The notes below the pieces were generated by a model, which saw only the letters and a program-made list of their open reading frames with translations, did not search any database and was not told the origin of the DNA. Positions 1 to 64,000 of a stretch of 64,000 bases of DNA are shown one piece after another; the stretch's first letter is position 1, and every line of letters begins with the position of its first letter. Origin of the DNA: an uncultured bacterium. Lineage in GTDB: Bacteria; UBA8481. The stretch covers positions 124,001 through 188,000 of the forward strand of contig CAZCME010000002.1 of the NCBI GenBank assembly GCA_964499705.1. The letters run 5' to 3'. The position numbers and the translations under genes are program-made.

Positions 1-975
1 GCGTTCCAGGACCGCGAGGAGCATGGCGAGGCGGTTCGGATCGATGCCCGTGGAGACGCGCCGCGGAAGGCCGAAGGCCGTCGATACGGTCAGCGCCTGG
101 AGCTCCACGATGAGCGGGCGGCGCCCTTCCATCGAGGAGACGACGGCGGAACCGGGAGCCGTGACGGTGCCTCCGGGGAGAAGAATTTCCGATGGATTGG
201 ATATCTCCCGCATGCCGGTCTCGTCCATCGCGAAGAGCCCGACCTCATCGGTCGAGCCGAAGCGATTCTTCATTCCTCGCAGCATCCGGTAGGCTCCGGA
301 CGTGTCCTGTTCGAGAATGAGAACCGCGTCGACGAGGTGCTCCAGAAGCATGGGGCCGGCGATGTCGCCCGATTTCGTGACGTGGCCGATGATGATCGTG
401 GGGATGCCGAGCTTCTTCGCGGCGCGGAGGAGGATGGCCGTGGCTTCGCGGATCTGGTTCACCGCGCCCGTTCCCGCCGACGGAGATTCGACGCGCATCG
501 TCTGGATCGAGTCCACGACGACGAGGTCGGGCCTCGCGCGCTCGATCTCCGCGACGATGTGCTCCACCGCCGCATCGGTCGTGATCGTGATCCGCTTCGC
601 GTCCGCGCTGATCCGGTCCGCGCGGAGCTTCACCTGCGCGGGCGATTCCTCCCCGGCGGCATAGAGCACATTCGTGAAGCCGCGGCAGAGCTGGAGCGCG
701 AGCGTGGATTTTCCGATGCCCGGTTCGCCGGCGAGGAGGACGACGGAGCCGCGGACGAGGCCGCCTCCGAGGACGCGGTCGAGCTCCCCGATGCCGGAGG
801 CGCGCCGGTCCGCCTGGAGCGCGTCGACGTCGGCGAGACGGATCGAGGAGCTTTTCGTGGATGAGGAGCCCCGTTCCTCGATCGTTCCCCACGCGCCGCA
901 GGAAGGGCATTGCCCCAGCCATTGAGGTTGCGCCGAGCCGCATTCCGAGCAGGCGAACGCGGGAGATTTAGCCAT
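1..975 (-). CDS. radA: DNA repair protein RadA/Sms (3' end runs off the window)
   Basis: Own translation from ATG 975: MAKSPAFACSECG..WLGQCPSCGAW zinc finger, Walker A GEPGIGKST and KNRFG motif; absent from ORF track because it has no stop in the window. Confidence 0.95.
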   Translation of the reverse strand, partial: MAKSPAFACSECGSAQPQWLGQCPSCGAWGTIEERGSSSTKSSSIRLADVDALQADRRASGIGELDRVLGGGLVRGSVVLLAGEPGIGKSTLALQLCRGFTNVLYAAGEESPAQVKLRADRISADAKRITITTDAAVEHIVAEIERARPDLVVVDSIQTMRVESPSAGTGAVNQIREATAILLRAAKKLGIPTIIIGHVTKSGDIAGPMLLEHLVDAVLILEQDTSGAYRMLRGMKNRFGSTDEVGLFAMDETGMREISNPSEILLPGGTVTAPGSAVVSSMEGRRPLIVELQALTVSTAFGLPRRVSTGIDPNRLAMLLAVLER

Positions 976-992
976 GGGCGAGACGGCTTATT

Positions 993-2264
993 CTATTTGA
1001 GCGCGCGACCGATGGTGGCCACAACCCTGGTGAGCGTCTTGTCGTCTATGACGAGCGGCGGCTGGATGCGGATCACGTTGGCGAAGACGCCGCCCGAACC
1101 GACGAGGACGCCGTTGTCGAGGCATCGCGCCTGGACATCGGATGCGAGGGCGGCAGCGGGAGTTCTCTTCCGGTCGGAAACGAGCTCGATGCCGATCATC
1201 AGCCCTTCGCCGCGGATCTCGCCGATGGCGCGGTGCTTTCGCTGCAGGACTTTCAACGCGGCCTTCAGCTTCCGGCCCTTGGTCTCCGCCTGCTTCACGA
1301 GCTTCACGCGCTGCATGTAGTTGATATTCGCCAGGGCCGCCGCAGCGGAAACGGGATTGCCGCCGAACGTGGAGAGATGCGAGCCGGGCGTGAAGGAGTC
1401 CGCGATCTCCGCGCGCGCCGTGAAGCCGCTGATGGGAAATCCCGCCGCGATGCCCTTTGCCGTCGTGACGATGTCGGGCTTGACGCCGGAGTGCTCGATG
1501 CCGAACATCCTGCCCGTGCGGCCGAACCCGGTCTGGACCTCGTCGCAGATGAAGAGGATCTTGTGCTTGTCGAGAATCTTTTTGACGATGGGAAAATATT
1601 CCTTCGGAGGCGTGACGATCCCGCCCTCGCCGAGTATGGGCTCCGCGATGAACGCCGCGACATTGCCGGAAGTGTTGTACCGGATGATGTCCTCCACCGC
1701 GTGGGCGCAGGCCATGCCGCATTTCGGATAGGTCTGCTTCAGGGGGCAGCGATAGCAGTAGGGGATAGGCGCGAAGGTGACGCCGGACGGATACGGGCCG
1801 CCGCTGTGCTTGCGCCCGCTGTTGCCGGTGATCCCGAGCGTCGCCAGGGTCCGGCCATGAAAGGATCCCTGCAGCGCGATAAATTCGTTCCTGCCCGTGA
1901 AATGCTTGGCCAGGCGCATCGCGCCCTCGATTGCTTCCGCTCCGGAATTTCCGAAGAATGTCTTCTGCATTTTTTCGCCGGGAACGATCTCCGCCATTTT
2001 CTCCGCGAGATCCGCGATGGGCTTGTTGTAGTACACGTACGAGCAGCAGTGGACGAGCTTGTCGATCTGCGCTTTCGCCGCGGCGATCACCTCATCGTTG
2101 CCGTGACCCGAGTTGGCGACGGAAATACCCGCGAAACAGTCGATGAATTCCCGTCCGGATTCGTCCGTGTAGGTGAAGCCTTTGGCTTTCTCGACGACGA
2201 CCGGCTGGAGCTTTTTAACAAAGGAGAGAATGACATGCTTCTCATACTTTTCTTTCGTATTCAT
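993..2264 (-). CDS. Class III PLP-dependent aminotransferase (GABA/acetylornithine aminotransferase family)
   Basis: NSGAEAIEGA, SFHGRT, AFIAEPILGEGG, DEVQTGFGRTG, TTAKG (PLP Lys), STFGGNP. Confidence 0.92.
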   Translation of the reverse strand: MNTKEKYEKHVILSFVKKLQPVVVEKAKGFTYTDESGREFIDCFAGISVANSGHGNDEVIAAAKAQIDKLVHCCSYVYYNKPIADLAEKMAEIVPGEKMQKTFFGNSGAEAIEGAMRLAKHFTGRNEFIALQGSFHGRTLATLGITGNSGRKHSGGPYPSGVTFAPIPYCYRCPLKQTYPKCGMACAHAVEDIIRYNTSGNVAAFIAEPILGEGGIVTPPKEYFPIVKKILDKHKILFICDEVQTGFGRTGRMFGIEHSGVKPDIVTTAKGIAAGFPISGFTARAEIADSFTPGSHLSTFGGNPVSAAAALANINYMQRVKLVKQAETKGRKLKAALKVLQRKHRAIGEIRGEGLMIGIELVSDRKRTPAAALASDVQARCLDNGVLVGSGGVFANVIRIQPPLVIDDKTLTRVVATIGRALK

Positions 2265-2276
2265 GAGCGGATATTA

Positions 2277-2401
2277 AGGGGACATTCTCCAACATTGCAA
2301 CATTGAAAATAATGGATTTGCAAGGACCGCAATCTCGCGAGAGCGGATAAAAAGTCGTAAGTGCCCTGTTCTGAATGTTGCAATGTGGGAGAATGTCCCC
2401 T
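2277..2401. repeat. 28-bp inverted repeat pair (2277-2304 / 2374-2401) bracketing a divergent intergenic region
   Basis: AGGGGACATTCTCCAACATTGCAACATT versus reverse complement of AATGTTGCAATGTGGGAGAATGTCCCCT: 1 mismatch. Confidence 0.9.
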
Positions 2402-2413
2402 ATCGTTAACTCC

Positions 2414-3265
2414 ATGAAAATCATCCTATCCTTTCTTTTCACGGTGGTTATGTCTGTTCCGGTTCTGGCCCAGGACTCGACGATTGTCGTCGTCCTTTCG
2501 AATGATGATTCGGTGCCGATCGGCGCGCAGTTTTATGAAGGAGATCGCATCAAATCGACCGAGGGGATGGAGCTGACATTGCCGGATGGAAGCGACGTGG
2601 AGCTGGAGAAGAATACGGAGGTGCGCGTAACCATCATGCGCCCGCACCTCTCGGCTCCCGTGACGAAGATCCAATTGCTGCGCGGAAGCCTGCGCGCTCA
2701 GGTGGTGCCTCGCCGCAATCAGACTTTCCAGGTGACGACTCCGGTTGCCGTCGCCGGAGTTCGCGGAACGGACTTTTCGGTGGAATACACCGTGCCGGCT
2801 TCCGCGACGTCAACGGGCGACAACGGCGAAATCTCGGATGTGGATGTCTACGACGGCACCGTCGACGTGACGCAGTCCTCCACGAGCACGACGGAGGCGG
2901 TCGCCACGGGATCGGGCGCGACCGTGGGCCGTCGCAAGCTGCTGCGCCGCTCGGTTTCGGAAGAACGGCGGGAGCAGTGGGAGAACAGGCGGGAAGCGAT
3001 CATCGAGGCGTTGAAGCGTCGATGGAAGATCGAGAAGGACGAGGACCTGGCGGCGAAGATCAAGGAAAAGCTGAAGCACCTATCGCCGGAGCGGCGGGAA
3101 GCGATCCAGAACCGGTTCAAGACCAACCTTCAAAAGCATCGGGAACAGATTGAGAAGCGGCACAACCGACGGGAAGTGCGGCGCGACAATTTCCAGGAAA
3201 AAAGAGAGACCGTCCGCGAAAATACCCGCGAGCGGAGAGAGACTCGCCGGGAAAATCGGCGGTAA
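2414..3265 (+). CDS. Secreted FecR-domain protein with Arg/Glu-rich C-terminal tail
   Basis: Signal peptide MKIILSFLF..VLA; GDRIKS, TPVAVAGVRGTDF and VDVYDGTV are FecR-family motifs; start moved to ATG 2414. Confidence 0.8.
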   Translation: MKIILSFLFTVVMSVPVLAQDSTIVVVLSNDDSVPIGAQFYEGDRIKSTEGMELTLPDGSDVELEKNTEVRVTIMRPHLSAPVTKIQLLRGSLRAQVVPRRNQTFQVTTPVAVAGVRGTDFSVEYTVPASATSTGDNGEISDVDVYDGTVDVTQSSTSTTEAVATGSGATVGRRKLLRRSVSEERREQWENRREAIIEALKRRWKIEKDEDLAAKIKEKLKHLSPERREAIQNRFKTNLQKHREQIEKRHNRREVRRDNFQEKRETVRENTRERRETRRENRR

Positions 3266-3344
3266 TCCGGCTATCGCTTCGCGCCCCACTCTACCCCGGG
3301 AGAAAAGTTTTCCCCATGCCCCTTGATCTGTTCTCATATTCGGC

Positions 3345-3373
3345 TTGCTCCACCGTTCTCACGCGGGTACGAT
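3345..3373 (+). promoter_or_regulatory. Putative sigma70 promoter for the transketolase-like gene
   Basis: TTGCTC-17 nt-TACGAT. Confidence 0.5.
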
Positions 3374-3480
3374 GCGTCGCCAAATCAGCCATGCTCGACT
3401 TTCTGACCAGTTCCATGCCCCTGTCCGCGATCCGCTCTGCCGTTCACACGCAGCTTCCTGCCTGATCGCGCGCGACCGTC

Positions 3481-5718
3481 ATGACCCAGGAATCCCGTAA
3501 CGCCGCTCTTCTCGCCGCCTCGCATTACATGCGCCCGGAAGTCGTCTCCGACGCGCTGCCGTTCCGCGTCTCGATGGCGGGCGACACGCTTTCGCCTGAA
3601 ATCAACGCCCAGTGGGACGCGCTCTCCAAGAAAGCCGCGCGCATCGCGCTCTCATCTCTCGCGTCGCTGGCGAAGATCAACGAGCTGGATCATCTCGGCG
3701 GCGGACTGGAACTCATTCAGCCTTTGCTCCTGACACTGGGTATGATCGACAATGAAAAATCCTCGTTCACGATCGAGCATGCGCACACGAGCATCGGCTG
3801 TTATTCCGTGCTCGCGGCGCTCGGCTTCCTTGACGAGACGATCGTGATCGACGAATTCCGCCGCGGGCTCGATATCGCGGGGCATGTCTCATGGCTGCCG
3901 GGCGGTTGCGAATTGAACGGAGGCCGCCTGGGCGTCATGATTCCCGCAGCCGTCGGCCAGGCGCTGGGGCTCAAGGCGCACCATGGAGACGAAGCCTTCA
4001 TGGTCTGTCACTGTGGAGACGCCGGCTGGATCTCGGGACAGGCCCTGAACGGATTCAACGTGGCCGACCTTCATCACGCTCCCATCATCTTCATCATGCA
4101 CCGGAACGGAATCCAGCTCTCCGGAGCCTGCCACGGTATCATGCCGAAAGACCCGCGACCGATCATCCGCGCCCTGGGCGTCGAGGTCCTGGAGATCGAA
4201 TCGCTGCACGATCCCGCGGAGCTGCATGCCACCATGCGACGCGCGCGGGAATTGGCCCGCGGCGGCAAGCCGTCGCTCATCTACCCGACCGGATGCCGCT
4301 CCACGAAGGACCGGAGAGTCGATCTCAGATATTTCGGCGATCGCCATGGAATTCTCCGGGAAGTCGAGACGTTCGCCGCGAAACATGAAGTCCCGATGGA
4401 TACGGAGATCTGGCTGACGGGATCCCTGATGAGTTTCCGGGATGTCGTGCCGATGATCGAATGCCTCTTTCTCGTCAACGGCCTGCCCGGAGGGGAAGCG
4501 CACCACGACGGCCACATGAAGGGTCGCGACCTGGCGACCGTTCTCGCCAATCCCATGCTTCTCGATACCGAGTCCGACATGGCCGCGCTGGCCTCTCTTC
4601 GTTCCGCGCCGCCGCGGCGCGTCGTCACGAAGGCCCGCCCCGCGCCGGGCTCCCCCAACCTCGTCCTTTCCACCACAGCGATCGGATTCATCGAGCTTCC
4701 CGCCGGGGGCAACACGGTTTCTCCCCGCGCCGGAAGCGAAGCCGCTTACGCCGCCCTGGCGAAGGAATTCCCGAAACAGATCTTCGTCGCCTCCTGCGAT
4801 CTCGATTCATCGACGAAGCTCGCGAAGACGCACAAGTTCCTGCCGAAGGGCCATCGCTTCGAGTGTTCCATCGAGGAGCAAGTCGCCGCGATCATGATGA
4901 ACGGCGTCTCCGTTTCCTCGATGAAACCGCAGCTCAACATCTTCTCCACGTTCGCCGCCTTCTTCGAGGGCATCGCCCGCGAAGGTTTCGACATGTGGCG
5001 CTACCAGAGGAACCTGACCGGAGCGAACGAAGGTTTGAACGTGACGTATCACCTCTCGCATGTCGGCGCCTGCACCGGGCGGGATCACTTTTCCGGGTGG
5101 AGCCTCGACTGGATCAACATGGCGCTCTGCTACCTGCCGTACCTCCACCGTTTCTACGCGCCCGCGGACGCGCGCGTCGCCTTCAACGCGGTCCTCGATC
5201 TTGCCGCGCACTACGGAGCCCACGTCATTGGGATCCCGCGCGATAATCTGCCGGTGCTGACGAAAGCGGATCGCGCGACACCGCTCTGGAATCCCGGCGA
5301 TGCCTGGGAAGACGTGACGCCCGCCAGAGTCCATGCCGATTCCAGGGCCGCGATCGTCGCGGTCGGAGCCCCGTCGTTTCTCGCGATCGAAGCGGCCGAT
5401 CAATCGGCCGCGGATGGAAAACCGGCCGACGTGCTCATAGTGAACAGTCTGCCGCTGCCCGGTAATTTCCTGTCCAACCTGGCGAAGACATACAAGACCG
5501 TCGTCACGATCGAAGATGGGCTCATCGGCACTCCCGAGCAGGGACTGCGAGGCTTGGCCGGAGTGGTCGCCGGCGCTCTCAGGGAGAACGTTCGATTGTC
5601 GCACATCGGCATCAGCGACCCGAGAATTGCTCCGTCCGACGGACACATGGAAGTCTGGGCGCATTTCGGGATCACGAAGGACGCCGTCGTGGAAGCGCTC
5701 CGGGGCGGTCGCGTCTGA
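3481..5718 (+). CDS. Divergent single-chain transketolase-like TPP enzyme
   Basis: DHLGGGL (cf. GHxGG), AGHVS, GGRLG, TPP motif GDAG..(N)..RNG, SCDLDSST, SIEEQ, STFAAF, GRDHFS, VVTIED. Confidence 0.8.
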   Translation: MTQESRNAALLAASHYMRPEVVSDALPFRVSMAGDTLSPEINAQWDALSKKAARIALSSLASLAKINELDHLGGGLELIQPLLLTLGMIDNEKSSFTIEHAHTSIGCYSVLAALGFLDETIVIDEFRRGLDIAGHVSWLPGGCELNGGRLGVMIPAAVGQALGLKAHHGDEAFMVCHCGDAGWISGQALNGFNVADLHHAPIIFIMHRNGIQLSGACHGIMPKDPRPIIRALGVEVLEIESLHDPAELHATMRRARELARGGKPSLIYPTGCRSTKDRRVDLRYFGDRHGILREVETFAAKHEVPMDTEIWLTGSLMSFRDVVPMIECLFLVNGLPGGEAHHDGHMKGRDLATVLANPMLLDTESDMAALASLRSAPPRRVVTKARPAPGSPNLVLSTTAIGFIELPAGGNTVSPRAGSEAAYAALAKEFPKQIFVASCDLDSSTKLAKTHKFLPKGHRFECSIEEQVAAIMMNGVSVSSMKPQLNIFSTFAAFFEGIAREGFDMWRYQRNLTGANEGLNVTYHLSHVGACTGRDHFSGWSLDWINMALCYLPYLHRFYAPADARVAFNAVLDLAAHYGAHVIGIPRDNLPVLTKADRATPLWNPGDAWEDVTPARVHADSRAAIVAVGAPSFLAIEAADQSAADGKPADVLIVNSLPLPGNFLSNLAKTYKTVVTIEDGLIGTPEQGLRGLAGVVAGALRENVRLSHIGISDPRIAPSDGHMEVWAHFGITKDAVVEALRGGRV

Positions 5719-5721
5719 ACT

Positions 5722-5745
5722 GATTTCACATTTTCATGTGAAATC
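5722..5745. terminator. Hairpin between convergent genes, possible bidirectional terminator
   Basis: GATTTCACAT-TTTC-ATGTGAAATC perfect 10-bp stem. Confidence 0.55.
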
Positions 5746-5748
5746 GAA

Positions 5749-6636
5749 TTAATCCACCTTCAATCCTATCGCGTTCCAGTTCCTCATCATCGGTTCGATC
5801 TTCGTCCTCATAATTCCAATGTCCTCGAGAATTGCCGCGTTATCTTTCAAGGACAACGCCTGACACGAGAGAGTGGAATCCGTTCCCAGCGCCAGGCTGA
5901 TTCCCATGTCGAACATTCGCATGACACGCGAAAAACTCTCGTCTCCGGGAAGAAATGCCGTCCCGATTTCGCGGTTCGAGACCGGGCAGAGGACGATGTG
6001 CGCTCCGCGTTCCGCGATGATCTTTAGATCGGACTCGGGCAGGTGCATGGCGTGCACGACCTGCATCCGGGGGCCGACGAGTCCAAGTTTGTCCAGGATC
6101 GAAAGGGGAGAGAGTCCCCGGAGCGAAGCGATGTGCGCCGCGGAAAATCCGCGCTCCAGCAGCAGATCCGCCATGGACCCGGCACCCTCGCGATAGAGCA
6201 TCATCTCCTCGCCGCTTTCTCCCGCGTGGACGGAGAGATGGAGATTTCGTCGCGCGAGAGATTCCAGAGTCGATCGCGGCACGGTATGCACGGCGTGAAT
6301 CGCGATTGAATCCGCATCCGGCGGAAGAGGAGCATCCCGCAGAAGTTCCAGGTAGTGCCGGCCCGCGATGAGCCCGCGCTTCACCGCGGAATCCACGGCG
6401 CCGTAGTCGCCGACGGCGACGATGCCTTCCGCCTTCATTTCAGCGGCTGCTTCGGCGACCGCGCGCCGCCAGTCCGGAGGCGTCTCCAGGGCCAGCACGC
6501 GCCGGACCCAGGGCAGGAAGCCGTCCCGACCCGCAACATTTCTGCAACAATGCCATTCGGTGTGAGCGTGAGCATTGACAAGGGCGGAATCGGGCCGAGC
6601 GATGTCCTGTTTGAGCTTGGTTTCCATGGAGCGCAT
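5749..6636 (-). CDS. Metal-dependent amidohydrolase (MTA/SAH or aminofutalosine deaminase-like)
   Basis: NAHAH, HAVHTV, SVHAGES, VVHAMHL, LCPVSN, LGTDS; true start about 6636 or 6627, the rest of the 741-aa ORF is antisense shadow. Confidence 0.8.
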   Translation of the reverse strand: MRSMETKLKQDIARPDSALVNAHAHTEWHCCRNVAGRDGFLPWVRRVLALETPPDWRRAVAEAAAEMKAEGIVAVGDYGAVDSAVKRGLIAGRHYLELLRDAPLPPDADSIAIHAVHTVPRSTLESLARRNLHLSVHAGESGEEMMLYREGAGSMADLLLERGFSAAHIASLRGLSPLSILDKLGLVGPRMQVVHAMHLPESDLKIIAERGAHIVLCPVSNREIGTAFLPGDESFSRVMRMFDMGISLALGTDSTLSCQALSLKDNAAILEDIGIMRTKIEPMMRNWNAIGLKVD

Positions 6637-6747
6637 GCCGATAGGAGGATAAGCTCCCGGCCCCATCGGAGCAAGCGACCCGGCTCGAAGCGGAGCCTGA
6701 GAGGTGACTGATTGCCTACTGCTGCCCGAATTATGTATGATGAGTCG

Positions 6748-8271
6748 ATGAGCGACGTCCAGGAAGAGGTCAGGAAACTCAGGGAGCGCGAGGCAAGGCT
6801 CCTGGAGATCACGGCTCTGATGTCGAGCGCGACGGACTTGAACCAGGTCCTGGACAGGATCGTCACCTGTCTCCGCTCGGTCACGTGTTCCGACGCGGGT
6901 TCTCTTTATCTCGTGGAGAACAACCAGACGCTCCGATTCACCGTCACGCAGAACGATTCGAAGGATATTCCCTTCCGCACATTCAGCTTTCCCATATCCC
7001 CGAACACGATCTCCGGCTACGTTGCGCAGACGGGCAAGCCGCTCGCCTTCGACGATGTCTACCTCCTCGACGGCTCCCAGCCCTTCACGTTCAAATCCGA
7101 TTTCGACAGGCAGATCGGCTATCGCACGAAGTCCATGCTGACCGTTCCGATGTGCAATCGCCAGCAGAAGGTCGTCGGCGTCGTACAGCTCATCAACAAG
7201 AAAATCGGCGTCGAGGAGAAAATCAAGACGCCGCTCTGCGCCGACCGCGTCGTGATTCCCTACGACGATGACGATGTCGAGTTCATGACGATCCTGTCCG
7301 CGCAGGCGGCGATCGTCATCGAACGGGCGTCGCTGTATGAGGGCATCGAACGCCTCCTGCGCGGCTTCGTGGAATCCTCCGCGAAATCGATCGAATCGCG
7401 CGACCGGACGACGTCCGGCCATTCGCAGCGCATCGCGGCCTACATGGTCGTCCTGGCGAAGCGGGTCAACAAGCAGGTGGACGGATTCTGGAAGGACGTC
7501 AAGTACACACAGGAGCAGATCCGCGAGCTCTTCTACGCGGCGATGCTGCACGACATCGGCAAGATCGGCGTGCGCGAGTACGTGCTCACCAAGGCCAACA
7601 AGCTCTCCGTCAACCGCATGGAGACTCTGCACCTGAGGATCATGCTGGAGATCATGCACGATCGATCCCGGGAAGCCGAGTGGATGGAGACCTGGGAATT
7701 CCTGAAGACCGTCAACATTCCCGGGTTCCTGGACGACGAGAAATACAATCGCCTGCTGGACATTTCCCGGCGGACCGTGCGAGACCTGCACGGTGTCGCC
7801 CGGCCGCTCCTGGATCCCATGGAGCTGGAGAATCTCGCGGTGCGCCGCGGCAACCTGACGGACTCCGAGCGCAAGGAGATCGAGAGCCACGTCGTGCATT
7901 CCTCCGAGATCCTGAAGAAGATCCCGTGGACGGATAATCTCCTGCGGGTACCCATGATCGCGGGCTCCCATCACGAGAAATTGAACGGCAAAGGATATCC
8001 GCTGGGACTGACGAAGGACGAGATCCCGTTCGAAGGCCGGATGCTGGCTGTCGCCGACGTCTTCGAGGCGCTGACGGCGATGGACCGCCCCTATAAGCCC
8101 GCGATGCCGATCCCGAAGGCCTATGAGATTCTCCGCGCCGACGCGCGAGCCGGCGGGCTCCAGCCGGAAATCGTCGAATTCTTCATCGAGCAGAAGATCG
8201 CCGACGTCATATCCGACGAATTGCGGAAATCCTTCACGTTGAACAGCGAAGAGATCCTGGCCCTGGAATAA
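6748..8271 (+). CDS. GAF + HD-GYP cyclic di-nucleotide phosphodiesterase
   Basis: GAF (SGYVA..G, TKSMLTVPM, VGVVQLINK); GHSQR, LHDIGK, HHEKLNGKGYP, DVFEALT..RPYK. Confidence 0.92.
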   Translation: MSDVQEEVRKLREREARLLEITALMSSATDLNQVLDRIVTCLRSVTCSDAGSLYLVENNQTLRFTVTQNDSKDIPFRTFSFPISPNTISGYVAQTGKPLAFDDVYLLDGSQPFTFKSDFDRQIGYRTKSMLTVPMCNRQQKVVGVVQLINKKIGVEEKIKTPLCADRVVIPYDDDDVEFMTILSAQAAIVIERASLYEGIERLLRGFVESSAKSIESRDRTTSGHSQRIAAYMVVLAKRVNKQVDGFWKDVKYTQEQIRELFYAAMLHDIGKIGVREYVLTKANKLSVNRMETLHLRIMLEIMHDRSREAEWMETWEFLKTVNIPGFLDDEKYNRLLDISRRTVRDLHGVARPLLDPMELENLAVRRGNLTDSERKEIESHVVHSSEILKKIPWTDNLLRVPMIAGSHHEKLNGKGYPLGLTKDEIPFEGRMLAVADVFEALTAMDRPYKPAMPIPKAYEILRADARAGGLQPEIVEFFIEQKIADVISDELRKSFTLNSEEILALE

Positions 8272-8283
8272 TACGAGGAGAGT

Positions 8284-8351
8284 TAATACGGGGACAGTAT
8301 ACTATTTTCCGTGAATAAATTCACGGAAAATAGTATACTGTCCCCGTATTA
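8284..8351. repeat. Perfect 33-bp-arm palindrome (REP-like / terminator) between convergent genes
   Basis: TAATACGGGGACAGTATACTATTTTCCGTGAAT-AA-exact reverse complement. Confidence 0.92.
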
Positions 8352-8359
8352 TTCCCGAT

Positions 8360-9043
8360 TTATTCCGCCAGCTTGCCCTTTTCCAGGTGATAGATCTTGT
8401 CCGAACGTGCGGCTCCGTGAGGGTCATGCGTGACCATGATGACGGTCTTGTCCAGCTCGCGCGATAGTCGGCTCAGAAGTTCCAGAACGTCATGGGCGCT
8501 GGCGGCATCGAGATTTCCCGTGGGCTCGTCGCACAGCAGGATCGTGGGATCCGTGACGATCGCCCGCGCGATGCCGACGCGTTGTTCCTGTCCGCCCGAT
8601 AGCGCCTTCGGAAGATGCTCCATCCGGTCGGCCAGTCCGACGACGCGGAGAGCGGTTTCCGCGCGGGCGCGGCGTTCGGCCGGAGACATGGGGAAGAGCA
8701 GGAGAGGCAGCTCCACATTTTCGAGCGCGGTGAGGACGGGGATGAGATTGAAGCGCTGAAAAATGAATCCGAGTCTGCGGCTCCGGAAAACCGCGAGCTC
8801 ACTCTCGTTCAGGTCGCTCACCCGGATCCGGTCGACGATGATGTCGCCCGCGGTCGGCCGATCGAGGCCGGCGATCATATTGAGGAGCGTGGTCTTGCCG
8901 CTGCCCGACGGCCCCATAAGCGATGTGAAGGCTCCGGCGGGAATATCGAGCGAAAGATCTTCCAGAACGGTGATCCGGTTTTCCCCGCGCGTGAAGACCT
9001 TGGTGAGATTGCGGACGCGAACGGCCGCACCCGAGTCGTTCAC
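8360..9043 (-). CDS. ABC transporter ATP-binding protein (LolD/MacB-like)
   Basis: [30 protein letters not shown]. Confidence 0.95.
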
Positions 9044-10305
9044 AGAACCGCCTTGTCGCCCGCCTTCACATCCTGATCGAGTATGACACGTTCGCCGCCG
9101 GAGAGGCCGGTCTCCACGATGACCTCCTCTCGCGATAACGGCGCTGACGTGATATCGCGGCGGACGACTCCGCTTTCTTCCAGCAGAAGAACGAAGGAGC
9201 CCTTGTCATCCGACCGGAGAGCGCCGGCTGGAATGCGGATTCGTTCTTTTTTTGTCGCGGCGCCGTCGCCGAATTCGATCCGGGCGTTCATGTCGTGCTT
9301 CAGTAGCGGAGAGAGTTCGAGGAGCTTCACGCGCAGCTCGATCGTTCCCTTCTGGCGATAGGCGAACGGCGTGATGCGGTCCACGACACCCGCGAACGCG
9401 GCATCCGGGAGCGCGTCGGGACGCGCCACGGCGGGCATGCCGACGGAAACGCGCGCGATGTCCCGCTCCGAAATCTCGACAACAGCTTCCATCTCCGACA
9501 TGTCGGCGATGACATAGGGAGGGGGAGTCACGGCGTCGCGGAGCCCGACGCCCTGCCCCGCGATGACGTATTCTCCCGGAGTCACCTCCTTGTTGACGAC
9601 GATGCCGTCAATGGGTGACCGGATGACGGTGCGCTCCAGAGCGACCCGGGCTCCGCTAGCTTGATGCCTGGCCTGCTGGATCTGCTCGCGCCGCGGCCCC
9701 TGCGCGACGAGCCGCCATTCGTTCTCGGCGGCATCCCTGCGAAACCGGGCCGCGTCATTATCGCGACGAAACCGATCGAACTCCTCCCGCGAGATCGCTC
9801 CGCTGTCAAGGAGACGCCCGGCTCTGGCAAAATCGTCGGACGCTTTTTTGTGGAGAGCGGCCGCTTCGTCGAGGAGGGCCCTGGCGCGGAGCTTTTCCTC
9901 CGGCCGGGATCCGGCCGCGAGTTCCGCGTAGCGTGCCTCCGTCGCTCCGAATTCGCTCTGATACGTCGAGGAATCGATCTCCAGGAGAATGTCTCCGGCG
10001 GCCACGGATTTGCCCACGTCGGGGCCGACGGAGATGACACGGCCGGATACTTCGGGCGTGATGGAGATCGGATTTTTCGCGACGATATAACCCGTGGCGG
10101 AAAGCATGCCCGCGGACAATCCCGCGTCGGCGGGGACTTCATACACGGTCACTTTCCTGGCGCCGGCCGACAGGAGGAGAAACATGCCGACGAGAACCGT
10201 GACGGCGAAAGCGATTCCGACGACGAGCTTGCGGCGCGATCGACCGTTTCCGGCCGCTACGGATCGGGCGTCGGAGGTAATGCGAAGCTGCTGGAGGTCG
10301 TTCAT
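9040..10305 (-). CDS. Efflux periplasmic adaptor (MacA/HlyD family)
   Basis: N-terminal TM, lipoyl half-motifs (VSGRV, IRSPIDGIV), coiled hairpin, GLSGGERV. Confidence 0.9.
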   Translation of the reverse strand: MNDLQQLRITSDARSVAAGNGRSRRKLVVGIAFAVTVLVGMFLLLSAGARKVTVYEVPADAGLSAGMLSATGYIVAKNPISITPEVSGRVISVGPDVGKSVAAGDILLEIDSSTYQSEFGATEARYAELAAGSRPEEKLRARALLDEAAALHKKASDDFARAGRLLDSGAISREEFDRFRRDNDAARFRRDAAENEWRLVAQGPRREQIQQARHQASGARVALERTVIRSPIDGIVVNKEVTPGEYVIAGQGVGLRDAVTPPPYVIADMSEMEAVVEISERDIARVSVGMPAVARPDALPDAAFAGVVDRITPFAYRQKGTIELRVKLLELSPLLKHDMNARIEFGDGAATKKERIRIPAGALRSDDKGSFVLLLEESGVVRRDITSAPLSREEVIVETGLSGGERVILDQDVKAGDKAVL

Positions 10306-10332
10306 CGAGGGAAGGTTATCATATCGCCGACA

Positions 10333-11487
10333 TCACGCCACATCGCGGAATGCGGCCGCGATCGGCAGGCGGACCGCGCGGACGGCGGGAAAAAATCCCC
10401 CGACCGCGCCCATCAGGATCGCCCACACCACGGCGGAAACGAGAATGTCCGGGGTGACGCGGAATTTGAAGGCGAGATCGGAAAACGACTGGAAATTCAT
10501 CACGGCGGTCGAGACGCCGTTCATCGGAATGGTCAGCACGCAACCGAGGAGGCCTCCCAGGAGACCGATGAAGGCGGCTTCGATCATGAACGAGAGGAGA
10601 ATGTCCCTGCGCCGGAATCCGATCGCTCGGAGCGTGGCGATTTCCGCCGTGCGCGCGCCTACGGACGCGTACATCGTGTTGACGGCGCCGAAGATGGCGC
10701 CGATGGCGAGGATCGACGTCACGAAAATCCCCAGCCCCTTCAGCATCCCCGTGGTCTGCTCCGCCTGTTCCGCGTAATAATCCACCTCGTTTCTCGCCAG
10801 AAGCGCCAGTCGCCGGTCATCGCGGACGCGCGCCGCGAAAGCTCCGAGCAGTCCCGGATCCCGGAGCCGTGCGGAAATCATCGAGTAATTTTCGCGCTTG
10901 AATGCGTCCATTGTCTTCACGTCGTCGCCCCAGATCTCCGATTCGAAACCGCTGCCTCCAGCCTCGAAGATTCCGACGACTCGCCAGGTGACCCCGGCCT
11001 GTCGAAAGGTCGATCCGAGCCGCATCCCCATGTAACGGGTCGCGGCGGCCCGGCCGACCATCACTTCGTGCCGGGTGGGATCGATCGCACGTCCCGCGAT
11101 GATCCGCACGTTTCTGTGAACGGCGAAGGCGGTAGCGGAGACGCCGCGTACGAGGACGTTGGCTTCGCCCTCGCCGTCCGCCGTCGGCAGCTGGAATATG
11201 ATGACGACCTCGGGCGAATAGGCATCTGTTCCGGCGAGCTCCGTCATGCTGGACATGATCCGGACCTGCTCCCGCGTGATGAGCGAATTGATGGCGGACG
11301 TGGAGCCTTCCCGGAGAACCACGGCGACTTCGGGATCCCCCATGCCAGCCTGCGTCGAACGAAATCCTTCCGCCAGCGCCAGGACCGTCGCGAAGATCGC
11401 GGTCACAAGGCCGATTCCAGCGGCGGAAAGGAGCGTTGTCGTTCTGCGGACCCGAAGATTGCGGATGTTGTAGGAAAGGGGAAGCAT
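10333..11487 (-). CDS. ABC transporter permease (MacB/FtsX family)
   Basis: RNL..R..TTLL, periplasmic core, RTAEIATLRAIGF, GGFFPA. Confidence 0.9.
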   Translation of the reverse strand: MLPLSYNIRNLRVRRTTTLLSAAGIGLVTAIFATVLALAEGFRSTQAGMGDPEVAVVLREGSTSAINSLITREQVRIMSSMTELAGTDAYSPEVVIIFQLPTADGEGEANVLVRGVSATAFAVHRNVRIIAGRAIDPTRHEVMVGRAAATRYMGMRLGSTFRQAGVTWRVVGIFEAGGSGFESEIWGDDVKTMDAFKRENYSMISARLRDPGLLGAFAARVRDDRRLALLARNEVDYYAEQAEQTTGMLKGLGIFVTSILAIGAIFGAVNTMYASVGARTAEIATLRAIGFRRRDILLSFMIEAAFIGLLGGLLGCVLTIPMNGVSTAVMNFQSFSDLAFKFRVTPDILVSAVVWAILMGAVGGFFPAVRAVRLPIAAAFRDVA

Positions 11488-11528
11488 GGCTCAGCGCTTT
11501 TTCGCGGAAGAGCGCGGGCGGATCGTCA

Positions 11529-12665
11529 TCATCCGATCGTTCCCAGCGCTTCCTGGGGCGAAATGCGGGATGCCTTGATGGCGGGATAGACTCCGGCCGC
11601 GAGGCCGATTGCCATGGAAATCGCCAGGCCCTCCACGATCGTCGATCCTCGGATCAGGAAGAACGGAAGCGCTCCGCCCGCGTTGAATCCATGAAGGGTC
11701 AGTCGCGCGATGATCGTGCCGACGACGCCCCCGACCAGGGAGAGGACGATCGCCTCCGACATGACGATCTGGAATATCCTCCTCACGGGAAAACCGAGAA
11801 CTTTCAGAAGCCCGATCTCCGTTGTGCGCTCGCGGATCGCCATCGCCATTGTGTTCGCGGCAACCATGGCGATGGAGAGAATAATGGCGACGGATATGGT
11901 GGAAAGAAGCGCCGTGACGTTTCCGATCATGCTCATGAACGCGACATTGAACGCCGTTTCCGTCTCGGTCTTCGATTCCGCGGGCGAATTCGCGAAGAGC
12001 GAGTCGATCGTCCTGCAGAGCCGCGCCGCGGAAACCCCTGGCGCGATCTTCGTCACGAATATTCCGACATTCCCCCGGCCGCCCGAGCTCTCGTCCAGCA
12101 TCTGCCAGTGGAAAAACATCAACGTTTCGTCGAAATTCGGCTTGGATGATTGATAGATCGCGCGCACGGTGAACGTGTACTCGCCCGCGTAGATATCGCC
12201 TTTCAGCGTCATGCGGTCGCCGATCTTCAACCCGTATTTCTCCGCCGTCACGCGACCGATGACGCAGCCGGACTTGTCCGCCATGAGATCCTTCATCTGC
12301 GCCGCTGGAATGACCATCTCCGGATATATCGGGAGATAAGTCGCCAGGTCGGCTCCGAACCGCGCGAAATAATGGCTGTTGTCGATGTAGGTTCCTCCGA
12401 ACCAGTTCGCCCAGGTGACTCCCTCCACACCGTTCAGGCGGCGGATGCGCTCGGCGTAAGTGAGAGGGAGGTAGAAGGTCAGGGATGTGGAGCGTCGGGT
12501 GATGAGGCGTGTATCGTCCGACGCGCTCACGGCGTCGTCGAACGTTGTCAGGACCGTTTTCAGGGCGACGAAGAGAAAGATCGCGATGCCGACGGAAACG
12601 ACCGTGAGAATGAGCCGGCGGCGGGAACGGAGAAGATTCCTGAGAACGAGAGAACCGTACGACAT
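11529..12665 (-). CDS. ABC transporter permease (MacB/FtsX family)
   Basis: RNLLRSRRRLILT, RERTTEIGLLKVLGF, GVYPA; start moved to ATG 12665. Confidence 0.9.
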   Translation of the reverse strand: MSYGSLVLRNLLRSRRRLILTVVSVGIAIFLFVALKTVLTTFDDAVSASDDTRLITRRSTSLTFYLPLTYAERIRRLNGVEGVTWANWFGGTYIDNSHYFARFGADLATYLPIYPEMVIPAAQMKDLMADKSGCVIGRVTAEKYGLKIGDRMTLKGDIYAGEYTFTVRAIYQSSKPNFDETLMFFHWQMLDESSGGRGNVGIFVTKIAPGVSAARLCRTIDSLFANSPAESKTETETAFNVAFMSMIGNVTALLSTISVAIILSIAMVAANTMAMAIRERTTEIGLLKVLGFPVRRIFQIVMSEAIVLSLVGGVVGTIIARLTLHGFNAGGALPFFLIRGSTIVEGLAISMAIGLAAGVYPAIKASRISPQEALGTIG

Positions 12666-12747
12666 GTGAACATTGTAACGGCGTCCGTCCGCCAAATCAT
12701 CACATCTTCCAGCAGCGGTCTCTCCGGGAATGCTAGGATTAGAATGA

Positions 12748-13947
12748 ATGGAGACTCAAGTGGATGTCGGGAAGAAGGGAGATAGCGCGGGATGGGTGAG
12801 CGAGCGGATCTTCCATCGGGCGGATGACTTCTTCGAAGGGCTTCTCGCGGAGATCCAGCGCGCGGAAAAATCCATCGACCTGGAGATGTATATCTACGAT
12901 GACGATGACCTGGGCTGCCGCGTTGCTGCCGCTCTTGCTGACGCCGCGCGCCGCGGCGTTGCGGTGCGAGTGCTGATTGACGCCTTCGGATCGCCCGACT
13001 GGCCTGGCAAGGCGGCGGCGATTCTCGCTTCGGCGGGATCGAGTTCGCCGGGCATCGAGTGGCGCATCTACCATCCGAAACCATGGTCTTTTCCCGGCTT
13101 GAAGGGGCTCTGGAGCCGGCCGGGCTTTTTCATGCAGGTGATCCGCAACATGAACCGCCGCGATCACAGGAAGGCATTCATCATCGACGGGCGGGTGGCG
13201 TGGCTGGGAAGCATGAATGTCAGCGTCCGCTCGCTGCGCGCGGTGCGGGGTGTTTCCGCGTGGCATGAATGCGGCGTGAGGATCGAGGGCGGCGAGGTCT
13301 TCGTCCTGACGCACGCTTTCGAGTATGCGTGGGATCGAGTAACAGATCCGCTCGCCCGCTTCAGCGACCGGAAACTTCAAGCCCGGCGTGTCGCGGCGTT
13401 TCGCGGCGCGCACCTGGTCCGCGTCAACGCTCCTTACAAGCTGCGCCGCCGTCACCGTCATGAACTTCTGCAGCGCATCAAGTCGGCTCGGCGTCGCGTC
13501 TGGATCGAAACTCCCTATTTCATTCCGACTCCCCGGCTCGTGACGGCGCTTTGTCTCGCCGCGCGTTCCGGCGCGGATGTCAGGCTCATTCTGCCGCGCC
13601 GATCCGACATCTTCTTCATTCCCTGGATCGTGCCGGCTTTCCTGGCTGAGCTCGCGGGAAGGGGCCTTCAGTTGTTCGAATACCTGCCGTCCAACCTGCA
13701 TGCGAAGATCATGATGATCGATGACTGGGTTACGGTCGGATCGTCGAACCTGAATCACCGCAGCCTCTTTCACGACCTGGAAATCGACGCGGTCATGACT
13801 TCCCGGGCGGCGCATGCGGATCTCGAGGAGCGGCTGCTGGCCGATATGAGGCAATCCGTCGAAGTCACTTCGGAAACCCTGAAGATGCGGCCGTTCATGC
13901 TGAAAGTGCTCGGGCGGATGATGATGCCTCTCCGCTACTGGATGTAG
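12748..13947 (+). CDS. Phospholipase D-family cardiolipin synthase (ClsB-like)
   Basis: Two HKD motifs (HRKAFIID, HAKIMMID), TPYFIP, VGSSNL; no N-terminal TM. Confidence 0.88.
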   Translation: METQVDVGKKGDSAGWVSERIFHRADDFFEGLLAEIQRAEKSIDLEMYIYDDDDLGCRVAAALADAARRGVAVRVLIDAFGSPDWPGKAAAILASAGSSSPGIEWRIYHPKPWSFPGLKGLWSRPGFFMQVIRNMNRRDHRKAFIIDGRVAWLGSMNVSVRSLRAVRGVSAWHECGVRIEGGEVFVLTHAFEYAWDRVTDPLARFSDRKLQARRVAAFRGAHLVRVNAPYKLRRRHRHELLQRIKSARRRVWIETPYFIPTPRLVTALCLAARSGADVRLILPRRSDIFFIPWIVPAFLAELAGRGLQLFEYLPSNLHAKIMMIDDWVTVGSSNLNHRSLFHDLEIDAVMTSRAAHADLEERLLADMRQSVEVTSETLKMRPFMLKVLGRMMMPLRYWM

Positions 13948-13949
13948 CG

Positions 13950-14708
13950 ATGCCCTCCGCTTTCCGGCCGCTCAGGATACTCTCCTATAACATCAACAAG
14001 GGTGCCAGCGGCGTGCGAAAGCGCAATGTGTTGTCCGCGATTCGGGAGGCGGTCAGCTTGCTCGACGCCGACATCGTCTTTCTGCAGGAAGTGCGGGTCA
14101 GGACGTATGGGGGAACCGAACCCGGATCGTTCGAAGCTCAGTTCGATTTTCTGGCGAGCGGCCTCTGGCCCCATATCGTCTACGGCAGGAACGTCATGCG
14201 CGACATGAGCCATCACGGGAATGCGATCCTCTCGCGGTATCCGATCGCATCCTGGGAGAATATCGATGTGTCCGCGCATCCCGTGGAGGGAAGAGGCATT
14301 CTGCATGCCGTCGTCGAACTGCCGTCGCACCGGCATGCGGGTACGCGGTCCGTGCACATGCTCTGCCTTCACCTGGGTCTGCTGGAACGATGGCGAAGGA
14401 AGCAGATGACGAAGCTGGAGGCGCGCATCCGGAGCGCGGTGCCGGAGGAGGCGCCGCTTCTTGTGGCGGGCGATTTCAACGACTGGCGCGAACGAGCGAC
14501 GGAACACCTGGCGAATGGATTGCATCTCGATGAAGCGTTCCACGATGTTCACGGCGCCCATGCCCGGACTTTTCCCAGCAGGCTCCCGACCCTGAAGCTC
14601 GATCGGATCTACATGCGGGGATTTCTCGCCGTTAAGGCGGAGCGGCTTTCCGGAAAACCCTGGAGCACGCTCTCGGATCACGTGCCGCTGTTGCTGGAAG
14701 TGGTGTAG
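13950..14708 (+). CDS. Endonuclease/exonuclease/phosphatase family protein (YbhP-like)
   Basis: SYNINKG, FLQEV, GNAILSR, AGDFNDW, LDRIY, SDH; next to ClsB-like gene as in ybhP-clsB. Confidence 0.88.
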   Translation: MPSAFRPLRILSYNINKGASGVRKRNVLSAIREAVSLLDADIVFLQEVRVRTYGGTEPGSFEAQFDFLASGLWPHIVYGRNVMRDMSHHGNAILSRYPIASWENIDVSAHPVEGRGILHAVVELPSHRHAGTRSVHMLCLHLGLLERWRRKQMTKLEARIRSAVPEEAPLLVAGDFNDWRERATEHLANGLHLDEAFHDVHGAHARTFPSRLPTLKLDRIYMRGFLAVKAERLSGKPWSTLSDHVPLLLEVV

Positions 14709-14739
14709 CCGCGGCCCTCAACCGCTCCGCGGCCCCGGC

Positions 14740-14773
14740 GAATGTTGCAATGTTGGAGAATGACCCCTATCAT
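14740..14773 (+). repeat. Third copy of the 2277-2401 repeat, forming a TTGCAA-17-TATCAT promoter
   Basis: GAATGTTGCAATGTTGGAGAATGACCCCTATC matches 2373-2404 at 30/32. Confidence 0.85.
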
Positions 14774-14779
14774 CCTCCC

Positions 14780-15745
14780 ATGTCATTCTACAAGGGCAAG
14801 AGCATTCTCGTCACCGGCGCCGCCGGATTTATCGGCAGCCATCTGGTGGATTCGCTGCTGGCCGACGGAGCGCGGCGGATCGTCGGTGTCGACAGCCTGA
14901 TCGCGGGCAACCGCGTCAACCTGCAGGACGCGAACCAGTCTTCGGCGTTCGAATTCGTCCAGGGGGATATTCGCGATGCGTTCCTGATGAACCAGCTCAT
15001 CGCGGATGTCGATGTCGTCTTCCATCTCGCGGCCTCGAAGCTCGTGGTGTCCCGGAATAATCCGCTCATCGACCTGGAGACAAATATCGTCGGGACGTTC
15101 AACATCCTCTCCGCCGCTCGCGGCAGGAACGTGCGCGTGATCTACGCCTCCACCGGTTCTACGCTCGGTTCGTCCGATAAGCCGATGGAGGAAGGGCACG
15201 TCAAGAGGCCGACCACGCTTTACGGGATCTCCAAGGGCTCGGCGGAGGAATATTGCACGTTCTTCTGCCGCGAATTCGGAGTGAAAACGACGGTCATCCG
15301 GTATTTTCACGTCTACGGCCCGCGACAGGATTACGACGGCGCTGCCGGCGTCATCAATATCTTTCTCTCCCGCGCGCTTCGCGGCCAGGATCTGTTTGTC
15401 CACGGATCCGGCGAGCAGATCCGCTGTTTCACCTACGTCCTGGACGATGTCGCCGCGACGAAATTTCTCGGCGAGCGGGAGGATACGATCGGCGAAATAT
15501 ATCACTGCGCCTCATCGATCCGCATGCAGGTTTCCGATCTCGCCACGCTCATCAAGGACCGGTACGGCAAGCCCGGCGTCCGGGTCGTTCACGACGAGGC
15601 GCGTCCCGGCGAGAACCTGCGACCCGAGCCGTCCACCGCCCGGATCGAATCGCTCGGGTTCAAGGTGCATACCGAATTCGAGGCGGGTCTCGAGACGACA
15701 AAGCGCTGGATCGAGGTCGACCTCAAGCGGCGTGGTCTCCTGTAA
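14780..15745 (+). CDS. NAD-dependent nucleotide-sugar epimerase/dehydratase
   Basis: TGAAGFIGSH, YGISK (YxxxK), VYGPRQ. Confidence 0.92.
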   Translation: MSFYKGKSILVTGAAGFIGSHLVDSLLADGARRIVGVDSLIAGNRVNLQDANQSSAFEFVQGDIRDAFLMNQLIADVDVVFHLAASKLVVSRNNPLIDLETNIVGTFNILSAARGRNVRVIYASTGSTLGSSDKPMEEGHVKRPTTLYGISKGSAEEYCTFFCREFGVKTTVIRYFHVYGPRQDYDGAAGVINIFLSRALRGQDLFVHGSGEQIRCFTYVLDDVAATKFLGEREDTIGEIYHCASSIRMQVSDLATLIKDRYGKPGVRVVHDEARPGENLRPEPSTARIESLGFKVHTEFEAGLETTKRWIEVDLKRRGLL

Positions 15746-15751
15746 TTCCCT

Positions 15752-16501
15752 TTGCTCCGCAATCTCCGCATCATCGCTCTGGCGCCGGCTTTCAATGAAC
15801 CTTCCAAGATATCGCGCGTTGTCTCGAACATGCCCCGCGACGTCGTCGACGAAGTGCTCGTCGTCAACGACGGCTCCACTGACGAAACACCCCGGGAAGC
15901 GGCCGCCTCGGGCGCGACCGTTCTGCATCATGAGAAACGCATGGGAATCGGGATCGCGATCAGGACCGGTTTCGAATACGCGATCGCCCGGAATTACGAC
16001 ATCGTCGTCGTCCTGGCCGGAAACGCGAAGGATAATCCCGCCGACATACCAAGGCTTTGTGCTCCGATCGTGGAAGACCGCGCGAAGTTCGTGCAGGGGT
16101 CTCGCTACCTCGAAGGCACCCGGTACGATCCCACGCTGAACACTCCGCTCCATCGCCGCGTCGTGACCCGCATCTACCCGATCCTTGTCGCTCTGGCGAC
16201 ATTCGTCCGGACGGGACGGCTCCCCAGGATCACGGAAGCCACCAGCGGATTCCGGGCCATCCACCGCGATGTCCTGACCGATCCGCGGATCGACCTCCGC
16301 CAGGACTGGCTCGACGGCCCTCTGGAGTATTACCTCTATATCAAGATTCACATGCTCGGCATCGCCTACGCGGAGGTTTCCACGAAGAAGATTTACCCGG
16401 CCGGAGCGAAATATCACGAGTACACGAAGGTGCGTCCCGGCCGCGACTGGATTCCCAGGCTGATGCCCCTCATCTATCTGACCCTGGGCATCAGGAGATG
16501 A
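15752..16501 (+). CDS. Glycosyltransferase family 2 (DPM synthase-like)
   Basis: PAFNE, VNDGSTD, VQGSRY, TSGFRA. Confidence 0.88.
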   Translation: MLRNLRIIALAPAFNEPSKISRVVSNMPRDVVDEVLVVNDGSTDETPREAAASGATVLHHEKRMGIGIAIRTGFEYAIARNYDIVVVLAGNAKDNPADIPRLCAPIVEDRAKFVQGSRYLEGTRYDPTLNTPLHRRVVTRIYPILVALATFVRTGRLPRITEATSGFRAIHRDVLTDPRIDLRQDWLDGPLEYYLYIKIHMLGIAYAEVSTKKIYPAGAKYHEYTKVRPGRDWIPRLMPLIYLTLGIRR

Positions 16502-16573
16502 GGATGAAGGAAGAAACAGGAGGGATGAGGAAATCGTCGGCATGAACATGCAGAACTTCATCCCACACTTATA

Positions 16574-18445
16574 ATGTGCGGCATTGCCGGTCTCTTCGAT
16601 CCGGGCGCGGCGGTCGACCATGGCGTTGTGCGGGAAATGCAGCGGCGCATGATTCACCGCGGTCCGGACGGAGAAGGATTCTTCGCGCGCGAGGGATTGG
16701 CGATGGCCATGCGGCGCCTCGCCATCATCGACAGGGCGGGCGGCGATCAGCCCCTTCAGAACGAGGATCGATCCGTATCCGTCGTCTATAACGGGGAAAT
16801 CTACAACCACCACGAACTGCGGCGGGAGCTGGAAGCGAAGGGTCATGTCTTCCGCACGAAGACGGACACGGAAGTGATCGTTCATCTGTACGAGGAGGAG
16901 GGCCCCGGTTGCGTCCGGCGTTTCGACGGCATGTTCGCGTTTTCGCTCTGGGACGAGCGGGAGCGCCGGCTCCTCATCGCGAGAGATCGCTTCGGCGTGA
17001 AGCCGCTCTACATCGCGCGGAAAGAGGGGAGACTCGCGTGGTCCTCCGAGATCAATTCCCTGCTGGCCGATTCCTCGATCCCGACCGAGCTCGACTGGGA
17101 GGCGATGGCCGTCTATCTCGCGCTCTATTACATACCGTCGCCCCGCACGATCTATTCATCCGTACGCGCCCTGCGTCCCGCTCATTACATCAGTGTCACG
17201 CGCGACGGAATCGAGGAAACGCGCTACTGGACGCCGCGATTCGGCGGAGGCCCCGGCGACGACGCGACCGCATGCGGAGAGATACGCCGGCATCTCGAGG
17301 AGGCGGTCGTCATGACGATGGAATCCGAGGTGCCGCTCGGGGTGTTTCTTTCCGGCGGGCTCGACTCCACAGCCATCGCCGGTTTCGCGAAGCGCGCCCT
17401 CGAAAAGACGGGCGGGCCGCTTCGCACGTATTCGCTGGGATTCGACAAGGACCGTTCGTACGATGAACGCCCCCTGGCGCGGATGGTCGCTCACATGTAT
17501 GGCACGGAGCATCGCGAATTCTCCCTGGCGCCGCAGGAAGTGCCCGAGATCCTGGGCAAGCTTGTGGATGTGTACGGCCAGCCGTTCGGAGACTGGTCGG
17601 CGGTCGTCAATTACAAGCTCGCGCAGGAGGCCAAGGCCACGTCGACCGTGATTCTCCGGGGCGACGGCGGCGATGAACTCTTCGGGGGGTATCCGACGCT
17701 GATCGCGAGCGGCTACGCGGAGCAGTATCTGAAGATCCCGTCGTTTCTGCGCGGCGGTATTCGGAGCATGGTGGAAAATCTGCCCGCTTCCGAAGGATAC
17801 ATGGCGCTCGATTTCAAGATGAAGAGATTCGTGGCCGGAGTTCGAAGTCCGGTGGAGGCGGCTCACCTGGCGTGGAAGGAAATCTTCTCCGACGAACGCC
17901 GTCGCGCCGCATGCCCCGCTCTGGCGCCGTTCTCGGGAAATATTCTGCAGGAACTGGCCGCGCCGCTTGTGGAGGAAACGGCCGCGGGATCGGCCGATCT
18001 CCTGCATCGTCTCATGTTCATCGATCTGCGCGTGTTTCTCGAGGGGTGCGGCCTCATCACATCCGATCATATCGCCATGGCGCACACGGTGGAGACGCGC
18101 GTGCCGTTCCTGACCAATAAGCTCGCTGATTTCGCCTTCTCTCTGCCTTCCTCCATGAAGATCCGCAAGATGAAGACGAAATACATCTTTCGCGCCGCCA
18201 TGGAGTCGATCCTGCCGTCGGCCGTGCTGCAGGCTCCGAAGCGCGGCTTCGTTCTCCCCGGCGCCGCGTGGCTGCGCGGTCCCATGAAGAGGATGGCGCT
18301 GGAGACGATCGCGGAGACGCCCGATTTCCTGAACCGGCGTTTCACGCGGACCGTCCTGGAAAGCCATCTCTCCGGTCGGAGGGACGCGACGCGGGAATTG
18401 TCGGCGCTCATCAACCTCATCCTCTGGTCCCGGTCCCGGAAGTGA
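16574..18445 (+). CDS. asnB: Asparagine synthase (glutamine-hydrolysing)-family amidotransferase
   Basis: MCGIAG, HRGPD, NGEIYN, RDRFGVKPL, LSGGLDS, GDGGDELFGGY, ETRVPFL. Confidence 0.92.
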   Translation: MCGIAGLFDPGAAVDHGVVREMQRRMIHRGPDGEGFFAREGLAMAMRRLAIIDRAGGDQPLQNEDRSVSVVYNGEIYNHHELRRELEAKGHVFRTKTDTEVIVHLYEEEGPGCVRRFDGMFAFSLWDERERRLLIARDRFGVKPLYIARKEGRLAWSSEINSLLADSSIPTELDWEAMAVYLALYYIPSPRTIYSSVRALRPAHYISVTRDGIEETRYWTPRFGGGPGDDATACGEIRRHLEEAVVMTMESEVPLGVFLSGGLDSTAIAGFAKRALEKTGGPLRTYSLGFDKDRSYDERPLARMVAHMYGTEHREFSLAPQEVPEILGKLVDVYGQPFGDWSAVVNYKLAQEAKATSTVILRGDGGDELFGGYPTLIASGYAEQYLKIPSFLRGGIRSMVENLPASEGYMALDFKMKRFVAGVRSPVEAAHLAWKEIFSDERRRAACPALAPFSGNILQELAAPLVEETAAGSADLLHRLMFIDLRVFLEGCGLITSDHIAMAHTVETRVPFLTNKLADFAFSLPSSMKIRKMKTKYIFRAAMESILPSAVLQAPKRGFVLPGAAWLRGPMKRMALETIAETPDFLNRRFTRTVLESHLSGRRDATRELSALINLILWSRSRK

Positions 18446-20328
18446 CCGATCCGCTCCTCAGGATTCTCGGCGAAACGTTCGGCCTCCCGGATTTCCGTCC
18501 CGGGCAGCGGGAGGTGATCGAGGCCCTGGCGCGCGGAGAAAATGTCCTCACCGTCATGCCGACGGGCAGCGGCAAGTCGCTCTGCTACCAGCTTCCGGCC
18601 GTGGCCGCGGACGGCTTGACCGTCGTCGTCTCGCCGCTCATCGCGCTCATGATCGACCAGATCGGCTCTCTCAGATCCAGGCGCATTCCCGCGGGAGGCA
18701 TCTATTCAGGAATGTCCTCGGGCGACCGGAGCGAGACGTATCGGAATCTGGAAAAGGGGGGGCTGAAGATCCTGTATGTTTCGCCGGAAAGATTCACCTA
18801 CGAGAATTTTCTCGGCCGCCTGCAGGGCCGGAAGATCTCGCACTTCATCATCGACGAGGCGCATTGCGTCTCCGAGTGGGGGCATGATTTCAGGGTGGAG
18901 TATCGCGCCCTGAAGAACGTCGTGAAAGCGCTCGGCTCGCCTCCCGTCGGCGCCTTCACCGCGACGGCGACGCAGGAAGTGCGGCGAGACATCGAGATCC
19001 AGCTGGGGATCGAGGGCGCCGCGTATTTCTTCACCGGATTCGATCGTGAAAACCTGAATCTCGAAGTCCGGCCCGCGCCCACGAAACGGACCAAGCTGAC
19101 GACCATCATGGAACTGCTGAACGAGGAATCCGGTTCGGCGATCGTTTATTGTTCCACCAGGAAGGACACCGAGGAGATCACCGAAGCTCTCTGCGACCAT
19201 GGTTTTTCCGCGGTTCGATATCACGCCGGACTTCCGGACGCGGAGCGCGACACGGCGCAGAAGGCATTTCTGTCCGGAAAGACGCGCATCATCGTCGCGA
19301 CATGCGCCTTCGGCATGGGAATCGACAAGTCGGACATCCGGCTCGTCATCCACTTTGCGATACCCGGTTCCGTGGAGACATACTACCAGGAGATCGGGCG
19401 GGCGGGCCGCGACGGCGCCGCGGCGAGGTGCGTGCTGCTTTGGAGTTATCCCGATGTTCAGATCCGGCGATACTTCATCGATAAATCCGAAACAGGAGAG
19501 AAGAGCCCGGCTGTAAGAGCGGCGGAGGAGCGGCGGCTGGAGAAGATGATCCGCTACGCGCGCAGCTACCAGTGCCGCCGAGGATTCATCATCGACTATT
19601 TCGTCGGCCGCCATGTCATCTTCAAATGCGGCGTCTGCGATAATTGCGGCGGCGTCAACCGGATGCAGGAGGTCCCGCGGAGCGAGCCGGTTCTCGAACA
19701 GGCGGCGCCGGAACCGCAGGGCACCCCGGAATCGCTGGAGTGGGCGAGGATGGTGTTATCCTGCATCGAGCGGATCCGGCGCGCGGAGGTATCGCCGAAT
19801 CTCCGCAACGTCGCGTCGGTGCTCCGAGGCCAGCGTTCCGACGATGTGAAGGCATACGGACTCGATGCCCTGTCCACGTGGAATCTCTTCGTCGGCTGGA
19901 AACAGCGTGAAATCCGCGGGCTTTTCCGCGTGCTCCGCGAGGCCCGGCTGATCGCGCTGCACGAGGGGCGGATCGAGATCACGGAATTCGGACGGCGCGT
20001 GATGTTCGGGAAGGAAGAGGCCGTCATACCCTTCGAGCGGGAAGTGGTGACCGGCGCGGTCATCATGGAGCAGGCCGAGCCGGCGAGCGGGCAGGAATTC
20101 GACGCGGAAGTGTTCGAGCGGCTTCGCGCCTGGAGGTCGTCCCGGGCGAAAACGGACGGGATGCCGCCGTATGTCATCGCCCACGACCGGACGTTGAAGA
20201 GCCTGGCGCTGGCGAAACCGGACAGCATGGAGGCGCTTCTGGAGGTCGCGGGAATCGGCCCGACGAAGGCGGCGAAATTCGGCACGGAAATCATGGGTGT
20301 CATCCATCAGAAGGACGCCGCGAACTGA
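18442..20328 (+). CDS. recQ: RecQ family helicase with RQC and HRDC domains
   Basis: MPTGSGKSLCYQ, DEAHCVSEWGHDFR, AFGMGIDK, YYQEIGRAGRDG, C-terminal HRDC (PPYVIAHDRTL); GTG start overlaps asnB stop. Confidence 0.93.
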   Translation: MTDPLLRILGETFGLPDFRPGQREVIEALARGENVLTVMPTGSGKSLCYQLPAVAADGLTVVVSPLIALMIDQIGSLRSRRIPAGGIYSGMSSGDRSETYRNLEKGGLKILYVSPERFTYENFLGRLQGRKISHFIIDEAHCVSEWGHDFRVEYRALKNVVKALGSPPVGAFTATATQEVRRDIEIQLGIEGAAYFFTGFDRENLNLEVRPAPTKRTKLTTIMELLNEESGSAIVYCSTRKDTEEITEALCDHGFSAVRYHAGLPDAERDTAQKAFLSGKTRIIVATCAFGMGIDKSDIRLVIHFAIPGSVETYYQEIGRAGRDGAAARCVLLWSYPDVQIRRYFIDKSETGEKSPAVRAAEERRLEKMIRYARSYQCRRGFIIDYFVGRHVIFKCGVCDNCGGVNRMQEVPRSEPVLEQAAPEPQGTPESLEWARMVLSCIERIRRAEVSPNLRNVASVLRGQRSDDVKAYGLDALSTWNLFVGWKQREIRGLFRVLREARLIALHEGRIEITEFGRRVMFGKEEAVIPFEREVVTGAVIMEQAEPASGQEFDAEVFERLRAWRSSRAKTDGMPPYVIAHDRTLKSLALAKPDSMEALLEVAGIGPTKAAKFGTEIMGVIHQKDAAN

Positions 20329-20505
20329 GCCTGAGCCGCCGTTGCGGGAGCGACGAACGGAAAACGGCGTCGTGTCTGACTCGCCGGCATGAACGGCAAT
20401 GCCTGAAGCGCGCTATTAACCTGCAAATTGCGGCGAGTTCCCTTACTGGGCTTATGTCGAAAACGGGTTCTGGAGATATCGCCCGGTGAAGGTTAAACTC
20501 GCAAC

Positions 20506-20898
20506 ATGGATTATCGTACATCAGCCCGATTCGATTACGATTTCGAACGACGACCATCCCTGTACCGCAGAATGCGGCGATCGGTCCGGAGACTTTTCAG
20601 GGGAAACATGCAGACATTTTATCTCACTCTGGCGGCCCTCGTGGTTGGAATTGGAATCTTCCATGTCGCCATGATGTACCTGGGTCTCATCGATATGGGG
20701 ATCAATGCGGCGATCGACACGGAATACCGGCAGGTGGGAATCGAGCCGACCGGCGATCGACGCGAGTCGGAGGAATTCGCGCGGCGCGCGCAGGCTTACA
20801 AGGATCTCAAGAACGGAACCATCAGCGAAGTGGAGATGAAAACGAAGTATCGTGAGTACAAGGAAAAGCGCGATGCTGCGCGTGGAGAGGAACCGTGA
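20506..20898 (+). CDS. Small single-TM protein, paralog of 25453-25731
   Basis: Basic N-terminus, one TM, D(M/L)G..AAID(T/A)E motif shared with the paralog; stop overlaps next GTG. Confidence 0.7.
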   Translation: MDYRTSARFDYDFERRPSLYRRMRRSVRRLFRGNMQTFYLTLAALVVGIGIFHVAMMYLGLIDMGINAAIDTEYRQVGIEPTGDRRESEEFARRAQAYKDLKNGTISEVEMKTKYREYKEKRDAARGEEP

Positions 20899-22298
20899 CG
20901 GATACACCCCTGGCGGCGTACTGGATTCCCGCCCTCTCCTTCGGCGTATTTTTCGTCGCGATCCTTTTAATCATCATCATCTGCTGGCTTTCCGCGCGCT
21001 ATGGATCTCTTTACCGCCGGGCGTCTCACGCGAAGGAGCTCTGCCGCCAGGGGCGCACGAACGAGGCTTTGGAACTGATGGAGGCGCTGGTGAGGAGCAT
21101 GCCGGATGATCCGGAGCTGCTGGCGGATTTTGGAGCGACGCTCTTCAAGGCCGGACACGTCGACGAAGCGGAAAGGCGGTTCAGGCGAGCTCATGCGCTC
21201 GATGCGCGACTTCCTGAAGCTTCTTACGGCCTCGGTCATTGCCTCCTGGGATCTTCTCCCGCCGCGGCCGAGAAATATTTCGACGATGCGATGCGCCTCG
21301 ATCCCACGTTCGCCCCGGCGGTTGAAGGGCGAGGATTGGCGCGGCTGGCGGCGGGAAGGCTGGCGGAAGCCGCCGAGGATTTCGCCTCGGCATGCCGCTT
21401 GAATCCCTCCGGAACAACGGCGCACATCAACGCGGGTGTCGCGGCCATGGCTCTGGGAGATGGGAAATCCGCGGAGATTAATTTCCGCGAGGCTGTCCGG
21501 CTGGATCCGGACAACGCGGTTGCGCTCTCGAATCTCGGCGCGTTTCTCGGCTCGGAGAAGAAGCACGAAGAATCGGTTCTGTACCTGGAACGGGCCGTGG
21601 CCGCGGAGCCTCTGTCGGTCCGGGAACGCATCGAGCTGGCTTACCTGTACCGACGCCTGGGCAGGAACGAGGCGGCCATCCGGCATCTCATGGATGTGGC
21701 GCCGCGTGTGCCGGACAATCCCGATGTCAGCTTCCGGCTGGGGATCATGATGGCGGAGTCAGGCCGCAAAGAAGAGGCGCAGGCCTTCATGATACGGGCG
21801 GTCGCGCTGGATCCGCGACTGGCCGGCGATGATGCGGGGAGCCCAGGCCGTATGATGGGGACGACGCCCGTGTTCGAGGAGCTTGGCGAGGAAGATATCC
21901 GCAGGCTGTCGGCGTCCGGCCGAAGGCGCCGCCTGGCTGCCGGGGAGCAGTTGATCGCTGAAGGAGAATTATCCGATTCGATCTTTCTGGTTGAGGAGGG
22001 AACTTTCACCGTTCGGAGGGCGATTGCGGGCGATGTCAGCCGGGAGAGAAGCCGGCTGGGCCCGGGGCATGTGATAGGGGAAGTTTCTTTCATCGACCGG
22101 GGATTGAGGTCCGCGTCCGTCATGGCGAGCGAAACCTCGCGCGTCCTTGAAATCCCGTTCTCCGCCATGGACAGGATGATTGTGGAGAATCCTCATGCGG
22201 GGCGGATCCTGCTTCGAAATATCGGCCGTATCCTTTCGGCCCGGATCCGTTTTCTGGACGAGGATTCCCGCGACCGGCTCCAGTGGGGCGTCCAATGA
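20895..22298 (+). CDS. Membrane-anchored TPR protein with C-terminal cyclic-nucleotide-binding domain
   Basis: N-terminal TM, multiple TPRs (ALSNLG, A..LDP), cNMP cassette GEVSFIDRGLRSASV. Confidence 0.88.
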   Translation: MTDTPLAAYWIPALSFGVFFVAILLIIIICWLSARYGSLYRRASHAKELCRQGRTNEALELMEALVRSMPDDPELLADFGATLFKAGHVDEAERRFRRAHALDARLPEASYGLGHCLLGSSPAAAEKYFDDAMRLDPTFAPAVEGRGLARLAAGRLAEAAEDFASACRLNPSGTTAHINAGVAAMALGDGKSAEINFREAVRLDPDNAVALSNLGAFLGSEKKHEESVLYLERAVAAEPLSVRERIELAYLYRRLGRNEAAIRHLMDVAPRVPDNPDVSFRLGIMMAESGRKEEAQAFMIRAVALDPRLAGDDAGSPGRMMGTTPVFEELGEEDIRRLSASGRRRRLAAGEQLIAEGELSDSIFLVEEGTFTVRRAIAGDVSRERSRLGPGHVIGEVSFIDRGLRSASVMASETSRVLEIPFSAMDRMIVENPHAGRILLRNIGRILSARIRFLDEDSRDRLQWGVQ

Positions 22299-22369
22299 TC
22301 TCGCCAAGGCACGACGACTACGAGGATGCCGCGATGAGGATGCGCGTCTTTCGGACGGTGTGGAATTGA
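22295..22369 (+). CDS. Putative 24-aa micro-ORF (MISPRHDDYEDAAMRMRVFRTVWN)
   Basis: ATGA overlap with upstream stop and TTGA overlap with downstream TTG start. Confidence 0.35.
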   Translation: MISPRHDDYEDAAMRMRVFRTVWN

Positions 22370-23262
22370 ACGCCGTATCGCTGACCGATGTCAGCCGCTC
22401 GTTCGGCTCGACGCTCGCGCTCGATCATGTTTCGTTGGATCTGCCCATCGGCACCGTGATCGGGCTTTTGGGAGTGAACGGTGCCGGTAAGTCGACGCTC
22501 ATCCGCATCCTCCTCGGACTGGACAAGCCCGATGATGGCGACGTGAATGTTCTCGGCATGGATCCGATCGAGGATCCCATCGCGGTCCGCTCGCGCGTCG
22601 GATATCTGCCGGAACGCCGCGCGTTATACGACTGGATGACGGTCGAGGAATCGATCGGTTTTGTATCGTCGTTCTATCCGTCCTGGAACGCGGCCCGTGC
22701 TGATGATTTCCGCGCGCGTTTCGACCTGCCGCTCGACCGGAAAGTCGGCGCGCTCTCCCGAGGCCAGTACGCGCGCCTCGCGTTCCTCTTGACGCTGGGG
22801 CACGATCCCGAGCTCTTCGTCCTGGACGAGCCGTCGTACGGGCTCGATCCGCTCGTGCGGCGCCAGTTTCTCGCGACGATCGTGGATGTCATCGCGGAGG
22901 GCGGCAAGACCGTCGTCATGGCCTCGCACCTGATGAACGAAGTGGAGCGCGTCGCCGATCGCGTCGCCATCATGCACCGCGGCCGCATGCTCGTGGATGA
23001 AGATCTTCCGTCCCTTCTCGCGACCACAAAACTTGTGAAGCTACCGCCGGACTTTGACTTCGCTCCTTTCGCGGATCGCCTGATCAGGAGCGGGCGCGTG
23101 GATGGTCATGTGCATGCGTCGTTCCGGAACTTCGACGATGCGATCGCGATGCGTTTACCTTCTTCCGCGTCCGTGCAGCCGCTCTCGCTCGAGGATATCT
23201 TCTGCGAATTCGCGGAAGCGGCCGATGAGCTGCCGGTTCCGTCCGAGGATTCTCCCGCGTGA
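22366..23262 (+). CDS. ABC-2 type transporter ATP-binding protein
   Basis: GVNGAGKST, LSRGQ, LDEPSYGLDP, MASH; start about 22360-22366. Confidence 0.92.
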   Translation: MNAVSLTDVSRSFGSTLALDHVSLDLPIGTVIGLLGVNGAGKSTLIRILLGLDKPDDGDVNVLGMDPIEDPIAVRSRVGYLPERRALYDWMTVEESIGFVSSFYPSWNAARADDFRARFDLPLDRKVGALSRGQYARLAFLLTLGHDPELFVLDEPSYGLDPLVRRQFLATIVDVIAEGGKTVVMASHLMNEVERVADRVAIMHRGRMLVDEDLPSLLATTKLVKLPPDFDFAPFADRLIRSGRVDGHVHASFRNFDDAIAMRLPSSASVQPLSLEDIFCEFAEAADELPVPSEDSPA

Positions 23263-25403
23263 TCCAACCCTGGGCCGATTCGCCCATGGAAGCGATTCTC
23301 CGCAAGGAATGGCGGGAGCATCAATGGAAATTATATCTCGCCGTCGCGGTATTGCCCGTGTATCACCTGAACTTCATCCTCCTGGGCGGCGAAGGCACGT
23401 CCGCGATCGCGTGGTTCTTCACGGCGTTCGTGGGGGCCCTCTTCGGTTCGGATATCATCTCCTTTTCCAAGTCCTCCGCTCACGTCGATCCCATGTCCGT
23501 CCTGCCCGTGCGCCGCATGACCGTCATGGCGGTCCGCATGGGGCTCGGGATCGCGCTGGTCGTGGGAACCGGAATCATCATCTTCGGCATGTTCGGGTTG
23601 CTCATGATGACAAGGGGCGCCCTGATCTTCGCGAAAGCCGATCAGCTCTACGGATTCGGCGTTCGAAGCTCCTTCGAGTTGATCAGCCTCTACGCGCAAC
23701 TATCCTTCGTGCTCTTTGCGGGCTCTTTCCTCTCCCTCCTGATTTCCGCCGTCACCGGATCCAGTTTCCTGGGATTCATCGCGGGAGGTTTCATCGGGAG
23801 CGCCGTTGCGGTGGGAGGAAGAGGATCGGTGCTAGTCGGTTCGGCGCGGCTGGATACCGGGACCCTCCTGATCCTGGGAGGAATCCTCGTGGCATTTCCG
23901 TTGATGAAGTCGGTCGCGCGGTTCGTTCTCGATATGGCGAGAGTCGTCTCATCCCGGCTCATCATGGCTTTGCCTGCGCCCAGCCTGACGCACAAGGAAC
24001 TTGCAGAAATGAGCGGCGTGTTCGTGATCGGACTCGCGTGCGCGCTCCTGTGCTGGGTCACACGGAACGCATTTCTCATCATGGCGGCGGCGCTGCCGAT
24101 CCCTCTCTGGATTGGAGCATCGCGCGTGGCCGGAGAACGCGACCGGGGCACGCTCAATGCCCTGTACGCCTTACCGGCTTCTCCTTCCGACATCATCCGC
24201 GGCAAGTATTACGCGGGAACTCTCGCCGTCATCGCCGCTTCCTGTGTCATGGAATTGCCGCTTCTGACGGCGAATCCGAAACTGAGTATTCCGGTCGCGT
24301 GCATTCTCTTTCCCGCGGCAGTCTATGTTCTCTTCAATCTCTCGTTTCTCATTTCACTCGCGGCGCCCTCCACGACGCAGGCGTTGGGCGGTCTGGCGAT
24401 CATCCTGTCGCTGCTCCTCTCGACTCTTTACCATCCCGTGCTCGCCCTGGTCGCGTTGATCGTGCTGATTTACGTCGCGGGAATGTCCACGCAGCTCTGG
24501 GAGGAAATGCAGATCTGGTGGCCCCGATTCGGACTGGCCGATCCCGCCGCCGCGCCCTGGAAACGACTTGTGATTCCCGCGTTGATCATCCTGGGAACAC
24601 CGACGGTGCTGGCGTGGTGGACGTGGGGACGATTCCTGAGCAGCGATGCCGTCGTATTCCACGCTTCGCATCATCACGAGGATATCCGAGGGATCCGAAC
24701 GTATATGTCCGGAGACGATCTCGCGGTCGTGAAGAAATCGGGCGAGACTGAACTGAGACGCGTCGTCAACATCCGCGTCGTGCAAAACGTGTTAGCGGCG
24801 GATCCACCGAGGCACTCGGACGATCGGAATGAAGTGGAGCGGCATCTCGAAATCGCCGGGCAGGTGAGAGGAGAAATGGCTCTTCCGCGCGATATGCGGA
24901 ATGAAAGCGCATGGTCCGGCGAATATTCAGCTCTGATGAAGGTGCGTCGGGCGGACGGAGACCATGCCGAGGCGGGGGAGCTCATGTATGAGATCGATTG
25001 GGGAACCTCGGGCCGGTTCGGGCCGCCTCCGCCGGCGATGAAAGTTTCGTATCGAGCCCATTCCCACGGAGAATGGCTTTTGATCGGTATGATGTCCTGG
25101 CCCGAGGAAATGCGCCTGAGCAAGGCGATGCAATATCGCGATATCACGGTGGATCCTTTCCATGGAAAACTATTTCTCCTGGGCGATGAGGGCATGACGG
25201 AGGTCGACTTGTCCGGCATGGCCGACAAATTGCGCTCAATGAACCTGGAGATGTCGCCGCAACAGGAGGAAGTGAGCGGAGAGCATGCAACTCCGTGGTG
25301 GGAACGGAACCGTGTCGAGAATCCGCGCCGTTCCTCCTCGCTCCGCATCAATCCCGATAACGGCGAGCTGGAATCGGTGGATTCGTCCGATACGGGCGGT
25401 TAG
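23259..25403 (+). CDS. ABC-2 type permease (two fused permease halves) with C-terminal extracytoplasmic domain
   Basis: ILRKEWRE and LTHKELAE starts of repeats, AGERDRGTLNALYALP motif, many TMs, then ~250-aa hydrophilic tail. Confidence 0.75.
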   Translation: MIQPWADSPMEAILRKEWREHQWKLYLAVAVLPVYHLNFILLGGEGTSAIAWFFTAFVGALFGSDIISFSKSSAHVDPMSVLPVRRMTVMAVRMGLGIALVVGTGIIIFGMFGLLMMTRGALIFAKADQLYGFGVRSSFELISLYAQLSFVLFAGSFLSLLISAVTGSSFLGFIAGGFIGSAVAVGGRGSVLVGSARLDTGTLLILGGILVAFPLMKSVARFVLDMARVVSSRLIMALPAPSLTHKELAEMSGVFVIGLACALLCWVTRNAFLIMAAALPIPLWIGASRVAGERDRGTLNALYALPASPSDIIRGKYYAGTLAVIAASCVMELPLLTANPKLSIPVACILFPAAVYVLFNLSFLISLAAPSTTQALGGLAIILSLLLSTLYHPVLALVALIVLIYVAGMSTQLWEEMQIWWPRFGLADPAAAPWKRLVIPALIILGTPTVLAWWTWGRFLSSDAVVFHASHHHEDIRGIRTYMSGDDLAVVKKSGETELRRVVNIRVVQNVLAADPPRHSDDRNEVERHLEIAGQVRGEMALPRDMRNESAWSGEYSALMKVRRADGDHAEAGELMYEIDWGTSGRFGPPPPAMKVSYRAHSHGEWLLIGMMSWPEEMRLSKAMQYRDITVDPFHGKLFLLGDEGMTEVDLSGMADKLRSMNLEMSPQQEEVSGEHATPWWERNRVENPRRSSSLRINPDNGELESVDSSDTGG

Positions 25404-25452
25404 CACTTGACGCCACCGTGATCCGGTCGGCATCATGGGCGCGAAAACGCGC

Positions 25453-25731
25453 ATGAGCTATCACATTTCGTCGGATTTCGAATATCACGTTCATCGGCGT
25501 CCGCCTTTTCTCTTCCGCATCCGGCGTTCCTTCTGGCATTTCTACCGCGATTCGCGCACCACGGCCGTCATGGTCCTCCTGGCCGTCCTCGTCGGGCTGA
25601 TCCTCTTCATGGGCCTGAACGGTTATGTCAATTACCTCGATCTCGGTCATCGCGCGGCGATCGACGCGGAGCACAGGCGGGCGGTGGAGCTCAAGCAGCG
25701 GCGCGATGAGGAACGCGGGGTCTTCCGGTGA
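25453..25731 (+). CDS. Small single-TM protein, paralog of 20506-20898
   Basis: MSYHISSDFEY..RRP versus MDYRTSARFDY..RRP; DLGHRAAIDAE; upstream TTGACG-18-CATCAT. Confidence 0.7.
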   Translation: MSYHISSDFEYHVHRRPPFLFRIRRSFWHFYRDSRTTAVMVLLAVLVGLILFMGLNGYVNYLDLGHRAAIDAEHRRAVELKQRRDEERGVFR

Positions 25732-27143
25732 CGGGATTTTCCGGAGCGGAGTTCTGGTTGCCGGCCCTGTCGTTCGGACTCATGTACGGCGGCGCCCTGA
25801 CGCTGATTCTCGTCTGCGTTCGCGCGGTGATCTCCGGCAATCTCTACAAGGATGCGGAAAAAGCCCAGGAGCTCCGGAAGAGGGGTCGGCCGGAGGAAGC
25901 GGTCGAGGTGATGGAGGCCGCGGTGCGGCGGTCGCCGGACGACGCGATCCTTCTGTCGGATTTCGGAGCGGCGTTGTTCGAAGCCGGGCACGAGCACGAA
26001 GCGGAGAGGCAGTTTCGAAAGGCATACGCGATCGATTCCCGTCTCGCGGAAGCCGCGTACGGCATCGGTCATTGCCTGCTGGCATCGAACGTCGCCGAGG
26101 CGGAAAACTACTTCACGGAGGCGATGAAACTGGATCCGAAGATGGCTCCGGCGGTGCAGGGAAGAGGCGTTGCCCGATTCACCGCCGGGCGCCTCGCGGA
26201 AGCGGCGGAGGATTTCGAGGCCGCGTGTACGCTCCGGCGGGACTGGGCAAAGGCGCAGATGAATGCCGGCGTCGTCGCGACGGCGCTGGGCGATCTGCAA
26301 ACCGCCGAGCATAAATTTCGCGAAGCCGTCCGCCTCGCTCCGGTCGATCCGCTCGCCCTGTCGAACCTGGGTTCCCTCCTCGGCGCGACCGGGCAGCACG
26401 AGGAAGCGGCGCGGATCCTGGAGCGAGCTGTCGCGGTCAATCCCGGGGCCATCAAGGAACGCGTGGAACTGGCGCACCTGTTGCGCCGGGAAGGAAAACG
26501 CATCGACGCGATCACGAACCTGGCCGATGCGTCGCGCCTGGCGCCCGATAACGCCGACGTCTTCTTCCGGCTCGCGATGCTCCAGGATGAAGTCGGCAGG
26601 AAGCAGGATGCGGAAAAGACATTGAAGCGCGCGGAGGCAATCGACCCGCGCCTGGCAGGAGGATTATCCATGAACCAACGTGAAATGATCGCGGCACTCC
26701 CCATATTCGCGGGCATGAACGAGGAAGATGTCCGTCGCGTCATGGCCGCGGGCCGAGCGCGGAACGTCGCGGACGGCCAGTCGCTCGTCACCGAGGGCGA
26801 TCCCGCCGACACGGTCTGCATCGTGGAGGATGGAACGTTCGCCGTGCGGAAGAAGACGATCGGCACGGGAGGCACCGTACTCTGCCGCCTGGGGAAGGGG
26901 AGCCTCGTGGGGGAGATGGCTTTCTTCGATCGGGGCAGAAGGTCGGCAACCGTGGTGGCGGACGGCGCGGCGAAGGCGATCGAGATTCCCTTCGCGGCGA
27001 TCGATGCGTTCGTGGCGGAAAAAGCCAGCGCGGGCCAGATCCTTCTCCGGAACTTCGCGCGCATTTTGTCCGATCGCCTGAGGCACCTCGACGATGAATC
27101 CCGCGATCGCCTGCATTGGGGCGTCGTCGCCACGATGGGGTGA
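25728..27143 (+). CDS. Membrane-anchored TPR-cNMP protein, paralog of 20895-22298
   Basis: Collinear with the first copy (WLPALSFG, ALSNLG, GEMAFFDRGRRSATV, DESRDRLHWGV). Confidence 0.88.
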   Translation: MTGFSGAEFWLPALSFGLMYGGALTLILVCVRAVISGNLYKDAEKAQELRKRGRPEEAVEVMEAAVRRSPDDAILLSDFGAALFEAGHEHEAERQFRKAYAIDSRLAEAAYGIGHCLLASNVAEAENYFTEAMKLDPKMAPAVQGRGVARFTAGRLAEAAEDFEAACTLRRDWAKAQMNAGVVATALGDLQTAEHKFREAVRLAPVDPLALSNLGSLLGATGQHEEAARILERAVAVNPGAIKERVELAHLLRREGKRIDAITNLADASRLAPDNADVFFRLAMLQDEVGRKQDAEKTLKRAEAIDPRLAGGLSMNQREMIAALPIFAGMNEEDVRRVMAAGRARNVADGQSLVTEGDPADTVCIVEDGTFAVRKKTIGTGGTVLCRLGKGSLVGEMAFFDRGRRSATVVADGAAKAIEIPFAAIDAFVAEKASAGQILLRNFARILSDRLRHLDDESRDRLHWGVVATMG

Positions 27144-27160
27144 TGCGCCGCAGATAGGTC

Positions 27161-27189
27161 TTGATGTCCCTGGTCGCAGGAACTATGCT
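27161..27189 (+). promoter_or_regulatory. Putative sigma70 promoter, leaderless geometry
   Basis: TTGATG-17 nt-TATGCT-6 nt-ATG. Confidence 0.65.
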
Positions 27190-27195
27190 TTCCAC

Positions 27196-27855
27196 ATGCG
27201 GCGCATTCTCGCACTGGTTCTTTCCATCCTCGTCTTCAGTTCCTCCGCATTTGCCGTCAACGGTTATCGCCTCGCCGATCTCGTCGAGACTCCATCACGC
27301 TGGTCCTATCATTCAGGCCGCGTCGCGCGCGGCATCGACGGCGATACGATCGAGATGGAGGACGGCACGAAGATCCGGATGGCGGGCATCGATTCGCCGG
27401 AAGTCGGACATGGCTCGACCGCGGCGGAGCCGGGCGGCAACGAGGCGCGTGCCTGGACCGCGGAACGGCTGGCGGGCAAGACGATCCGTTATTACGTCGA
27501 TTCGGCGAACGAGAAGGACAAGTATGGCCGAACGGTTGCTCTCATCTTCTACTGGTCCGGTGGTTCCTACAGCATCGACATGATCCAGACGGGTCACGCG
27601 GAAGCGGCTTACCTCTACCTGGCGAAGGATCTGAAGGATGAAATCTTCGAGAACGCGGTCAGCGGCGGGGGTCAGGCCCAGATCTCGATCAACTCCGGCA
27701 CGCTCGAAGAGCTCGACGGACTTCCGGGGATCGCGACGATCATGGCGCGGCGTATTGTGGCCGGCCGGCCCTACGGTTTCATCGCGGATCTCGACCGTGT
27801 TCCCGGGATCGGCCCCAAGAAACTCGCCGCGATTTCCCCGCTCGTCAAGCTGTAG
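27196..27855 (+). CDS. Secreted thermonuclease (SNase) fused to ComEA-like helix-hairpin-helix domain
   Basis: Signal peptide; DGDTI..IRMAGIDSPE, DKYGRTVA; ISINSGTLEELDGLPGI..RPY..DLDRVPGIGPK. Confidence 0.85.
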   Translation: MRRILALVLSILVFSSSAFAVNGYRLADLVETPSRWSYHSGRVARGIDGDTIEMEDGTKIRMAGIDSPEVGHGSTAAEPGGNEARAWTAERLAGKTIRYYVDSANEKDKYGRTVALIFYWSGGSYSIDMIQTGHAEAAYLYLAKDLKDEIFENAVSGGGQAQISINSGTLEELDGLPGIATIMARRIVAGRPYGFIADLDRVPGIGPKKLAAISPLVKL

Positions 27856-28180
27856 GCTCCCATCAAGGTAAGTTCTCCCGCATCCCGTTCCCGACAAGCA
27901 CGAATCGAACAATTGAGCAGACTCTCCGGTCCGACCGCGAGAATGTTGCGAGCCGCTTCTCTGTCTGGGAAGCCGGGATTCGCTGCGAGGTGGCGCCGGA
28001 TGCGACCGGACTCGGGTGGGGATCGTGAGACGGCGCTTCTTGGAATGTATCTGGCCTTCACCGCCTATATGTCCGGAAAAATCGCCTTATCCGTGGAGCT
28101 GTCCAGCGATGTTTTATATGGCTACACGTCGCGAGCCGCGTACGGGCCGCTGGCGCGCGAGGCTCGCGCGCTCATCCGGC

Positions 28181-28792
28181 TTACGGAGCGGGTGGCTGAG
28201 CCACAGCGGGGGGGAGAGCCGCATCCGGAGGCACCGGCTGCTCGACCGCGACAATCTCGCCGTGGGACGGCTCCCCGTTCGCAAGGCCGCGCCAGGTAGC
28301 AAGATCGATTCCGCCGGCCCGCAGAGTCATCGTCAGTATCCCGGTGGTATCCAAGCCCGGTACGAGTTCGGGCGATGGAGGTGGTGTGCGGTTCCACGTG
28401 ACATCCAGCGGAAGTGTATCGAGAGTTACGATCGCCGGTAGAAATCGTTCCGCTACCAGGAGTTCCTGCCACTTGTCGCCCACGGGAAGGATACCGTGCA
28501 CCCTCAAATACGCCGATAAAGCATCCGCAAGGATCTCCAGCCGTGTTCGCTGCGATTCCGCGTAGTCGAGCACGCCTTCCGGATCGATGACCTCCGGCTG
28601 GAAAGCGCTGCGATGGGCCTGGGCCTCCCGATCCCGCTCCTCCTGTGCGGCTCTTGCGCGCGCCGCGGCTTCTTCTTCCCGCTGCTTCTGAAATCCCCTT
28701 ACCACGCCGCCAACGATCAGCACTGCAAGAGTCCAGGCCATTACATCCCGTAAGGCACGGATCCATTTTCGCGTCGTAGGTCTCATTGTCAT
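28181..28792 (-). CDS. Hypothetical membrane-anchored protein
   Basis: One N-terminal TM, charged helix, Pro-rich tail; upstream TGaTAAGAT. Confidence 0.5.
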   Translation of the reverse strand: MTMRPTTRKWIRALRDVMAWTLAVLIVGGVVRGFQKQREEEAAARARAAQEERDREAQAHRSAFQPEVIDPEGVLDYAESQRTRLEILADALSAYLRVHGILPVGDKWQELLVAERFLPAIVTLDTLPLDVTWNRTPPPSPELVPGLDTTGILTMTLRAGGIDLATWRGLANGEPSHGEIVAVEQPVPPDAALPPAVAQPPAP

Positions 28793-29090
28793 GAAGAATC
28801 CATCTTATCACGGAGAACAAGATACTCCGGCAGACTTTAGGCGTTGGGCGCCTCTGAAGTATGCGGCTCCATACAAGATCGACATTCGGGCGCAACCGGG
28901 AATGACGGAAAATAAATCTCACTTTCCGCGCCCGCGAGCTCGGATTCTCTATTCTTGCCCCTGTCGACCGCTCCTGCTACTTTGACTCCCGTGGCGGTAA
29001 AATGGAAATTCCAATCAACTGGAACGGTATCGACCATTCTCGTTCTTGATGACTCACCGCTTCGGATTATCTCGCCTGCATTCATAGACA

Positions 29091-29627
29091 ATGACTAGGG
29101 ATACCGAATCGTCCAAACTTCACTGGGCAACAACATCGCTCGCTCTCGCGATAGGCATGACGCTCGGGCTGTATATTATTTTCGGGCTCGGAGTTGTCGT
29201 CGTATCCATCGCGGGTGGAAATGCGATTTCAGGCCTGTTCATTGCCGCAATCATCGGGGTCGTTCTTGCGCCGTTCCTGTCATTAGCCTGTTCCATTCGA
29301 TTCGGCCTTCTGAAGAAGAAGCGATGGGCCTGGATCGTCGGTGTCGTATTCTTCGCCGTGCAGATTCCGACCTCCTGGTTTCCGTTCGGCGTCGCGGGCC
29401 TGTGGGGCTTGCTGCATCCCGGAACACGCGCTCACTTTCGGGCCGCGGGCACGGAGATAAATAAAGCCGGCACGGAAGAATACGCGGCCATTGTGTCCGC
29501 GATACTTTCCCTGATCGTCATCATCGCACTGGTGGTCTGGGTCAGATCCCGCATGGAAGCCCGCAAGGTGCTCGCTCAGGAATTGCACCGAGCCCGTCCT
29601 GAAATACGGATCAGCGGTTGCCGGTGA
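29091..29627 (+). CDS. Hypothetical multi-TM membrane protein
   Basis: 4-5 hydrophobic segments, GLLKKKRWAW motif. Confidence 0.7.
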   Translation: MTRDTESSKLHWATTSLALAIGMTLGLYIIFGLGVVVVSIAGGNAISGLFIAAIIGVVLAPFLSLACSIRFGLLKKKRWAWIVGVVFFAVQIPTSWFPFGVAGLWGLLHPGTRAHFRAAGTEINKAGTEEYAAIVSAILSLIVIIALVVWVRSRMEARKVLAQELHRARPEIRISGCR

Positions 29628-30567
29628 TCCGGTCGAACGTCTTCATCACCGATTCCACATGCGCGGCGGATCGATGGAATCCTCCGTGGCCGGCCCGGTC
29701 GTCGCTGATGAATGTCACGATGTAGCCTCCTTGCAGCCGGATCCAATCCGCGGTTCGGCGCATTCCATTGCAACCGGAGCGATCCGGTTGCGGATCCTTG
29801 CCTCCGCAGAAAAGAGCCCATTTCGTTTCCGCCAGGATCGAATCCGATCGCGCGTCGTCGGTCATGAGTCCGCGATGAATCGGAAAATCGTCCTGGTATC
29901 CGCCGGCATTCGCGAGCGTCAGGGCGAAGAGCGAGTTTCCGCTGGCGCGGTCGAGATACGTCATGGCGTAGCTGTTGGCCGAACCGCGGCTGAAGCCGTG
30001 AAAAAGGATGCTGCGTTTCCGGAATCCGAGGGAATTCAAGAGGCTTGCGAAGAGCGGATACATATCGGCCGGATCGTAATAGTCTTGGTGGCGCTCCCCC
30101 GTTCCGAACCACCATTGCAACGCGATAATCGCGCACCCGTGCCGTTCGGCCGCGTCGCGCCAGACGGCGAACTCGTCGAAGGCCCAGGAACCGTGCCCTG
30201 ATATCGTCGCGATCGCGTGGGAGACTGTTTCCGTTCCGGGAGGCATCCACACGACAAAAAAGCTGCGGCTGTCCGATGTCGGCACGATTCGAGCCCCCTC
30301 GCGCACGGCAAGCGAATAGCGCTCGGCGCATGCCGTGCGAGCCTGTTCCAGGAGTTTATCCGTCGTGACATCGGGGTATTCCCGCAGCAGGGCCGGCTGC
30401 TCGGGCGCAATCCCGCTCATCACGCGCTCGCGGCCGCGGTTCGTTCCCGGCACATTCTGATTAACAAGCTCGCGATTCCGATCCTGCTGATCGGCGAGCA
30501 CGGCGATCGAAAGAATCAGCGAAGCGAGGAGAACCAGACCAATTCGGAAAACGTCGATCATTTCCAT
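29611..30567 (-). CDS. Secreted alpha/beta-hydrolase-fold protein
   Basis: Signal peptide, GFSRG nucleophile elbow, GGKD, GHGGF. Confidence 0.6.
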   Translation of the reverse strand: MEMIDVFRIGLVLLASLILSIAVLADQQDRNRELVNQNVPGTNRGRERVMSGIAPEQPALLREYPDVTTDKLLEQARTACAERYSLAVREGARIVPTSDSRSFFVVWMPPGTETVSHAIATISGHGSWAFDEFAVWRDAAERHGCAIIALQWWFGTGERHQDYYDPADMYPLFASLLNSLGFRKRSILFHGFSRGSANSYAMTYLDRASGNSLFALTLANAGGYQDDFPIHRGLMTDDARSDSILAETKWALFCGGKDPQPDRSGCNGMRRTADWIRLQGGYIVTFISDDRAGHGGFHRSAAHVESVMKTFDRITGNR

Positions 30568-30615
30568 GGGATGATGATTCGTCGGAGGTGAATTCGCAAG
30601 GGTATATTCCGAGCT

Positions 30616-32313
30616 TCATGTTCCATGGCAGTTCGCGCATCGATTCAATCCGAAGCTGACGCGCCCGTTATGACAGGCGCCGCAACTTTTTCCTTCGCGC
30701 ATGGATTTCATCGTCATCGCTTCACGCCATGGTTTATCGGACAGACCTTCATGGCAGACGAGGCAGGAATCCGACGCGTCGATATGCCGCTGGTGCGGAA
30801 AGCGCACGGCTCCGGGACTTTGCTGCATTTGAGGAAATACGATCGTCGAGTCGACCGCGATTCGATGGCAGAGGCCGCATGCCTTCGTCATGGAAAAAGC
30901 CGCTGAACCGTTATGGCATGTCCCGCATCGCGAGGTTGCATGACCGGTCGATGTATCCCGTCGATCGCCCAGCATCGAATAGAGGGCCGGGTGGCACGTT
31001 CCACATGCGGAGGAATGGGTCGAGTGCGGAAAGATCACCGACCAGGAATCGGAGATGACGACATTCCGGCCGACTCGCGCGCCCGTATCGACGGCCGCAT
31101 CCTCATCAGCGGGTATCCGCTCCGCGCGCACTTCGCCCGGATCGGTCGCGATCAGGATGGCCGCGATCCCGGCCGCGGCAATAGCCGCCAGCGATGCGCG
31201 GTCCCAGAGCGGGTGCTGCGGTCCCTCCTCCTTCTGCAGGAGTCCCAGCCAGAGGGCGCTGAACCGGAAGACGGTCACTCCGGCCGCGATGAGCGCCACG
31301 GTAACGGCGATCTCCTCCCAGCTGGGAACATAAGAATGTCCCTGGAAGGATTCCAGGCCCGTGATGGATACATTAAGCCGGTTCAGCATCACGCCGCCGA
31401 CGGTCAGGATTCCCGCCGCAAGAACCCTGTCAACGCGGAAGCCGCGGAACGCCAGCAGGAGAAATGGCAGCGCGGTGCCGATGAAAATCTCCAGGATCAA
31501 AAGGTTCCGCTCGTATTCCGATCCCGACCAGGAGACGCCGCGATAGAGGAGATCGCCGCACTGCAGCGCCGCGCGGACGATGAGCACCACCAAGAGCCCT
31601 TTCGCCAGCATCATCAGTTCCTTCGTTTCCAGCCGGCTCTGGAATCCGAAATGCGAGAGTGAATTCTCCACGATAACCATCGCGAATCCGCAGCAGACGG
31701 CGCTTGCGAAGAAGAGGACGGGCAGCATGGGCGTCGACCAGTACGGATGGAGCTTGCCGGGGACGATGAGAAAGAGCCCGCCGAGCGAGGACTGATGAAG
31801 TGTCGAGAGCAGGAGCCCGAGCCCTGCGAAGAAGGGCATGGCGCGGTGCAATTTCTCGCCGAGCGCGCGGAGCCCGAGCGCGCCGAGAATTTCAGGAGCG
31901 AGTTCGACAGCGAGTACGGTCGTGTACAGCATGACGCACCAGGCCACCTCGAACATGACGGAACGGGGATTCGGATAGAAGACCGGATGCCAGATATTCC
32001 ACGGGCGGCCGAGGTCGATGAGAAGCGCGATCACGGCGAGGCTGTAGCCGAGAAACGCCGTCAGTACCGCGCCGCGCGCGATTTCGGCATATCTCTTCTG
32101 CCGGAGGATGTAGACGGCGAAAGCGATGGCGAAGGAGCCTGCCGATGTGGCGACTCCCACCAGCATGTCGAATCCGATCCAGAGACCCCAGGGAAAGGCG
32201 TCGGAGAGATTGGTCGATGCGCCCAGGCCGAGCGCGAAGCGCCGCACGATCGCAACGCCGCCCACGGTCATGATGACTGAAAGCAGCGCGCGGTGAAACC
32301 GGGACGATTGCAT
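30616..32313 (-). CDS. NrfD/HybB-family membrane subunit fused to two c7-type triheme domains (6 CxxCH)
   Basis: LSDAFPWGLWIGFD, DLGRPW, SVMFEV, LSTLHQSSLG; C-terminal CGTCH, CGTCH, CGLCH, CLVCH, CGACH, CANCH; ATG 32313 overlaps upstream stop. Confidence 0.9.
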   Translation of the reverse strand: MQSSRFHRALLSVIMTVGGVAIVRRFALGLGASTNLSDAFPWGLWIGFDMLVGVATSAGSFAIAFAVYILRQKRYAEIARGAVLTAFLGYSLAVIALLIDLGRPWNIWHPVFYPNPRSVMFEVAWCVMLYTTVLAVELAPEILGALGLRALGEKLHRAMPFFAGLGLLLSTLHQSSLGGLFLIVPGKLHPYWSTPMLPVLFFASAVCCGFAMVIVENSLSHFGFQSRLETKELMMLAKGLLVVLIVRAALQCGDLLYRGVSWSGSEYERNLLILEIFIGTALPFLLLAFRGFRVDRVLAAGILTVGGVMLNRLNVSITGLESFQGHSYVPSWEEIAVTVALIAAGVTVFRFSALWLGLLQKEEGPQHPLWDRASLAAIAAAGIAAILIATDPGEVRAERIPADEDAAVDTGARVGRNVVISDSWSVIFPHSTHSSACGTCHPALYSMLGDRRDTSTGHATSRCGTCHNGSAAFSMTKACGLCHRIAVDSTIVFPQMQQSPGAVRFPHQRHIDASDSCLVCHEGLSDKPWREAMTMKSMREGKSCGACHNGRVSFGLNRCANCHGT

Positions 32314-33071
32314 CACGCTTTCTCTCCCGTAACGGCGCTTCTTGCCGCGACGGCATCGCGTCGTCGGACGATCCAGTGCAGTCCCGCCAGCATGACCGTG
32401 AGCGTGGAAATGAGCCCGGGAAGATGCGAAAGATAAGCGTCGGTGCGGGTGGGAAGGGGAGAAGAGGGAAGATCCAACCGGAGCCCCAGGTTGGCGAACG
32501 GAATGTCGGAAATCGTGAGGAGAGATGTTCCGCCCGCCTCGGTCATGCCGTAGATTCCGTCGACGTATCCGCCGCCGCCCATCCGCGCTCTTGCTTCCTG
32601 AACCATCGTGTTCCGCTCGCCGAATTTCAAGGCTCCCGTCGGACACGCGAAGGCGCATGCCGGAGGAAGACCTTCCGCCCGCCGCGTGGAACAGAGCTCG
32701 CATTTCCTCACGAGCGGCACGCGGCTCTCCCACTGATACCGCGGAATGCTGAACGGACAAGCCAGGAGACAGTATCGGCAACCCATGCAGAGATCGGACC
32801 GGTACGTCACAGCTCCGTCATCCTGCTTGCGGAAGGCCCCGACGGGACAGACCGACACGCACGCGGGATCGTTGCAGTGCATGCAGGACAGCCGGACAAA
32901 TCGACCTCCTTGCCGCCGGATCGCGAGCAGGGCGCGATCCGTCAGGACCGCTGTGGACGCGGACGAATCGCCGTTATTCGCCTCACGGCAGGCCGTGACG
33001 CAACCCGCGCATCCGATGCAGAGTTTCGCGTCGAAAAGAAACGCGACCTGATCGCCTCCTGGATCCGCCAT
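32313..33071 (-). CDS. 4Fe-4S dicluster protein (HybA/FdnH-like) with C-terminal TM
   Basis: CIGCAGC, CMHCNDPACVSVCP, CMGCRYC..ACP, KCELC..PACAFACPTGAL, EAGGTS. Confidence 0.92.
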   Translation of the reverse strand: MADPGGDQVAFLFDAKLCIGCAGCVTACREANNGDSSASTAVLTDRALLAIRRQGGRFVRLSCMHCNDPACVSVCPVGAFRKQDDGAVTYRSDLCMGCRYCLLACPFSIPRYQWESRVPLVRKCELCSTRRAEGLPPACAFACPTGALKFGERNTMVQEARARMGGGGYVDGIYGMTEAGGTSLLTISDIPFANLGLRLDLPSSPLPTRTDAYLSHLPGLISTLTVMLAGLHWIVRRRDAVAARSAVTGEKA

Positions 33072-33076
33072 CGCGA

Positions 33077-33679
33077 TCAGCGCTTCCCGGGATCGAGGAA
33101 GAGACGGGAATACTCCGCCGCTTCCGCATCCGTCAACGCGTCGAGAAAGCCCGACTGGAGGTTTCCGCCGTCAGCCATGGCTCCGACGTGATCGCGCGTG
33201 CCCGCCAGGAAGATTCCGAGCCGTTCCCGCTCCGCATCCCACCACTTGCGCATCATGCCCCCGATCTGCATCCGCCGCAGAGCACCCGAGAGATCGTCGG
33301 CTTCGAAGATGACGGCGTCGCCGTTTGTCGAGACCACGGACCCGTCGCACGGTGCTCCGATGCGCAGCGTGTGTCGCTGCGTCCGAAGCGTGTACAGGGG
33401 CTTCCCCGCTCGAAGCCGCGTGCCGCTCTCCACGGGCGCGAACGAGGCGTCGGGGCCGGCGGCTGTGGCGAGAAACGAGTCGGGTCTCAAGACGATCAAA
33501 CCGTTAAGGGCCAGCAGACCCGTGAGATGGTTCGACGTGACGAATGTCCCCTGTGTCGGCGCCGGAAAGCGATCCGCGCGGATCGGAATGCCCGCATGCT
33601 GCTCCACTTTCCTCCGGTGTATCGCAATGTCGAGGACGATGAATCCCAGGAATGTCAGTATTACGAGTATGGCGACCAT
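33077..33679 (-). CDS. Membrane-anchored degenerate GcvH-like (lipoyl-domain fold) protein
   Basis: N-terminal TM; G..L..G..L..L and APCDGSVVSTN pattern of H-proteins; no clear lipoyl Lys; MADGG tail; SD AGGAGG. Confidence 0.55.
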   Translation of the reverse strand: MVAILVILTFLGFIVLDIAIHRRKVEQHAGIPIRADRFPAPTQGTFVTSNHLTGLLALNGLIVLRPDSFLATAAGPDASFAPVESGTRLRAGKPLYTLRTQRHTLRIGAPCDGSVVSTNGDAVIFEADDLSGALRRMQIGGMMRKWWDAERERLGIFLAGTRDHVGAMADGGNLQSGFLDALTDAEAAEYSRLFLDPGKR

Positions 33680-33703
33680 GTTCTTCCTCCTGACACTGAG
33701 GAA

Positions 33704-33720
33704 GGCAATCGTCGTGCCGA
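33704..33720 (-). promoter_or_regulatory. Sigma54 (-24/-12) promoter
   Basis: Minus strand TCGGCACGACGATTGCC, GG-N10-GC, upstream of the 33679 start. Confidence 0.8.
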
Positions 33721-33964
33721 TCTTTCCAGGCGTGCGGATCAGGGGGGGACGCGTTCAGGAGAAGTTCCTGATGCAATCCGCCCCAGCTGTGTGTTCGCCC
33801 GCCGCGGAATGAAACAGCTCGTCCGGTCTCGCTCGACAGTCCGCTCATCCCTTGAGTATTCGTCATAAATGCGGCGGTTTCCGTGATCTGTCTCGCAGCG
33901 TGACTTCAGACCATCATGGCAGGCGCGCGCGAATTCTGCTAATCTCGCGCGGACATGATGACCG

Positions 33965-34954
33965 ATGAGCGCTGAACAAAAAAATGATCGGCGATTCGGA
34001 GTCCACTTCGTCCTCGTGGCTCTCTCGTTCGTCGCATGGTTCTTCGCTTCGTTCGTCTCGCTCTTCGCATTCGATGCTCCGGGTTCGGAGAAGATCGTCG
34101 GAATCTGGCTCTTTGTCGTTCCCCTCTGGTGTTATCCGCTCCTCGCGGCGCCGTGCGTCCTCGTCGGTTTTCTAAGGCACCGGAAAACGGACCATCGCGG
34201 GGCTGTCATCGCCCTGAGAATTCCGCTGGCGTATGCCTTGCTCTATGCCACGGTTCTCTTCAGCTTCGAGGTCGCTGACATCATGGCGGGTGTGCGCGCG
34301 GAGCGAACCAGTCCTAATGTGAGCTATGCCGAAAAGGGACTAACCGAGTTTCCCATGGACATATTCCAGCGCCCGACATCGGTCGACAGCCTGGATCTCT
34401 CCGGCAACAGATTCACCACGCTCTCGCCCGAAATTGGAAAACTGACGACGCTCCGGTACCTGAACCTGTCCGGTAATCAGCTCACGTCCCTGCCTCCGGA
34501 AATCGGCAAGCTCGTCGCCCTCGAGAAAGTGGAGCTCGGCGACAACAAGCTAACATCATTGCCGGCGGAGTTTGAAGAGCTGCAGAATATTCGCGAACTG
34601 GATCTCAGCAGGAATCCGCTGACGGCGATTCCGGATGCGGTTACGCGCCTGAAAAATCTCAGGACACTTCGTCTCATCCAGATGCCGCTCGTGGAACTGC
34701 CGGCGGGCATCGGAGACCTCGGCGCACTCGAAGACCTGAACCTCTACGGATGCCGCCTGGTTTCACTGCCGCCGGAAATGGGAGCCTTGACCTCGCTCAA
34801 ATACCTGAGCCTCGAGAAGAACAGCCTCAAGACTTTACCCGCGGAACTGGCCGGGCTGCCGCTTATAGAGAGAATCTCCGTCGACGAAAATCCCATCGAG
34901 GAGCTGCCCGCCGAGATCGCGGCGATGCCGGCTCTGCAGGGGAGAGCGAACTAA
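33965..34954 (+). CDS. Membrane-anchored leucine-rich-repeat protein
   Basis: About 3 N-terminal TMs then about 8-9 23-aa LRRs (LxLSGNxLTSLPPEIGKL). Confidence 0.9.
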   Translation: MSAEQKNDRRFGVHFVLVALSFVAWFFASFVSLFAFDAPGSEKIVGIWLFVVPLWCYPLLAAPCVLVGFLRHRKTDHRGAVIALRIPLAYALLYATVLFSFEVADIMAGVRAERTSPNVSYAEKGLTEFPMDIFQRPTSVDSLDLSGNRFTTLSPEIGKLTTLRYLNLSGNQLTSLPPEIGKLVALEKVELGDNKLTSLPAEFEELQNIRELDLSRNPLTAIPDAVTRLKNLRTLRLIQMPLVELPAGIGDLGALEDLNLYGCRLVSLPPEMGALTSLKYLSLEKNSLKTLPAELAGLPLIERISVDENPIEELPAEIAAMPALQGRAN

Positions 34955-35028
34955 GCAGTCCTGCTTGCTTCCGATATTATCGGCGTGCGAGAGACCGGAA
35001 CAAGGTTCGCGTTCCTTCGGCGCCGATC

Positions 35029-38000
35029 CTACATTACTTCCCGTGCCTTCGTGGCTTCTTCGACGGCATCGCCTCCTTCGCCGGCGCGCGCCGCTCGCGG
35101 AGCGCCGTACATCATTTCCATGAAGACGCGCTCCCCGTCGGATCGGAAGCGGATCGCGCCGTTCGCATCCGTCCTGACAACCTCGATGCCGGCGTCCTGG
35201 AGCGACATTTCCGTCTGATTGGTGCCTCCTTCAATGTCGCGCATGAAGAGCTGGCGGTGGTCCAGGAGCGAATCGCGATAGGTCTCGCGCGAGCGCCCGC
35301 GTCCCGGAGGAGGCCGGAGATCGCGCGCATAACCGTAGGAGATGACGGCGGTGTCGGGTTTCACGGTTTCATACAGGTAAGGGATGTTGGCCTTGGAGGA
35401 ACCATGCGCGGGCACGGTGATGACGTCGGCGCGGAGTAGTTCCGGCTGGACGCGGAGAAGTTCCCTGACTCCGTCAGCCGTGATGTCGCTTGTCAGGAGA
35501 AACGCGGTGGAACCGTATTCGATCCGGAGGACGATGGAATTGTTGTTGGACGGTTTCAGGGGAAAATCGGGATTGGGATGGAGCGCGACGATCCGGAACC
35601 GCCCGTGCGGACCGTCTTCCGTCCAGAGCACCATGCCGCCGGTGACCTCGAAACATTCCGGAGGGCCCGTTGACGAGAAGACCGACGTCGGAGATATGAG
35701 CGCGATTTCGAAGAGGCGTCTCAATCCTGTCGCGCCGCGCATCGCGATCGAAGCTTCGGACAGGAGAAAGACGGCGTCCTCGAAGTCGGAATTCCTCCTG
35801 CCCTGCGCGACGTCGTTCTGGAGCGCGGCGCCTGCCTGCTGCAGGAACTCCTCGGGCGAGTCGAGATTCCACTTCCAGAAGGGAAGCGCGGCGTAGAATC
35901 GCTTGACGGGGAAGATCTTCAGGATTGCCGAAATGCCTCCGATGTCCTCCGGTGACGGACTGGTCATGATGAGCGCGTCCAATTGGCCGATGCGATCCTT
36001 CAGGAGATACTGCGCGATCGTACGCTCGCCCGTGTTCCATCCGCTCCGGAAATCGTTCGGCCCCGCGTCGACCAGGATCTGGGCGCCGCCCGGCGTCTCG
36101 ATGTGGATGGCGCTGCCGTATCGGACGGCGAGAACGTTCACGTGGAGATCTCCGGTTGGAGTCCGGGGCGCGAATCCCCAGACGGAAACCGCGAGGATCA
36201 GGCAGAACGCGGTCGCGAACGTTCCGATCGCGAAATGCTTCCGGCGCGCGCCGCCGACGCCCATGACGAGATCGTAGTAAAGGATTCTGCCGTGCCGCAG
36301 GAGCGGCTTGTTCCAGATGAAAAGAGCCAGCAGCGCGTAGTACGCGGCGAGCATCCTGGGCGTCATGGTCTGGATGAACGGATAGGGGAAAAAGATCGTC
36401 GTGATGTGCGTGGCCCAGAGGAAGAACCAGATGAGGAGATAATTCGCCGCGTTGAGGGTCAGGGCGACGTAGATGCCGACGACGGGAATCATGCCGATGA
36501 GAGACGCGAAGAGACCGAGCTGGATGATGATGTCGGAGAGGGGGATGGCGAGGAAATTGGCGAACGGTCCGGCGACGGAAGCGCGGCAGAAGTAGTACGC
36601 GGAGAGCGGTCCCATCATGCCGAGCTGGATTGCGACCTGCGCTCCGAGGAAGGCCTGGAGCCAGCCGGGGAGCCTGTTGGCGCCGGGGATTTTCTTGACG
36701 AGTTCCTCCGACGGCGGAGTGAGAAGTCCCAGGGACAGCATGGCCATGAAAGAAAGCGCGAAGGAAGGCTCGATCAGCCATTTCGGATTATTGAGAAGAA
36801 TCGCGGCGGCGGCGACTCCGATGGCCATGAGAAGCGACGCCCGGAGGCTTGCGCCGAGATAGACATAGGTGATGAGAACGAGCGAGTTCATGATGACGGC
36901 GCGGGTTGTGGGAGGTTCGGCGCCTGTAATGAAGCAGAAGATGATGAGGCAGCCGATGATGATGACCGTGTAGATCTTCTTCGGGATCCGGAGGATGACA
37001 AAGAGCGCCCACAGGGCTCCCGCGATGATGGTGACGTGGAGCCCGGAGACGGAAAGGATGTGCGTTGTGCCGGACCAGCGGAATTCGTCGAGAATGAATT
37101 GCCTCAGGTCGATCGGAGCATCCGCCGAAGAGCCTTCCGGCGCGGCGGGAGGCGCTTCTTCGAAGATGCAGCGGATTCCGTCAAGGCCCCGGTCAGTGCC
37201 GAGCGTGACGCCGGCGAGAAACGCGGACTCGGGAAACGGGATCGTGATTTTCATGATCCCCAGCATCCGCTTCTTGATTTCCAGCGACAGCTCGACGATC
37301 GGGTTCCCCTCGGATTCCTCACGGATCGCGATGGGCGGCTTCAGCGGGTCCCAGAACGGAATGCTCGCGGTCGCGAAGACTTCATGGTCGTGATAGAAGA
37401 GCTCCGGATCGAAGAGCCCGGGATTGTCGGCGGGCTTGAATCCGGTGAACTGCGCGTCGACTTCGACGACGTAACCGTAACCGTCGGGGAAGGCGAGCTT
37501 CTCGAATATTTCCCGGAAAGGTTTGTCGCGATCCGTCCATGCCGACGGCCGGAGATAGACCATGACGTTGCCTCCGGATACCTCATACGTCTGCCCGGAC
37601 TCCGGATCGGGCTCGATCATGAACGGTTCGATCGTCAGGACCACGACGCCGGGCCGGTCTTCGACGGGTCGGAATTCCGGTTCCGCCACGATGCGACCGA
37701 GCATCCGCGTGTGATCTTTCTTCCGGTCAAGATCCGGGAATTGCTCGATGAGAGTCTTGATATGCTGCGCGCGCGCGGAGGGATCGAACGGCGCGATGTA
37801 CGTCTTCTGCGCGTAGCGCCCATAACCGAGCGCGATCGCGGAGGCGCCGATCAGCAGATACACGAGGCCCCCGTGAATGCCGGCGCGACCTCGCTCCTGA
37901 GCGACGGCCATTCCCCATCCGATGATGCCGCAGAGAGCCGCCGCGGCGTACGCCGGCCAGACCTGGTCGATCGTCGCGCTCGCCGCCATCGCGATGGCGA

Positions 38001-38046
38001 TGCCGAAAATGAATGCGTAGGTGGAGAAGACGACTCGCTGGGCCAT
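35029..38046 (-). CDS. comEC: ComEC/Rec2 DNA-uptake channel homolog A (OB + Competence + degenerate MBL)
   Basis: NPGLFD, SGTTHILSVSGLHV, TRAVIM, SFALSF, ANFLAIP, ILVDAG, RTDANGAI. Confidence 0.9.
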   Translation of the reverse strand: MAQRVVFSTYAFIFGIAIAMAASATIDQVWPAYAAAALCGIIGWGMAVAQERGRAGIHGGLVYLLIGASAIALGYGRYAQKTYIAPFDPSARAQHIKTLIEQFPDLDRKKDHTRMLGRIVAEPEFRPVEDRPGVVVLTIEPFMIEPDPESGQTYEVSGGNVMVYLRPSAWTDRDKPFREIFEKLAFPDGYGYVVEVDAQFTGFKPADNPGLFDPELFYHDHEVFATASIPFWDPLKPPIAIREESEGNPIVELSLEIKKRMLGIMKITIPFPESAFLAGVTLGTDRGLDGIRCIFEEAPPAAPEGSSADAPIDLRQFILDEFRWSGTTHILSVSGLHVTIIAGALWALFVILRIPKKIYTVIIIGCLIIFCFITGAEPPTTRAVIMNSLVLITYVYLGASLRASLLMAIGVAAAAILLNNPKWLIEPSFALSFMAMLSLGLLTPPSEELVKKIPGANRLPGWLQAFLGAQVAIQLGMMGPLSAYYFCRASVAGPFANFLAIPLSDIIIQLGLFASLIGMIPVVGIYVALTLNAANYLLIWFFLWATHITTIFFPYPFIQTMTPRMLAAYYALLALFIWNKPLLRHGRILYYDLVMGVGGARRKHFAIGTFATAFCLILAVSVWGFAPRTPTGDLHVNVLAVRYGSAIHIETPGGAQILVDAGPNDFRSGWNTGERTIAQYLLKDRIGQLDALIMTSPSPEDIGGISAILKIFPVKRFYAALPFWKWNLDSPEEFLQQAGAALQNDVAQGRRNSDFEDAVFLLSEASIAMRGATGLRRLFEIALISPTSVFSSTGPPECFEVTGGMVLWTEDGPHGRFRIVALHPNPDFPLKPSNNNSIVLRIEYGSTAFLLTSDITADGVRELLRVQPELLRADVITVPAHGSSKANIPYLYETVKPDTAVISYGYARDLRPPPGRGRSRETYRDSLLDHRQLFMRDIEGGTNQTEMSLQDAGIEVVRTDANGAIRFRSDGERVFMEMMYGAPRAARAGEGGDAVEEATKAREVM

Positions 38047-38237
38047 CAGAGCACTTCGCCGGGTTCCTTGGACGGAGGGTTGTGAGGATAGAAACCCGCG
38101 TCCTTGTTCGACTGGAAACAGAAGTCGGCGGTGTAGAGTTTTCCCGTGATGAGGTAGTGGCCTCCGAGGACGACAAGGCCCAGCAACAGAGCCGAGCCCA
38201 GGATGATGATCAGGATTTTAGCGGCGTCGTCTTTCAC
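38046..38237 (-). CDS. Small single-TM protein coupled to comEC-A
   Basis: GTG start 7 nt after TATACT; one TM; QSNKDAGFYP; TGATG overlap with comEC-A. Confidence 0.75.
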   Translation of the reverse strand: MKDDAAKILIIILGSALLLGLVVLGGHYLITGKLYTADFCFQSNKDAGFYPHNPPSKEPGEVL

Positions 38238-38346
38238 GCCGCAGAGTATACGGCGTCAGGTCCCCGATTTGTCCATTTGAAAGTGGGCCGGGCATTTCAA
38301 GTTCTGAGTGGAGAGTCATTCAGGTTCCTGTATACTCCTGTGCTCC

Positions 38347-38511
38347 ATGCATGAATTTTCCGGCAAATTGATCCTGATTCTCGTTTTCCTCGCCTTTGTG
38401 GCCGGTGCCCTCGTGGTGACCTTCGACAGCAGCTATACGATCGAGGAGAATGTCGAATCCAACAAGGATTACTATCCTTCGGTGAAAGTGGACACCGGCA
38501 ATGGCCATTAA
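38347..38511 (+). CDS. Small single-TM protein, paralog of 38046-38237
   Basis: MHEFSGKLILILVFLAFVAGALVV..ESNKDYYP; TATACT upstream; overlaps next ATG by 11 nt. Confidence 0.7.
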   Translation: MHEFSGKLILILVFLAFVAGALVVTFDSSYTIEENVESNKDYYPSVKVDTGNGH

Positions 38512-41500
38512 GAATCTTCTGAACGATCTCGATTGGCGCGCGGCCGCGCGGCTGGCGGGCGCGCGGTTCAAGCATTGGCTGGCGAATCCCGTGCCCCTCA
38601 GTTTTTCCAAGATCGGCACGTATCAGAATTGTCCCTACAAATACCACGTGATCTATGATCAGCATCAGCCGGGAAAACCGAGCCCCGCTCTGGCTGTTGG
38701 AACCGTCATGCATAACACGCTGTATGCGTTCGAATCGATCACGGCGAAGGATCGAGGCTTCGCCGACCTGGAGCGGCTCTATCGCAGGCACTGGGACATG
38801 GAGATCGGCGAGCACAGGCGCCGATGGGGATCGAGTCTTTACCAGACGATCGCGGCGGAGAAAGGCTCCTCCGCGGACGAGCTCGAGAAGGAAGCGTTCG
38901 AAAAGGGGATTCTCGTCATCAAGAACTACTGGGCCAACGAGCGGAATAATCCCAACAAGGTGCGCTACGTGGAAAAGTGGGTCTTCGCCGAGCTCTTCAA
39001 ATACCACATCACGGGCCGGATCGACCGGATCGACCAGAGGCCGGACGGATCGTACCAGATCATCGACTACAAGACGGGCGAGCGCATCTACGACCAGACG
39101 ACGCTGAAAGATGCTTCGCGCGGTTATGGGCTCCAGGCGGGCCTCTACTATGAAATGAGCCGCGAAGCGTGGCGTGATCGCGTCTCAAGCTTCGTCTTTC
39201 GCTACCTGCAGAAGAAGCAGTCGATGCTTGATCATCTGTTGGAAAGCTGGATGGAGCAGATTCTGGCGGCGAGCCGTCAGGCTCTGGCGGGAAATGCTTC
39301 GGGCGCGGCGAGGCCGGAGCGCGCTCTGATGCGGGAGCGGATGATCGCAAAATTGGATGAGAATATCCGCGACAAGCTGCGCGAGAAACTGCTCGCGAAG
39401 TTCGCGGCGGAGCGGGAAGAGGAGCGGATCCGCGGCGAGCTGAAAAAGATTTCGCCTGATGAAGAAGAGCGCTTGCTCGAAGGGCTCGACGGAGCGAGCC
39501 TGTCCCAGGGGCGGGCGTTCGTGCGTGGGCTCAACAGATCGGCGGAGTCCCGCGTGAATGACGGCGTGCGAAATGCCATCGCGGATCCGATCCGCATGCG
39601 GGACTATTATGACGACGCGAACCGCGCTCTGGAGGCGATCCTGGCGCGCGTCGATCCTGTCAGATCCGCGGTGGCTGTGGACACGGTCCTCGACGGTTAC
39701 GAGGCGGCCCTCACGGCATGCGGGACGGGCGCATGGCCCGATCTCGATATCACGACGCGACAGACCATCTCCGGGGAGATCGTCGATATCATCCACCATC
39801 AGGATGCCAAGGACAGGACCGAACGAAAGCTGCGGAACATGGAGGCGGCCGAGCTTCGGAGTGTTGTCGAGGCGATGATTCCGGAATATCCGGAACTGGA
39901 TCTTTCGCACGGCAGGGGAATTGCCTCGGTGGTCGTCGAGGAGTTGAAAGCGTCGTATCCGCGGCACTTCGACGTCTATACGATCGACGACGTGGCGCGC
40001 CGGATGAGCGAAAATGCTCCGGAAGGATATCTCAGGCCCGATTACCGCGAGCGGATCGCGAGGGTGTTGGATGGGATCGAGAATAAGGCGACGATGCCGG
40101 GGGATGCCGCAGGGGCCGAGCGCCGCGGCGTCATGCTGAAACCTCTCCACGAAGCGTTCAAGCGCCTATTGAAGGGCGCCGTCCTGCTGGTGGCCGATTC
40201 GATCGGAAAGGGGCAAGCCGCGGATCTGACCGAGGTGGAGAAGCAGCGTTACATCCGGATTCTTACCACGCTGGGCGATCCCATCTTCACGCACCTCGCC
40301 GCTCAGAAGATCGCGGAAGCGCTCTCGAAGAGCGTCTTCGGCGAGATTCACTTCGCCGCGGGTGTCGTTCCCGTGACGAAACACATCACCGATCTCTTCG
40401 AGCGCCCCGACGTCGCCGCGATCCTGGCGTCTCAACATCCCGATTGGGATCCGGGGCGCGTCCAATCCGAGACGCAGTCGCTGATCGAGAAGCTCGATTG
40501 GCGCGACGTGGAGACGATTGTGGAAGACGCGTTCCGAATCTCGCGCGAGGAGTGGCGGAAATTCGTGGAACGCGTCATCGCGCCCGGCCTCCGTGATGCG
40601 GTGACGACGATCTCGTCGCCCGAAGCCGCGTCGACGGCGATCGAGGAGGCGGCGATTCTCTTCGAAAACCGGCTCCATCGCATCGTCGCGCACGACGTCG
40701 AGGTGCCGTACTCGCCGGAGATGCGCGAGAACATCCGTCGCGTCCTCGATGATGTTCAGGATGGAATTCGCAAAAAAGATTTCTCCATGGCCAAGGGTTC
40801 GCTCTGCGGCTGGTGCGAATACCAGTCCGGGTGCCCCGCGTGGTGCCAGCATCGCTCTCTCTGCGAGGGCGTCTGCAAGGATGTCTACAACTGCCGCAAG
40901 TGGTATGACGCGGAGACGGGTCGGCTCCGCGACGACAGGCCGAAGGAGATGAGCGCGGAGGAATTCGAGCGCAGGATCCGCGAGAAGTTCGTCACGACCG
41001 ATCGGTCGCTCTTCCGGCTTTCATTCTCCAAGATGAACACTTACGACCTCTGCCCCATGAACTATAGGAAACTCTATCTCGATCACTGCCCGCCGCAGCC
41101 GAAGGCGTTCTTCTCGATCGGGCTTTCGTACCACAGTACGATGGAGGATCTCTTCGTCTACGACGGTCCTCACAAGCATCCGTCCCTGGAGAAGGTCAAG
41201 GAGATGTTCAAGGCGAAATGGATTTCCGCAGGGTACCGGAGCGCTGAGGAGGAGGACTTTTATTTCCGCAGGGGGCTCCGGATGTGCGAGGACTACCACG
41301 CGAAGTTCATCACCGGGAAGTACCGGCGCGCGTACGCCACGGAGGAGTATTTCGAATTCCGCGTCGGTAAGACGCTCTTGAACGGATTCATCGACCGCGT
41401 CGACCGTGACGAGGACGGGCAGTTCACGATCGTCGATTACAAGACGAATCCGAAGATGTACACGCAGGAGGAGCTCGAGGACGATCAGCAGATGACGATG

Positions 41501-41917
41501 TATTACCTCGCGGCGCGGGAGGGAAAACTGGGTTGCTCGGGTTACAAGCCCTTCGAGCCGAAGCAGTTCGTTTTCCAGTTCGTCAACTTCTGCAAGGAAC
41601 TTGTGACGCACAGGAAGGCGCCGGACCTGGACGTCTTCGTGGATCGCGTTTCGCATTTCACCGACGAGATCGAGTGGAGGCAGAAGGCGTACAAGGCGAG
41701 CGGGTTCGATCCGCGCATCGGCATGCTTCTCTTTCCGCCGAAGGAGAACAAATACTGCCAGTCGTGCGATCACCACCATATCTGTCCCCTGAAATCGGAT
41801 GTGACCGTGAGCCAGGAGATCGAGAAGAAGGGGATCCACTTCGAGGACATCTTCGTCGATGCGGAAGCGATGGCGCAGTTCGACGACCGGACGGCTGAAG
41901 CGGATTCGAAGCAGTGA
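38501..41917 (+). CDS. Tandem double PD-(D/E)XK nuclease (two AddB/Cas4-like Fe-S domains) with large helical insertion
   Basis: LSFSKIGTYQNCP..GRIDRID..IIDYKTG..CGWCEYQSGCP and LSFSKMNTYDLCP..GFIDRVD..IVDYKT..CQSCDHHHICP. Confidence 0.9.
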   Translation: MAIKNLLNDLDWRAAARLAGARFKHWLANPVPLSFSKIGTYQNCPYKYHVIYDQHQPGKPSPALAVGTVMHNTLYAFESITAKDRGFADLERLYRRHWDMEIGEHRRRWGSSLYQTIAAEKGSSADELEKEAFEKGILVIKNYWANERNNPNKVRYVEKWVFAELFKYHITGRIDRIDQRPDGSYQIIDYKTGERIYDQTTLKDASRGYGLQAGLYYEMSREAWRDRVSSFVFRYLQKKQSMLDHLLESWMEQILAASRQALAGNASGAARPERALMRERMIAKLDENIRDKLREKLLAKFAAEREEERIRGELKKISPDEEERLLEGLDGASLSQGRAFVRGLNRSAESRVNDGVRNAIADPIRMRDYYDDANRALEAILARVDPVRSAVAVDTVLDGYEAALTACGTGAWPDLDITTRQTISGEIVDIIHHQDAKDRTERKLRNMEAAELRSVVEAMIPEYPELDLSHGRGIASVVVEELKASYPRHFDVYTIDDVARRMSENAPEGYLRPDYRERIARVLDGIENKATMPGDAAGAERRGVMLKPLHEAFKRLLKGAVLLVADSIGKGQAADLTEVEKQRYIRILTTLGDPIFTHLAAQKIAEALSKSVFGEIHFAAGVVPVTKHITDLFERPDVAAILASQHPDWDPGRVQSETQSLIEKLDWRDVETIVEDAFRISREEWRKFVERVIAPGLRDAVTTISSPEAASTAIEEAAILFENRLHRIVAHDVEVPYSPEMRENIRRVLDDVQDGIRKKDFSMAKGSLCGWCEYQSGCPAWCQHRSLCEGVCKDVYNCRKWYDAETGRLRDDRPKEMSAEEFERRIREKFVTTDRSLFRLSFSKMNTYDLCPMNYRKLYLDHCPPQPKAFFSIGLSYHSTMEDLFVYDGPHKHPSLEKVKEMFKAKWISAGYRSAEEEDFYFRRGLRMCEDYHAKFITGKYRRAYATEEYFEFRVGKTLLNGFIDRVDRDEDGQFTIVDYKTNPKMYTQEELEDDQQMTMYYLAAREGKLGCSGYKPFEPKQFVFQFVNFCKELVTHRKAPDLDVFVDRVSHFTDEIEWRQKAYKASGFDPRIGMLLFPPKENKYCQSCDHHHICPLKSDVTVSQEIEKKGIHFEDIFVDAEAMAQFDDRTAEADSKQ

Positions 41918-44900
41918 CGAAGCCGCTTCCGGATCCCACGGCGGTCTGGTTCGTCTTCTCCGCGGCGGGACAGCAGGGGCCCTACACGCCCGAGCAGATC
42001 ACCCGATGGCGGCGTGACGGGTTGGTTTCTGGCGAGTGGTATGTCTGGCGCGAAGGGTGGACCGACTGGCGCTTGCTCGATGAGGTCGACGAACTTCGCG
42101 TGCAGGCGACCGCGGCTCCGCTGCCTCCTGTCGCGCCTTCGCGAAAGGTTTCGGAAGAAGAGCGCAGGGAATTGCCGGGCTCGATCGTCCCGCAGGTTGC
42201 GGCGATGGAACTCAAGAAGGAATCGGCGAAGCAGGAAATGGCGCCCGCGTCGGCGCGCGAAGCGTCCTCCGTCGTCGCTTCCGTCGTCCCCGCCATTTCA
42301 AAACGTGCCGGAGCCGTGCAGCACAAGGTCCGCCTAAGTTTCAAGGACACCGTCACGATGTACTTGAAGCTCATCTTCATAAAGCTCATGCAGTATCTCG
42401 AGATCTGCGCGATCCCGTATCTCGTCGGAATCGGATTGGCCGTCGGATACCGCTTCAAGCTTCCGGCGGAATATTGGGAAATCGCCGAGTGGCTCGGCGT
42501 CGGAGGAGTCCTCCTCGCGTTCTACGTCCCTGTCATCGTATTCCATGCGCTGTATCTTTTCTATCTCAGGGCGAAAAATCCCGGGTACTCCATCGTCTTC
42601 TTTCTGGAGGATCGTCTCTCCGAGCGCAACTTCACGCGGCTCCTCGCGTTGTGCGCCATCGTTGTCTCTGTGGCATTCGGCGTCATCAACTACAGTTTCG
42701 CGACCGACATCTCCGATCCGCGCCACATCTCGAAATTCGTCGCCAAACCCTGGGAGACGAATCCCGTGACGTTGACGGGCACGATCATCCGGGAACCTGA
42801 ATTCCGCGACTACAGCGTCTGGCTCTATATCGAACCGACGAAGTTGAAGAAAGCGGGGGAGAAGACCACGAAGAATATCGACGGAGGTTTCGTTCTCGCC
42901 AAGATCAACAGGACGGTCGAGGGATTCGAGGAGTTCGAGTACGGAGAAGAAGTGAAGCTGATTTCGGATCTGCGGGAACCGGAGCCCGCGGTCAACCCGG
43001 GAACGTTCGATTACAAGACGCACCTCAACAACCGGAACATCTACGGGATCATGACCGTCAACGCCGCGGAGAACATTTCGGTCGTGAGCCGTCCCGATAA
43101 GAACGTCATCGTCGCGATCTCTCTCGCGGTGAAGGAGAAATTCCTGGGGATCATGAAGCAAACTCTGCCGTACCCTCATTCCTCATTCCAGGGCGGCATC
43201 ATCTACGGCTTGAAGACGGGACTGCCTCCGGAGCAGCATTTCGAGTTCAAGTGGGCCGGAATGGCGTGGGTGCTCGTTGTCGCCGGAGCGCACCTCCTGA
43301 TGGTTTACCTGACTCTGAAGATGATTCTCGAGAGCCTGCGCCCGAATCCGAAGGTCGGATTCGTCATCCTCTTCAGCATGCTCCTGGTATTCCTCATACT
43401 GACCGGCATTAATCCTCCGACGGTGCGCGCCTTCATCATGCTCTTCCTCTATGAATTCACCAAGACATTCCTGGGCCAGGATACCCGCGCGGCCGTGAAG
43501 AGCGCGATCTCCATCGCGGCGTTTCTCCTCCTCGCGTCCCACATGTATCCCTACTTCTCGCCGCTTATGATCTTCGATCCGACCGTGACGCTCTCTTTTG
43601 GAGCGGTTCTCTCGCTCTCGTTCCTCTCGCGCCCCGTCGAGCGGATGCTGCGGCGTTACGCGTACGGCTTGACGAGCGTTATCCTGCTGACCGGCCTAGT
43701 CGGGACGATGGCGACGATGAACATACTGCGGCCTCCGACACTTTCCCTCATGGGGCGACAGACTCTTCCCATCGCGGCCGCCACGCTCGCGCTGGCCGCG
43801 ATCACGATCGCCTGGAACAACCGGTTTCGCCGGAAGCACAATCTCGACCATGTCTACCTGGGATACAACGACCCGTCGCTCTTCCGAGGTTTCAGGCGCT
43901 GGGTCCATCCCGACTGTTTCTCCTACAACAATCTGCCGAAGTTCGTGCTCGGGTTTCTCGGCGCTCAGATCGCGATCCAGTTCGGAATGGTGCTGCCTCT
44001 GTCGAGCTGGTACTTCCAGCGATCTCCCGTCGGCGGATTCATCGCCAATGTCATCGCGTTCCCGGCGCTCGGCGCGATCATCCAGGTCGGGCTTGTCGCC
44101 GTTCTTCTTGGATGCATCCCGGTGATCGGAATCTACCTTGCGTTCCTGTTGAATGCCGCGGATTACCTCGGCATCGAGCTGTTGATGCAACTGGCACACT
44201 GGTCAAAGGTGCTCTTCCCCTATCCGATGGCGATGAAACCCGGCGCGTCCCAGATCTTTCTCTATTATTGCATCCTGGTCGGATTCATTCTCTTCGATCG
44301 CGTCTTCTACTCCATGGACAAGCGCGGGTACATGTCGCTTCGTGAACTTTTCAAGGAGAAGTACGACACGACGCACAAGACTTTCTACAGGATGCTTCTG
44401 CCGATCGTGAACGGTTCGATTCGGCAGGCTGTTGTCCTCCTGCTCTTCTGCGGCGCGGCGGGCTGGGGGGCGGTCGTTCTGGCCGAGGGAAGGACGCCCG
44501 ATCACGTCCGCGTCATCGTCATGGAGCTCGACGGCGGATCGGGAATCCTGATCGAGACTCCTTCCGGCGGGCATTACCTCGTCGACGCCGGTAACGTCGA
44601 TTGGCGCGGCACGTTCGATCCGGGCGAGCGAACGGTCGCGCCCGTTGTCCTGAATCAGCAGGTGGAACATCTCGAGGGCGTGATCATTTCATCCGTCCGG
44701 ACGGAGAATCTCGGAGGCATCGCGTTCCTGCTCGAGAATTTCACCATCGACCATCTCTATGTGCCTTTCGATCCGAAGCTGTTGATGCGCGCGGCCGTTT
44801 TCGACTCGGCCGCGTTCGAGCAGGCGACCGGCAAGCCGCCGAAGTCGAAGAGCGACCGGACGCTTCTCGGCGCGATGGAGAAGATCCGATTGGTGGTCCG

Positions 44901-45552
44901 CGAGAAGGAATTGAACGTGCGCCGGGTGAACGGCGGTGACGTGATCCTGAAGGAGGAAGGATGTATCATCACGGCGCTGACGCCGATCGATCAGATTCCG
45001 AGAACGGTCGCTGTGGTCGCCGTGGACACGCACGTGCCCGCGGACACCCTGCTGGCGCAATCGCTTGCCGCTGCCTCCGCGGAGCCCGAGCCGAACATGA
45101 AGCGGGCCGTGATCGCTTTCCGGATCGCGTGCGGAGCGAAGACGATTCTTGTCGCCAACGACATCTACGACAGGGAAGAGCAGGCACTGGTGGCAAGCGA
45201 GAAGAATCTCAGTGCGGACGTCCTCCTGATACCTTCGCACGCCAAGGACTGGGCTTCGAGCGAGGAATTTGTCACCGCCGTGAAACCGAAATACGCGATC
45301 GCGCAGTATCGCTCGCCGTCGGGACGCTATGCGCAACCGGACGGAGCAGACGAGATTTTCGCACGGTATGAAGCGGCCGGCGCACAGGTGTTGCGGACGG
45401 ATCGGAACGGCGGCGTCGTGATCGACGTATGGCCGAGCGGCCGGATTCTGGTGGAACCTATGATGCATGCCGGCGGAACTGTGGCGGCGGAGTCCGCCGG
45501 CGAAGCGGGAATCGAACAGTCGGCTGTGAGGAGCGAAGGTACGGGGCTTTGA
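41914..45552 (+). CDS. comEC: ComEC/Rec2 homolog B with N-terminal GYF_2 (DUF4339)-like domain
   Basis: QQGPY..VWREGWTDW; NPGTFDY, VLVVAGAHL, VRAFIM, TLSFGAV, YLVDAG, RTDRNGGV; GTGA overlap with nuclease gene. Confidence 0.88.
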   Translation: MTKPLPDPTAVWFVFSAAGQQGPYTPEQITRWRRDGLVSGEWYVWREGWTDWRLLDEVDELRVQATAAPLPPVAPSRKVSEEERRELPGSIVPQVAAMELKKESAKQEMAPASAREASSVVASVVPAISKRAGAVQHKVRLSFKDTVTMYLKLIFIKLMQYLEICAIPYLVGIGLAVGYRFKLPAEYWEIAEWLGVGGVLLAFYVPVIVFHALYLFYLRAKNPGYSIVFFLEDRLSERNFTRLLALCAIVVSVAFGVINYSFATDISDPRHISKFVAKPWETNPVTLTGTIIREPEFRDYSVWLYIEPTKLKKAGEKTTKNIDGGFVLAKINRTVEGFEEFEYGEEVKLISDLREPEPAVNPGTFDYKTHLNNRNIYGIMTVNAAENISVVSRPDKNVIVAISLAVKEKFLGIMKQTLPYPHSSFQGGIIYGLKTGLPPEQHFEFKWAGMAWVLVVAGAHLLMVYLTLKMILESLRPNPKVGFVILFSMLLVFLILTGINPPTVRAFIMLFLYEFTKTFLGQDTRAAVKSAISIAAFLLLASHMYPYFSPLMIFDPTVTLSFGAVLSLSFLSRPVERMLRRYAYGLTSVILLTGLVGTMATMNILRPPTLSLMGRQTLPIAAATLALAAITIAWNNRFRRKHNLDHVYLGYNDPSLFRGFRRWVHPDCFSYNNLPKFVLGFLGAQIAIQFGMVLPLSSWYFQRSPVGGFIANVIAFPALGAIIQVGLVAVLLGCIPVIGIYLAFLLNAADYLGIELLMQLAHWSKVLFPYPMAMKPGASQIFLYYCILVGFILFDRVFYSMDKRGYMSLRELFKEKYDTTHKTFYRMLLPIVNGSIRQAVVLLLFCGAAGWGAVVLAEGRTPDHVRVIVMELDGGSGILIETPSGGHYLVDAGNVDWRGTFDPGERTVAPVVLNQQVEHLEGVIISSVRTENLGGIAFLLENFTIDHLYVPFDPKLLMRAAVFDSAAFEQATGKPPKSKSDRTLLGAMEKIRLVVREKELNVRRVNGGDVILKEEGCIITALTPIDQIPRTVAVVAVDTHVPADTLLAQSLAAASAEPEPNMKRAVIAFRIACGAKTILVANDIYDREEQALVASEKNLSADVLLIPSHAKDWASSEEFVTAVKPKYAIAQYRSPSGRYAQPDGADEIFARYEAAGAQVLRTDRNGGVVIDVWPSGRILVEPMMHAGGTVAAESAGEAGIEQSAVRSEGTGL

Positions 45553-45638
45553 CGTACCCTTGAAATCGTCGGCGAATTCGTCAACGCCGGAGAACCTTGA
45601 TCACGAACGCACATATGAAACCAGGCTTCTCCGCCTTC

Positions 45639-46727
45639 TCAGGCGAGAAAGGCCGCCCGTGTTATCACGATATTTACGATGATGTAGGCCGGGATCATGA
45701 TCGCTGCGGTCAACCGGTCTAGGGCACGCGAAAGGTCCGGGTCGTCCCACTTGCCGAAGATGGCCAGCGAGATGACGGACTCCGCCACGATGAGAAAGAT
45801 CGTGCCAAGGCCGATGCCGTTCACGAAATCGACAAGGCCCAACCCGCCGCTGTCGGGGACCATGGAATTGGCGAGGTAGATGTTCGCTACGGCGCCGAAG
45901 AATGCGCCGGCCGCGAGACCGAACCGCGGATCGACGTCCGAGGGCTTGATGAAGAGGACGCAGAAAGCGAGCGAGATCGCGGCGAAAAGAGCCAGGGAAA
46001 TCTTGAGGAAGAGGTCGTAACCGGGACGGTTGAGGTTGATGCCGAGGACATACTGCGAGACGATGCGCTTCATGTCGGCTGGAAGCCGGGGATCGCCGTG
46101 CCTCGATTTGTACGTGTGATTTTTAACGGCGTCGCGGAATCCCGTCAACGTGTATCCGGGAACCTTGACGCGGGAACTCACGCTCGTGGCTCCGGCATCG
46201 ACCGCGTAACGAAGCGCCATTCCGTCCCGCGAGCCGTCCTCGATGTACAGGTTCAGCATGTGGTCTTCCAGGGGGAACCTTCCGATATCGAAGAACTTCG
46301 TGATGTGCGCGGTCACGCGGCAGCGCTGGTAATTCGTGCCGTCTGGATCATGAACATCGTCGAGCATGGTCCGGGATGCGATCTCCCCGTCGATCACCTG
46401 AAAAGAGCCGCCTGGATCGAGTTTCGGATCTCCGGTCCAACGGAACCAGACGTAGAAATCCACGTCCCATGACGATTCGCGGATCGAGAGATTGACGATG
46501 CGGTCGATGTAGGTGCCGATCGAAACCGTCGCGAAGGGCCCGGATTCCGGGAGAGGATCAGGCGGAGTCTTACCCGGCTCCGCGCGCGTCGGATCGAGCC
46601 GTGCCGCGTGTCGCGCGGCGGCGGTGTCCCTCGTCTCGGCCAGCGAACGCGAAATTGTCCAACCGGCGACGGAGTAGATCGACAGTAGAAGAATGGCCCA
46701 GACGGCCAGGATGAGCGATTTATTCAT
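45639..46727 (-). CDS. Prokaryotic pentameric ligand-gated ion channel (GLIC/ELIC-like)
   Basis: VSIGTYIDRIVNLSI..WDVDFYVWFRW, Pro-loop FDIGRFPLEDH, conserved R before four C-terminal TMs. Confidence 0.8.
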   Translation of the reverse strand: MNKSLILAVWAILLLSIYSVAGWTISRSLAETRDTAAARHAARLDPTRAEPGKTPPDPLPESGPFATVSIGTYIDRIVNLSIRESSWDVDFYVWFRWTGDPKLDPGGSFQVIDGEIASRTMLDDVHDPDGTNYQRCRVTAHITKFFDIGRFPLEDHMLNLYIEDGSRDGMALRYAVDAGATSVSSRVKVPGYTLTGFRDAVKNHTYKSRHGDPRLPADMKRIVSQYVLGINLNRPGYDLFLKISLALFAAISLAFCVLFIKPSDVDPRFGLAAGAFFGAVANIYLANSMVPDSGGLGLVDFVNGIGLGTIFLIVAESVISLAIFGKWDDPDLSRALDRLTAAIMIPAYIIVNIVITRAAFLA

Positions 46728-46822
46728 ACCGCATGTTCTCGGAAACTGGTGACAAGGTCAACACCGCGAATTTAAGATGACCCTCCGCCGATCCCGGCGG
46801 AGGGCCTTGCTGCGCTCGATGA

Positions 46823-47275
46823 TTATTCGATCGTTGCGTCTTCGGCATTCAGCGTAAGCTTGTTGATCGCCGTCAACTTGAGATCGTCGTAGACATGCTC
46901 GTCGCCGTTGTCCTCGACTGCCTTCAGGTCCCATAGTTCGACGTCGCTTTTGTATCCCGTGAACGAGATCTTCGTGCTCGATGCATTCTTGAATAGTTCG
47001 CCGGCCGGGACCATGTTCTCCTCCCAGTTCTTGACATCGGAGGGAGAAAGATACAATTCCTTGATGTCGTAACCCGTCGCGTTGACAAGCTCGAAATCGA
47101 GGGCTGACTCCGTCTGCATAGTGTCCGTCGCCGGTGCCGCGGCTTGCGGGGGAGGCGCCGGCGCGGCGGGAGCCGGTGCGGGAGCAGCGGCCGGTTCCGC
47201 GGGCTTCGCGCCTCCGCATGCTGAAAGTCCGACTGAGATCACGCCGATAACCAACCATGTTGTGACTTGCTTCAT
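46823..47275 (-). CDS. Lipoprotein with Ala/Pro linker and small beta-sandwich domain
   Basis: Lipobox LSAC, PAPAPA linker, DFELVNATGYDIKELYLSP..W..WDLK; SD GAAAGG. Confidence 0.75.
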   Translation of the reverse strand: MKQVTTWLVIGVISVGLSACGGAKPAEPAAAPAPAPAAPAPPPQAAAPATDTMQTESALDFELVNATGYDIKELYLSPSDVKNWEENMVPAGELFKNASSTKISFTGYKSDVELWDLKAVEDNGDEHVYDDLKLTAINKLTLNAEDATIE

Positions 47276-47416
47276 TTCTTACCTTTCCTTTCGAGGAAAA
47301 ATCCTGCCTGGATTGAATTCGTGGATTCCATGGATCCGCTTGACGTCCGCGCAGTGTATCGGCCAGCTGATTCAAGGTGAAGAGGTTTTACGTGCGCTTT
47401 CCTACAGTTCCATTTT

Positions 47417-47516
47417 TTAACTCAAAGTCGCAAAGACCTCGAAGAAATACAGTAAGGCGACGTAAGAAATACACCAAATCTCGGTATTCTTTGAGTCCTT
47501 CGCGTCTTCGAGTTAA
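47417..47516. repeat. Imperfect 30-bp inverted repeat (REP-like stem-loop) with internal AAGAAATACA direct repeat
   Basis: TTAACTCAAAGTCGCAAAGACCTCGAAGAA versus TTCTTTGAGTCCTTCGCGTCTTCGAGTTAA. Confidence 0.65.
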
Positions 47517-47532
47517 TTCAGGAGACTGACAT

Positions 47533-49107
47533 TCAGGCTCGGTCGGGTTGATTCTCATCCCCCGCCGGCAGCGTCAGGCGAAATCTTGCGCCGCCCTCGC
47601 GCCTGTTCCCGGCTACGATCGTTCCTCCCAGATCCGTCGCGAGACGGTAGGATATCCAGAGCCCCAGGCCGGCGCCCTGGCCCTGGCCTGCGTCTTTCGT
47701 CGTGAAGAAAGGATCGAAGATGCGGGGGAGGACATCGAGCGATATGCCGGGTCCGTCGTCTTCCACCGTGAATTCATGCTGTTTCCCTTCGCGGCCGGAA
47801 CTCACCTCGACCGTAATCTGTCTCGCTCCGGCTTCGGCTGCATTTCGGATGAGGTTGGAGAGGATCTGCTGGAGGTCGCCCGCGCAGGTATGGAGCGAGG
47901 TCAGATCGGGCGCGAACCGGGGTGTCACGCGGCAGGTGGCGAAACGGGGTTGGGGCTCCAGGAGTGAAATGACCGAGAGCACAACCTTCCGGGGATCGAC
48001 ACGTTCTTTGCTTCCGCCCGGCCGGGAGAATGCGAGGAAGTTCCGGACGATCTGACCGCATCGTTCCGCTTCCTCGATGATCCGTTTCAGCTTCGTCGCT
48101 TCGGGCGTATCGGCCGCGGCTTCGCGCAGAAGCAGATGAGCGAACGTGATGATCCCGGTGATCGGATTATTCACCTCGTGCGCAATGCCGGCCGCGAGCG
48201 CTCCCACCGCGGAAAGTTTTTCACGCCGCAGGATCTGTTCCTCCGCGTCGCGGAGCTTGATCGTGCCGTCCGTGATCCGCGCCAGCATCAGGCGGTGCGC
48301 GTCCCGCAGCCGCGCATGCATGACGTTGAACGCGCCCGAAAGCGACCGGATCTCCGCGGCTCCTCCGACCGGCAACTCGCGCGCCTGCTCCGGCCCCTTT
48401 TCCGCAAGTGCCCTGCAGGCCGCCGCGAGCCGCTTGACAGGCCGGCTCACGAGCAGATGTCCTCCGAGCCCGAAGACGATCGCGAGGAGCGGCGACCAGA
48501 GGGCGAGGGCGATCGCGAGCGTGCGGCGGGCGGTCGTCATGCGGTCATCGATGTCCGCTATGGAGACCTGGATGTCGATGACGCCAAGCACCTTTCGCGA
48601 CGCGGGATGGGCATGACAGGATGCGTCGCTGCAGGAAGGCTCGTTGTAGATGGGCGTGATGAAGCCGATGTTCCGGTGTTCCGTGCCGGGAGCCTCGAAA
48701 ACCCTGATGCGCCGCGGCCGTCGCGGCGCGACAAGAGGTTCGCCCGCGGCATGGCATGTGACGCAGGCTTCCGCTTCCAGGTCGAGGCGCGAACCCGCCT
48801 CGCCCTCTCGCGAAGAGAAGACGATCTCCCCGGCCTTGTTGATGATCCGGACCGCTTCCACGCCGGTTTCGGACCCGGCCGCTCGGATGATTTCCGCGAG
48901 ATCCTCTCGGCGGTTCCGGAGCATGGCGTAGCGGGCCGCGCCTCTCAGCGCATGCGAAAACCGTTCGGCGCCATGTTCGGCTTCATACATCGTGCTCTCT
49001 TCCAGGATCTGAAAAATGAGCGCGCCCGCTCCGGCCGCCGTTAGGAGGATCGAGAAGCCGATCAGGAGAGCGAGGCGCCACGCGAGAGGGAAGGGTTGAG
49101 GCGTCAC
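47533..49107 (-). CDS. NtrB-type sensor histidine kinase with heme-motif periplasmic domain and HAMP
   Basis: CVTCH and CSDASCH in sensor domain; AHEVNNP, NLIRNA, DDGPG, FDPFFTTK, GLGL; GTG start overlaps upstream stop. Confidence 0.92.
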   Translation of the reverse strand: MTPQPFPLAWRLALLIGFSILLTAAGAGALIFQILEESTMYEAEHGAERFSHALRGAARYAMLRNRREDLAEIIRAAGSETGVEAVRIINKAGEIVFSSREGEAGSRLDLEAEACVTCHAAGEPLVAPRRPRRIRVFEAPGTEHRNIGFITPIYNEPSCSDASCHAHPASRKVLGVIDIQVSIADIDDRMTTARRTLAIALALWSPLLAIVFGLGGHLLVSRPVKRLAAACRALAEKGPEQARELPVGGAAEIRSLSGAFNVMHARLRDAHRLMLARITDGTIKLRDAEEQILRREKLSAVGALAAGIAHEVNNPITGIITFAHLLLREAAADTPEATKLKRIIEEAERCGQIVRNFLAFSRPGGSKERVDPRKVVLSVISLLEPQPRFATCRVTPRFAPDLTSLHTCAGDLQQILSNLIRNAAEAGARQITVEVSSGREGKQHEFTVEDDGPGISLDVLPRIFDPFFTTKDAGQGQGAGLGLWISYRLATDLGGTIVAGNRREGGARFRLTLPAGDENQPDRA

Positions 49108-49625
49108 GTGGCCGTCCTCCGAAAAGCGGATCGACAGGACGAGCAGAAATCGGCGCGTTTCAAATCCACTTCCCCGACGTCGAAGCACGCCTGCATGACG
49201 CACTCCGGATGATGACAGTGCACGAGTCCGAACGCATGTCCGAGCTCATGCACCGCTTCTTTCAACAGTCGCTCCGAGAGAAGCGTCCGATCGTCCGCTT
49301 CGCCGTATCGTGTCGCATCGAGCCGATACCCGGAGACGACGGAGCGGCCTCCGCGCAGGACTCCGAGACCGAAGACATGGGTGAAGAGGGGGACGAAGAT
49401 ATCGAGCGTGGTGACACCGATGACGGCACCTCCGCCCGGAGGTTCGGGAAGCATATCAAGCAATGTGCGCGCGCTGTATTGTCCGCGTGAGGCGTCATAG
49501 GCGTCCGAAGGGTCGAAGGCCGGAGTTCGGACGGATACTTCCGCGCGAAACCGTTCGGAGATCGACCGCCCCACAATCGCAAGATCGATCGACCCCGCGA
49601 CAAAGGGCACCATGAGGATCAGCAT
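49104..49625 (-). CDS. Archaemetzincin-family Zn metalloprotease (peptidase M54)
   Basis: RGQY, KEAVHELGHAFGLVHC..CVM..FCSSC. Confidence 0.88.
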   Translation of the reverse strand: MLILMVPFVAGSIDLAIVGRSISERFRAEVSVRTPAFDPSDAYDASRGQYSARTLLDMLPEPPGGGAVIGVTTLDIFVPLFTHVFGLGVLRGGRSVVSGYRLDATRYGEADDRTLLSERLLKEAVHELGHAFGLVHCHHPECVMQACFDVGEVDLKRADFCSSCRSAFRRTAT

Positions 49626-49639
49626 GACGAGCCCCCCGC

Positions 49640-51034
49640 TCAGCCTTTCTCCCTTGTATCCTCGAACAGAGAGATCCGGGTCACGGAGAGACCATACTTG
49701 CGGATCTTTCGATATAAGGTCGCGCGATCGATGCCGAGCTGCTTCGCCGCCTGCGAAATGTTGCCTTTTGTCATCGCCAGGATTCGTTCGATATGGGCCT
49801 TCTCGACCTCTTCGAGGTTTCCCGGTGATGTCGAGATGGATTTTTCTCGAACCGGATTCGCGCCACGCTCATCGCCTTCGAGCCGCAGATCGTTCACGTC
49901 GACAACGGAACCGACGGCCAGGAGAACGGCGCGGTCGATGACGTTGCGGAGCTCGCGGACGTTGCCGGGCCAGGAGTGAGCGCGCAGCCGGTTCAGAGCG
50001 TCCGGCGTAAGGCTCATCACGGATCGCTTCTCCGCGAGCGCCGCGGCCGCGAGGAATTTCTTCGCCAGCGGAGCGATCTCCTCCGGGCGGTTGCGCAGGG
50101 GAGGAATCCGGATCGGCACTACGTTCAGGCGGTAATACAGGTCCTCGCGGAATCGTCCCGCGCGCACTTCCTGTTGGAGGTCGCGGTGCGTCGCCACGAC
50201 GACGCGAAAATCGATGTTCAACGATCGTTCCCCGCCGAGGCGCGTGATCTCGTGCGTCTCGATGACCCGCAGGAGCGCGATCTGCATCGGAGGTGGAATC
50301 TCGCCGATCTCGTCCAGGAAGAGAGTGCCTCCGGCGGCCAACTCGATGCGCCCCTTGCGCCTGAACTGCGCGCCTGTGAACGCGCCCTTCTCGTGCCCGA
50401 ATAGTTCGGACTCCAGGAGCGTGTCGGAAATCGCGCCGCAGTTGACGGGCACGAAGGGGAAGAAGCGGCGGCGACCCAGGTTGTGGATCGTGCGCGCCAG
50501 GAGTTCCTTGCCGGTCCCGGATTCGCCCAGGAGGATGACGGGCGCGTCCGAGTCGGCGATCGTCTCGACGAACTTCACGATCTCCTTCATCGCGCGGCTT
50601 TCCGCGACGATGCTGCTTCCGTTCTCGACAGGTTCGGTGATGAGGAGCTTGTCGTTGACGGCCTGGCGGATGAGCGCCGTGAACTCGTCCGGCTGGAAGG
50701 GCTTGACGATGTAATCGTACGCGCCTTCCTTCATCGCGCGGACCGCGGTATCGACGGACGCATAGGCGGTCATGAAGATGACCGTGAGATCCTTCGCGAT
50801 CCTGCGGATCCTCCGGTGCAGTTCGAGCCCGTCCATTCCGGGCAGGCGGATATCGAGAAGCGCCACGTCGAAGCGTGCCGCCGTGGCGGTGCCGGCTTGA
50901 ATCGACGTTCCCAGCTTGCGTAGAGCTTCCTCCGCATCGCCCGCGGTTTCCGCATCCCATCCCTCCTTGCTGAACCACTCCGCGAGCCCCTCGCGGACGC
51001 TGGCCTCGTCATCGACTATGAGGACGCGGATCAT
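49640..51034 (-). CDS. Sigma54-dependent response regulator (NtrC/AtoC family)
   Basis: REC (VDDE, LDIRLPGMDG), GESGTGKE, GAFTGA, WPGNVREL, Fis HTH. Confidence 0.95.
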   Translation of the reverse strand: MIRVLIVDDEASVREGLAEWFSKEGWDAETAGDAEEALRKLGTSIQAGTATAARFDVALLDIRLPGMDGLELHRRIRRIAKDLTVIFMTAYASVDTAVRAMKEGAYDYIVKPFQPDEFTALIRQAVNDKLLITEPVENGSSIVAESRAMKEIVKFVETIADSDAPVILLGESGTGKELLARTIHNLGRRRFFPFVPVNCGAISDTLLESELFGHEKGAFTGAQFRRKGRIELAAGGTLFLDEIGEIPPPMQIALLRVIETHEITRLGGERSLNIDFRVVVATHRDLQQEVRAGRFREDLYYRLNVVPIRIPPLRNRPEEIAPLAKKFLAAAALAEKRSVMSLTPDALNRLRAHSWPGNVRELRNVIDRAVLLAVGSVVDVNDLRLEGDERGANPVREKSISTSPGNLEEVEKAHIERILAMTKGNISQAAKQLGIDRATLYRKIRKYGLSVTRISLFEDTREKG

Positions 51035-53214
51035 GGCTCCGGTTCATCCTTCTTCGCCTCGTTCGGCGTTTCGGCCGGATCGTCAGATTCCGTGCGTGAG
51101 GCGAGATCACTGCCGGGTGCGGCGCGGCCGGTGAAGATCGAGGGGTTCAAGGGAAATACATCGGGATCGACAAGGACGAAGAACATGTGCCAGATGAGAA
51201 TCGCTCCGGCGGCCAGGAGCGCTTCATAGAAGTGGATGGCTTCGCTCACGTTCACCGCAAGGCGCGGGAGAAATTCCGGAAACCAGAGCACCAATCCCGT
51301 CACGGCCATCACGATCGTGCCCCAGACGAGCGCCCAGTATTCGAGCTTCTCGAAGTACGAGAAATGGCCGAAGTGAGGATGTTGCGGGCGGCGTCCGACC
51401 GCATGCAGCCCATGATCGAGTGCGGATTTCGGATCCGATGTCCTTGGCCGCATCCGGTCCAGGAACTTTCGTCCGCGCTTCGAAAGGGCGATCCAGAGAA
51501 TGTGTCCGATCGCCGCGACCATCAGAGTGACGCCCGCGATGCGATGCGCGATTCCCCTGATCTCTTCGGTCAGTCCCAGCCACGCCAGGCCGCCGACCCA
51601 GGAAGCATCGGGGAAGGCGAGCGCGAAGCCGGTGACGACAAGCGCGACGAAGGAGAGGCCGAGGACGAGATGCTGGATCGATTCGATCCGCGTGAACCGG
51701 AGTGGGCCGGCTTCCAGGGACGATGAGATTCGAAGACGGATCGATGGGAACATCAGGATCGTGATCCAGGCGATCATGCCTCCGAGCGTGCCGCTGATGA
51801 TGAGGCGATAGGCGATCCGGACGAGGTTGGTGAGCCAGTGGTCGGGATACGACGTGTGAACCGGACCCGTCGCGAAGCGATCCGTCGCGTCGCTGTGGCA
51901 GCGGCCGCAGGTGTTGCGGCGGTTGGAGGCATGGATCGTGGAGGTCGTGTCGGATTCCGCGTTGATCCTGTGCACTCCGTGGCAGTCGGTGCAGACCGCC
52001 GCAGTCGTCGAACGGCCGCGCGTGGCCAGGCCGTGGTAGGAATCGAGATAGGTCTTGCCGACCTTGCCGGGCAGATCGTATTTCACGCCGAGCACAAGAC
52101 GTTCGTGACATCCCAGGCAGAGCGTCTGCGCGACCGCGAGGCGATAGGTCGTGGAACGGGGATCGGTCGCGGAGAGGATCGAATGTTCGCCGTGGCAATC
52201 GGAACAGGCCGGCGCTTCGTGCGCTCCGCGGGCCGCCGCGCGGCCGTGAGCCGACGCGTTGTATTCGGCGGCCTCCTGCTGGTGGCATCGCCCGCACGTC
52301 GCCGACTGCCTCTGGAAATTCGAAGCGGACGCGGCGTCCTTGCGGGGGAGAATGCGATGCGCGCCGTGGCAGTCGACGCAGGTCGCGGCCACAGCCAGTC
52401 CTCGCTCCGGTACCGCCCGAGCGTGGACCGACGCGGCGTATGAATCGGCGTGAATGCTCATCGTCATTCCGCGCGCCGCCAAAAACTGCGCGTCGGCATG
52501 GCAGGAGAGGCACGCCGCGGCGACGCGCACGGGATGAACCTGCGATGCCGGGTCGTCCGGTCCGCGGATGTCATGGGTGCCGTGGCAGGTCACGCATGTG
52601 GGCGCGCCCGTATCGCCTTCCCCTCGCATCGTTCCGTGAACGGCGACGTTGAAGGCGCCGGCTTCATCCACGTGGCATCGTCCGCATGCCACCTTCGCGA
52701 GCGGTGCGTCGCCTGCTGACTTCGATCCGTGCGGACGCGCGGCGCTCGTATGGCAATCCACGCAGGACCGTCCGTCATGCGCGGTGCCCGGCGGAATGGG
52801 ATGAGGTTCGACAGCCTTCTTCCCATCATGGCATTTCCGGCACGACGCGTCCGTGACGCCGCGCGGCGCCGGCGGAGGGGAGACCACGCGCATCGCCACG
52901 CCGTCCGGCACGAGCCGCGCTCCTAGGAAGAGCTGCGAGTGGAACCGTTCCGGCGGGAGCCGTCCGTCGTTATGGCAGTTTCCGCAGCGCACCGCCGTCG
53001 GTCTTCCGATGTGCGGTACCGTCTCCGCGTCGAGATGGCACGACACGCAGGAAAGCGAACCGTGCATGGACCGGGAGAAGAGAGCGGGATCGATATAGAT
53101 CGTCGCATCCGAACCGTTCTTCAAGGCTCCGATCGAATGGCACGTCACGCATGACGTGTTGGTCGCGCCGCCCGATAAAACGAGAGTGACGAGAAGCGCC
53201 GACAGGACGCTCAC
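51031..53214 (-). CDS. Multiheme cytochrome c (14 CxxCH) fused to FdnI-like cytochrome b
   Basis: 14 CxxCH counted; C-terminal RF..IQH, AHRIAG, EKLEYWALVWG, IHFYEA..WH. Confidence 0.9.
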   Translation of the reverse strand: MSVLSALLVTLVLSGGATNTSCVTCHSIGALKNGSDATIYIDPALFSRSMHGSLSCVSCHLDAETVPHIGRPTAVRCGNCHNDGRLPPERFHSQLFLGARLVPDGVAMRVVSPPPAPRGVTDASCRKCHDGKKAVEPHPIPPGTAHDGRSCVDCHTSAARPHGSKSAGDAPLAKVACGRCHVDEAGAFNVAVHGTMRGEGDTGAPTCVTCHGTHDIRGPDDPASQVHPVRVAAACLSCHADAQFLAARGMTMSIHADSYAASVHARAVPERGLAVAATCVDCHGAHRILPRKDAASASNFQRQSATCGRCHQQEAAEYNASAHGRAAARGAHEAPACSDCHGEHSILSATDPRSTTYRLAVAQTLCLGCHERLVLGVKYDLPGKVGKTYLDSYHGLATRGRSTTAAVCTDCHGVHRINAESDTTSTIHASNRRNTCGRCHSDATDRFATGPVHTSYPDHWLTNLVRIAYRLIISGTLGGMIAWITILMFPSIRLRISSSLEAGPLRFTRIESIQHLVLGLSFVALVVTGFALAFPDASWVGGLAWLGLTEEIRGIAHRIAGVTLMVAAIGHILWIALSKRGRKFLDRMRPRTSDPKSALDHGLHAVGRRPQHPHFGHFSYFEKLEYWALVWGTIVMAVTGLVLWFPEFLPRLAVNVSEAIHFYEALLAAGAILIWHMFFVLVDPDVFPLNPSIFTGRAAPGSDLASRTESDDPAETPNEAKKDEPEP

Positions 53215-53215
53215 T

Positions 53216-54508
53216 TCAATCTACCTGGCAGACGACTTCGGTTGCGCCGGATGATTGGTATGCAGGATGAGAATTGCCGAGATGATCGATGGTGAAATGC
53301 TCGAAGAGGATTGCGATCGCGACCTTGACCATCAGCGTGAAGAGGAGAAAACCGATGGCGAAAATTCCCGTGGAAACCCGCAGCTCCGTGATGCTGGGGA
53401 TGTACTCATACACCTCTCCGAGCGTCGTCGGCGTGTATCCGGGGATGATCAGGGCGATGCCCTTCTCGATGTACACGGAAATATAGATCATGACGCAGCC
53501 GATGTTCATCGTGATCGGATTGCGCCTTGTTTTCGGGATCAGGAAGAGGAGGAACGAGACGAACCCGAAGACGACGGAGAGCCATCCCCAGAACGCGATC
53601 GGGCTGGGATGGCCGTGGAGCCCGTAGAAGAGGTATTCGATGAAGACGAGGTGCTCCGTGTTGGAGTAATACTCCTTGAAGACCTCCGCGCCCAGGAGAA
53701 AAAGGTTGATGAACATCGCGTAAGCCATCAGTTCCGCGATCTTGTGGATCGCCTCGTCCATGATCTTGAAGTTCGTGGTTTTCCGGAGAATCTGCATGAG
53801 GATGAGGAGAATGGCGGGGCCCGAGCAGAATGCCGAGGCGAGGAACCGCGGAGCGAGGATCGCGGAGTTCCAGTAGGGGCGCGCCGCCATGCCGTTGTAC
53901 AGGAATGCCGTCACCGTATGGATGCTGACCGCGGCGGGGATGGAAAAGAGCACGAGCGGATGAACGATCGCGTGGTTGTAATCCTTCTTGTGGAAGGCGC
54001 AATGCAGGATATGAGTCGCCACGACGAAATTCACGCCGAGGTAGACGTTGAGGACCAGGCTGTCCCACGCCAGGAGCGACGACGGGAAGTTCATCCGGCC
54101 GATGCCGGGCATGATGTGCCAGAACCGGTCGGGCCGGCCCATGTCCACGAGGACGAAGAAGAGGCACATCACGATCGAGGCGATCGCCAGGAGCTCGCCG
54201 AAGACGACGATCTCCTTGATCGGCTTCCAGTTGTAGATGTAGGCGGGAATGACCAGCATGATCGCGGCGGCGGCGACGCCGACGAGGAACGTGAAGTTGC
54301 CGATGTAGAAAGCCCACGAGACCTGGTCTCTCATGTGCGTCAGGATGAGCCCGACCTCCGCCTGGTGAAGATAGGCGAAGAGTCCCTGCGCAATGAGGAT
54401 CACGAGGAACGCGACCCATCCGAAATAGACCGCGCTGCCGTGCGCGCAGATGCGCACACTTCCGATGACGAAGCGGACGAAGTTCCGGAGCGTGTTCTTA
54501 TTTACCAT
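53216..54508 (-). CDS. NrfD/DsrP-family polysulfide reductase-type membrane subunit
   Basis: VSWAFYIGNFTFLVGVAAAA, VDMGRPDR, SIHTVTAFL, APRFLASAF. Confidence 0.9.
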   Translation of the reverse strand: MVNKNTLRNFVRFVIGSVRICAHGSAVYFGWVAFLVILIAQGLFAYLHQAEVGLILTHMRDQVSWAFYIGNFTFLVGVAAAAIMLVIPAYIYNWKPIKEIVVFGELLAIASIVMCLFFVLVDMGRPDRFWHIMPGIGRMNFPSSLLAWDSLVLNVYLGVNFVVATHILHCAFHKKDYNHAIVHPLVLFSIPAAVSIHTVTAFLYNGMAARPYWNSAILAPRFLASAFCSGPAILLILMQILRKTTNFKIMDEAIHKIAELMAYAMFINLFLLGAEVFKEYYSNTEHLVFIEYLFYGLHGHPSPIAFWGWLSVVFGFVSFLLFLIPKTRRNPITMNIGCVMIYISVYIEKGIALIIPGYTPTTLGEVYEYIPSITELRVSTGIFAIGFLLFTLMVKVAIAILFEHFTIDHLGNSHPAYQSSGATEVVCQVD

Positions 54509-55406
54509 AGTAGTAGAAGAACTTGGGGCTAGTGTTCAGGTCCTTTTTGAAGATGAAGATTCTCTTGTTCTCCAGGATGTACCGGATCTCGCTCTCGGGA
54601 TCGTTCAGGTTCCCGAACTTGCGGGCGCCGACGGGACAGACCTCCACGCATTTCGGATAAAGCCCCTCGCGGACTCGTTGGATGCAGAATGTGCACTTCT
54701 CCACGACGCCCTTCATCCGCGGCCTGTTGCCGAGATAGTGCGTCTTCGGATTAAGGGCTTCCGACGGGACGGACGGTTCCGTCCAGTTGAAATGGCGCGC
54801 TCCGTAAGGGCAGGCCGTGATGCAGCAGCGGCACCCGATGCACCAGTTGTAATCGATGACGACGATCCCGTCCTTCTCCTTCCACGTTGCTTCCACGGGG
54901 CAGACCTTCACGCACGGCGGGTTCTCGCACTGCTGGCACGCGACGGGGAAGTAGAACTTCCCCGGCTGCGGAACGGTCTCCGGATTGTAGTAGGGCGTGG
55001 CGTGATGCACGTCGACGCCGTGCTCTTTCTCCATCTCCAGGACCGTGATCCACTGGATCTCCGGATCCCGCGACTGGTTGTTCTCCTCCACGCACCCATG
55101 CACGCACCGTCGGCAGCCGATGCAGAGCGAGATGTCCAGCGCGTAAGCGAATTGGACGCCGTCGATGGGAGGCGCCGCGCCCACCGTTACCGGCTTGTCG
55201 AATTTGTCCGAATAGGATTTCTCCATTCGCTCCAGGAGACTCTTCACTTCCTCCGGTGAAAGTTCCTTGAAGTGCGTCTGGAGAAACGCGGCGACGCTCT
55301 CCGCATCCGGCGCGCAGCTCGAGAGCGCGACCGCCGCCGTGGCTCCCGCCGCGCACTTCAGAAAATCCCGTCGCGGGATTTCCGCGGAATCCATATCGTC
55401 GCTCAT
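54498..55406 (-). CDS. Tat-exported 4Fe-4S dicluster protein (NrfC/DsrO-like)
   Basis: PRRDFLK Tat motif; CIGCRRC, CQQCENPPCVKVCP, CIGCRCC..CPY, EKCTFC. Confidence 0.92.
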   Translation of the reverse strand: MSDDMDSAEIPRRDFLKCAAGATAAVALSSCAPDAESVAAFLQTHFKELSPEEVKSLLERMEKSYSDKFDKPVTVGAAPPIDGVQFAYALDISLCIGCRRCVHGCVEENNQSRDPEIQWITVLEMEKEHGVDVHHATPYYNPETVPQPGKFYFPVACQQCENPPCVKVCPVEATWKEKDGIVVIDYNWCIGCRCCITACPYGARHFNWTEPSVPSEALNPKTHYLGNRPRMKGVVEKCTFCIQRVREGLYPKCVEVCPVGARKFGNLNDPESEIRYILENKRIFIFKKDLNTSPKFFYYYGK

Positions 55407-56029
55407 CGGCGCGCCCCCGATTCGCCCGGGACACCGGGCGCCGGCGCGGAGGGATTATGTGTGCCGCCCGGAGCCTTTGGCGGAGGCATGGGCGCAAGCG
55501 GCTTGAAGTGCGGCGAGTGCGGATTATGGCAGTTCGCGCAGAGCAAGTACCGCTTCTGCCCGTTCCAGGAGCCGGTCCTCTTGCCGTGTGCTCCGGCTTT
55601 CCAGTCCCGGAGCTTCGTCCCGTGGCACTGCCCGCACAGCTTGTACGATTCCGTGAACTCCACGAACTTCCCGCTCGCCAGGTGAAGCTTGTCCCGGTCC
55701 AATGCGCTGTGGCAGTCGAGGCACCAGCGATTCTCCTCGTCGTGCTTCAGCTCGATCTCCTCGTGCGCCCACCGCATCTTCCGCCGGGTCGGATTGGTCA
55801 GGAGCTTGGAATGGCAGCGCGAACAGGGATAGATGCCCGGCGTGAAGGGCGGAGGAGAGACCGCGATGTGGGAGGAGTCGGTGGAAGCGGCCGCGATGGG
55901 GGCGGTATCGGAGAATACAGCGGAAGATGAAAATATGACCGCGGCAAACACGAGAGTTCCCAGAGTCGCAGCGGATAAGCAATCTGAAATCTGAAATCTA
56001 AAAGCTAAAATCTTAAATATGATCATCAT
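55403..56029 (-). CDS. Small tetraheme cytochrome c
   Basis: CSRCH, CLDCH, CGQCH, CANCHNPH; ATG 56029 overlaps upstream stop. Confidence 0.85.
   Translation of the reverse strand: MMIIFKILAFRFQISDCLSAATLGTLVFAAVIFSSSAVFSDTAPIAAASTDSSHIAVSPPPFTPGIYPCSRCHSKLLTNPTRRKMRWAHEEIELKHDEENRWCLDCHSALDRDKLHLASGKFVEFTESYKLCGQCHGTKLRDWKAGAHGKRTGSWNGQKRYLLCANCHNPHSPHFKPLAPMPPPKAPGGTHNPSAPAPGVPGESGARR
55981..56018. repeat. AT-rich heptamer tandem repeat (about 5 units)
   Basis: AATCTGA AATCTGA AATCTAA AAGCTAA AATCTTA AAT. Confidence 0.75.
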
Positions 56030-58248
56030 CTTCCACCTTCCGCAGCAGGAACCGTGCCACCTGCGGGGGAATCCTGCGCAGGCGCGGGAGGCACCGCCGG
56101 AGCGGGTGGATTGGCTTCCTCGTGGCATGTACCGCAGATGAGTTCAACTTTGGAAGGGTCGGCCTTGGAATGGCAGTCGTTGCACGACAGGCCCAAAGGA
56201 ATATGTTTCGGATGCGGGAATGGTTTCCAACTTGTGGGAACCGGCTCTACCGGACCGTTACCATGGCAGGAGGCGCAGGCGGGAGTCATTCCTTCCTGGT
56301 GGTGGCATGTGTTGCAGCTCGGCTCGATTCCCATCCGCGTGCCGGAGGGCTTGTGGCAGTCGAGGCATTCAAGGCCCAGGCCCACATGCGTCTTGTGCGG
56401 CAGCTTCGCGTCCCTGAACCGGACCGTCTCCGGGAGCGGCGCGGCTGCGCCATGGCACTTCGCACAGGCGGCCTTGCTGCCACCGGGCTTGTGGTGGCAA
56501 CTGGCGCAGTCGGGCAGCGAGATCGCGGACAGTCGCCGCTCGCCGCGGATCGTCTTCATGTGGCAGGTTTTGCAATCGACCTTCGCCGCCGTGTGTTTCT
56601 GGTGCTGGAACGCAATGCCGCGATAGTTCACGGGGCCGGACGGACCGGAGCCATGGCAGGCCGAGCAATTTTCCTTCTGATAATGATGACAGGAGACGCA
56701 GTTCTCCTTGTTGAGCTTCACCTGTCCATGGCGCGATCGCGGGAAGGTCGGCGACGCGGCGTCATGACACTTTTCGCAGGGGATACCCAGCTTTTCGGTG
56801 TGCGGAGTATGCAGGAATGTCGAGCCCTCGAACCGTAGCGCGCCTTCCGGAGCCTTCAGATGGCAGAAGCGGCAATCGAGCCCGTGGCCGTTCACGGCGG
56901 GCGGGGGAGGCGGCGGCGCGTCGCGAATGCCGCGAGCCAGGTCTTCCGCCTTCTGAAGGAGATCGCGCGCGAGCGTGGGATTATGCACCGCGCGACCGTT
57001 TCTCACGCGCTCCAGCATGTCTCTTGCGCGAGCCTTGTCTTCCGCGCCGGCGCGTGAGGAGGCGATCGCTCGTTCGACTTCCGATATGCGCTTCTTGAAG
57101 AACGTCTGCCAGTTCGGAAGGAGATTCTTCGCCATCTCGCCATGGCACTTCACGCATTCCGCGTTCTGCCCATGGCGAGTATGGCCCGCGTATGTATCGC
57201 GGCCGTTATTGTTGACGTCTTTGGTATGGCAGCCGACGCATTCCACACGCGCGGCGAGCATCGGACCGACGCGCGGTTCGGTTTCGCCGAGAACCGAAGC
57301 CGCCGTTCCTTCGGCGAGATTCACTTCCGCGTCGTGCTGACCGGCATGGCAGTTGCCGCATTCCAACTTGGCCACGCGACGCTTGGATTCGTATCCGTGC
57401 GTGATCTCCTCGTGGCAGTCGGTGCACTCGACCTTGTGTTCGGTGACGTGCTTGGTGTGGAGAAAATCCGGAGTGTCCATCAGGTCGTTGATCGGGAAAT
57501 TATGGCAGACGAAGCAGCGGGAGCGGGGTACGAAACCATCGCCGGTCGTCAGCGACGCATGGCAGGAGACGCATTTGACTCCCCGCTCCGTGACCTCGGA
57601 GTGGATATAGACCCGGCCTCCGGGCAGGGTGATCGTATCCGCCGGAACGTGATGACAACCCTGGCAGGTTCCGATCGGCTCGCCGACAGGCTCGTTCTTG
57701 AAGTGGCAGAGGATGCAGGTCGACGTCGTGACCGTCAGGTGTTCGCCCATCACCACCTGCGAATGGCAGGAGACGCAGCGCAGTTGTTTGCCGCGCCGCA
57801 TCTTTGTCAGGTGGGGAGTGTGATCGAACTTGATCCCGTTGAAATCGACTTTGCCCTCAAGAAGACGCGTCTCATGGCAGCCCGACCTGAGGCACGAAGC
57901 GTCATCCACTTCCGCCCACGGTCGCGTGCCCGCCGTGCCGGTGAAATACTTGGCGACCTGGGACAGGCCCTCCATTTTCGCGCGGATCGTTCCCTTGATT
58001 CCGGGCGACATGTGGCACTCCACGCAGGAGACGTTCTTATGCGCCGAAGTCTGCCATGACTTGTAGTATGGATCCATGATGTGACAGGCGTTTCCGCAGA
58101 AGGACGGCTGCGAAGTGACTTCCACGAGCGTTACGAAGCTGACGGTAAAGACGAGGAAAGAAGCGATCCCGATCCGAGTCACCAGTCGGATCCAGTCCTG
58201 CTTCGTCGCGCGCGACGTGAAACGCAGCCATCCAGGGATACGCGTCAT
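56026..58248 (-). CDS. NapC/NirT-anchored multiheme cytochrome c (22 CxxCH plus CX3CH and CX4CH)
   Basis: N-terminal TM, TSQPSFCGNACHIM..SW..SAH..CVECH NapC signature; motifs counted by eye. Confidence 0.9.
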   Translation of the reverse strand: MTRIPGWLRFTSRATKQDWIRLVTRIGIASFLVFTVSFVTLVEVTSQPSFCGNACHIMDPYYKSWQTSAHKNVSCVECHMSPGIKGTIRAKMEGLSQVAKYFTGTAGTRPWAEVDDASCLRSGCHETRLLEGKVDFNGIKFDHTPHLTKMRRGKQLRCVSCHSQVVMGEHLTVTTSTCILCHFKNEPVGEPIGTCQGCHHVPADTITLPGGRVYIHSEVTERGVKCVSCHASLTTGDGFVPRSRCFVCHNFPINDLMDTPDFLHTKHVTEHKVECTDCHEEITHGYESKRRVAKLECGNCHAGQHDAEVNLAEGTAASVLGETEPRVGPMLAARVECVGCHTKDVNNNGRDTYAGHTRHGQNAECVKCHGEMAKNLLPNWQTFFKKRISEVERAIASSRAGAEDKARARDMLERVRNGRAVHNPTLARDLLQKAEDLARGIRDAPPPPPPAVNGHGLDCRFCHLKAPEGALRFEGSTFLHTPHTEKLGIPCEKCHDAASPTFPRSRHGQVKLNKENCVSCHHYQKENCSACHGSGPSGPVNYRGIAFQHQKHTAAKVDCKTCHMKTIRGERRLSAISLPDCASCHHKPGGSKAACAKCHGAAAPLPETVRFRDAKLPHKTHVGLGLECLDCHKPSGTRMGIEPSCNTCHHQEGMTPACASCHGNGPVEPVPTSWKPFPHPKHIPLGLSCNDCHSKADPSKVELICGTCHEEANPPAPAVPPAPAQDSPAGGTVPAAEGGR

Positions 58249-58275
58249 GATCTATTCTCGCAAGGGAGCCCGGAA

Positions 58276-58812
58276 TTATTCTCCGTGAGGTACCATGATC
58301 TCATTGCCGGCTCCCGGCGCCCCTGGCCTGTATAATGAATGCGCGGAACTTGGAATAAATCGGATGACTTTTGAAAGTGGAATCATAACGACGACGAGAA
58401 GCGCCGGCAGAGTGGCATACGCGTAGATGGTGAGGATGACGGGGTTCTGCGTTGCCGCCGCGAATGAGAGAAGATGCGCGACAAGAATACCGGCCCAGAC
58501 AGGACTGCCGAGGAGAATGGCGATGCCGGATCCGGTTGCCGCGCCAGTCGCGAAACGGTAAAGTGAAACGGAATGAGGAAAAAAGAGGGCGTGAATCGGA
58601 GCGGCAGCGACTAATAAGACCGCCATGATGAGGCGATACCTGTCGCTGTCATGGCGCATCCTCTTCACGCCCAGGGCCGCCACCGCCATGGTGACAGCAA
58701 AGGAGAGATAAAGACCAGTGCATCGCGCGCAGAGCGGGAGCTCCACGGGCCCATCCAAGTGATGGACCCGCGAGCAAATCACCCACCCGGCGTTGACGAG
58801 TTGTTCCAGCAT
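58276..58812 (-). CDS. DUF2085-like membrane protein
   Basis: IC..PLCARCTGLY motif, RFATG, several TMs. Confidence 0.7.
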   Translation of the reverse strand: MLEQLVNAGWVICSRVHHLDGPVELPLCARCTGLYLSFAVTMAVAALGVKRMRHDSDRYRLIMAVLLVAAAPIHALFFPHSVSLYRFATGAATGSGIAILLGSPVWAGILVAHLLSFAAATQNPVILTIYAYATLPALLVVVMIPLSKVIRFIPSSAHSLYRPGAPGAGNEIMVPHGE

Positions 58813-58933
58813 CAGCAGTCATCCCCGGGGGTATCACGAAGAGCGTCGCACTTCGAGTCACGCTGCTCGCTTGCTACAACTGCGGCGAAACGCATCAATT
58901 GTTCTGAAATGAACATTGTCTGTGAATATCATC

Positions 58934-58949
58934 AGCAAGCCATGTACCA
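58934..58949 (-). promoter_or_regulatory. Sigma54 (-24/-12) promoter for the cytochrome operon
   Basis: Minus strand TGGTACATGGCTTGCT, GG-N10-GC, in AT-rich intergenic DNA. Confidence 0.7.
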
Positions 58950-59139
58950 TAGGATCAAGTATTGATATATTATGAGATAAGACCTATTGCTTCCTGATTG
59001 TGGGAAAACGTTCACATGACCGACTCCAGATTCCGAGAAGGACTAGATTAGTCCTGTATTGCGGAAGATGGGATGGTCAGCAATCCTTCTGACGAGCAGG
59101 ATCCTGAACCGTCTGTAATGAGATGAAGGCGAATGGAAA

Positions 59140-61287
59140 TCATCTCGCCTCTTTTTCGAGCCTGGCGGATCGAAGATTTTCGACCGCATCCGAAAATGAT
59201 GGCTCGATCTTTAAAGCTGCGGCGAAATGCTCGATCGCTTCATCGATTTGGCCCTGTCGGGCGAGCAACACGCCCAGGTTGTTGTGGGATCGGGAAGCAT
59301 GATCTTCGAACCTGAGCGCGTTTCGGTATTCCCTGATGGCGGAGAAGTTATCTCCGCGCTTCTCGGCAATGACCCCCAATCCGAAGTGAGCATACCCATT
59401 ATCCGGCTTGAGCTTCAACGCGCTCTTGAGATGATTTTCCGCCGGGGCAAGGTCTCCGGATTGCGTGTAAAGAACCGCGATGTTGACATGAGCGTCTGCT
59501 GATCCGCTGTCCAGTTCTATCAACCGCAGGTATTCCGCAATGGCATCATCGTTTCTTCCCAGGGACACGGATACTTCTGCAAGGCGCTGATGAGCCGGCG
59601 CCGATCCCGGCTCGATGGCGATGATGGCCAGATATTCCTCCGCGGCTCGTGGCAATCGCTTAGACAATATGAAGAGTTCGGCGCGCTGAAAGCGAATCGA
59701 TAGATCGCGCGGAGATTGCTCCGCGGCGCGTTGATACCATCCGGCCGCCTCGTCGATCCGTCCCATCCTCTCCGCCGATTGGCCCAGCATGGCCAATGTA
59801 ACCGAGTCCTCTCCGAACTCATCACGGGAGCGCAGCAGCAGGCGATGCGCTTCATCGAGCTTTCCGCCCCAGCCGATGACCTTGGCGAGAGTCTGAAGAG
59901 CCCGAGCCTGCATGCCCGTATCGACCGATTCCAGGAGGCTGCGCGTCACCTCCACGATCTCCTCGGTTCCCCAGGATGAGCCAGGGTGGACCACTCCGTT
60001 GTCGATCAGCCGCCCCAGGATCGCGAGCGCCAATATCCGATGTCCCTCGATGGTAGGATGAACATGATCAAGAAACCAATCCTCGCCTGGAATATCGTGA
60101 CCGGCTCGTTCGCATTCGGATTCGATCATCTTGTCGAATTCGATCAACGGAGCGTTCTGCTCGGCGGCGACATCGCGGACGATCTGCTGCATCGGAGTCA
60201 TGATCCGCAGTGGGCAGATATCCTCGTCCACCGCGCGGTTGAATGACGCCATGGCCTCATCGACGCGCCCCAGAGACAACAACGCCTTTCCACGGAGAAA
60301 ATGCAGTTCCGCATAACGGTCGTCGATGTCGAGGGCTTGTTCGAACAAGGCCAGCGCCCGCGTGGTGTCCCCGATTTCAGCGAGTCGCTTTCCTCGATCA
60401 ACTATTTCCCACCAGCGCGCGAGTTCCTCCGCACGCAGATTATCCTTGTGGACGCTCTTGAAGGGGGAGGCGTTCTTCAGGTTGTTGGCCGGAGTAACGA
60501 AGAGTATTTCGCTTCCTGCTGCCCGTGCAATCTCGATCATGCGTTCGAGATTGGCGCGATAGTGAGCGATAATGGCGCGCCGGAGCAGATCATCTCGCAC
60601 ATAGGATGTCGGGCCCACGGTTTTACCCAGTATCTCGTCAACCTCCTCGTTCATCTGGAAGCGCGTCGCGGAATCGGTTCGGATCGGCCTGTACGCCTCT
60701 TTCATGGCGGAATAGACGCGGCATTTATCGAGGATGACATCCAGATTCCGCACCCATTCCGGGATCTCGATGATTTCCCGATAGGTCCGTTCTTCGAGAA
60801 ACTCGTTATGCCCTGAATATATGATGAAGAGATCGGGTTGGTACTGCACGAGCTCTTCCATCAATTTCGTCACGCGATAGCTGGCATAGCTGACACCACC
60901 CGCGTTGATCACTTGCCAATCCCTGCCGGGTTCGCTTCGACGCAGAAACTCCTCCAGCCAGTTTCCAAACGCCGTCGTATGATCGTAAGGGTGGCCGTAG
61001 GTCGTGGATCCACCCATGCAGAAGATGCGATAACCGTTCCGAGGTTTCTCTTTTAGAAAGGACTGGACGTTGAAGAAGTTGCGCTTGTTCGGCGACGTGA
61101 CCAGCAACCGCGTACCATCGCTGTCCGTTACCTCCTGGAAAAGGGGCTGATATCCGGAGAAGCCGACGTAAGGGTCGCCCGCGATCGAGATCCGCGGCGT
61201 GCGCACGATGGCAAGAAAGCCTTCCGCGGTAAGAAAGATCAGGATGTTGGCCAGAAGTGCGTAGCAGGCTTTCCGCTTCAGCGTCAT
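59140..61287 (-). CDS. Membrane-anchored SGNH/GDSL-like hydrolase with TPR repeats
   Basis: RIFCMGGSTTYG, INAGG.SY, YSGHNE, DHVHP, C-terminal TPRs. Confidence 0.85.
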   Translation of the reverse strand: MTLKRKACYALLANILIFLTAEGFLAIVRTPRISIAGDPYVGFSGYQPLFQEVTDSDGTRLLVTSPNKRNFFNVQSFLKEKPRNGYRIFCMGGSTTYGHPYDHTTAFGNWLEEFLRRSEPGRDWQVINAGGVSYASYRVTKLMEELVQYQPDLFIIYSGHNEFLEERTYREIIEIPEWVRNLDVILDKCRVYSAMKEAYRPIRTDSATRFQMNEEVDEILGKTVGPTSYVRDDLLRRAIIAHYRANLERMIEIARAAGSEILFVTPANNLKNASPFKSVHKDNLRAEELARWWEIVDRGKRLAEIGDTTRALALFEQALDIDDRYAELHFLRGKALLSLGRVDEAMASFNRAVDEDICPLRIMTPMQQIVRDVAAEQNAPLIEFDKMIESECERAGHDIPGEDWFLDHVHPTIEGHRILALAILGRLIDNGVVHPGSSWGTEEIVEVTRSLLESVDTGMQARALQTLAKVIGWGGKLDEAHRLLLRSRDEFGEDSVTLAMLGQSAERMGRIDEAAGWYQRAAEQSPRDLSIRFQRAELFILSKRLPRAAEEYLAIIAIEPGSAPAHQRLAEVSVSLGRNDDAIAEYLRLIELDSGSADAHVNIAVLYTQSGDLAPAENHLKSALKLKPDNGYAHFGLGVIAEKRGDNFSAIREYRNALRFEDHASRSHNNLGVLLARQGQIDEAIEHFAAALKIEPSFSDAVENLRSARLEKEAR

Positions 61288-61295
61288 CCGTCTGC

Positions 61296-61895
61296 TCAGG
61301 GCAGGGGAAAGATGCTCACCGAGGCTGTGCGGCCGGCGTCAAAGTAGACACTGATGTTAAGACCGTCTTTTTGCCATGCCGCGTCACCGTTGCCGTCCGA
61401 GGAGACTGTCTGCGTCTGAGGGGAACCCCATGCTTCGACCAGCTGCTGGTACGACTTACCGGCCGCAAAGGCCCGGTGTTCCTCAATCTTCTGTGCGGTC
61501 GCGCCCTCGGATTTCTCAGGGATCGTCTTGCCCATCTTGCGAAGAAGATCGTCCATGCGGGCTGGTGTGCTGAATCCGCTCAAGACGCACGCCGTATCGG
61601 CGCCCCGAAAGACGAGCACCGGAAATAAGATAGGCTCGTCCTTGCGATCCTGCGATTTCACCGGAACGCGCACCTTGATCCGATAGAACCAAATCTCGCC
61701 TTCCGAGTCCGTGCGTGTTCCTGCCGGCGCGCCCATCGCCGCATCCAGCTCCGAACGGGTCTTACCCACCGCTGCGAGACCGAACTCGTCCCGCGTCAAG
61801 ATATGTTCCTTGGGCGCGCCACCGCAACCCCACAAGAATAAGACGGACACCAGAGATGCGAGAAACCGACAAGGATGAGAGAATTTCATTTTCAT
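61296..61895 (-). CDS. Lipoprotein with two SmpA/BamE-like repeats
   Basis: Lipobox LWGC; GKT..E..MGAP..W.Y and GKS..WGSP..W repeats. Confidence 0.6.
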   Translation of the reverse strand: MKMKFSHPCRFLASLVSVLFLWGCGGAPKEHILTRDEFGLAAVGKTRSELDAAMGAPAGTRTDSEGEIWFYRIKVRVPVKSQDRKDEPILFPVLVFRGADTACVLSGFSTPARMDDLLRKMGKTIPEKSEGATAQKIEEHRAFAAGKSYQQLVEAWGSPQTQTVSSDGNGDAAWQKDGLNISVYFDAGRTASVSIFPLP

Positions 61896-61932
61896 ACCGT
61901 ATCACATTTACCGAATGATGGATTGCAAATAA

Positions 61933-61962
61933 CGCAGGGGCACGATGATCCGTGCCCCTGCG
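61933..61962. repeat. REP-like hairpin / possible terminator
   Basis: CGCAGGGGCACG-ATGATC-CGTGCCCCTGCG perfect 12-bp stem. Confidence 0.7.
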
Positions 61963-61996
61963 GTTGGTTGCTAAGTTGCTGCTACTACCGCTTTGA

Positions 61997-64000
61997 CTAC
62001 CAGTCGCTGCCCGGCGGATTCCATTTGGACTGACCGGTGATGTGTCGGCCCAGAACACGCCAGGTGTTTCGGAGCATCATGGTCTCGAATTCCGAGTTGT
62101 GATGGCCGGTCGTGTTGAGTTCATCTCCGCGCAGGAAGAAGAAGACGTTGAAGACAGCGCGCATCTCATCATTCGAGATCTGGTTCGCTTTCGCTCTCAG
62201 GGGATTGTAGATGTACACCGATGTAGACTTGAAGATGCCGCCCGCCGAATCCGTTCCCGAGGCGCCGATACCGGAGGTGTAGCTGGACGATGTGTCATTA
62301 CCCGTTCCGACCGACAAGGCCGCGATGATTCTTCCGCGAAGGCCTGCGATCTCCTGGGAGTAAGTTCCGATCGTGCCATTACCGTCGTAGTCGGCTGCAG
62401 CGGGGGGATTGTCCCCGATCAACTGTCCCGTCGTGCGGGAGATGCCCCACGTGGTTCCAAAGCCGTTCCCGGTGGAAGCTGAGGTTCTCACAGGGTTCGA
62501 CGTATTCCCCGTGTAATTAGCGTCGTGGCAGACGCCGCAGGCGCGCAAATCGAGTTTCCAGCTATGCCCGACATCCTCCATTGTTGCGGTTCCGGTTGCA
62601 GATACTCCATCCTTCTGGGAATACATGTGGCAGGTCACGCAGGTGAACCGCACGTTCGTCTTCATGAGCGGAGCGCTGTTTCTGGTTACCAGCCTGGGTT
62701 GACCGTTCTCATAAACATACGCCTGGAAGCTCAGGAGCTGACCCCATGAGTCCGCATGCGCGCCGATTCGAGGCGTATCGATAACCGCCCCGAGGGCGTT
62801 CGTGTCGACGCCGTAGAAAAGGGTGTCAAAACGGATGACCGCTTCGGAGAACGTATCCATGAATGTAGCGGGTTTGAGGTTGCCGCCGTCCCCCACGATC
62901 CCGAAGAACGCAGACGTGGTCACGCCATAGTGCGGCACGCTCGTTGCCTGAATGGAATCCGAACCGCTCGTCTTGATGCCGGCGCCTGCGCCGTTCGAGA
63001 GAGGACTACGTGCATAGGCTTGATAAGCCGGGTTATGGCAGTGGACGCAGGTCGCGGCCTCATACGAAACTGGATATGGCATGGATTTGTTAGTCGTCAC
63101 GGAACCCGAAATAGTGGAGACATAAGACGAGTCGCCGAAGTAGCCATACTCAAAAGCTGTTGTGCCGTTGTACATCCTGAGCGCCTTGTTGGGCGCGGGG
63201 GTGGACATGTGCGGCAAATGGCACGCCTGGCAGGTTTGACCTTCCTGCGATTGTGCGGGCCGGACGGCGACGACGGTTCCGCCGGTTAAGTTCTGCCTGG
63301 TGTCGGTGTTCGTCAGATAAGTCTGAGCCCCTAAAGCTTCATGGCATCGCATGCAACTGGTTGTCCAGTTACGCGCGACAAGTTTCCCACCATGTCCTGT
63401 ATGACCGTTGAAGACATACGTTTCATTGTTCACCTGTGAAGGCAGGATGGCGTCGAATCCGGTGCTTCTCCACTGAGCGCCATAACCGGCGCCATGGCAG
63501 GCCATGCATCGGGTCGGCTTCACGAGCGCGGTTGCTCCTCCGGCCGCCAGCAACGTAATATTCTGCACCAATGTTGCCGGTGAGTCCGATCCTAGAGTTA
63601 TGGTCAACGTCGCCGACTCACGCCCGTCCTTCATCGCCGTAATCGTGTAGCGACCCGGTGAATCCAAAAGCAAGGAGTACTTGCCGTTCGGACCTGTAAC
63701 CGTGCCTCGCGTGGTATGGTCAACCGTCACCCAAGCACCCGCGGTGTCGTCCAGATTGACGGCGCCGGTAACGAAAATGGTTCCTTGGACGAGCGCCAGG
63801 CTACTATCCGGCACCCTGTGAAGCCGATTAAGGAGATAGGAGTCATATGCCTGAGCTGCGGCTAGTGCGGCTGCAGTGCCGTCGCCGAAGCTCGTGCCCA
63901 GCGTCGAACTCGGATTATGACACGCCGACTGGCACGAGTTGGGCATTGTCTCCGAAGCGCTGGCATTGTAGAAACGCCGCGTGTTGTGCGGCCGGATCGC
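61997..64000 (-). CDS. Large multiheme cytochrome c with carboxypeptidase-regulatory-like beta domain (5' end outside window)
   Basis: Frame stays open to 64000; CQSACH plus 6 CxxCH; TGPNGKYSL..PGRYTITA beta domain; Thr/Ser/Gly-rich. Confidence 0.85.
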   Translation of the reverse strand, partial: AIRPHNTRRFYNASASETMPNSCQSACHNPSSTLGTSFGDGTAAALAAAQAYDSYLLNRLHRVPDSSLALVQGTIFVTGAVNLDDTAGAWVTVDHTTRGTVTGPNGKYSLLLDSPGRYTITAMKDGRESATLTITLGSDSPATLVQNITLLAAGGATALVKPTRCMACHGAGYGAQWRSTGFDAILPSQVNNETYVFNGHTGHGGKLVARNWTTSCMRCHEALGAQTYLTNTDTRQNLTGGTVVAVRPAQSQEGQTCQACHLPHMSTPAPNKALRMYNGTTAFEYGYFGDSSYVSTISGSVTTNKSMPYPVSYEAATCVHCHNPAYQAYARSPLSNGAGAGIKTSGSDSIQATSVPHYGVTTSAFFGIVGDGGNLKPATFMDTFSEAVIRFDTLFYGVDTNALGAVIDTPRIGAHADSWGQLLSFQAYVYENGQPRLVTRNSAPLMKTNVRFTCVTCHMYSQKDGVSATGTATMEDVGHSWKLDLRACGVCHDANYTGNTSNPVRTSASTGNGFGTTWGISRTTGQLIGDNPPAAADYDGNGTIGTYSQEIAGLRGRIIAALSVGTGNDTSSSYTSGIGASGTDSAGGIFKSTSVYIYNPLRAKANQISNDEMRAVFNVFFFLRGDELNTTGHHNSEFETMMLRNTWRVLGRHITGQSKWNPPGSDW

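Follow-up and report, generated by a model that had tools for sequence, protein, structure and literature searches.

Organization of the divergent locus

The locus occupies positions 35029 to 45552 of the window, the 64 000-nucleotide stretch of DNA from an uncultured bacterium that was analysed, and comprises five genes in two divergent arms. The left arm is read from the minus strand. It begins with the gene for a 63-aa single-pass membrane protein with a GTG start (small-A, 38046..38237; ORF list, family HMM and orthologues) and continues into that for a 1005-aa ComEC protein (ComEC-A, 35029..38046; ORF list, Pfam, NCBIfam, alignment of MBL motifs and orthologues). The right arm, on the plus strand, starts with a 54-aa single-pass membrane protein (small-B, MHEFSGK...SNKDYYPSVK, 38347..38511; family HMM and orthologues). 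This is followed by a double PD-(D/E)XK nuclease of the Cas4/AddB type with 1138 aa (38501..41917; Pfam, NCBIfam, PADLOC, alignments and a structure model), and then by a second ComEC protein of 1212 aa with a GTG start (ComEC-B, 41914..45552; Pfam, NCBIfam, motif alignment and tree). Genes overlap at every junction within the arms: the small-A stop and the ComEC-A start by 1 nt (TGATG), small-B and the nuclease gene by 11 nt, and the nuclease stop and the ComEC-B start by 4 nt (GTGA). The ORF list, Pfam and the sequence confirm the five genes with their domains and overlaps as an earlier note on this DNA had described them. That note also placed a small TM protein at the head of the right arm, which stands; its start position is corrected, since of the two candidates in the ORF list (38308 and 38347) comparison with orthologues fixes the ATG at 38347. 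Between 37578 and 39157, across the divergent junction, there are no differences from a 1580-nt Logan contig (run X2, possibly the source sample of the assembly), and as far as can be told there is no sign of an assembly artefact at this point.

The arms are separated by 109 bp (38238..38346; sequence and promoter scan), previously taken to be a divergent promoter region. It contains two GTATAC/TATACT elements (38245-38251 and 38330-38336), and GTATAC occurs four times in the 64 kb, two of them here. TATACT is indeed present on both strands (38331-38336 on the plus strand, 38250-38245 on the minus strand), but the promoter-like sites of the region are not above chance (two found against 2.8 expected), and the scan picked up only the plus-strand TATACT. 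A start codon follows each element at a distance of 7-10 nt, so that if these putative promoters are functional their transcripts could be nearly leaderless.

ComEC-L and its small membrane protein

ComEC-A and ComEC-B are members of one undescribed ComEC variant, here named ComEC-L, with a length of ~940-1200 aa. In ComEC-A, N-terminal TM helices and an OB-like region lead into the Competence TM domain (318-578) and a C-terminal MBL-like domain. ComEC-B opens with a GYF_2 domain and a linker, followed by the OB/DUF4131 region (212-387), a Competence domain that carries an insert, and again a C-terminal MBL-like domain. The Competence domain (PF03772) named in the earlier note is found in both proteins (147 bits in ComEC-A and 95.5 bits in ComEC-B, against a cut-off of 23). 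DUF4131 (PF13567, cut-off 31.6) is found in ComEC-B at 63.5 bits; in ComEC-A it falls below the cut-off at 21.5 bits, although the region still aligns with the family. GYF_2 (PF14237) scores 35.7 bits at residues 12-61 of ComEC-B (cut-off 25.8), and is not found in the B-type orthologues of loci L017, L020 and L021. Both proteins exceed the 36.5-bit cut-off of the NCBIfam subfamily domain TIGR00360 (ComEC-A 76 bits, ComEC-B 41.7 bits), and neither reaches that of the equivalog TIGR00361 (138.2 and 93.1 bits respectively, against 190.05).

The metal-binding motifs of the MBL fold that were tested (motif I, ...GD; motif II, HxHxDH-like with two Asp; and HHGS) are lost in all 15 ComEC-L proteins of the motif alignment, motif II reading SPSPED in ComEC-A and SVRTEN in ComEC-B. 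All 10 stand-alone MBLs from ComEC-L systems that were aligned retain them, and two of these MBLs come from the same genome as the locus. PF00753 has no Pfam match in ComEC-A or ComEC-B at E<=0.01. Neither PF00753 nor PF12706 is present in the 46 best matches of a wide search for ComEC-A homologues (786-1234 aa), and 39 of the next 49 have one of these domains. The motif II aspartates are required for ComEC nuclease activity and transformation, according to PMC8579336. The missing motifs show that ComEC-L has lost the usual metal site, which does not by itself prove the loss of all activity.

ComEC-A and ComEC-B share ~30% identity and each has orthologues in other genomes. They are deep paralogues and neither is a decaying duplicate, an outcome that the earlier note had considered.

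Small-A and small-B have one hydrophobic helix each and belong to the same family; its HMM has only these two matches in the genome (4.67 Mb; small-B 86 bits, small-A 63 bits). The family proteins encoded with ComEC-L are 50-100 aa in length and single-pass, and their genes lie upstream of ComEC-L, next to it or separated from it by the nuclease gene alone. Among loci with sequence upstream of ComEC-L none lacks the small gene: it occurs in 10 of 10 loci from genomes, in 12 of 12 from metagenomes (three further loci end at a contig edge) and upstream of ComEC-A in all four relatives from the host phylum. The counts are not independent, since some loci are from the same organisms. Orthologues of small-B head the same operon in L017, L020, L021 and L043. 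A search of 1.84 billion proteins with the family profile gave matches to 195 cluster representatives at E<=1e-3, of which 57 reach E<=1e-10. Ten of the 150 cluster matches listed are 140-169 aa in length, and the two of these that were scanned both carry a C-terminal ComEA-type HHH_3 domain. Three members among the matches listed are fused behind a cytoplasmic domain. The ten best structural matches of this domain are all DHH/DHHA1 phosphoesterases (Z 10.4-7.2); the link to DHH is weak, because neither BLAST nor hhalign gave a significant match and the domain was modelled poorly (pLDDT 51). An anchor with its N-terminus inside and its C-terminus outside, as predicted for the small protein, is compatible with both kinds of fusion.

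A complex of ComEC-A (residues 1-937) with small-A was predicted with a score of 0.55, compared with 0.00 for the best of three controls. Of 80 solved complexes 58 reach the mark used for this score, as do 2 of 110 mismatched pairs; but only seven of the 80 score at or below 0.60, a range into which both passing mismatches also fall. At least 86% of the contacts agree between runs, and the pLDDT of small-A is at least 67. The prediction lends weak support to the binding of small-A to ComEC-A.

The double nuclease and the distribution of the two modules

PDDEXK_1 (PF12705), the third domain expected from the earlier note, occurs twice in the 1138-aa nuclease (185 bits in two stretches, cut-off 22). 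The N-terminal domain (~30-256) is interrupted by an all-helical insert of ~470 aa (242-720), after which come its closing cysteine motif (C769-x2-C772-x5-C778) and an extra stretch of four cysteines (C782, C788, C792 and C798). The C-terminal domain (835-1100) has C851 together with C1086-x2-C1089-x5-C1095. In the alignment each domain retains four cysteines together with the D...(D/E)xK and Q...Y motifs, the conserved sequences being GRIDRID, IIDYKTG and LQAGLYY, and IDRVD, VDYKTN and QQMTMYY. Both active sites are apparently intact, and the conserved cysteine patterns predict Fe-S clusters. Cas4 profiles of PADLOC match residues 147-256 and 731-780, and a Foldseek search with the structure model (pLDDT 69.8) matches AdnA/AdnB, ACE1 (Cas4 family), AddB, Dna2 and Exo5. 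Hydropathy reveals no TM helix, and the nuclease is predicted to be cytoplasmic. No helicase or motor domain (UvrD-like) is present among its Pfam and NCBIfam matches, and the matched proteins that do bear a helicase align only with the C-terminal domain (18-23% coverage). The double-nuclease family as a whole is not tied to ComEC. Among the 18 metagenome loci in which the gene has 4 kb or more of flanking sequence on both sides, 12 have no ComEC-L nearby, and the neighbours there are unrelated housekeeping genes.

The divergent five-gene layout, which the earlier note expected to recur in relatives, was found only in this genome among those examined. An A-type ComEC-L is present in 5 of 5 genomes of the host phylum. 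In all four of the others the ComEC-A orthologue (54-57% identity) and its small protein form a pair without the B arm, and the B-arm nuclease occurs in one of the five, that studied here. Module A (small-A and ComEC-A) is the lineage's own and vertically inherited. The B operon (small-B, nuclease and ComEC-B) is intact in L017, L020 and L021, which belong to distant uncultured lineages, and ComEC-B forms a clade with their proteins at an SH-aLRT of 100. No ComEC-A arm lies beside the operon in L017 and L021, its place being taken by a Mutator-family transposase and a transketolase; L020 has only ~1 kb of upstream sequence, with an unrelated membrane-protein ORF. Three genomes with a B-type operon (G017, G041 and G042) were searched for ComEC-A, and each has at least one further ComEC-L pair. 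In the genomes of L017, L020 and L021 the A-like pairs are on other contigs than the B operon. All four genomes of G042's phylum carry 2-3 ComEC-L paralogues each. Judged by distribution, module B was probably acquired horizontally, since it is present in one of five genomes of the phylum and common to distant lineages. Its GC3 is like that of the host, and the flanks of arm B showed neither repeats nor a tRNA or integrase gene. We view the locus as two separate ComEC-L modules that happen to adjoin in this genome.

The partners of ComEC-L recur in four gene orders, and are the double nuclease, a stand-alone MBL, a ComEA-like protein and a DHH protein. In addition to the genes seen here, related loci encode intact stand-alone MBLs, ComEA-like DNA binders and DHH phosphoesterases, with the ComEA-like genes coming after ComEC-L in several loci. 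The usual partners of module A (ComEA-like DNA binders and an intact membrane-anchored MBL nuclease) are encoded ~170 kb away on the same contig. The further comEC gene that the earlier note suggested looking for exists in this genome, as a third, minimal copy of 545 aa with the Competence domain only. The genome also has dprA, so a separate route for transformation is plausible.

Proposed function and relation to known systems

The proposal that a conserved, ComEC-centred DNA-handling system exists, with dedicated small membrane proteins and a double nuclease, is supported, and its pieces recur across uncultured lineages. Literature searches found no description of such a combination of ComEC, small protein and double nuclease. 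We lean towards a system of DNA import coupled to cytoplasmic degradation, while holding this reading to be slightly less than evenly probable. Gene content, its conservation, the motif loss and the fusions are directly established; substrate, topology, binding and the fate of the DNA are what we infer. In each unit a large ComEC, which keeps the Competence channel and OB region and has lost the MBL metal motifs, would be preceded by a small membrane protein of the single-pass type. Outside the membrane ComEA-type proteins and the stand-alone MBL would capture and process DNA, and ComEC-L would move a single strand inwards. The small protein would be an anchor bound to the channel, N-terminus in and C-terminus out. 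In module B the double nuclease would take the incoming strand at the cytoplasmic exit and degrade it, so that the system would feed on DNA (nucleotide salvage) instead of serving transformation. This catabolic reading is based on gene content. On it, the ComEC-L modules look like an undescribed way to import, and probably digest, DNA in several uncultured bacterial groups.

A nuclease of the Cas4/AddB type could just as well prepare DNA for recombination by trimming or gating it, and module B might then be a transformation device in which the strand is trimmed, gated or handed over. The fold matches are to nucleases that act in end processing, dprA is present in the genome, and the ComEC family is the transformation channel (PMC8579336, PMC6299819). 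We consider such a device unlikely, given that the loci examined have no linked gene for a helicase, DprA, RecA or SSB, that the linked partners are hydrolases (MBL and DHH), and that the genome has a separate minimal comEC. The heteromeric channel advanced in the earlier note, in which ComEC-A, ComEC-B and both small proteins would be served by the one nuclease, is more doubtful still. In one variant the two strands of a duplex could travel through separate channels, each strand being cut by a different nuclease domain; two apparently intact sites would accord with this, as AddAB and AdnAB cut one strand per site. The arms also adjoin across a common 109-bp region, and the three genomes noted above with a B-type operon have further ComEC-L pairs. 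The A-like pairs in the genomes of L017, L020 and L021 are nevertheless on other contigs, no second ComEC-L lies beside the B operon in L017 and L021 (L020 offering ~1 kb upstream only), module A stands alone in 4 of 4 phylum relatives, and a 2026 cryo-EM paper argues that ComEC works as a monomer (PMC13539106). With the modules apart elsewhere and ComEC argued to be monomeric, adjacency in one genome is what remains in favour of a heteromeric channel, and we think it very unlikely.

The patchy, horizontal-looking distribution of module B, the occurrence of Cas4-like domains in defence systems and the Mutator-family transposase adjoining the operon in G017 might instead point to a barrier, with a ComEC-like sensor or channel and a nuclease that destroys entering foreign nucleic acid. 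PADLOC-DB 2.0, which covers listed families only, gives just weak matches to generic domains (Cas4 profiles at E 1e-10 to 1e-3, and the MBL of LmuA and DRT) and none for the small proteins or neighbours. No defence genes are found among the locus neighbours, and the partners include ComEA-like DNA receptors typical of uptake; a role in defence is highly improbable. The direction and substrate of ComEC-L transport are themselves inferred, and ComEC-L has lost the MBL site at which the non-transported strand is normally broken down outside the cell, so the system might export or handle the cell's own DNA (eDNA release or repair), or ComEC-L might carry something other than DNA. Recurrent association with ComEA-type HhH DNA binders and nucleases, fusion of a ComEA-type domain to the predicted outer end of the small protein, and the lack of a linked secretion ATPase or relaxase in the loci examined make this the least probable of the readings considered.

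Compared with canonical ComEC/Rec2 (Bacillus subtilis and Moorella/Neomoorella), ComEC-L has the same order of OB (DUF4131) region, Competence channel and C-terminal MBL fold. It is longer by ~200-450 aa, falls below the TIGR00361 cut-off (138 and 93 bits against 190), lacks MBL motifs I, II and HHGS, and is always co-encoded with a small membrane protein in loci with upstream sequence. The 2-3 paralogues per genome in G042's phylum (4/4) contrast with the usual single copy, reported for all strains but one in a 2018 survey (PMC6299819). Some members of the small-protein family have the ComEA layout of N-terminal anchor and C-terminal HHH_3; unlike ComEA, small-A and small-B have no DNA-binding domain, and consist of the anchor and a short conserved motif, (Y/F)-x-x-E...SN(K/R)xYYP. 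In Streptococcus pneumoniae, too, metal ligands in the MBL-like domain of ComEC are substituted, and the protein works with a separate nuclease at the membrane, EndA (PMC8579336). The substitutions in ComEC-L are far more radical, leaving no His or Asp in motif II, the outer nuclease is a ComEC-type MBL protein and not EndA, and the system has a small subunit and a cytoplasmic double nuclease in addition. The double nuclease shares the fold and motifs of both domains with AddB, AdnA-AdnB and Cas4, including the Cys before and CxxCx5C after, and like AddAB and AdnAB it brings two nuclease domains into one machine. In contrast to AddAB, AdnAB and RecBCD, no helicase or motor domain is detected in it. 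It further differs from AddB, AdnAB and Cas4 in carrying both domains in one chain, in its long form with the ~470-aa helical insert in the first domain and the extra four-Cys stretch, and in the position of its gene between those of a small membrane protein and a ComEC.

Layout of the two arms

The locus is built from two divergent arms separated by a spacer of 109 bp. On the minus strand, arm A starts with small-A (38046–38237), a membrane protein of 63 aa, and continues directly into ComEC-A (35029–38046, 1005 aa). On the plus strand, arm B passes from the 54 aa small-B (38347–38511) through a double nuclease of 1138 aa (38501–41917) to ComEC-B (41914–45552, 1212 aa). The genes overlap at all three junctions, by 1, 11 and 4 nt, as the earlier note had claimed. 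The region 37578–39157 is matched with 0 differences by a 1580 nt contig from a public run, which may be the source sample; the divergent junction is therefore not peculiar to one assembly. The public runs listed for the locus include no RNA.

The spacer had been read as a divergent promoter region from a TATACT on each strand. Both hexamers are present, but the promoter scan gives one site, and sigma-70-like sites are no more numerous in the spacer than in shuffled sequence. GTATAC occurs four times in the 64 kb window against 1.55 expected, a count reached by 6 of 100 shuffles. The four sites form two intergenic pairs, at 8297–8338 and 38246–38335 with spacings of 36 and 84 nt, and may mark a common promoter or regulatory element.

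Multihaem cytochrome c7/c3, NrfD-like and 4Fe-4S proteins are encoded at 30616–32781 and 51031–58248, adjoined by a sigma-54 two-component pair, and form a respiratory island around the ComEC locus. Two paralogues of 467 and 471 aa (20895–22298 and 25728–27143), with TPR repeats and a C-terminal cyclic-nucleotide-binding domain, lie either side of an ABC-2-type membrane protein. About 7 kb from ComEC-A, a 253 aa protein (27094–27855, plus strand) has an SNase domain followed by a ComEA-type HHH_3, making it a candidate extracellular DNA-binding nuclease.

The ComEC proteins and the small membrane protein

The profiles named in the earlier note, Competence, DUF4131 and PDDEXK_1, all have matches in the locus. 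The Pfam Competence domain scores 147 bits in ComEC-A and 95.5 bits in ComEC-B (cut-off 23). DUF4131 scores 63.5 bits in ComEC-B and falls under the cut-off in ComEC-A (21.5 bits), and ComEC-B has GYF_2 at its N-terminus (35.7 bits, cut-off 25.8). In NCBIfam both lie within the ComEC/Rec2 subfamily-domain model and miss the equivalog cut-off of 190 (138 for A, 93 for B). Both belong to a family of large variants with a motif-less C-terminal metallo-beta-lactamase (MBL) domain, here called ComEC-L. At present its members carry no annotation beyond ‘ComEC/Rec2 family’ or hypothetical; they come from several little-studied lineages, with source labels that include Lindowbacteria, Hydrogenedentota, Verrucomicrobia, Kiritimatiellia and Elusimicrobia.

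ComEC-A and ComEC-B are ∼30% identical. The 39 invariant columns of the family are present in both, so that neither looks like the decaying duplicate that had been considered. A search for a further comEC in the genome found a third, minimal copy on a different contig, encoding 545 aa with the Competence domain only; dprA is also present. According to the available part of a 2018 survey (PMC6299819), all but one strain have one Competence-domain protein per proteome, and three comEC copies are thus unusual. In the phylum of another genome, G042, all four genomes carry two or three ComEC-L genes. Elsewhere, in G018 (locus L018, 10850–13963), the genes that come after a ComEC-L operon, on its strand, encode a 184 aa protein unmatched in Pfam, an SLBB-domain protein and a canonical ComEC of 706 aa, placing both channel types in one gene string.

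The small proteins have no match in Pfam, NCBIfam or PADLOC. Common to fifteen members of the family are a single helix containing an invariant Gly and, after it, the motif (Y/F)-x-x-E...SN(K/R)xYYP. The gene is present wherever the DNA upstream of ComEC-L is covered, in 10 of 10 genome loci, 12 of 12 metagenome loci (leaving out 3 cut by contig ends) and 4 of 4 relatives in the host phylum, although these loci are not all mutually independent. A profile of the family run against 1.84 billion representatives gave 195 matches at E ≤ 1e-3 and 57 at E ≤ 1e-10, nearly all of 45–106 aa. Ten of the 150 matches listed are longer (140–169 aa); both of those scanned with Pfam have a C-terminal ComEA-type HHH_3, and two more look alike by eye.

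In three other proteins (P0178, P0248 and P0223) the small-protein module is fused C-terminally to a soluble domain of ∼220–620 aa with DHH- and GGGH-like motifs. This domain has no Pfam match, and BLAST and hhalign comparisons with the DHH proteins of the operons were not significant. The ten best matches in a fold search are all DHH/DHHA1 proteins (NrnA, DhhP, RecJ-like, GdpP and PggH; Z = 10.4–7.2), with Z = 9.1 and an rmsd of 2.8 over 112 residues for 4ls9. The model is poor (pLDDT 51) and a best Z of 7–8 is common by chance, so assignment as a DHH/DHHA1 phosphoesterase is a lead only. Both types of fusion are consistent with the small protein being an anchor whose N-terminus faces the cytoplasm and whose C-terminus faces outwards.

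Prediction of a complex of ComEC-A (1–937) with small-A gave a score of 0.55, against 0.00 for the best of three controls; contacts agreed by at least 86% between runs, and the pLDDT of the partner was at least 67. Of 80 solved complexes 58 reach the mark applied, as do 2 of 110 mismatched pairs, with only 7 of those 80 complexes and both passing mismatches at 0.60 or below. The prediction weakly supports binding of small-A by ComEC-A.

The double nuclease and the distribution of the arms

PDDEXK_1 matches two stretches of the 1138 aa nuclease (185 bits, Pfam). Alignments of eight long forms of this type, and of long with short forms, reveal two Cas4/AddB-type domains, both retaining the D...(D/E)xK and Q...Y motifs, each with one Cys before it and CxxCx5C after. 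An all-helical insert of ∼470 aa separates the first domain of the long form from the Cys motif that closes it (C769, C772 and C778), after which there are four extra Cys (C782, C788, C792 and C798). PADLOC Cas4 profiles match separately at 147–256 and 731–780, consistent with a first domain split by the insert. The AlphaFold model is middling (pLDDT 69.8, pTM 0.56), and most of the insert has values in the 80s. Foldseek matches the model best to AdnA/AdnB, the Cas4-family protein ACE1 associated with Argonaute, AddB, Dna2 and Exo5. The best ESM Atlas match to the insert (245–720), at 0.75, is under any useful level. The protein has no hydrophobic helix, and no helicase domain in Pfam or NCBIfam.

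The long form is rare. A search of 5.8 billion proteins found six relatives (38–51% identity), the other seven matches being helicase–nuclease fusions in which one domain only is matched, and 185,579 species genomes hold three loci, two labelled Candidatus Lindowbacteria and one labelled as an uncultured bacterium. Of 79 metagenome loci found with an alignment of the C-terminal nuclease domain, 58 encode a double nuclease at 250 bits or more, with a ComEC-L, small-protein or MBL neighbour in 20 of the 58. Where at least 4 kb is covered on either side (18 loci), ComEC-L is present in 6 and absent from 12, so the double nuclease also occurs in other settings; away from ComEC-L its neighbours are TrkH, TPR proteins and metabolic genes, uninformative on function. 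Two loci with no ComEC nearby (L057, 5668–9786; L089, 5881–9786) encode proteins of 1301–1372 aa with five PDDEXK_1 stretches, by their sequence arrays of more than two Cas4-like nuclease domains per chain. A GYF-like N-terminal extension of the nuclease homologue P0006, seen by eye and suggestive of domain hopping, was rejected, as neither Pfam (E ≤ 1e-6) nor BLAST against the GYF region of ComEC-B gave a match.

The order small protein, long nuclease, ComEC is retained at three other loci (L017, L020 and L021), and arm B is thus a conserved unit. The five-gene divergent layout is not: there is no second ComEC beside the operon in L017 or L021, or within the ∼1 kb covered upstream in L020, where an unrelated membrane-protein ORF is found. 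The far side is occupied by a transketolase in L021 and a Mutator-family transposase in L017 (13900–15096), the latter ∼530 bp upstream of small-B, divergent from the operon and at the contig end. Searched with ComEC-A, these genomes contain more large ComECs elsewhere, with a small membrane protein ahead of each full one. Two further genomes (loci L018 and L019) and the metagenome loci have the same parts in four gene orders: small, ComEC, short double nuclease, MBL; small, ComEC, MBL, nuclease; nuclease, small, ComEC; and small, ComEC, ComEA-like (2 × HHH_3), MBL, nuclease, DHH phosphoesterase.

An A-type ComEC-L is present in five of five genomes of the host phylum. Those of the four relatives are 54–57% identical to ComEC-A, each with a small-A orthologue ahead of it and, downstream, a ComEA-like gene in three cases and MBL in two; one of the contigs is cut short, and at one locus both genes are missing. 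Since these genes directly follow ComEC-A in relatives, an ancestral operon seems to be split in the present genome, where ndk precedes, on one strand of contig C2 (335885–338438; L131, 4886–8047), a ComEA-like gene (2 × HHH_3), an intact membrane MBL and another ComEA-like gene; a second stand-alone MBL is on C3. In L038 an ndk-like gene, identified by its N-terminal sequence alone, is near a small/ComEC pair.

The nuclease (E ≤ 1e-30) and a B-type ComEC are absent from all four relatives. In a quick-search tree with canonical outgroups on long branches, ComEC-B clusters with the three other long-nuclease ComECs (SH-aLRT 100), and ComEC-A is near the base with two pairs that have no adjacent nuclease. 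From the distribution we read arm A as vertical and arm B as probably acquired. The window has no tRNA gene, arm B has no notable direct or inverted repeats at its flanks and no integrase or transposase among its scanned neighbours, and its codon GC3 matches that of the host.

The MBL domain and a proposed fate of imported DNA

The C-terminal 440 residues of 15 ComEC-L proteins were aligned with 10 stand-alone MBLs from the same systems. The stand-alone proteins retain DVGQGD, HPHxDHxGG, GD and HHGS. Motif II is gone from all 15 ComEC-L proteins, reading SPSPED in ComEC-A and SVRTEN in ComEC-B, and most of motif I and HHGS are gone too. Independent support comes from the ComEC-A homologue search, where precomputed Pfam lists place Lactamase_B in none of the 46 best homologues (786–1234 aa) compared with 39 of the next 49. 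The ComEC-L domain may be a pseudo-enzyme, perhaps now a docking or gating module.

A mechanism can be drawn from the conserved parts, the coupled genes, the fusions and the loss of MBL motifs beside intact MBL paralogues. Outside the membrane, ComEA-like proteins and the stand-alone MBL would handle the DNA. ComEC-L, with the small protein bound as its anchor, would pass one strand inwards, and in arm B this strand would meet the cytoplasmic double nuclease at the exit. The function we favour is import of DNA for degradation, i.e. nucleotide salvage, because the linked enzymes are hydrolases (MBL, double nuclease and DHH), because no DprA, SSB, RecA or helicase gene is linked to the loci examined, and because a separate minimal comEC and dprA are kept in the genome. 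The main rival is that the nuclease trims the incoming strand for recombination, which has to be set against the same linked genes. A defensive role is another, against which PADLOC gives no system-level match. The heteromeric channel of ComEC-A and ComEC-B proposed in the earlier note draws on the adjacency of the arms, found in one genome, and goes against the argument for a ComEC monomer in the available part of PMC13539106.

Taking import for degradation further, we tentatively suggest, as possible rather than probable, that ComEC-L, its obligate small membrane subunit and a channel-coupled cytoplasmic double nuclease (in some lineages together with a DHH phosphoesterase) make up a dedicated ‘import-and-digest’ machine. 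Degradation of the outside strand would be given to the separate MBL and the imported strand converted to nucleotides at the channel exit, making DNA feeding mechanistically separate from natural transformation.

Whether DNA is taken up mainly for genetic information or for food is a long-standing open question, and difficult to address experimentally as a single ComEC is used for both purposes. A ComEC lineage without its own nuclease site, paired with a constant small partner and linked to nucleases and phosphoesterases of the cytoplasm, is a concrete candidate for a separable catabolic route, to whose separability the minimal comEC and dprA of the same genome contribute. For work on the channel itself, the lineage supplies new components, namely a putative accessory subunit, a pseudo-enzyme domain and a double Cas4-like nuclease that lacks a helicase. 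The literature searched, with most subscription journals outside its scope, describes no ComEC paralogue family with a degenerate MBL domain, no small ComEC-associated membrane protein and no ComEC-linked double Cas4-like nuclease. In the available part of PMC8579336, the motif II aspartates of Bacillus subtilis ComEC are needed for nuclease activity and transformation, and Streptococcus pneumoniae has a ComEC with substituted ligands and uses a separate nuclease, EndA. On that account, the S. pneumoniae pair of ComEC and EndA is the closest precedent for ComEC-L with a separate nuclease.

Follow-up and report, generated by a model that had tools for sequence, protein, structure and literature searches.

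Results

The tandem nuclease gene and its neighbours

The window analysed here is a 64,000-nucleotide stretch of a contig from an uncultured bacterium, whose genome is a 45-contig assembly. On its forward strand it carries an open reading frame without interruption (38501..41917) for a 1138-aa tandem Cas4/AddB-type protein with putative Fe-S sites. We consider this protein to be soluble because it contains no hydrophobic segment (maximum 1.13 in a 19-residue Kyte-Doolittle window). A small forward-strand ORF of 54 aa (MHEFSGK..., 38347..38511) overlaps its start by 11 nt, and encodes one predicted transmembrane helix (Kyte-Doolittle maximum 3.03 at residue 8) and a conserved tail motif, YYPSVKV. 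No Pfam family was found for this ORF, which recurs at 52-56% identity in loci L018, L019 and L020, also in L096, and as a truncated copy in L095. A promoter-like site lies upstream of it (38309-38336), the count of such sites being at chance level. At the other end, the nuclease stop overlaps by 4 nt the GTG start of a forward-strand ComEC-family gene (41914..45552; 1212 aa), which encodes at least 10 hydrophobic segments and comprises GYF_2, DUF4131 and Competence domains and a degenerate MBL-like C-terminus. A second ComEC-like gene (35029..38046, reverse strand; 1005 aa; Pfam Competence E 9.1e-43) is divergently oriented and native to the lineage, with full-length orthologues at 54-58% identity in 4/4 genomes that share its family or order. 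In synteny comparisons with the relatives G003 and G004, this native gene and an HhH gene were the only matches, so that no insertion site could be drawn.

The 1138-aa protein matched Pfam PF12705 (PDDEXK_1) in three stretches (E 2.7e-54; 185.2 bits against a cut-off of 22), the best of which, residues 839-1096, is domain 2 and covered the full profile. Domain 1 is divided. Its N-terminal part (38597..39223, forward strand, residues 33-241) contains LSFSKIGTYQNCPYKY (33-48) with Cys44, His71, GRIDRID (172-178), IIDYKTG (187-193) and Gln212...Tyr216, and its C-terminal part (40676..40837, forward strand, residues 726-779) supplies a returning strand, a helix and the motif CGWCEYQSGCP (769-779; nt 40805-40837). 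Between them is an insert of 484 aa (39224..40675, forward strand, residues 242-725). Domain 2 (41003..41800, forward strand, residues 835-1100) is a complete Cas4/AddB-type domain with LSFSKMNTYDLCPMNY (840-855), GFIDRVD (962-968), IVDYKTN (977-983) and CQSCDHHHICP (1086-1096). We take Asp175, Asp189-x-Lys191 and Gln212/Tyr216, and correspondingly D965, D979-x-K981 and Q997/Y1001, to be the catalytic Asp, (D/E)xK and QxxxY motifs of the two domains, and nuclease activity is predicted from these patterns. Both domains also have a conserved 1+3 Cys pattern (C44 with C769/772/778; C851 with C1086/1089/1095), which suggests a 4Fe-4S cluster in each. The inter-domain linker holds four further cysteines, C782-x5-C788-x3-C792-x5-C798, within WCQHRSLCEGVCKDVYNC (residues 781-798; module at 40841..40894, forward strand), a putative metal-binding module.

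The two domains are related to each other: residues 33-223 align with domain 2 at 27% identity (E 5e-18), and profile-profile comparison of the N-terminal part of domain 1 with domain 2 gave a probability of 100% (E 6e-43). PADLOC Cas4 profiles matched residues 147-256 (profile positions 45-136) and, separately, residues 731-780 (profile positions 109-159), and the split in domain 1 is thus visible at the profile level. A preliminary description, made from the sequence, had proposed two AddB/Cas4-like domains with complete catalytic and cysteine motifs, four extra cysteines in the linker and no helicase; each motif that it named lies where it had been placed, the four cysteines are present, and no helicase family was found in the protein with Pfam or NCBIfam.

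Structural models of the domains and the insert

The AF2 model of the 1138-aa protein was confident (mean pLDDT 88.9, pTM 0.87). Domain 2 matched AdnA (Z 16.7, rmsd 3.1, 234 residues aligned) and ACE1 (Z 15.5, 237 aligned), and domain 1 matched AddB (Z 15.1) and AdnB (Z 9.4), in both cases across the insert (model ranges 21..910 and 29..754, respectively). Cas4 structures (PDB 4ic1 and 8d3l) gave Z 8.8-11.6 against the model. Foldseek likewise matched AdnA, ACE1 and AddB (E 3e-6 to 7e-4), with a TM of 0.69 on target for ACE1.

Around the insert, the model has a strand at 228-241, helices only from 242 to 720, and a strand at 726-734, which bears out the proposed splitting of domain 1 by a helical insertion and places the insert at the tip of a beta-hairpin. 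Furthermore, in a 616-aa insert-less relative the equivalents of residues 240 and 735 are separated by one codon, which makes this a clean insertion point. The insert is acidic, with a net charge of -17, which argues against direct DNA binding by it, and it contains no strand of three or more residues in the model, so it is not a RecA-like fold. No sequence relative of the insert alone was found among 5.8 billion proteins (266-847 aa), the top score in the ESM Atlas was 0.76, which is below lead level, and in a full-length sequence search the matches outside the family covered the nuclease part only. In structure searches, Foldseek with the insert model returned 0 PDB matches at E <= 0.001, and a wide VIA search peaked at Z 8.7 over 80 residues (the Nab2 N-domain), within the stated noise for helical models. 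When profiles were compared, the insert against the nuclease domains (0.3-0.5% probability) and its two halves against each other (1.4%), with a positive control at 100%, neither degenerate nuclease copies nor an internal duplication was detected. PcrA, Rep and AddB (in the last, residues 84-180) contributed small helical sub-domains at Z 6.1-6.6 against the insert, too weak a likeness for the helicase remnant that the preliminary description had considered.

A family of tandem Cas4-like nucleases

Six further proteins that are complete or almost so, at 38-51% identity, have the same layout of two domains and an insert. In these long forms, no catalytic or cysteine position of either domain varies among the sequences covering it, and the domain 1 residues His71, Asp175, Asp189, Lys191, Gln212 and Tyr216 are kept in 7/7. 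Cys769/772/778 of the domain 1 staple are invariant in 8/8 long forms and in 23/23 short, insert-less forms. By contrast with domain 2, whose catalytic residues are invariant in every row covering them (23/23 short forms), domain 1 is eroded in the insert-less relatives, where Asp189 is retained in 15/23, Gln212 in 11/23 and Tyr216 in 10/23. The four extra cysteines are invariant in 8/8 long forms and absent from 23/23 short forms. The long forms make up one clade on a domain-2 tree (SH-aLRT 100), within a polytomy, and the insert, the four cysteines and the small membrane ORF were found in this clade alone.

Other relatives have two, three, four or five tandem PDDEXK_1 domains, and the family is rare. 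From the data of the present analysis we define a ComEC-linked tandem Cas4-like nuclease family, to which the window protein belongs: it has at least two PDDEXK_1 domains, the last one catalytically complete, and an adjoining comEC or ComEC-type MBL gene. The tandem design is not unique to the window protein but shared across this family of two to five domains. The link to comEC, which the preliminary description had named as a test of its reading, holds strongly. The insert-less two-domain gene is present in 22/26 genomes of one small-genome phylum, and in 14/14 of the high-quality ones. The tandem form was not found among 72,556 plasmids and 50,697 phages, which gave single-domain matches only, and a GYF domain was not found by Pfam in the N-terminal extension of the homologue P0006. 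In the openly accessible papers searched, we met with no link between ComEC and a nuclease of the Cas4-like or PD-(D/E)XK kind, no earlier description of a ComEC-linked family with two to five tandem Cas4-like domains, and only one printed tandem Cas4-like protein, ZomB.

Association with comEC

A comEC gene lies directly downstream of the nuclease in 6/6 long-form loci that have downstream DNA (the window, L018, L019, L020, L094 and L096), of which L019, L094 and L096 are possibly one lineage; L095 stops at a contig end. Gene order differs in the two insert-less loci looked at first, which come from different phyla and run ComEC, nuclease, MBL (in the small-genome phylum) and ComEC, tandem-HhH, MBL, nuclease, DHH. 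In the small-genome phylum, all 24 two-domain loci have one of two features within 1.5 kb, a ComEC C-terminus in nine and a ComEC-type MBL gene alone in the other 15, and neither was present at the six loci of single-domain paralogues in the same phylum (0/6). No ComEC was found at single-domain control loci (0/43 in L021-L063 and 0/41 in L097-L137, sets that overlap in part and include many short contigs), with a ComEC profile that was built from the ComECs of nuclease-linked loci, so that distant ComECs in control loci could escape it. This adjacency shows a functional linkage between the two genes and is not in itself a sign of contact between their products.

The linked ComECs are divergent, with a Competence domain of only 95.5 bits in two stretches, and their conduction of DNA is putative. 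In the window ComEC the MBL motif reads SSVRTEN at the place of the HxHxDH of stand-alone MBLs; the latter motif is lost in all ComECs linked to the tandem family, and the stand-alone MBLs of short-form operons keep it together with a membrane anchor. No active periplasmic nuclease was found in the window operon, and ComEC-type MBLs occur elsewhere in the genome. Finally, DprA is present in 5/5 carrier genomes searched, which does not discriminate between feeding and recombination.

Discussion

With its two complete sets of motifs, its AddB/AdnA-like fold and its family-wide linkage to comEC, the 1138-aa protein is probably a soluble cytoplasmic partner of ComEC, one that degrades or processes single-stranded DNA as it emerges from the channel. 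In a published account of ComEC, its OB and MBL domains are periplasmic, and the DNA strand emerges in the cytoplasm, where the partners ComFA and ComFC act (PMC13539106). As the nuclease is encoded in the same operon as ComEC, it most likely cuts or trims imported DNA. The strand leaving ComEC would be captured and cut at two Cas4/AddB-type PD-(D/E)XK sites, each in a domain that a 1+3-Cys iron-sulfur site presumably staples. Most likely the strand would be broken down to oligonucleotides for salvage; trimming before recombination would be a less likely outcome. The proposed site of action is therefore that of ComFA and ComFC, but ComFA is described as a translocase that uses ATP to draw in DNA for recombination (PMC13539106), whereas the window protein is a predicted nuclease that lacks an ATPase, and a different fate would be expected for the DNA.

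Among solved relatives whose activity is known, the nearest is ACE1, a Cas4-family domain that stands alone and is similar in size to domain 2; the report on it describes an ssDNA endonuclease that boosts plasmid interference and is modulated by an adjacently encoded partner protein (PMC12094033). As ComEC also delivers single-stranded DNA, two sites need not mean duplex cutting, and the suggestion of the preliminary description that the protein is able to cut both strands is unsupported. ACE1 has a single domain, a long-A Argonaute partner and a role in immunity; the window protein is tandem, with no Argonaute family among the scanned neighbours, and we regard the likeness as one of fold only. 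ZomB, from Streptococcus pneumoniae ICESp23FST81, joins two Cas4-like domains with predicted 4Fe-4S clusters in one polypeptide (PMC9453066). Unlike ZomB, the window protein is tied to comEC and has no helicase or ATPase motif; a ZomB-like helicase was rejected on the lack of a UvrD family (Pfam, NCBIfam) and on the insert, which is not RecA-like. CRISPR Cas4 (TIGR00372) is of the same domain class, but the window protein is much larger and tandem, its score is below the cut-off (36.5 bits against 65), and no Cas family, cas1 and cas2 included, was found among 20 neighbouring ORFs scanned.

A rival reading gives the same chemistry a different purpose. The nuclease could be an entry barrier that destroys foreign DNA arriving through ComEC, or could supply small DNA pieces to a separate immune system, in the way that ACE1 serves Argonaute and Cas4 serves CRISPR adaptation. 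The rank of ACE1 among the closest solved structures and the weak PADLOC matches to Cas4 and Argonaute-associated Cas4-like profiles (E 1e-10 to 3e-6) speak for such a defence role. However, a scan of the neighbours revealed no defence family, Argonaute and cas1/cas2 included, and the tandem form was absent from the plasmids and phages searched. Near-universal presence across a phylum, as found for the two-domain gene, is moreover considered atypical for defence genes, and we judge this role to be unlikely.

Rather less probable still is a helicase-less repair nuclease, performing AddB/AdnA-like end resection with a helicase encoded elsewhere and lying beside comEC incidentally. The best structural matches are indeed nuclease domains of AdnA and AdnB (mycobacterial AdnAB) and AddB (Bacillus AddAB) (PDB 9np6, 6ppu and 3u44), which share with the window protein their fold and, by sequence pattern, the D...(D/E)xK, QxxxY and 1+3-Cys motifs. 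In those systems, however, the nuclease domains are terminal parts of helicase or helicase-like subunits, in a two-subunit motor on duplex ends, next to addA or adnB; the window protein has no helicase domain, two nuclease domains per chain, a 484-aa insert and comEC as its neighbour. Its sub-threshold matches to the NCBIfam addB models fall far under the equivalog cut-offs (TIGR02773, 22.6 against 903.7 bits; TIGR02786, 47.9 against 486.5), and we rejected an identity as AddB. Furthermore, no helicase gene adjoins the nuclease in any scanned locus, the gene repeatedly lies next to comEC in lineages that are unrelated but not at the single-domain controls, and other PDDEXK_1 genes in the genome (952-aa and 656-aa frames) could serve repair.

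We give equally little weight to the idea that domain 2 alone cuts, domain 1 and its insert serving for binding or regulation without catalysis. The erosion of domain 1 in the insert-less relatives, in which domain 2 is intact, would fit this idea, but the long forms have kept all domain 1 catalytic residues at an overall identity of 36-52%, which indicates purifying selection on the site. An assembly chimera, raised in the preliminary description, or a fused pseudogene is effectively dismissed, nothing having been found in its favour: six further proteins and, in different assemblies, six loci repeat the layout, the model is confident across the junctions, and Logan contigs from four runs of two studies (of which X1/X2 are possibly the source sample) cover the gene with 0 listed differences and bridge both insert junctions and the nuclease-comEC junction.

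Beyond the basic two-domain design, the window clade has the 484-aa insert, the 4-Cys module and the co-translated 54-aa membrane protein. We infer that these lineage-specific parts hold the nuclease at the membrane channel or control it there; for the insert, the preliminary description had suggested a ruler, a sensor or a docking arm, any of which it may be. A predicted complex of nuclease residues 1-835 with the 54-aa protein scored 0.00, which says nothing either way on binding. A bolder version, which we offer as speculation with a small chance of being right, is that the three parts clamp the nuclease on the mouth of a nuclease-dead ComEC for an ATPase-free import-and-shred process. Serial cutting at two sites would then be a ratchet replacing the ComFA motor, the cysteines might gate it by redox state or iron, and uptake would be a form of feeding in these groundwater bacteria.

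It is an old question, usually argued from physiology, whether DNA uptake serves bacteria chiefly for recombination or as a source of food. A probable cytoplasmic double nuclease encoded with an uptake channel in several uncultured lineages, and nearly universal in one phylum, offers a concrete, clonable candidate for determining the fate of DNA past ComEC. The window form is the most elaborate, with an insert for which the searches made gave no fold match, a further cluster of cysteines and a small conserved membrane protein that other forms do without, and it is a natural place to study how a soluble nuclease could be coupled to a membrane channel. In addition, it illustrates cleanly how a large domain can be placed at the hairpin tip of a putative Fe-S nuclease with the staple, judged by sequence pattern, retained. 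Finally, if the ratchet proves to be true, DNA uptake in these groundwater bacteria would be a feeding organ and not a route to recombination.

Domain architecture and predicted structure

The open frame at 38501-41917 (+) encodes a protein of 1138 aa whose sole Pfam family is PDDEXK_1 (PF12705, E 2.7e-54), matched in three stretches, the best of which (839-1096) covers the entire profile. The addB, cas4 and recB models of NCBIfam match only below threshold. On re-reading the frame, every motif listed in the preliminary description was found where it had been placed and, as also claimed there, Pfam and NCBIfam yield no helicase family. The two nuclease domains resemble each other: residues 33-223 align with domain 2 at 27% identity (E 5e-18), and profile-profile comparison of the N-terminal part with domain 2 gives a probability of 100%. 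The split of domain 1 is shown directly by the PADLOC Cas4 profiles, which match residues 147-256 (profile positions 45-136) and, separately, residues 731-780 (positions 109-159).

The AlphaFold2 model, built from a 31-row alignment, has a mean pLDDT of 88.9 and a pTM of 0.87. In domain 2, a hairpin (strands 1022-1027 and 1032-1036) lies ahead of the last helices and the Cys triad; its counterparts in domain 1 are strands 228-241 and 726-734, between which residues 242-720 are all helix, thus placing the insert at the hairpin tip. The model therefore bears out the earlier claim of a helical interruption of about 500 aa, the insert itself having 484 residues. In a 616-aa insert-less relative, the equivalent of residue 240 joins that of 735, with one codon between. 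VIA-align matched domain 2 to AdnA (Z 16.7; rmsd 3.1, 234 aligned) and ACE1 (Z 15.5), and domain 1 to AddB (Z 15.1; model range 21..910) and AdnB (Z 9.4; 29..754), both spanning the insert; Foldseek concurs. From the fold alignments and conservation, we infer the geometry of Cys44 with Cys769/772/778.

The active site of domain 2 is invariant in all sequences compared, and that of domain 1 is complete in all seven insert-bearing ('long') forms that cover it. Domain 1 is eroded in some of the insert-less ('short') forms: 15/23 retain Asp189, 11/23 Gln212 and 10/23 Tyr216. Because the motifs of both domains are kept in the long forms, both nuclease sites look alive there. The four extra cysteines noticed earlier (C782, C788, C792 and C798) are indeed present; they are invariant in 8/8 long forms and missing from 23/23 short forms, and may reasonably be read as a second metal site. 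As the protein has no hydrophobic segment (highest 19-residue Kyte-Doolittle value 1.13), we read it as soluble and cytoplasmic, as is expected of an Fe-S enzyme.

The net charge of the insert is -17, against -3 to -10 in five of the six other long-form loci and +2 in L095. Profile comparison detected neither a resemblance to the nuclease domain nor an internal duplication. The insert alone as query gave no match among proteins of 266-847 aa, an Atlas search returned nothing, and its model had no Foldseek match at E <= 0.001 and reached no more than Z 8.7 in VIA, over 80 residues, inside the noise stated for helical models. A RecA-like helicase core is ruled out, because no strand in the insert reaches 3 residues. 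The preliminary description had also raised the possibility of a recognizable helicase remnant; helical sub-domains of PcrA, Rep and AddB do align, only at Z 6.1-6.6, which we take as noise.

Authenticity and family relationships

That the frame might be an assembly chimera is ruled out by relatives and by bridging contigs. The layout is common to six other proteins (925-1277 aa, 38-51% identity) and to one further protein, P0017, from the exhaustive search, and six long-form loci come from other assemblies; these proteins and loci are counted without de-duplication against each other, and a single lineage seems to account for L019, L094 and L096. Across 4 runs of 2 studies, contigs span the nuclease gene with zero listed differences, bridging both insert junctions (39224 and 40676) and the comEC junction, although two of the runs (X1/X2) may be the source sample. 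At 40761-40778 and 41366, contigs of three runs match briefly and then diverge, the loose ends being identical in X1, X2 and X4; these contigs probably stem from other organisms that have a conserved word around the Cys motif in common.

The earlier concern that the architecture might be common and unlinked to comEC is not borne out. When 1.84 billion representatives were searched exhaustively with HMMER, 39 proteins matched at E <= 1e-30, of which about 25 have two domains and a length of 540-670 aa. Three CxxCx5C units occur in the homologues P0031 and P0033, four in P0020 and five in P0018 and P0022, the last two having five PDDEXK_1 stretches by Pfam. A last-domain tree separates the tandem family from single-domain outgroups (support 92) and groups the long forms in one clade (SH-aLRT 100) within an unresolved polytomy, so the insert-bearing design has a single origin. 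It appears to have arisen by insertion and not by loss, given that the insert is absent from all other known domains of this type. Two of the long-form loci (L018 and L019) and the homologue P0008 are filed under Candidatus Lindowbacteria.

Linkage to comEC

The ComEC gene (41914-45552, +), with GYF_2, DUF4131, Competence and a metallo-beta-lactamase-like (MBL) end, overlaps the nuclease stop by 4 nt, and comEC lies directly downstream in 6/6 long-form loci whose sequence continues beyond the nuclease, L095 being cut off by its contig end. By comparison, 0/43 and 0/41 single-domain control loci have a neighbouring ComEC. These counts were made with a home-made profile built from eight ComECs of these loci, backed by Pfam for long-form loci, and the two control sets overlap partly and have many short contigs. 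The proposed nuclease-comEC link thus holds. Two insert-less loci have other orders: ComEC-nuclease-MBL(-...-ComEC-like) in one and ComEC-tandem HhH-MBL-nuclease-DHH in another. In the phylum of the former, the two-domain gene occurs in 22/26 genomes (14/14 high-quality ones), and each of the 24 two-domain loci has, no more than 1.5 kb away, either a ComEC C-terminus (9 loci) or a ComEC-type MBL gene alone (15 loci), vs none of the six single-domain paralogue loci.

The MBL-like end lacks HxHxDH in seven of eight aligned ComECs (the window's two, L013, L014, L015, L018 and L019), and L013b has no such end; stand-alone MBLs beside short-form nucleases keep HKHGDH or HPHADH and an N-terminal membrane anchor. 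ComEC-type MBL genes also lie elsewhere in the genome (C3:289594-290355 and C2:336721-337716), as do a third ComEC-family gene (566-aa frame, Competence E 3.7e-54) and further PDDEXK_1 genes (frames of 656, 952 and 335 aa); places given for these extra genes are G000:C7:222464-223210 and G000:C2:349290-349967 in the source genome. The GYF_2 domain opens ComEC (41947-42096, residues 12-61, E 7.4e-9), and a proline-rich linker comes next. Several genes in related genomes also give GYF_2-like matches, and the homologue P0006 has a proline-rich N-terminal extension on its nuclease, with no GYF there by Pfam.

Several other genes were noticed. A 253-aa protein (27094-27855, +), 10 kb from the ComEC genes, joins a staphylococcal-nuclease domain to ComEA-type helix-hairpin-helix (HhH) motifs and may serve as a DNA receptor in the periplasm, equipped with a nuclease of its own; in the related genome G003, an HhH gene adjoins the native ComEC-like gene. 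Locus L016 (6444-8195, genome G017) encodes a 583-aa protein in which a complete PDDEXK_1/Cas4-like domain is joined to GAF and diguanylate cyclase (GGDEF) domains; it is unusual for a nuclease fold to be paired with c-di-GMP synthesis. The products of respiratory-type genes at 30616-33071 (-) and 51031-53214 (-) are a fusion of an NrfD-like membrane protein with cytochrome c7 repeats, a 4Fe-4S dicluster protein, and a fusion of a multihaem cytochrome with cytochrome b561; a sigma-54 activator and histidine kinase lie between the two regions (47533-51034).

Origin of the cassette

A 54-aa ORF (38347-38511, +) runs 11 nt into the nuclease gene. Its product, which has one transmembrane helix and a tail with the conserved motif YYPSVKV, recurs at 52-56% identity in other long-form loci (truncated in L095). 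Upstream and divergent lies a second ComEC-like gene (35029-38046, -; Pfam), which has full-length orthologues at 54-58% identity in 4/4 genomes of the same family or order. With the queries used, those four genomes yielded no orthologue of the nuclease (best matches E 4e-5 to 7e-4, or nil) or of the coupled ComEC, which matches only the other paralogue (31-38%), and a distant genome has nuclease and ComEC side by side, with ComEC at 48% identity. This pattern fits arrival of the three-gene cassette by transfer; its loss in the relatives, which are 86-96% complete, is a possible alternative. Gene order compared with the relatives G003 and G004 agrees only in the native ComEC-like gene and an HhH gene, and favours neither. 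The two ORFs right after the ComEC gene (45639-46727, -, 362 aa; 46758-47375, -, 205 aa) have no Pfam family and showed no ComEC or nuclease relative, and are not kept beside the cassette in L018 or L019.

Proposed role

The nuclease is probably co-translated with ComEC. According to PMC13539106, the OB and MBL domains of ComEC are periplasmic, and ssDNA emerges in the cytoplasm, where ComFA/ComFC act. Since the nuclease is encoded with ComEC, the best explanation is that this predicted soluble double nuclease would act on the emerging strand. Related operons also hold a membrane-anchored MBL with an intact motif, a ComEA-like HhH protein and a DHH phosphoesterase, and this gene content favours degradation of imported DNA for salvage. 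Trimming ahead of recombination is also possible, as DprA is present in 5/5 carriers searched. The acidic insert, the 4-Cys module and the mini membrane protein co-occur solely in the long-form clade, and we infer that they may be docking or regulatory parts.

Tandem Cas4-like domains are already in print in ZomB, which has a UvrD helicase in front of them (PMC9453066), whereas the window nuclease has no helicase family; the nearest solved stand-alone relative is ACE1 (PMC12094033). Our literature search found no publication tying ComEC to a nuclease of this kind. The underlying domain is already known, and what is new in the window form is the insert, the 4-Cys module, the mini-protein and the intact state of both sites. 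The gene is a real and well-supported feature, a new variant of a rare ComEC-linked tandem nuclease family.
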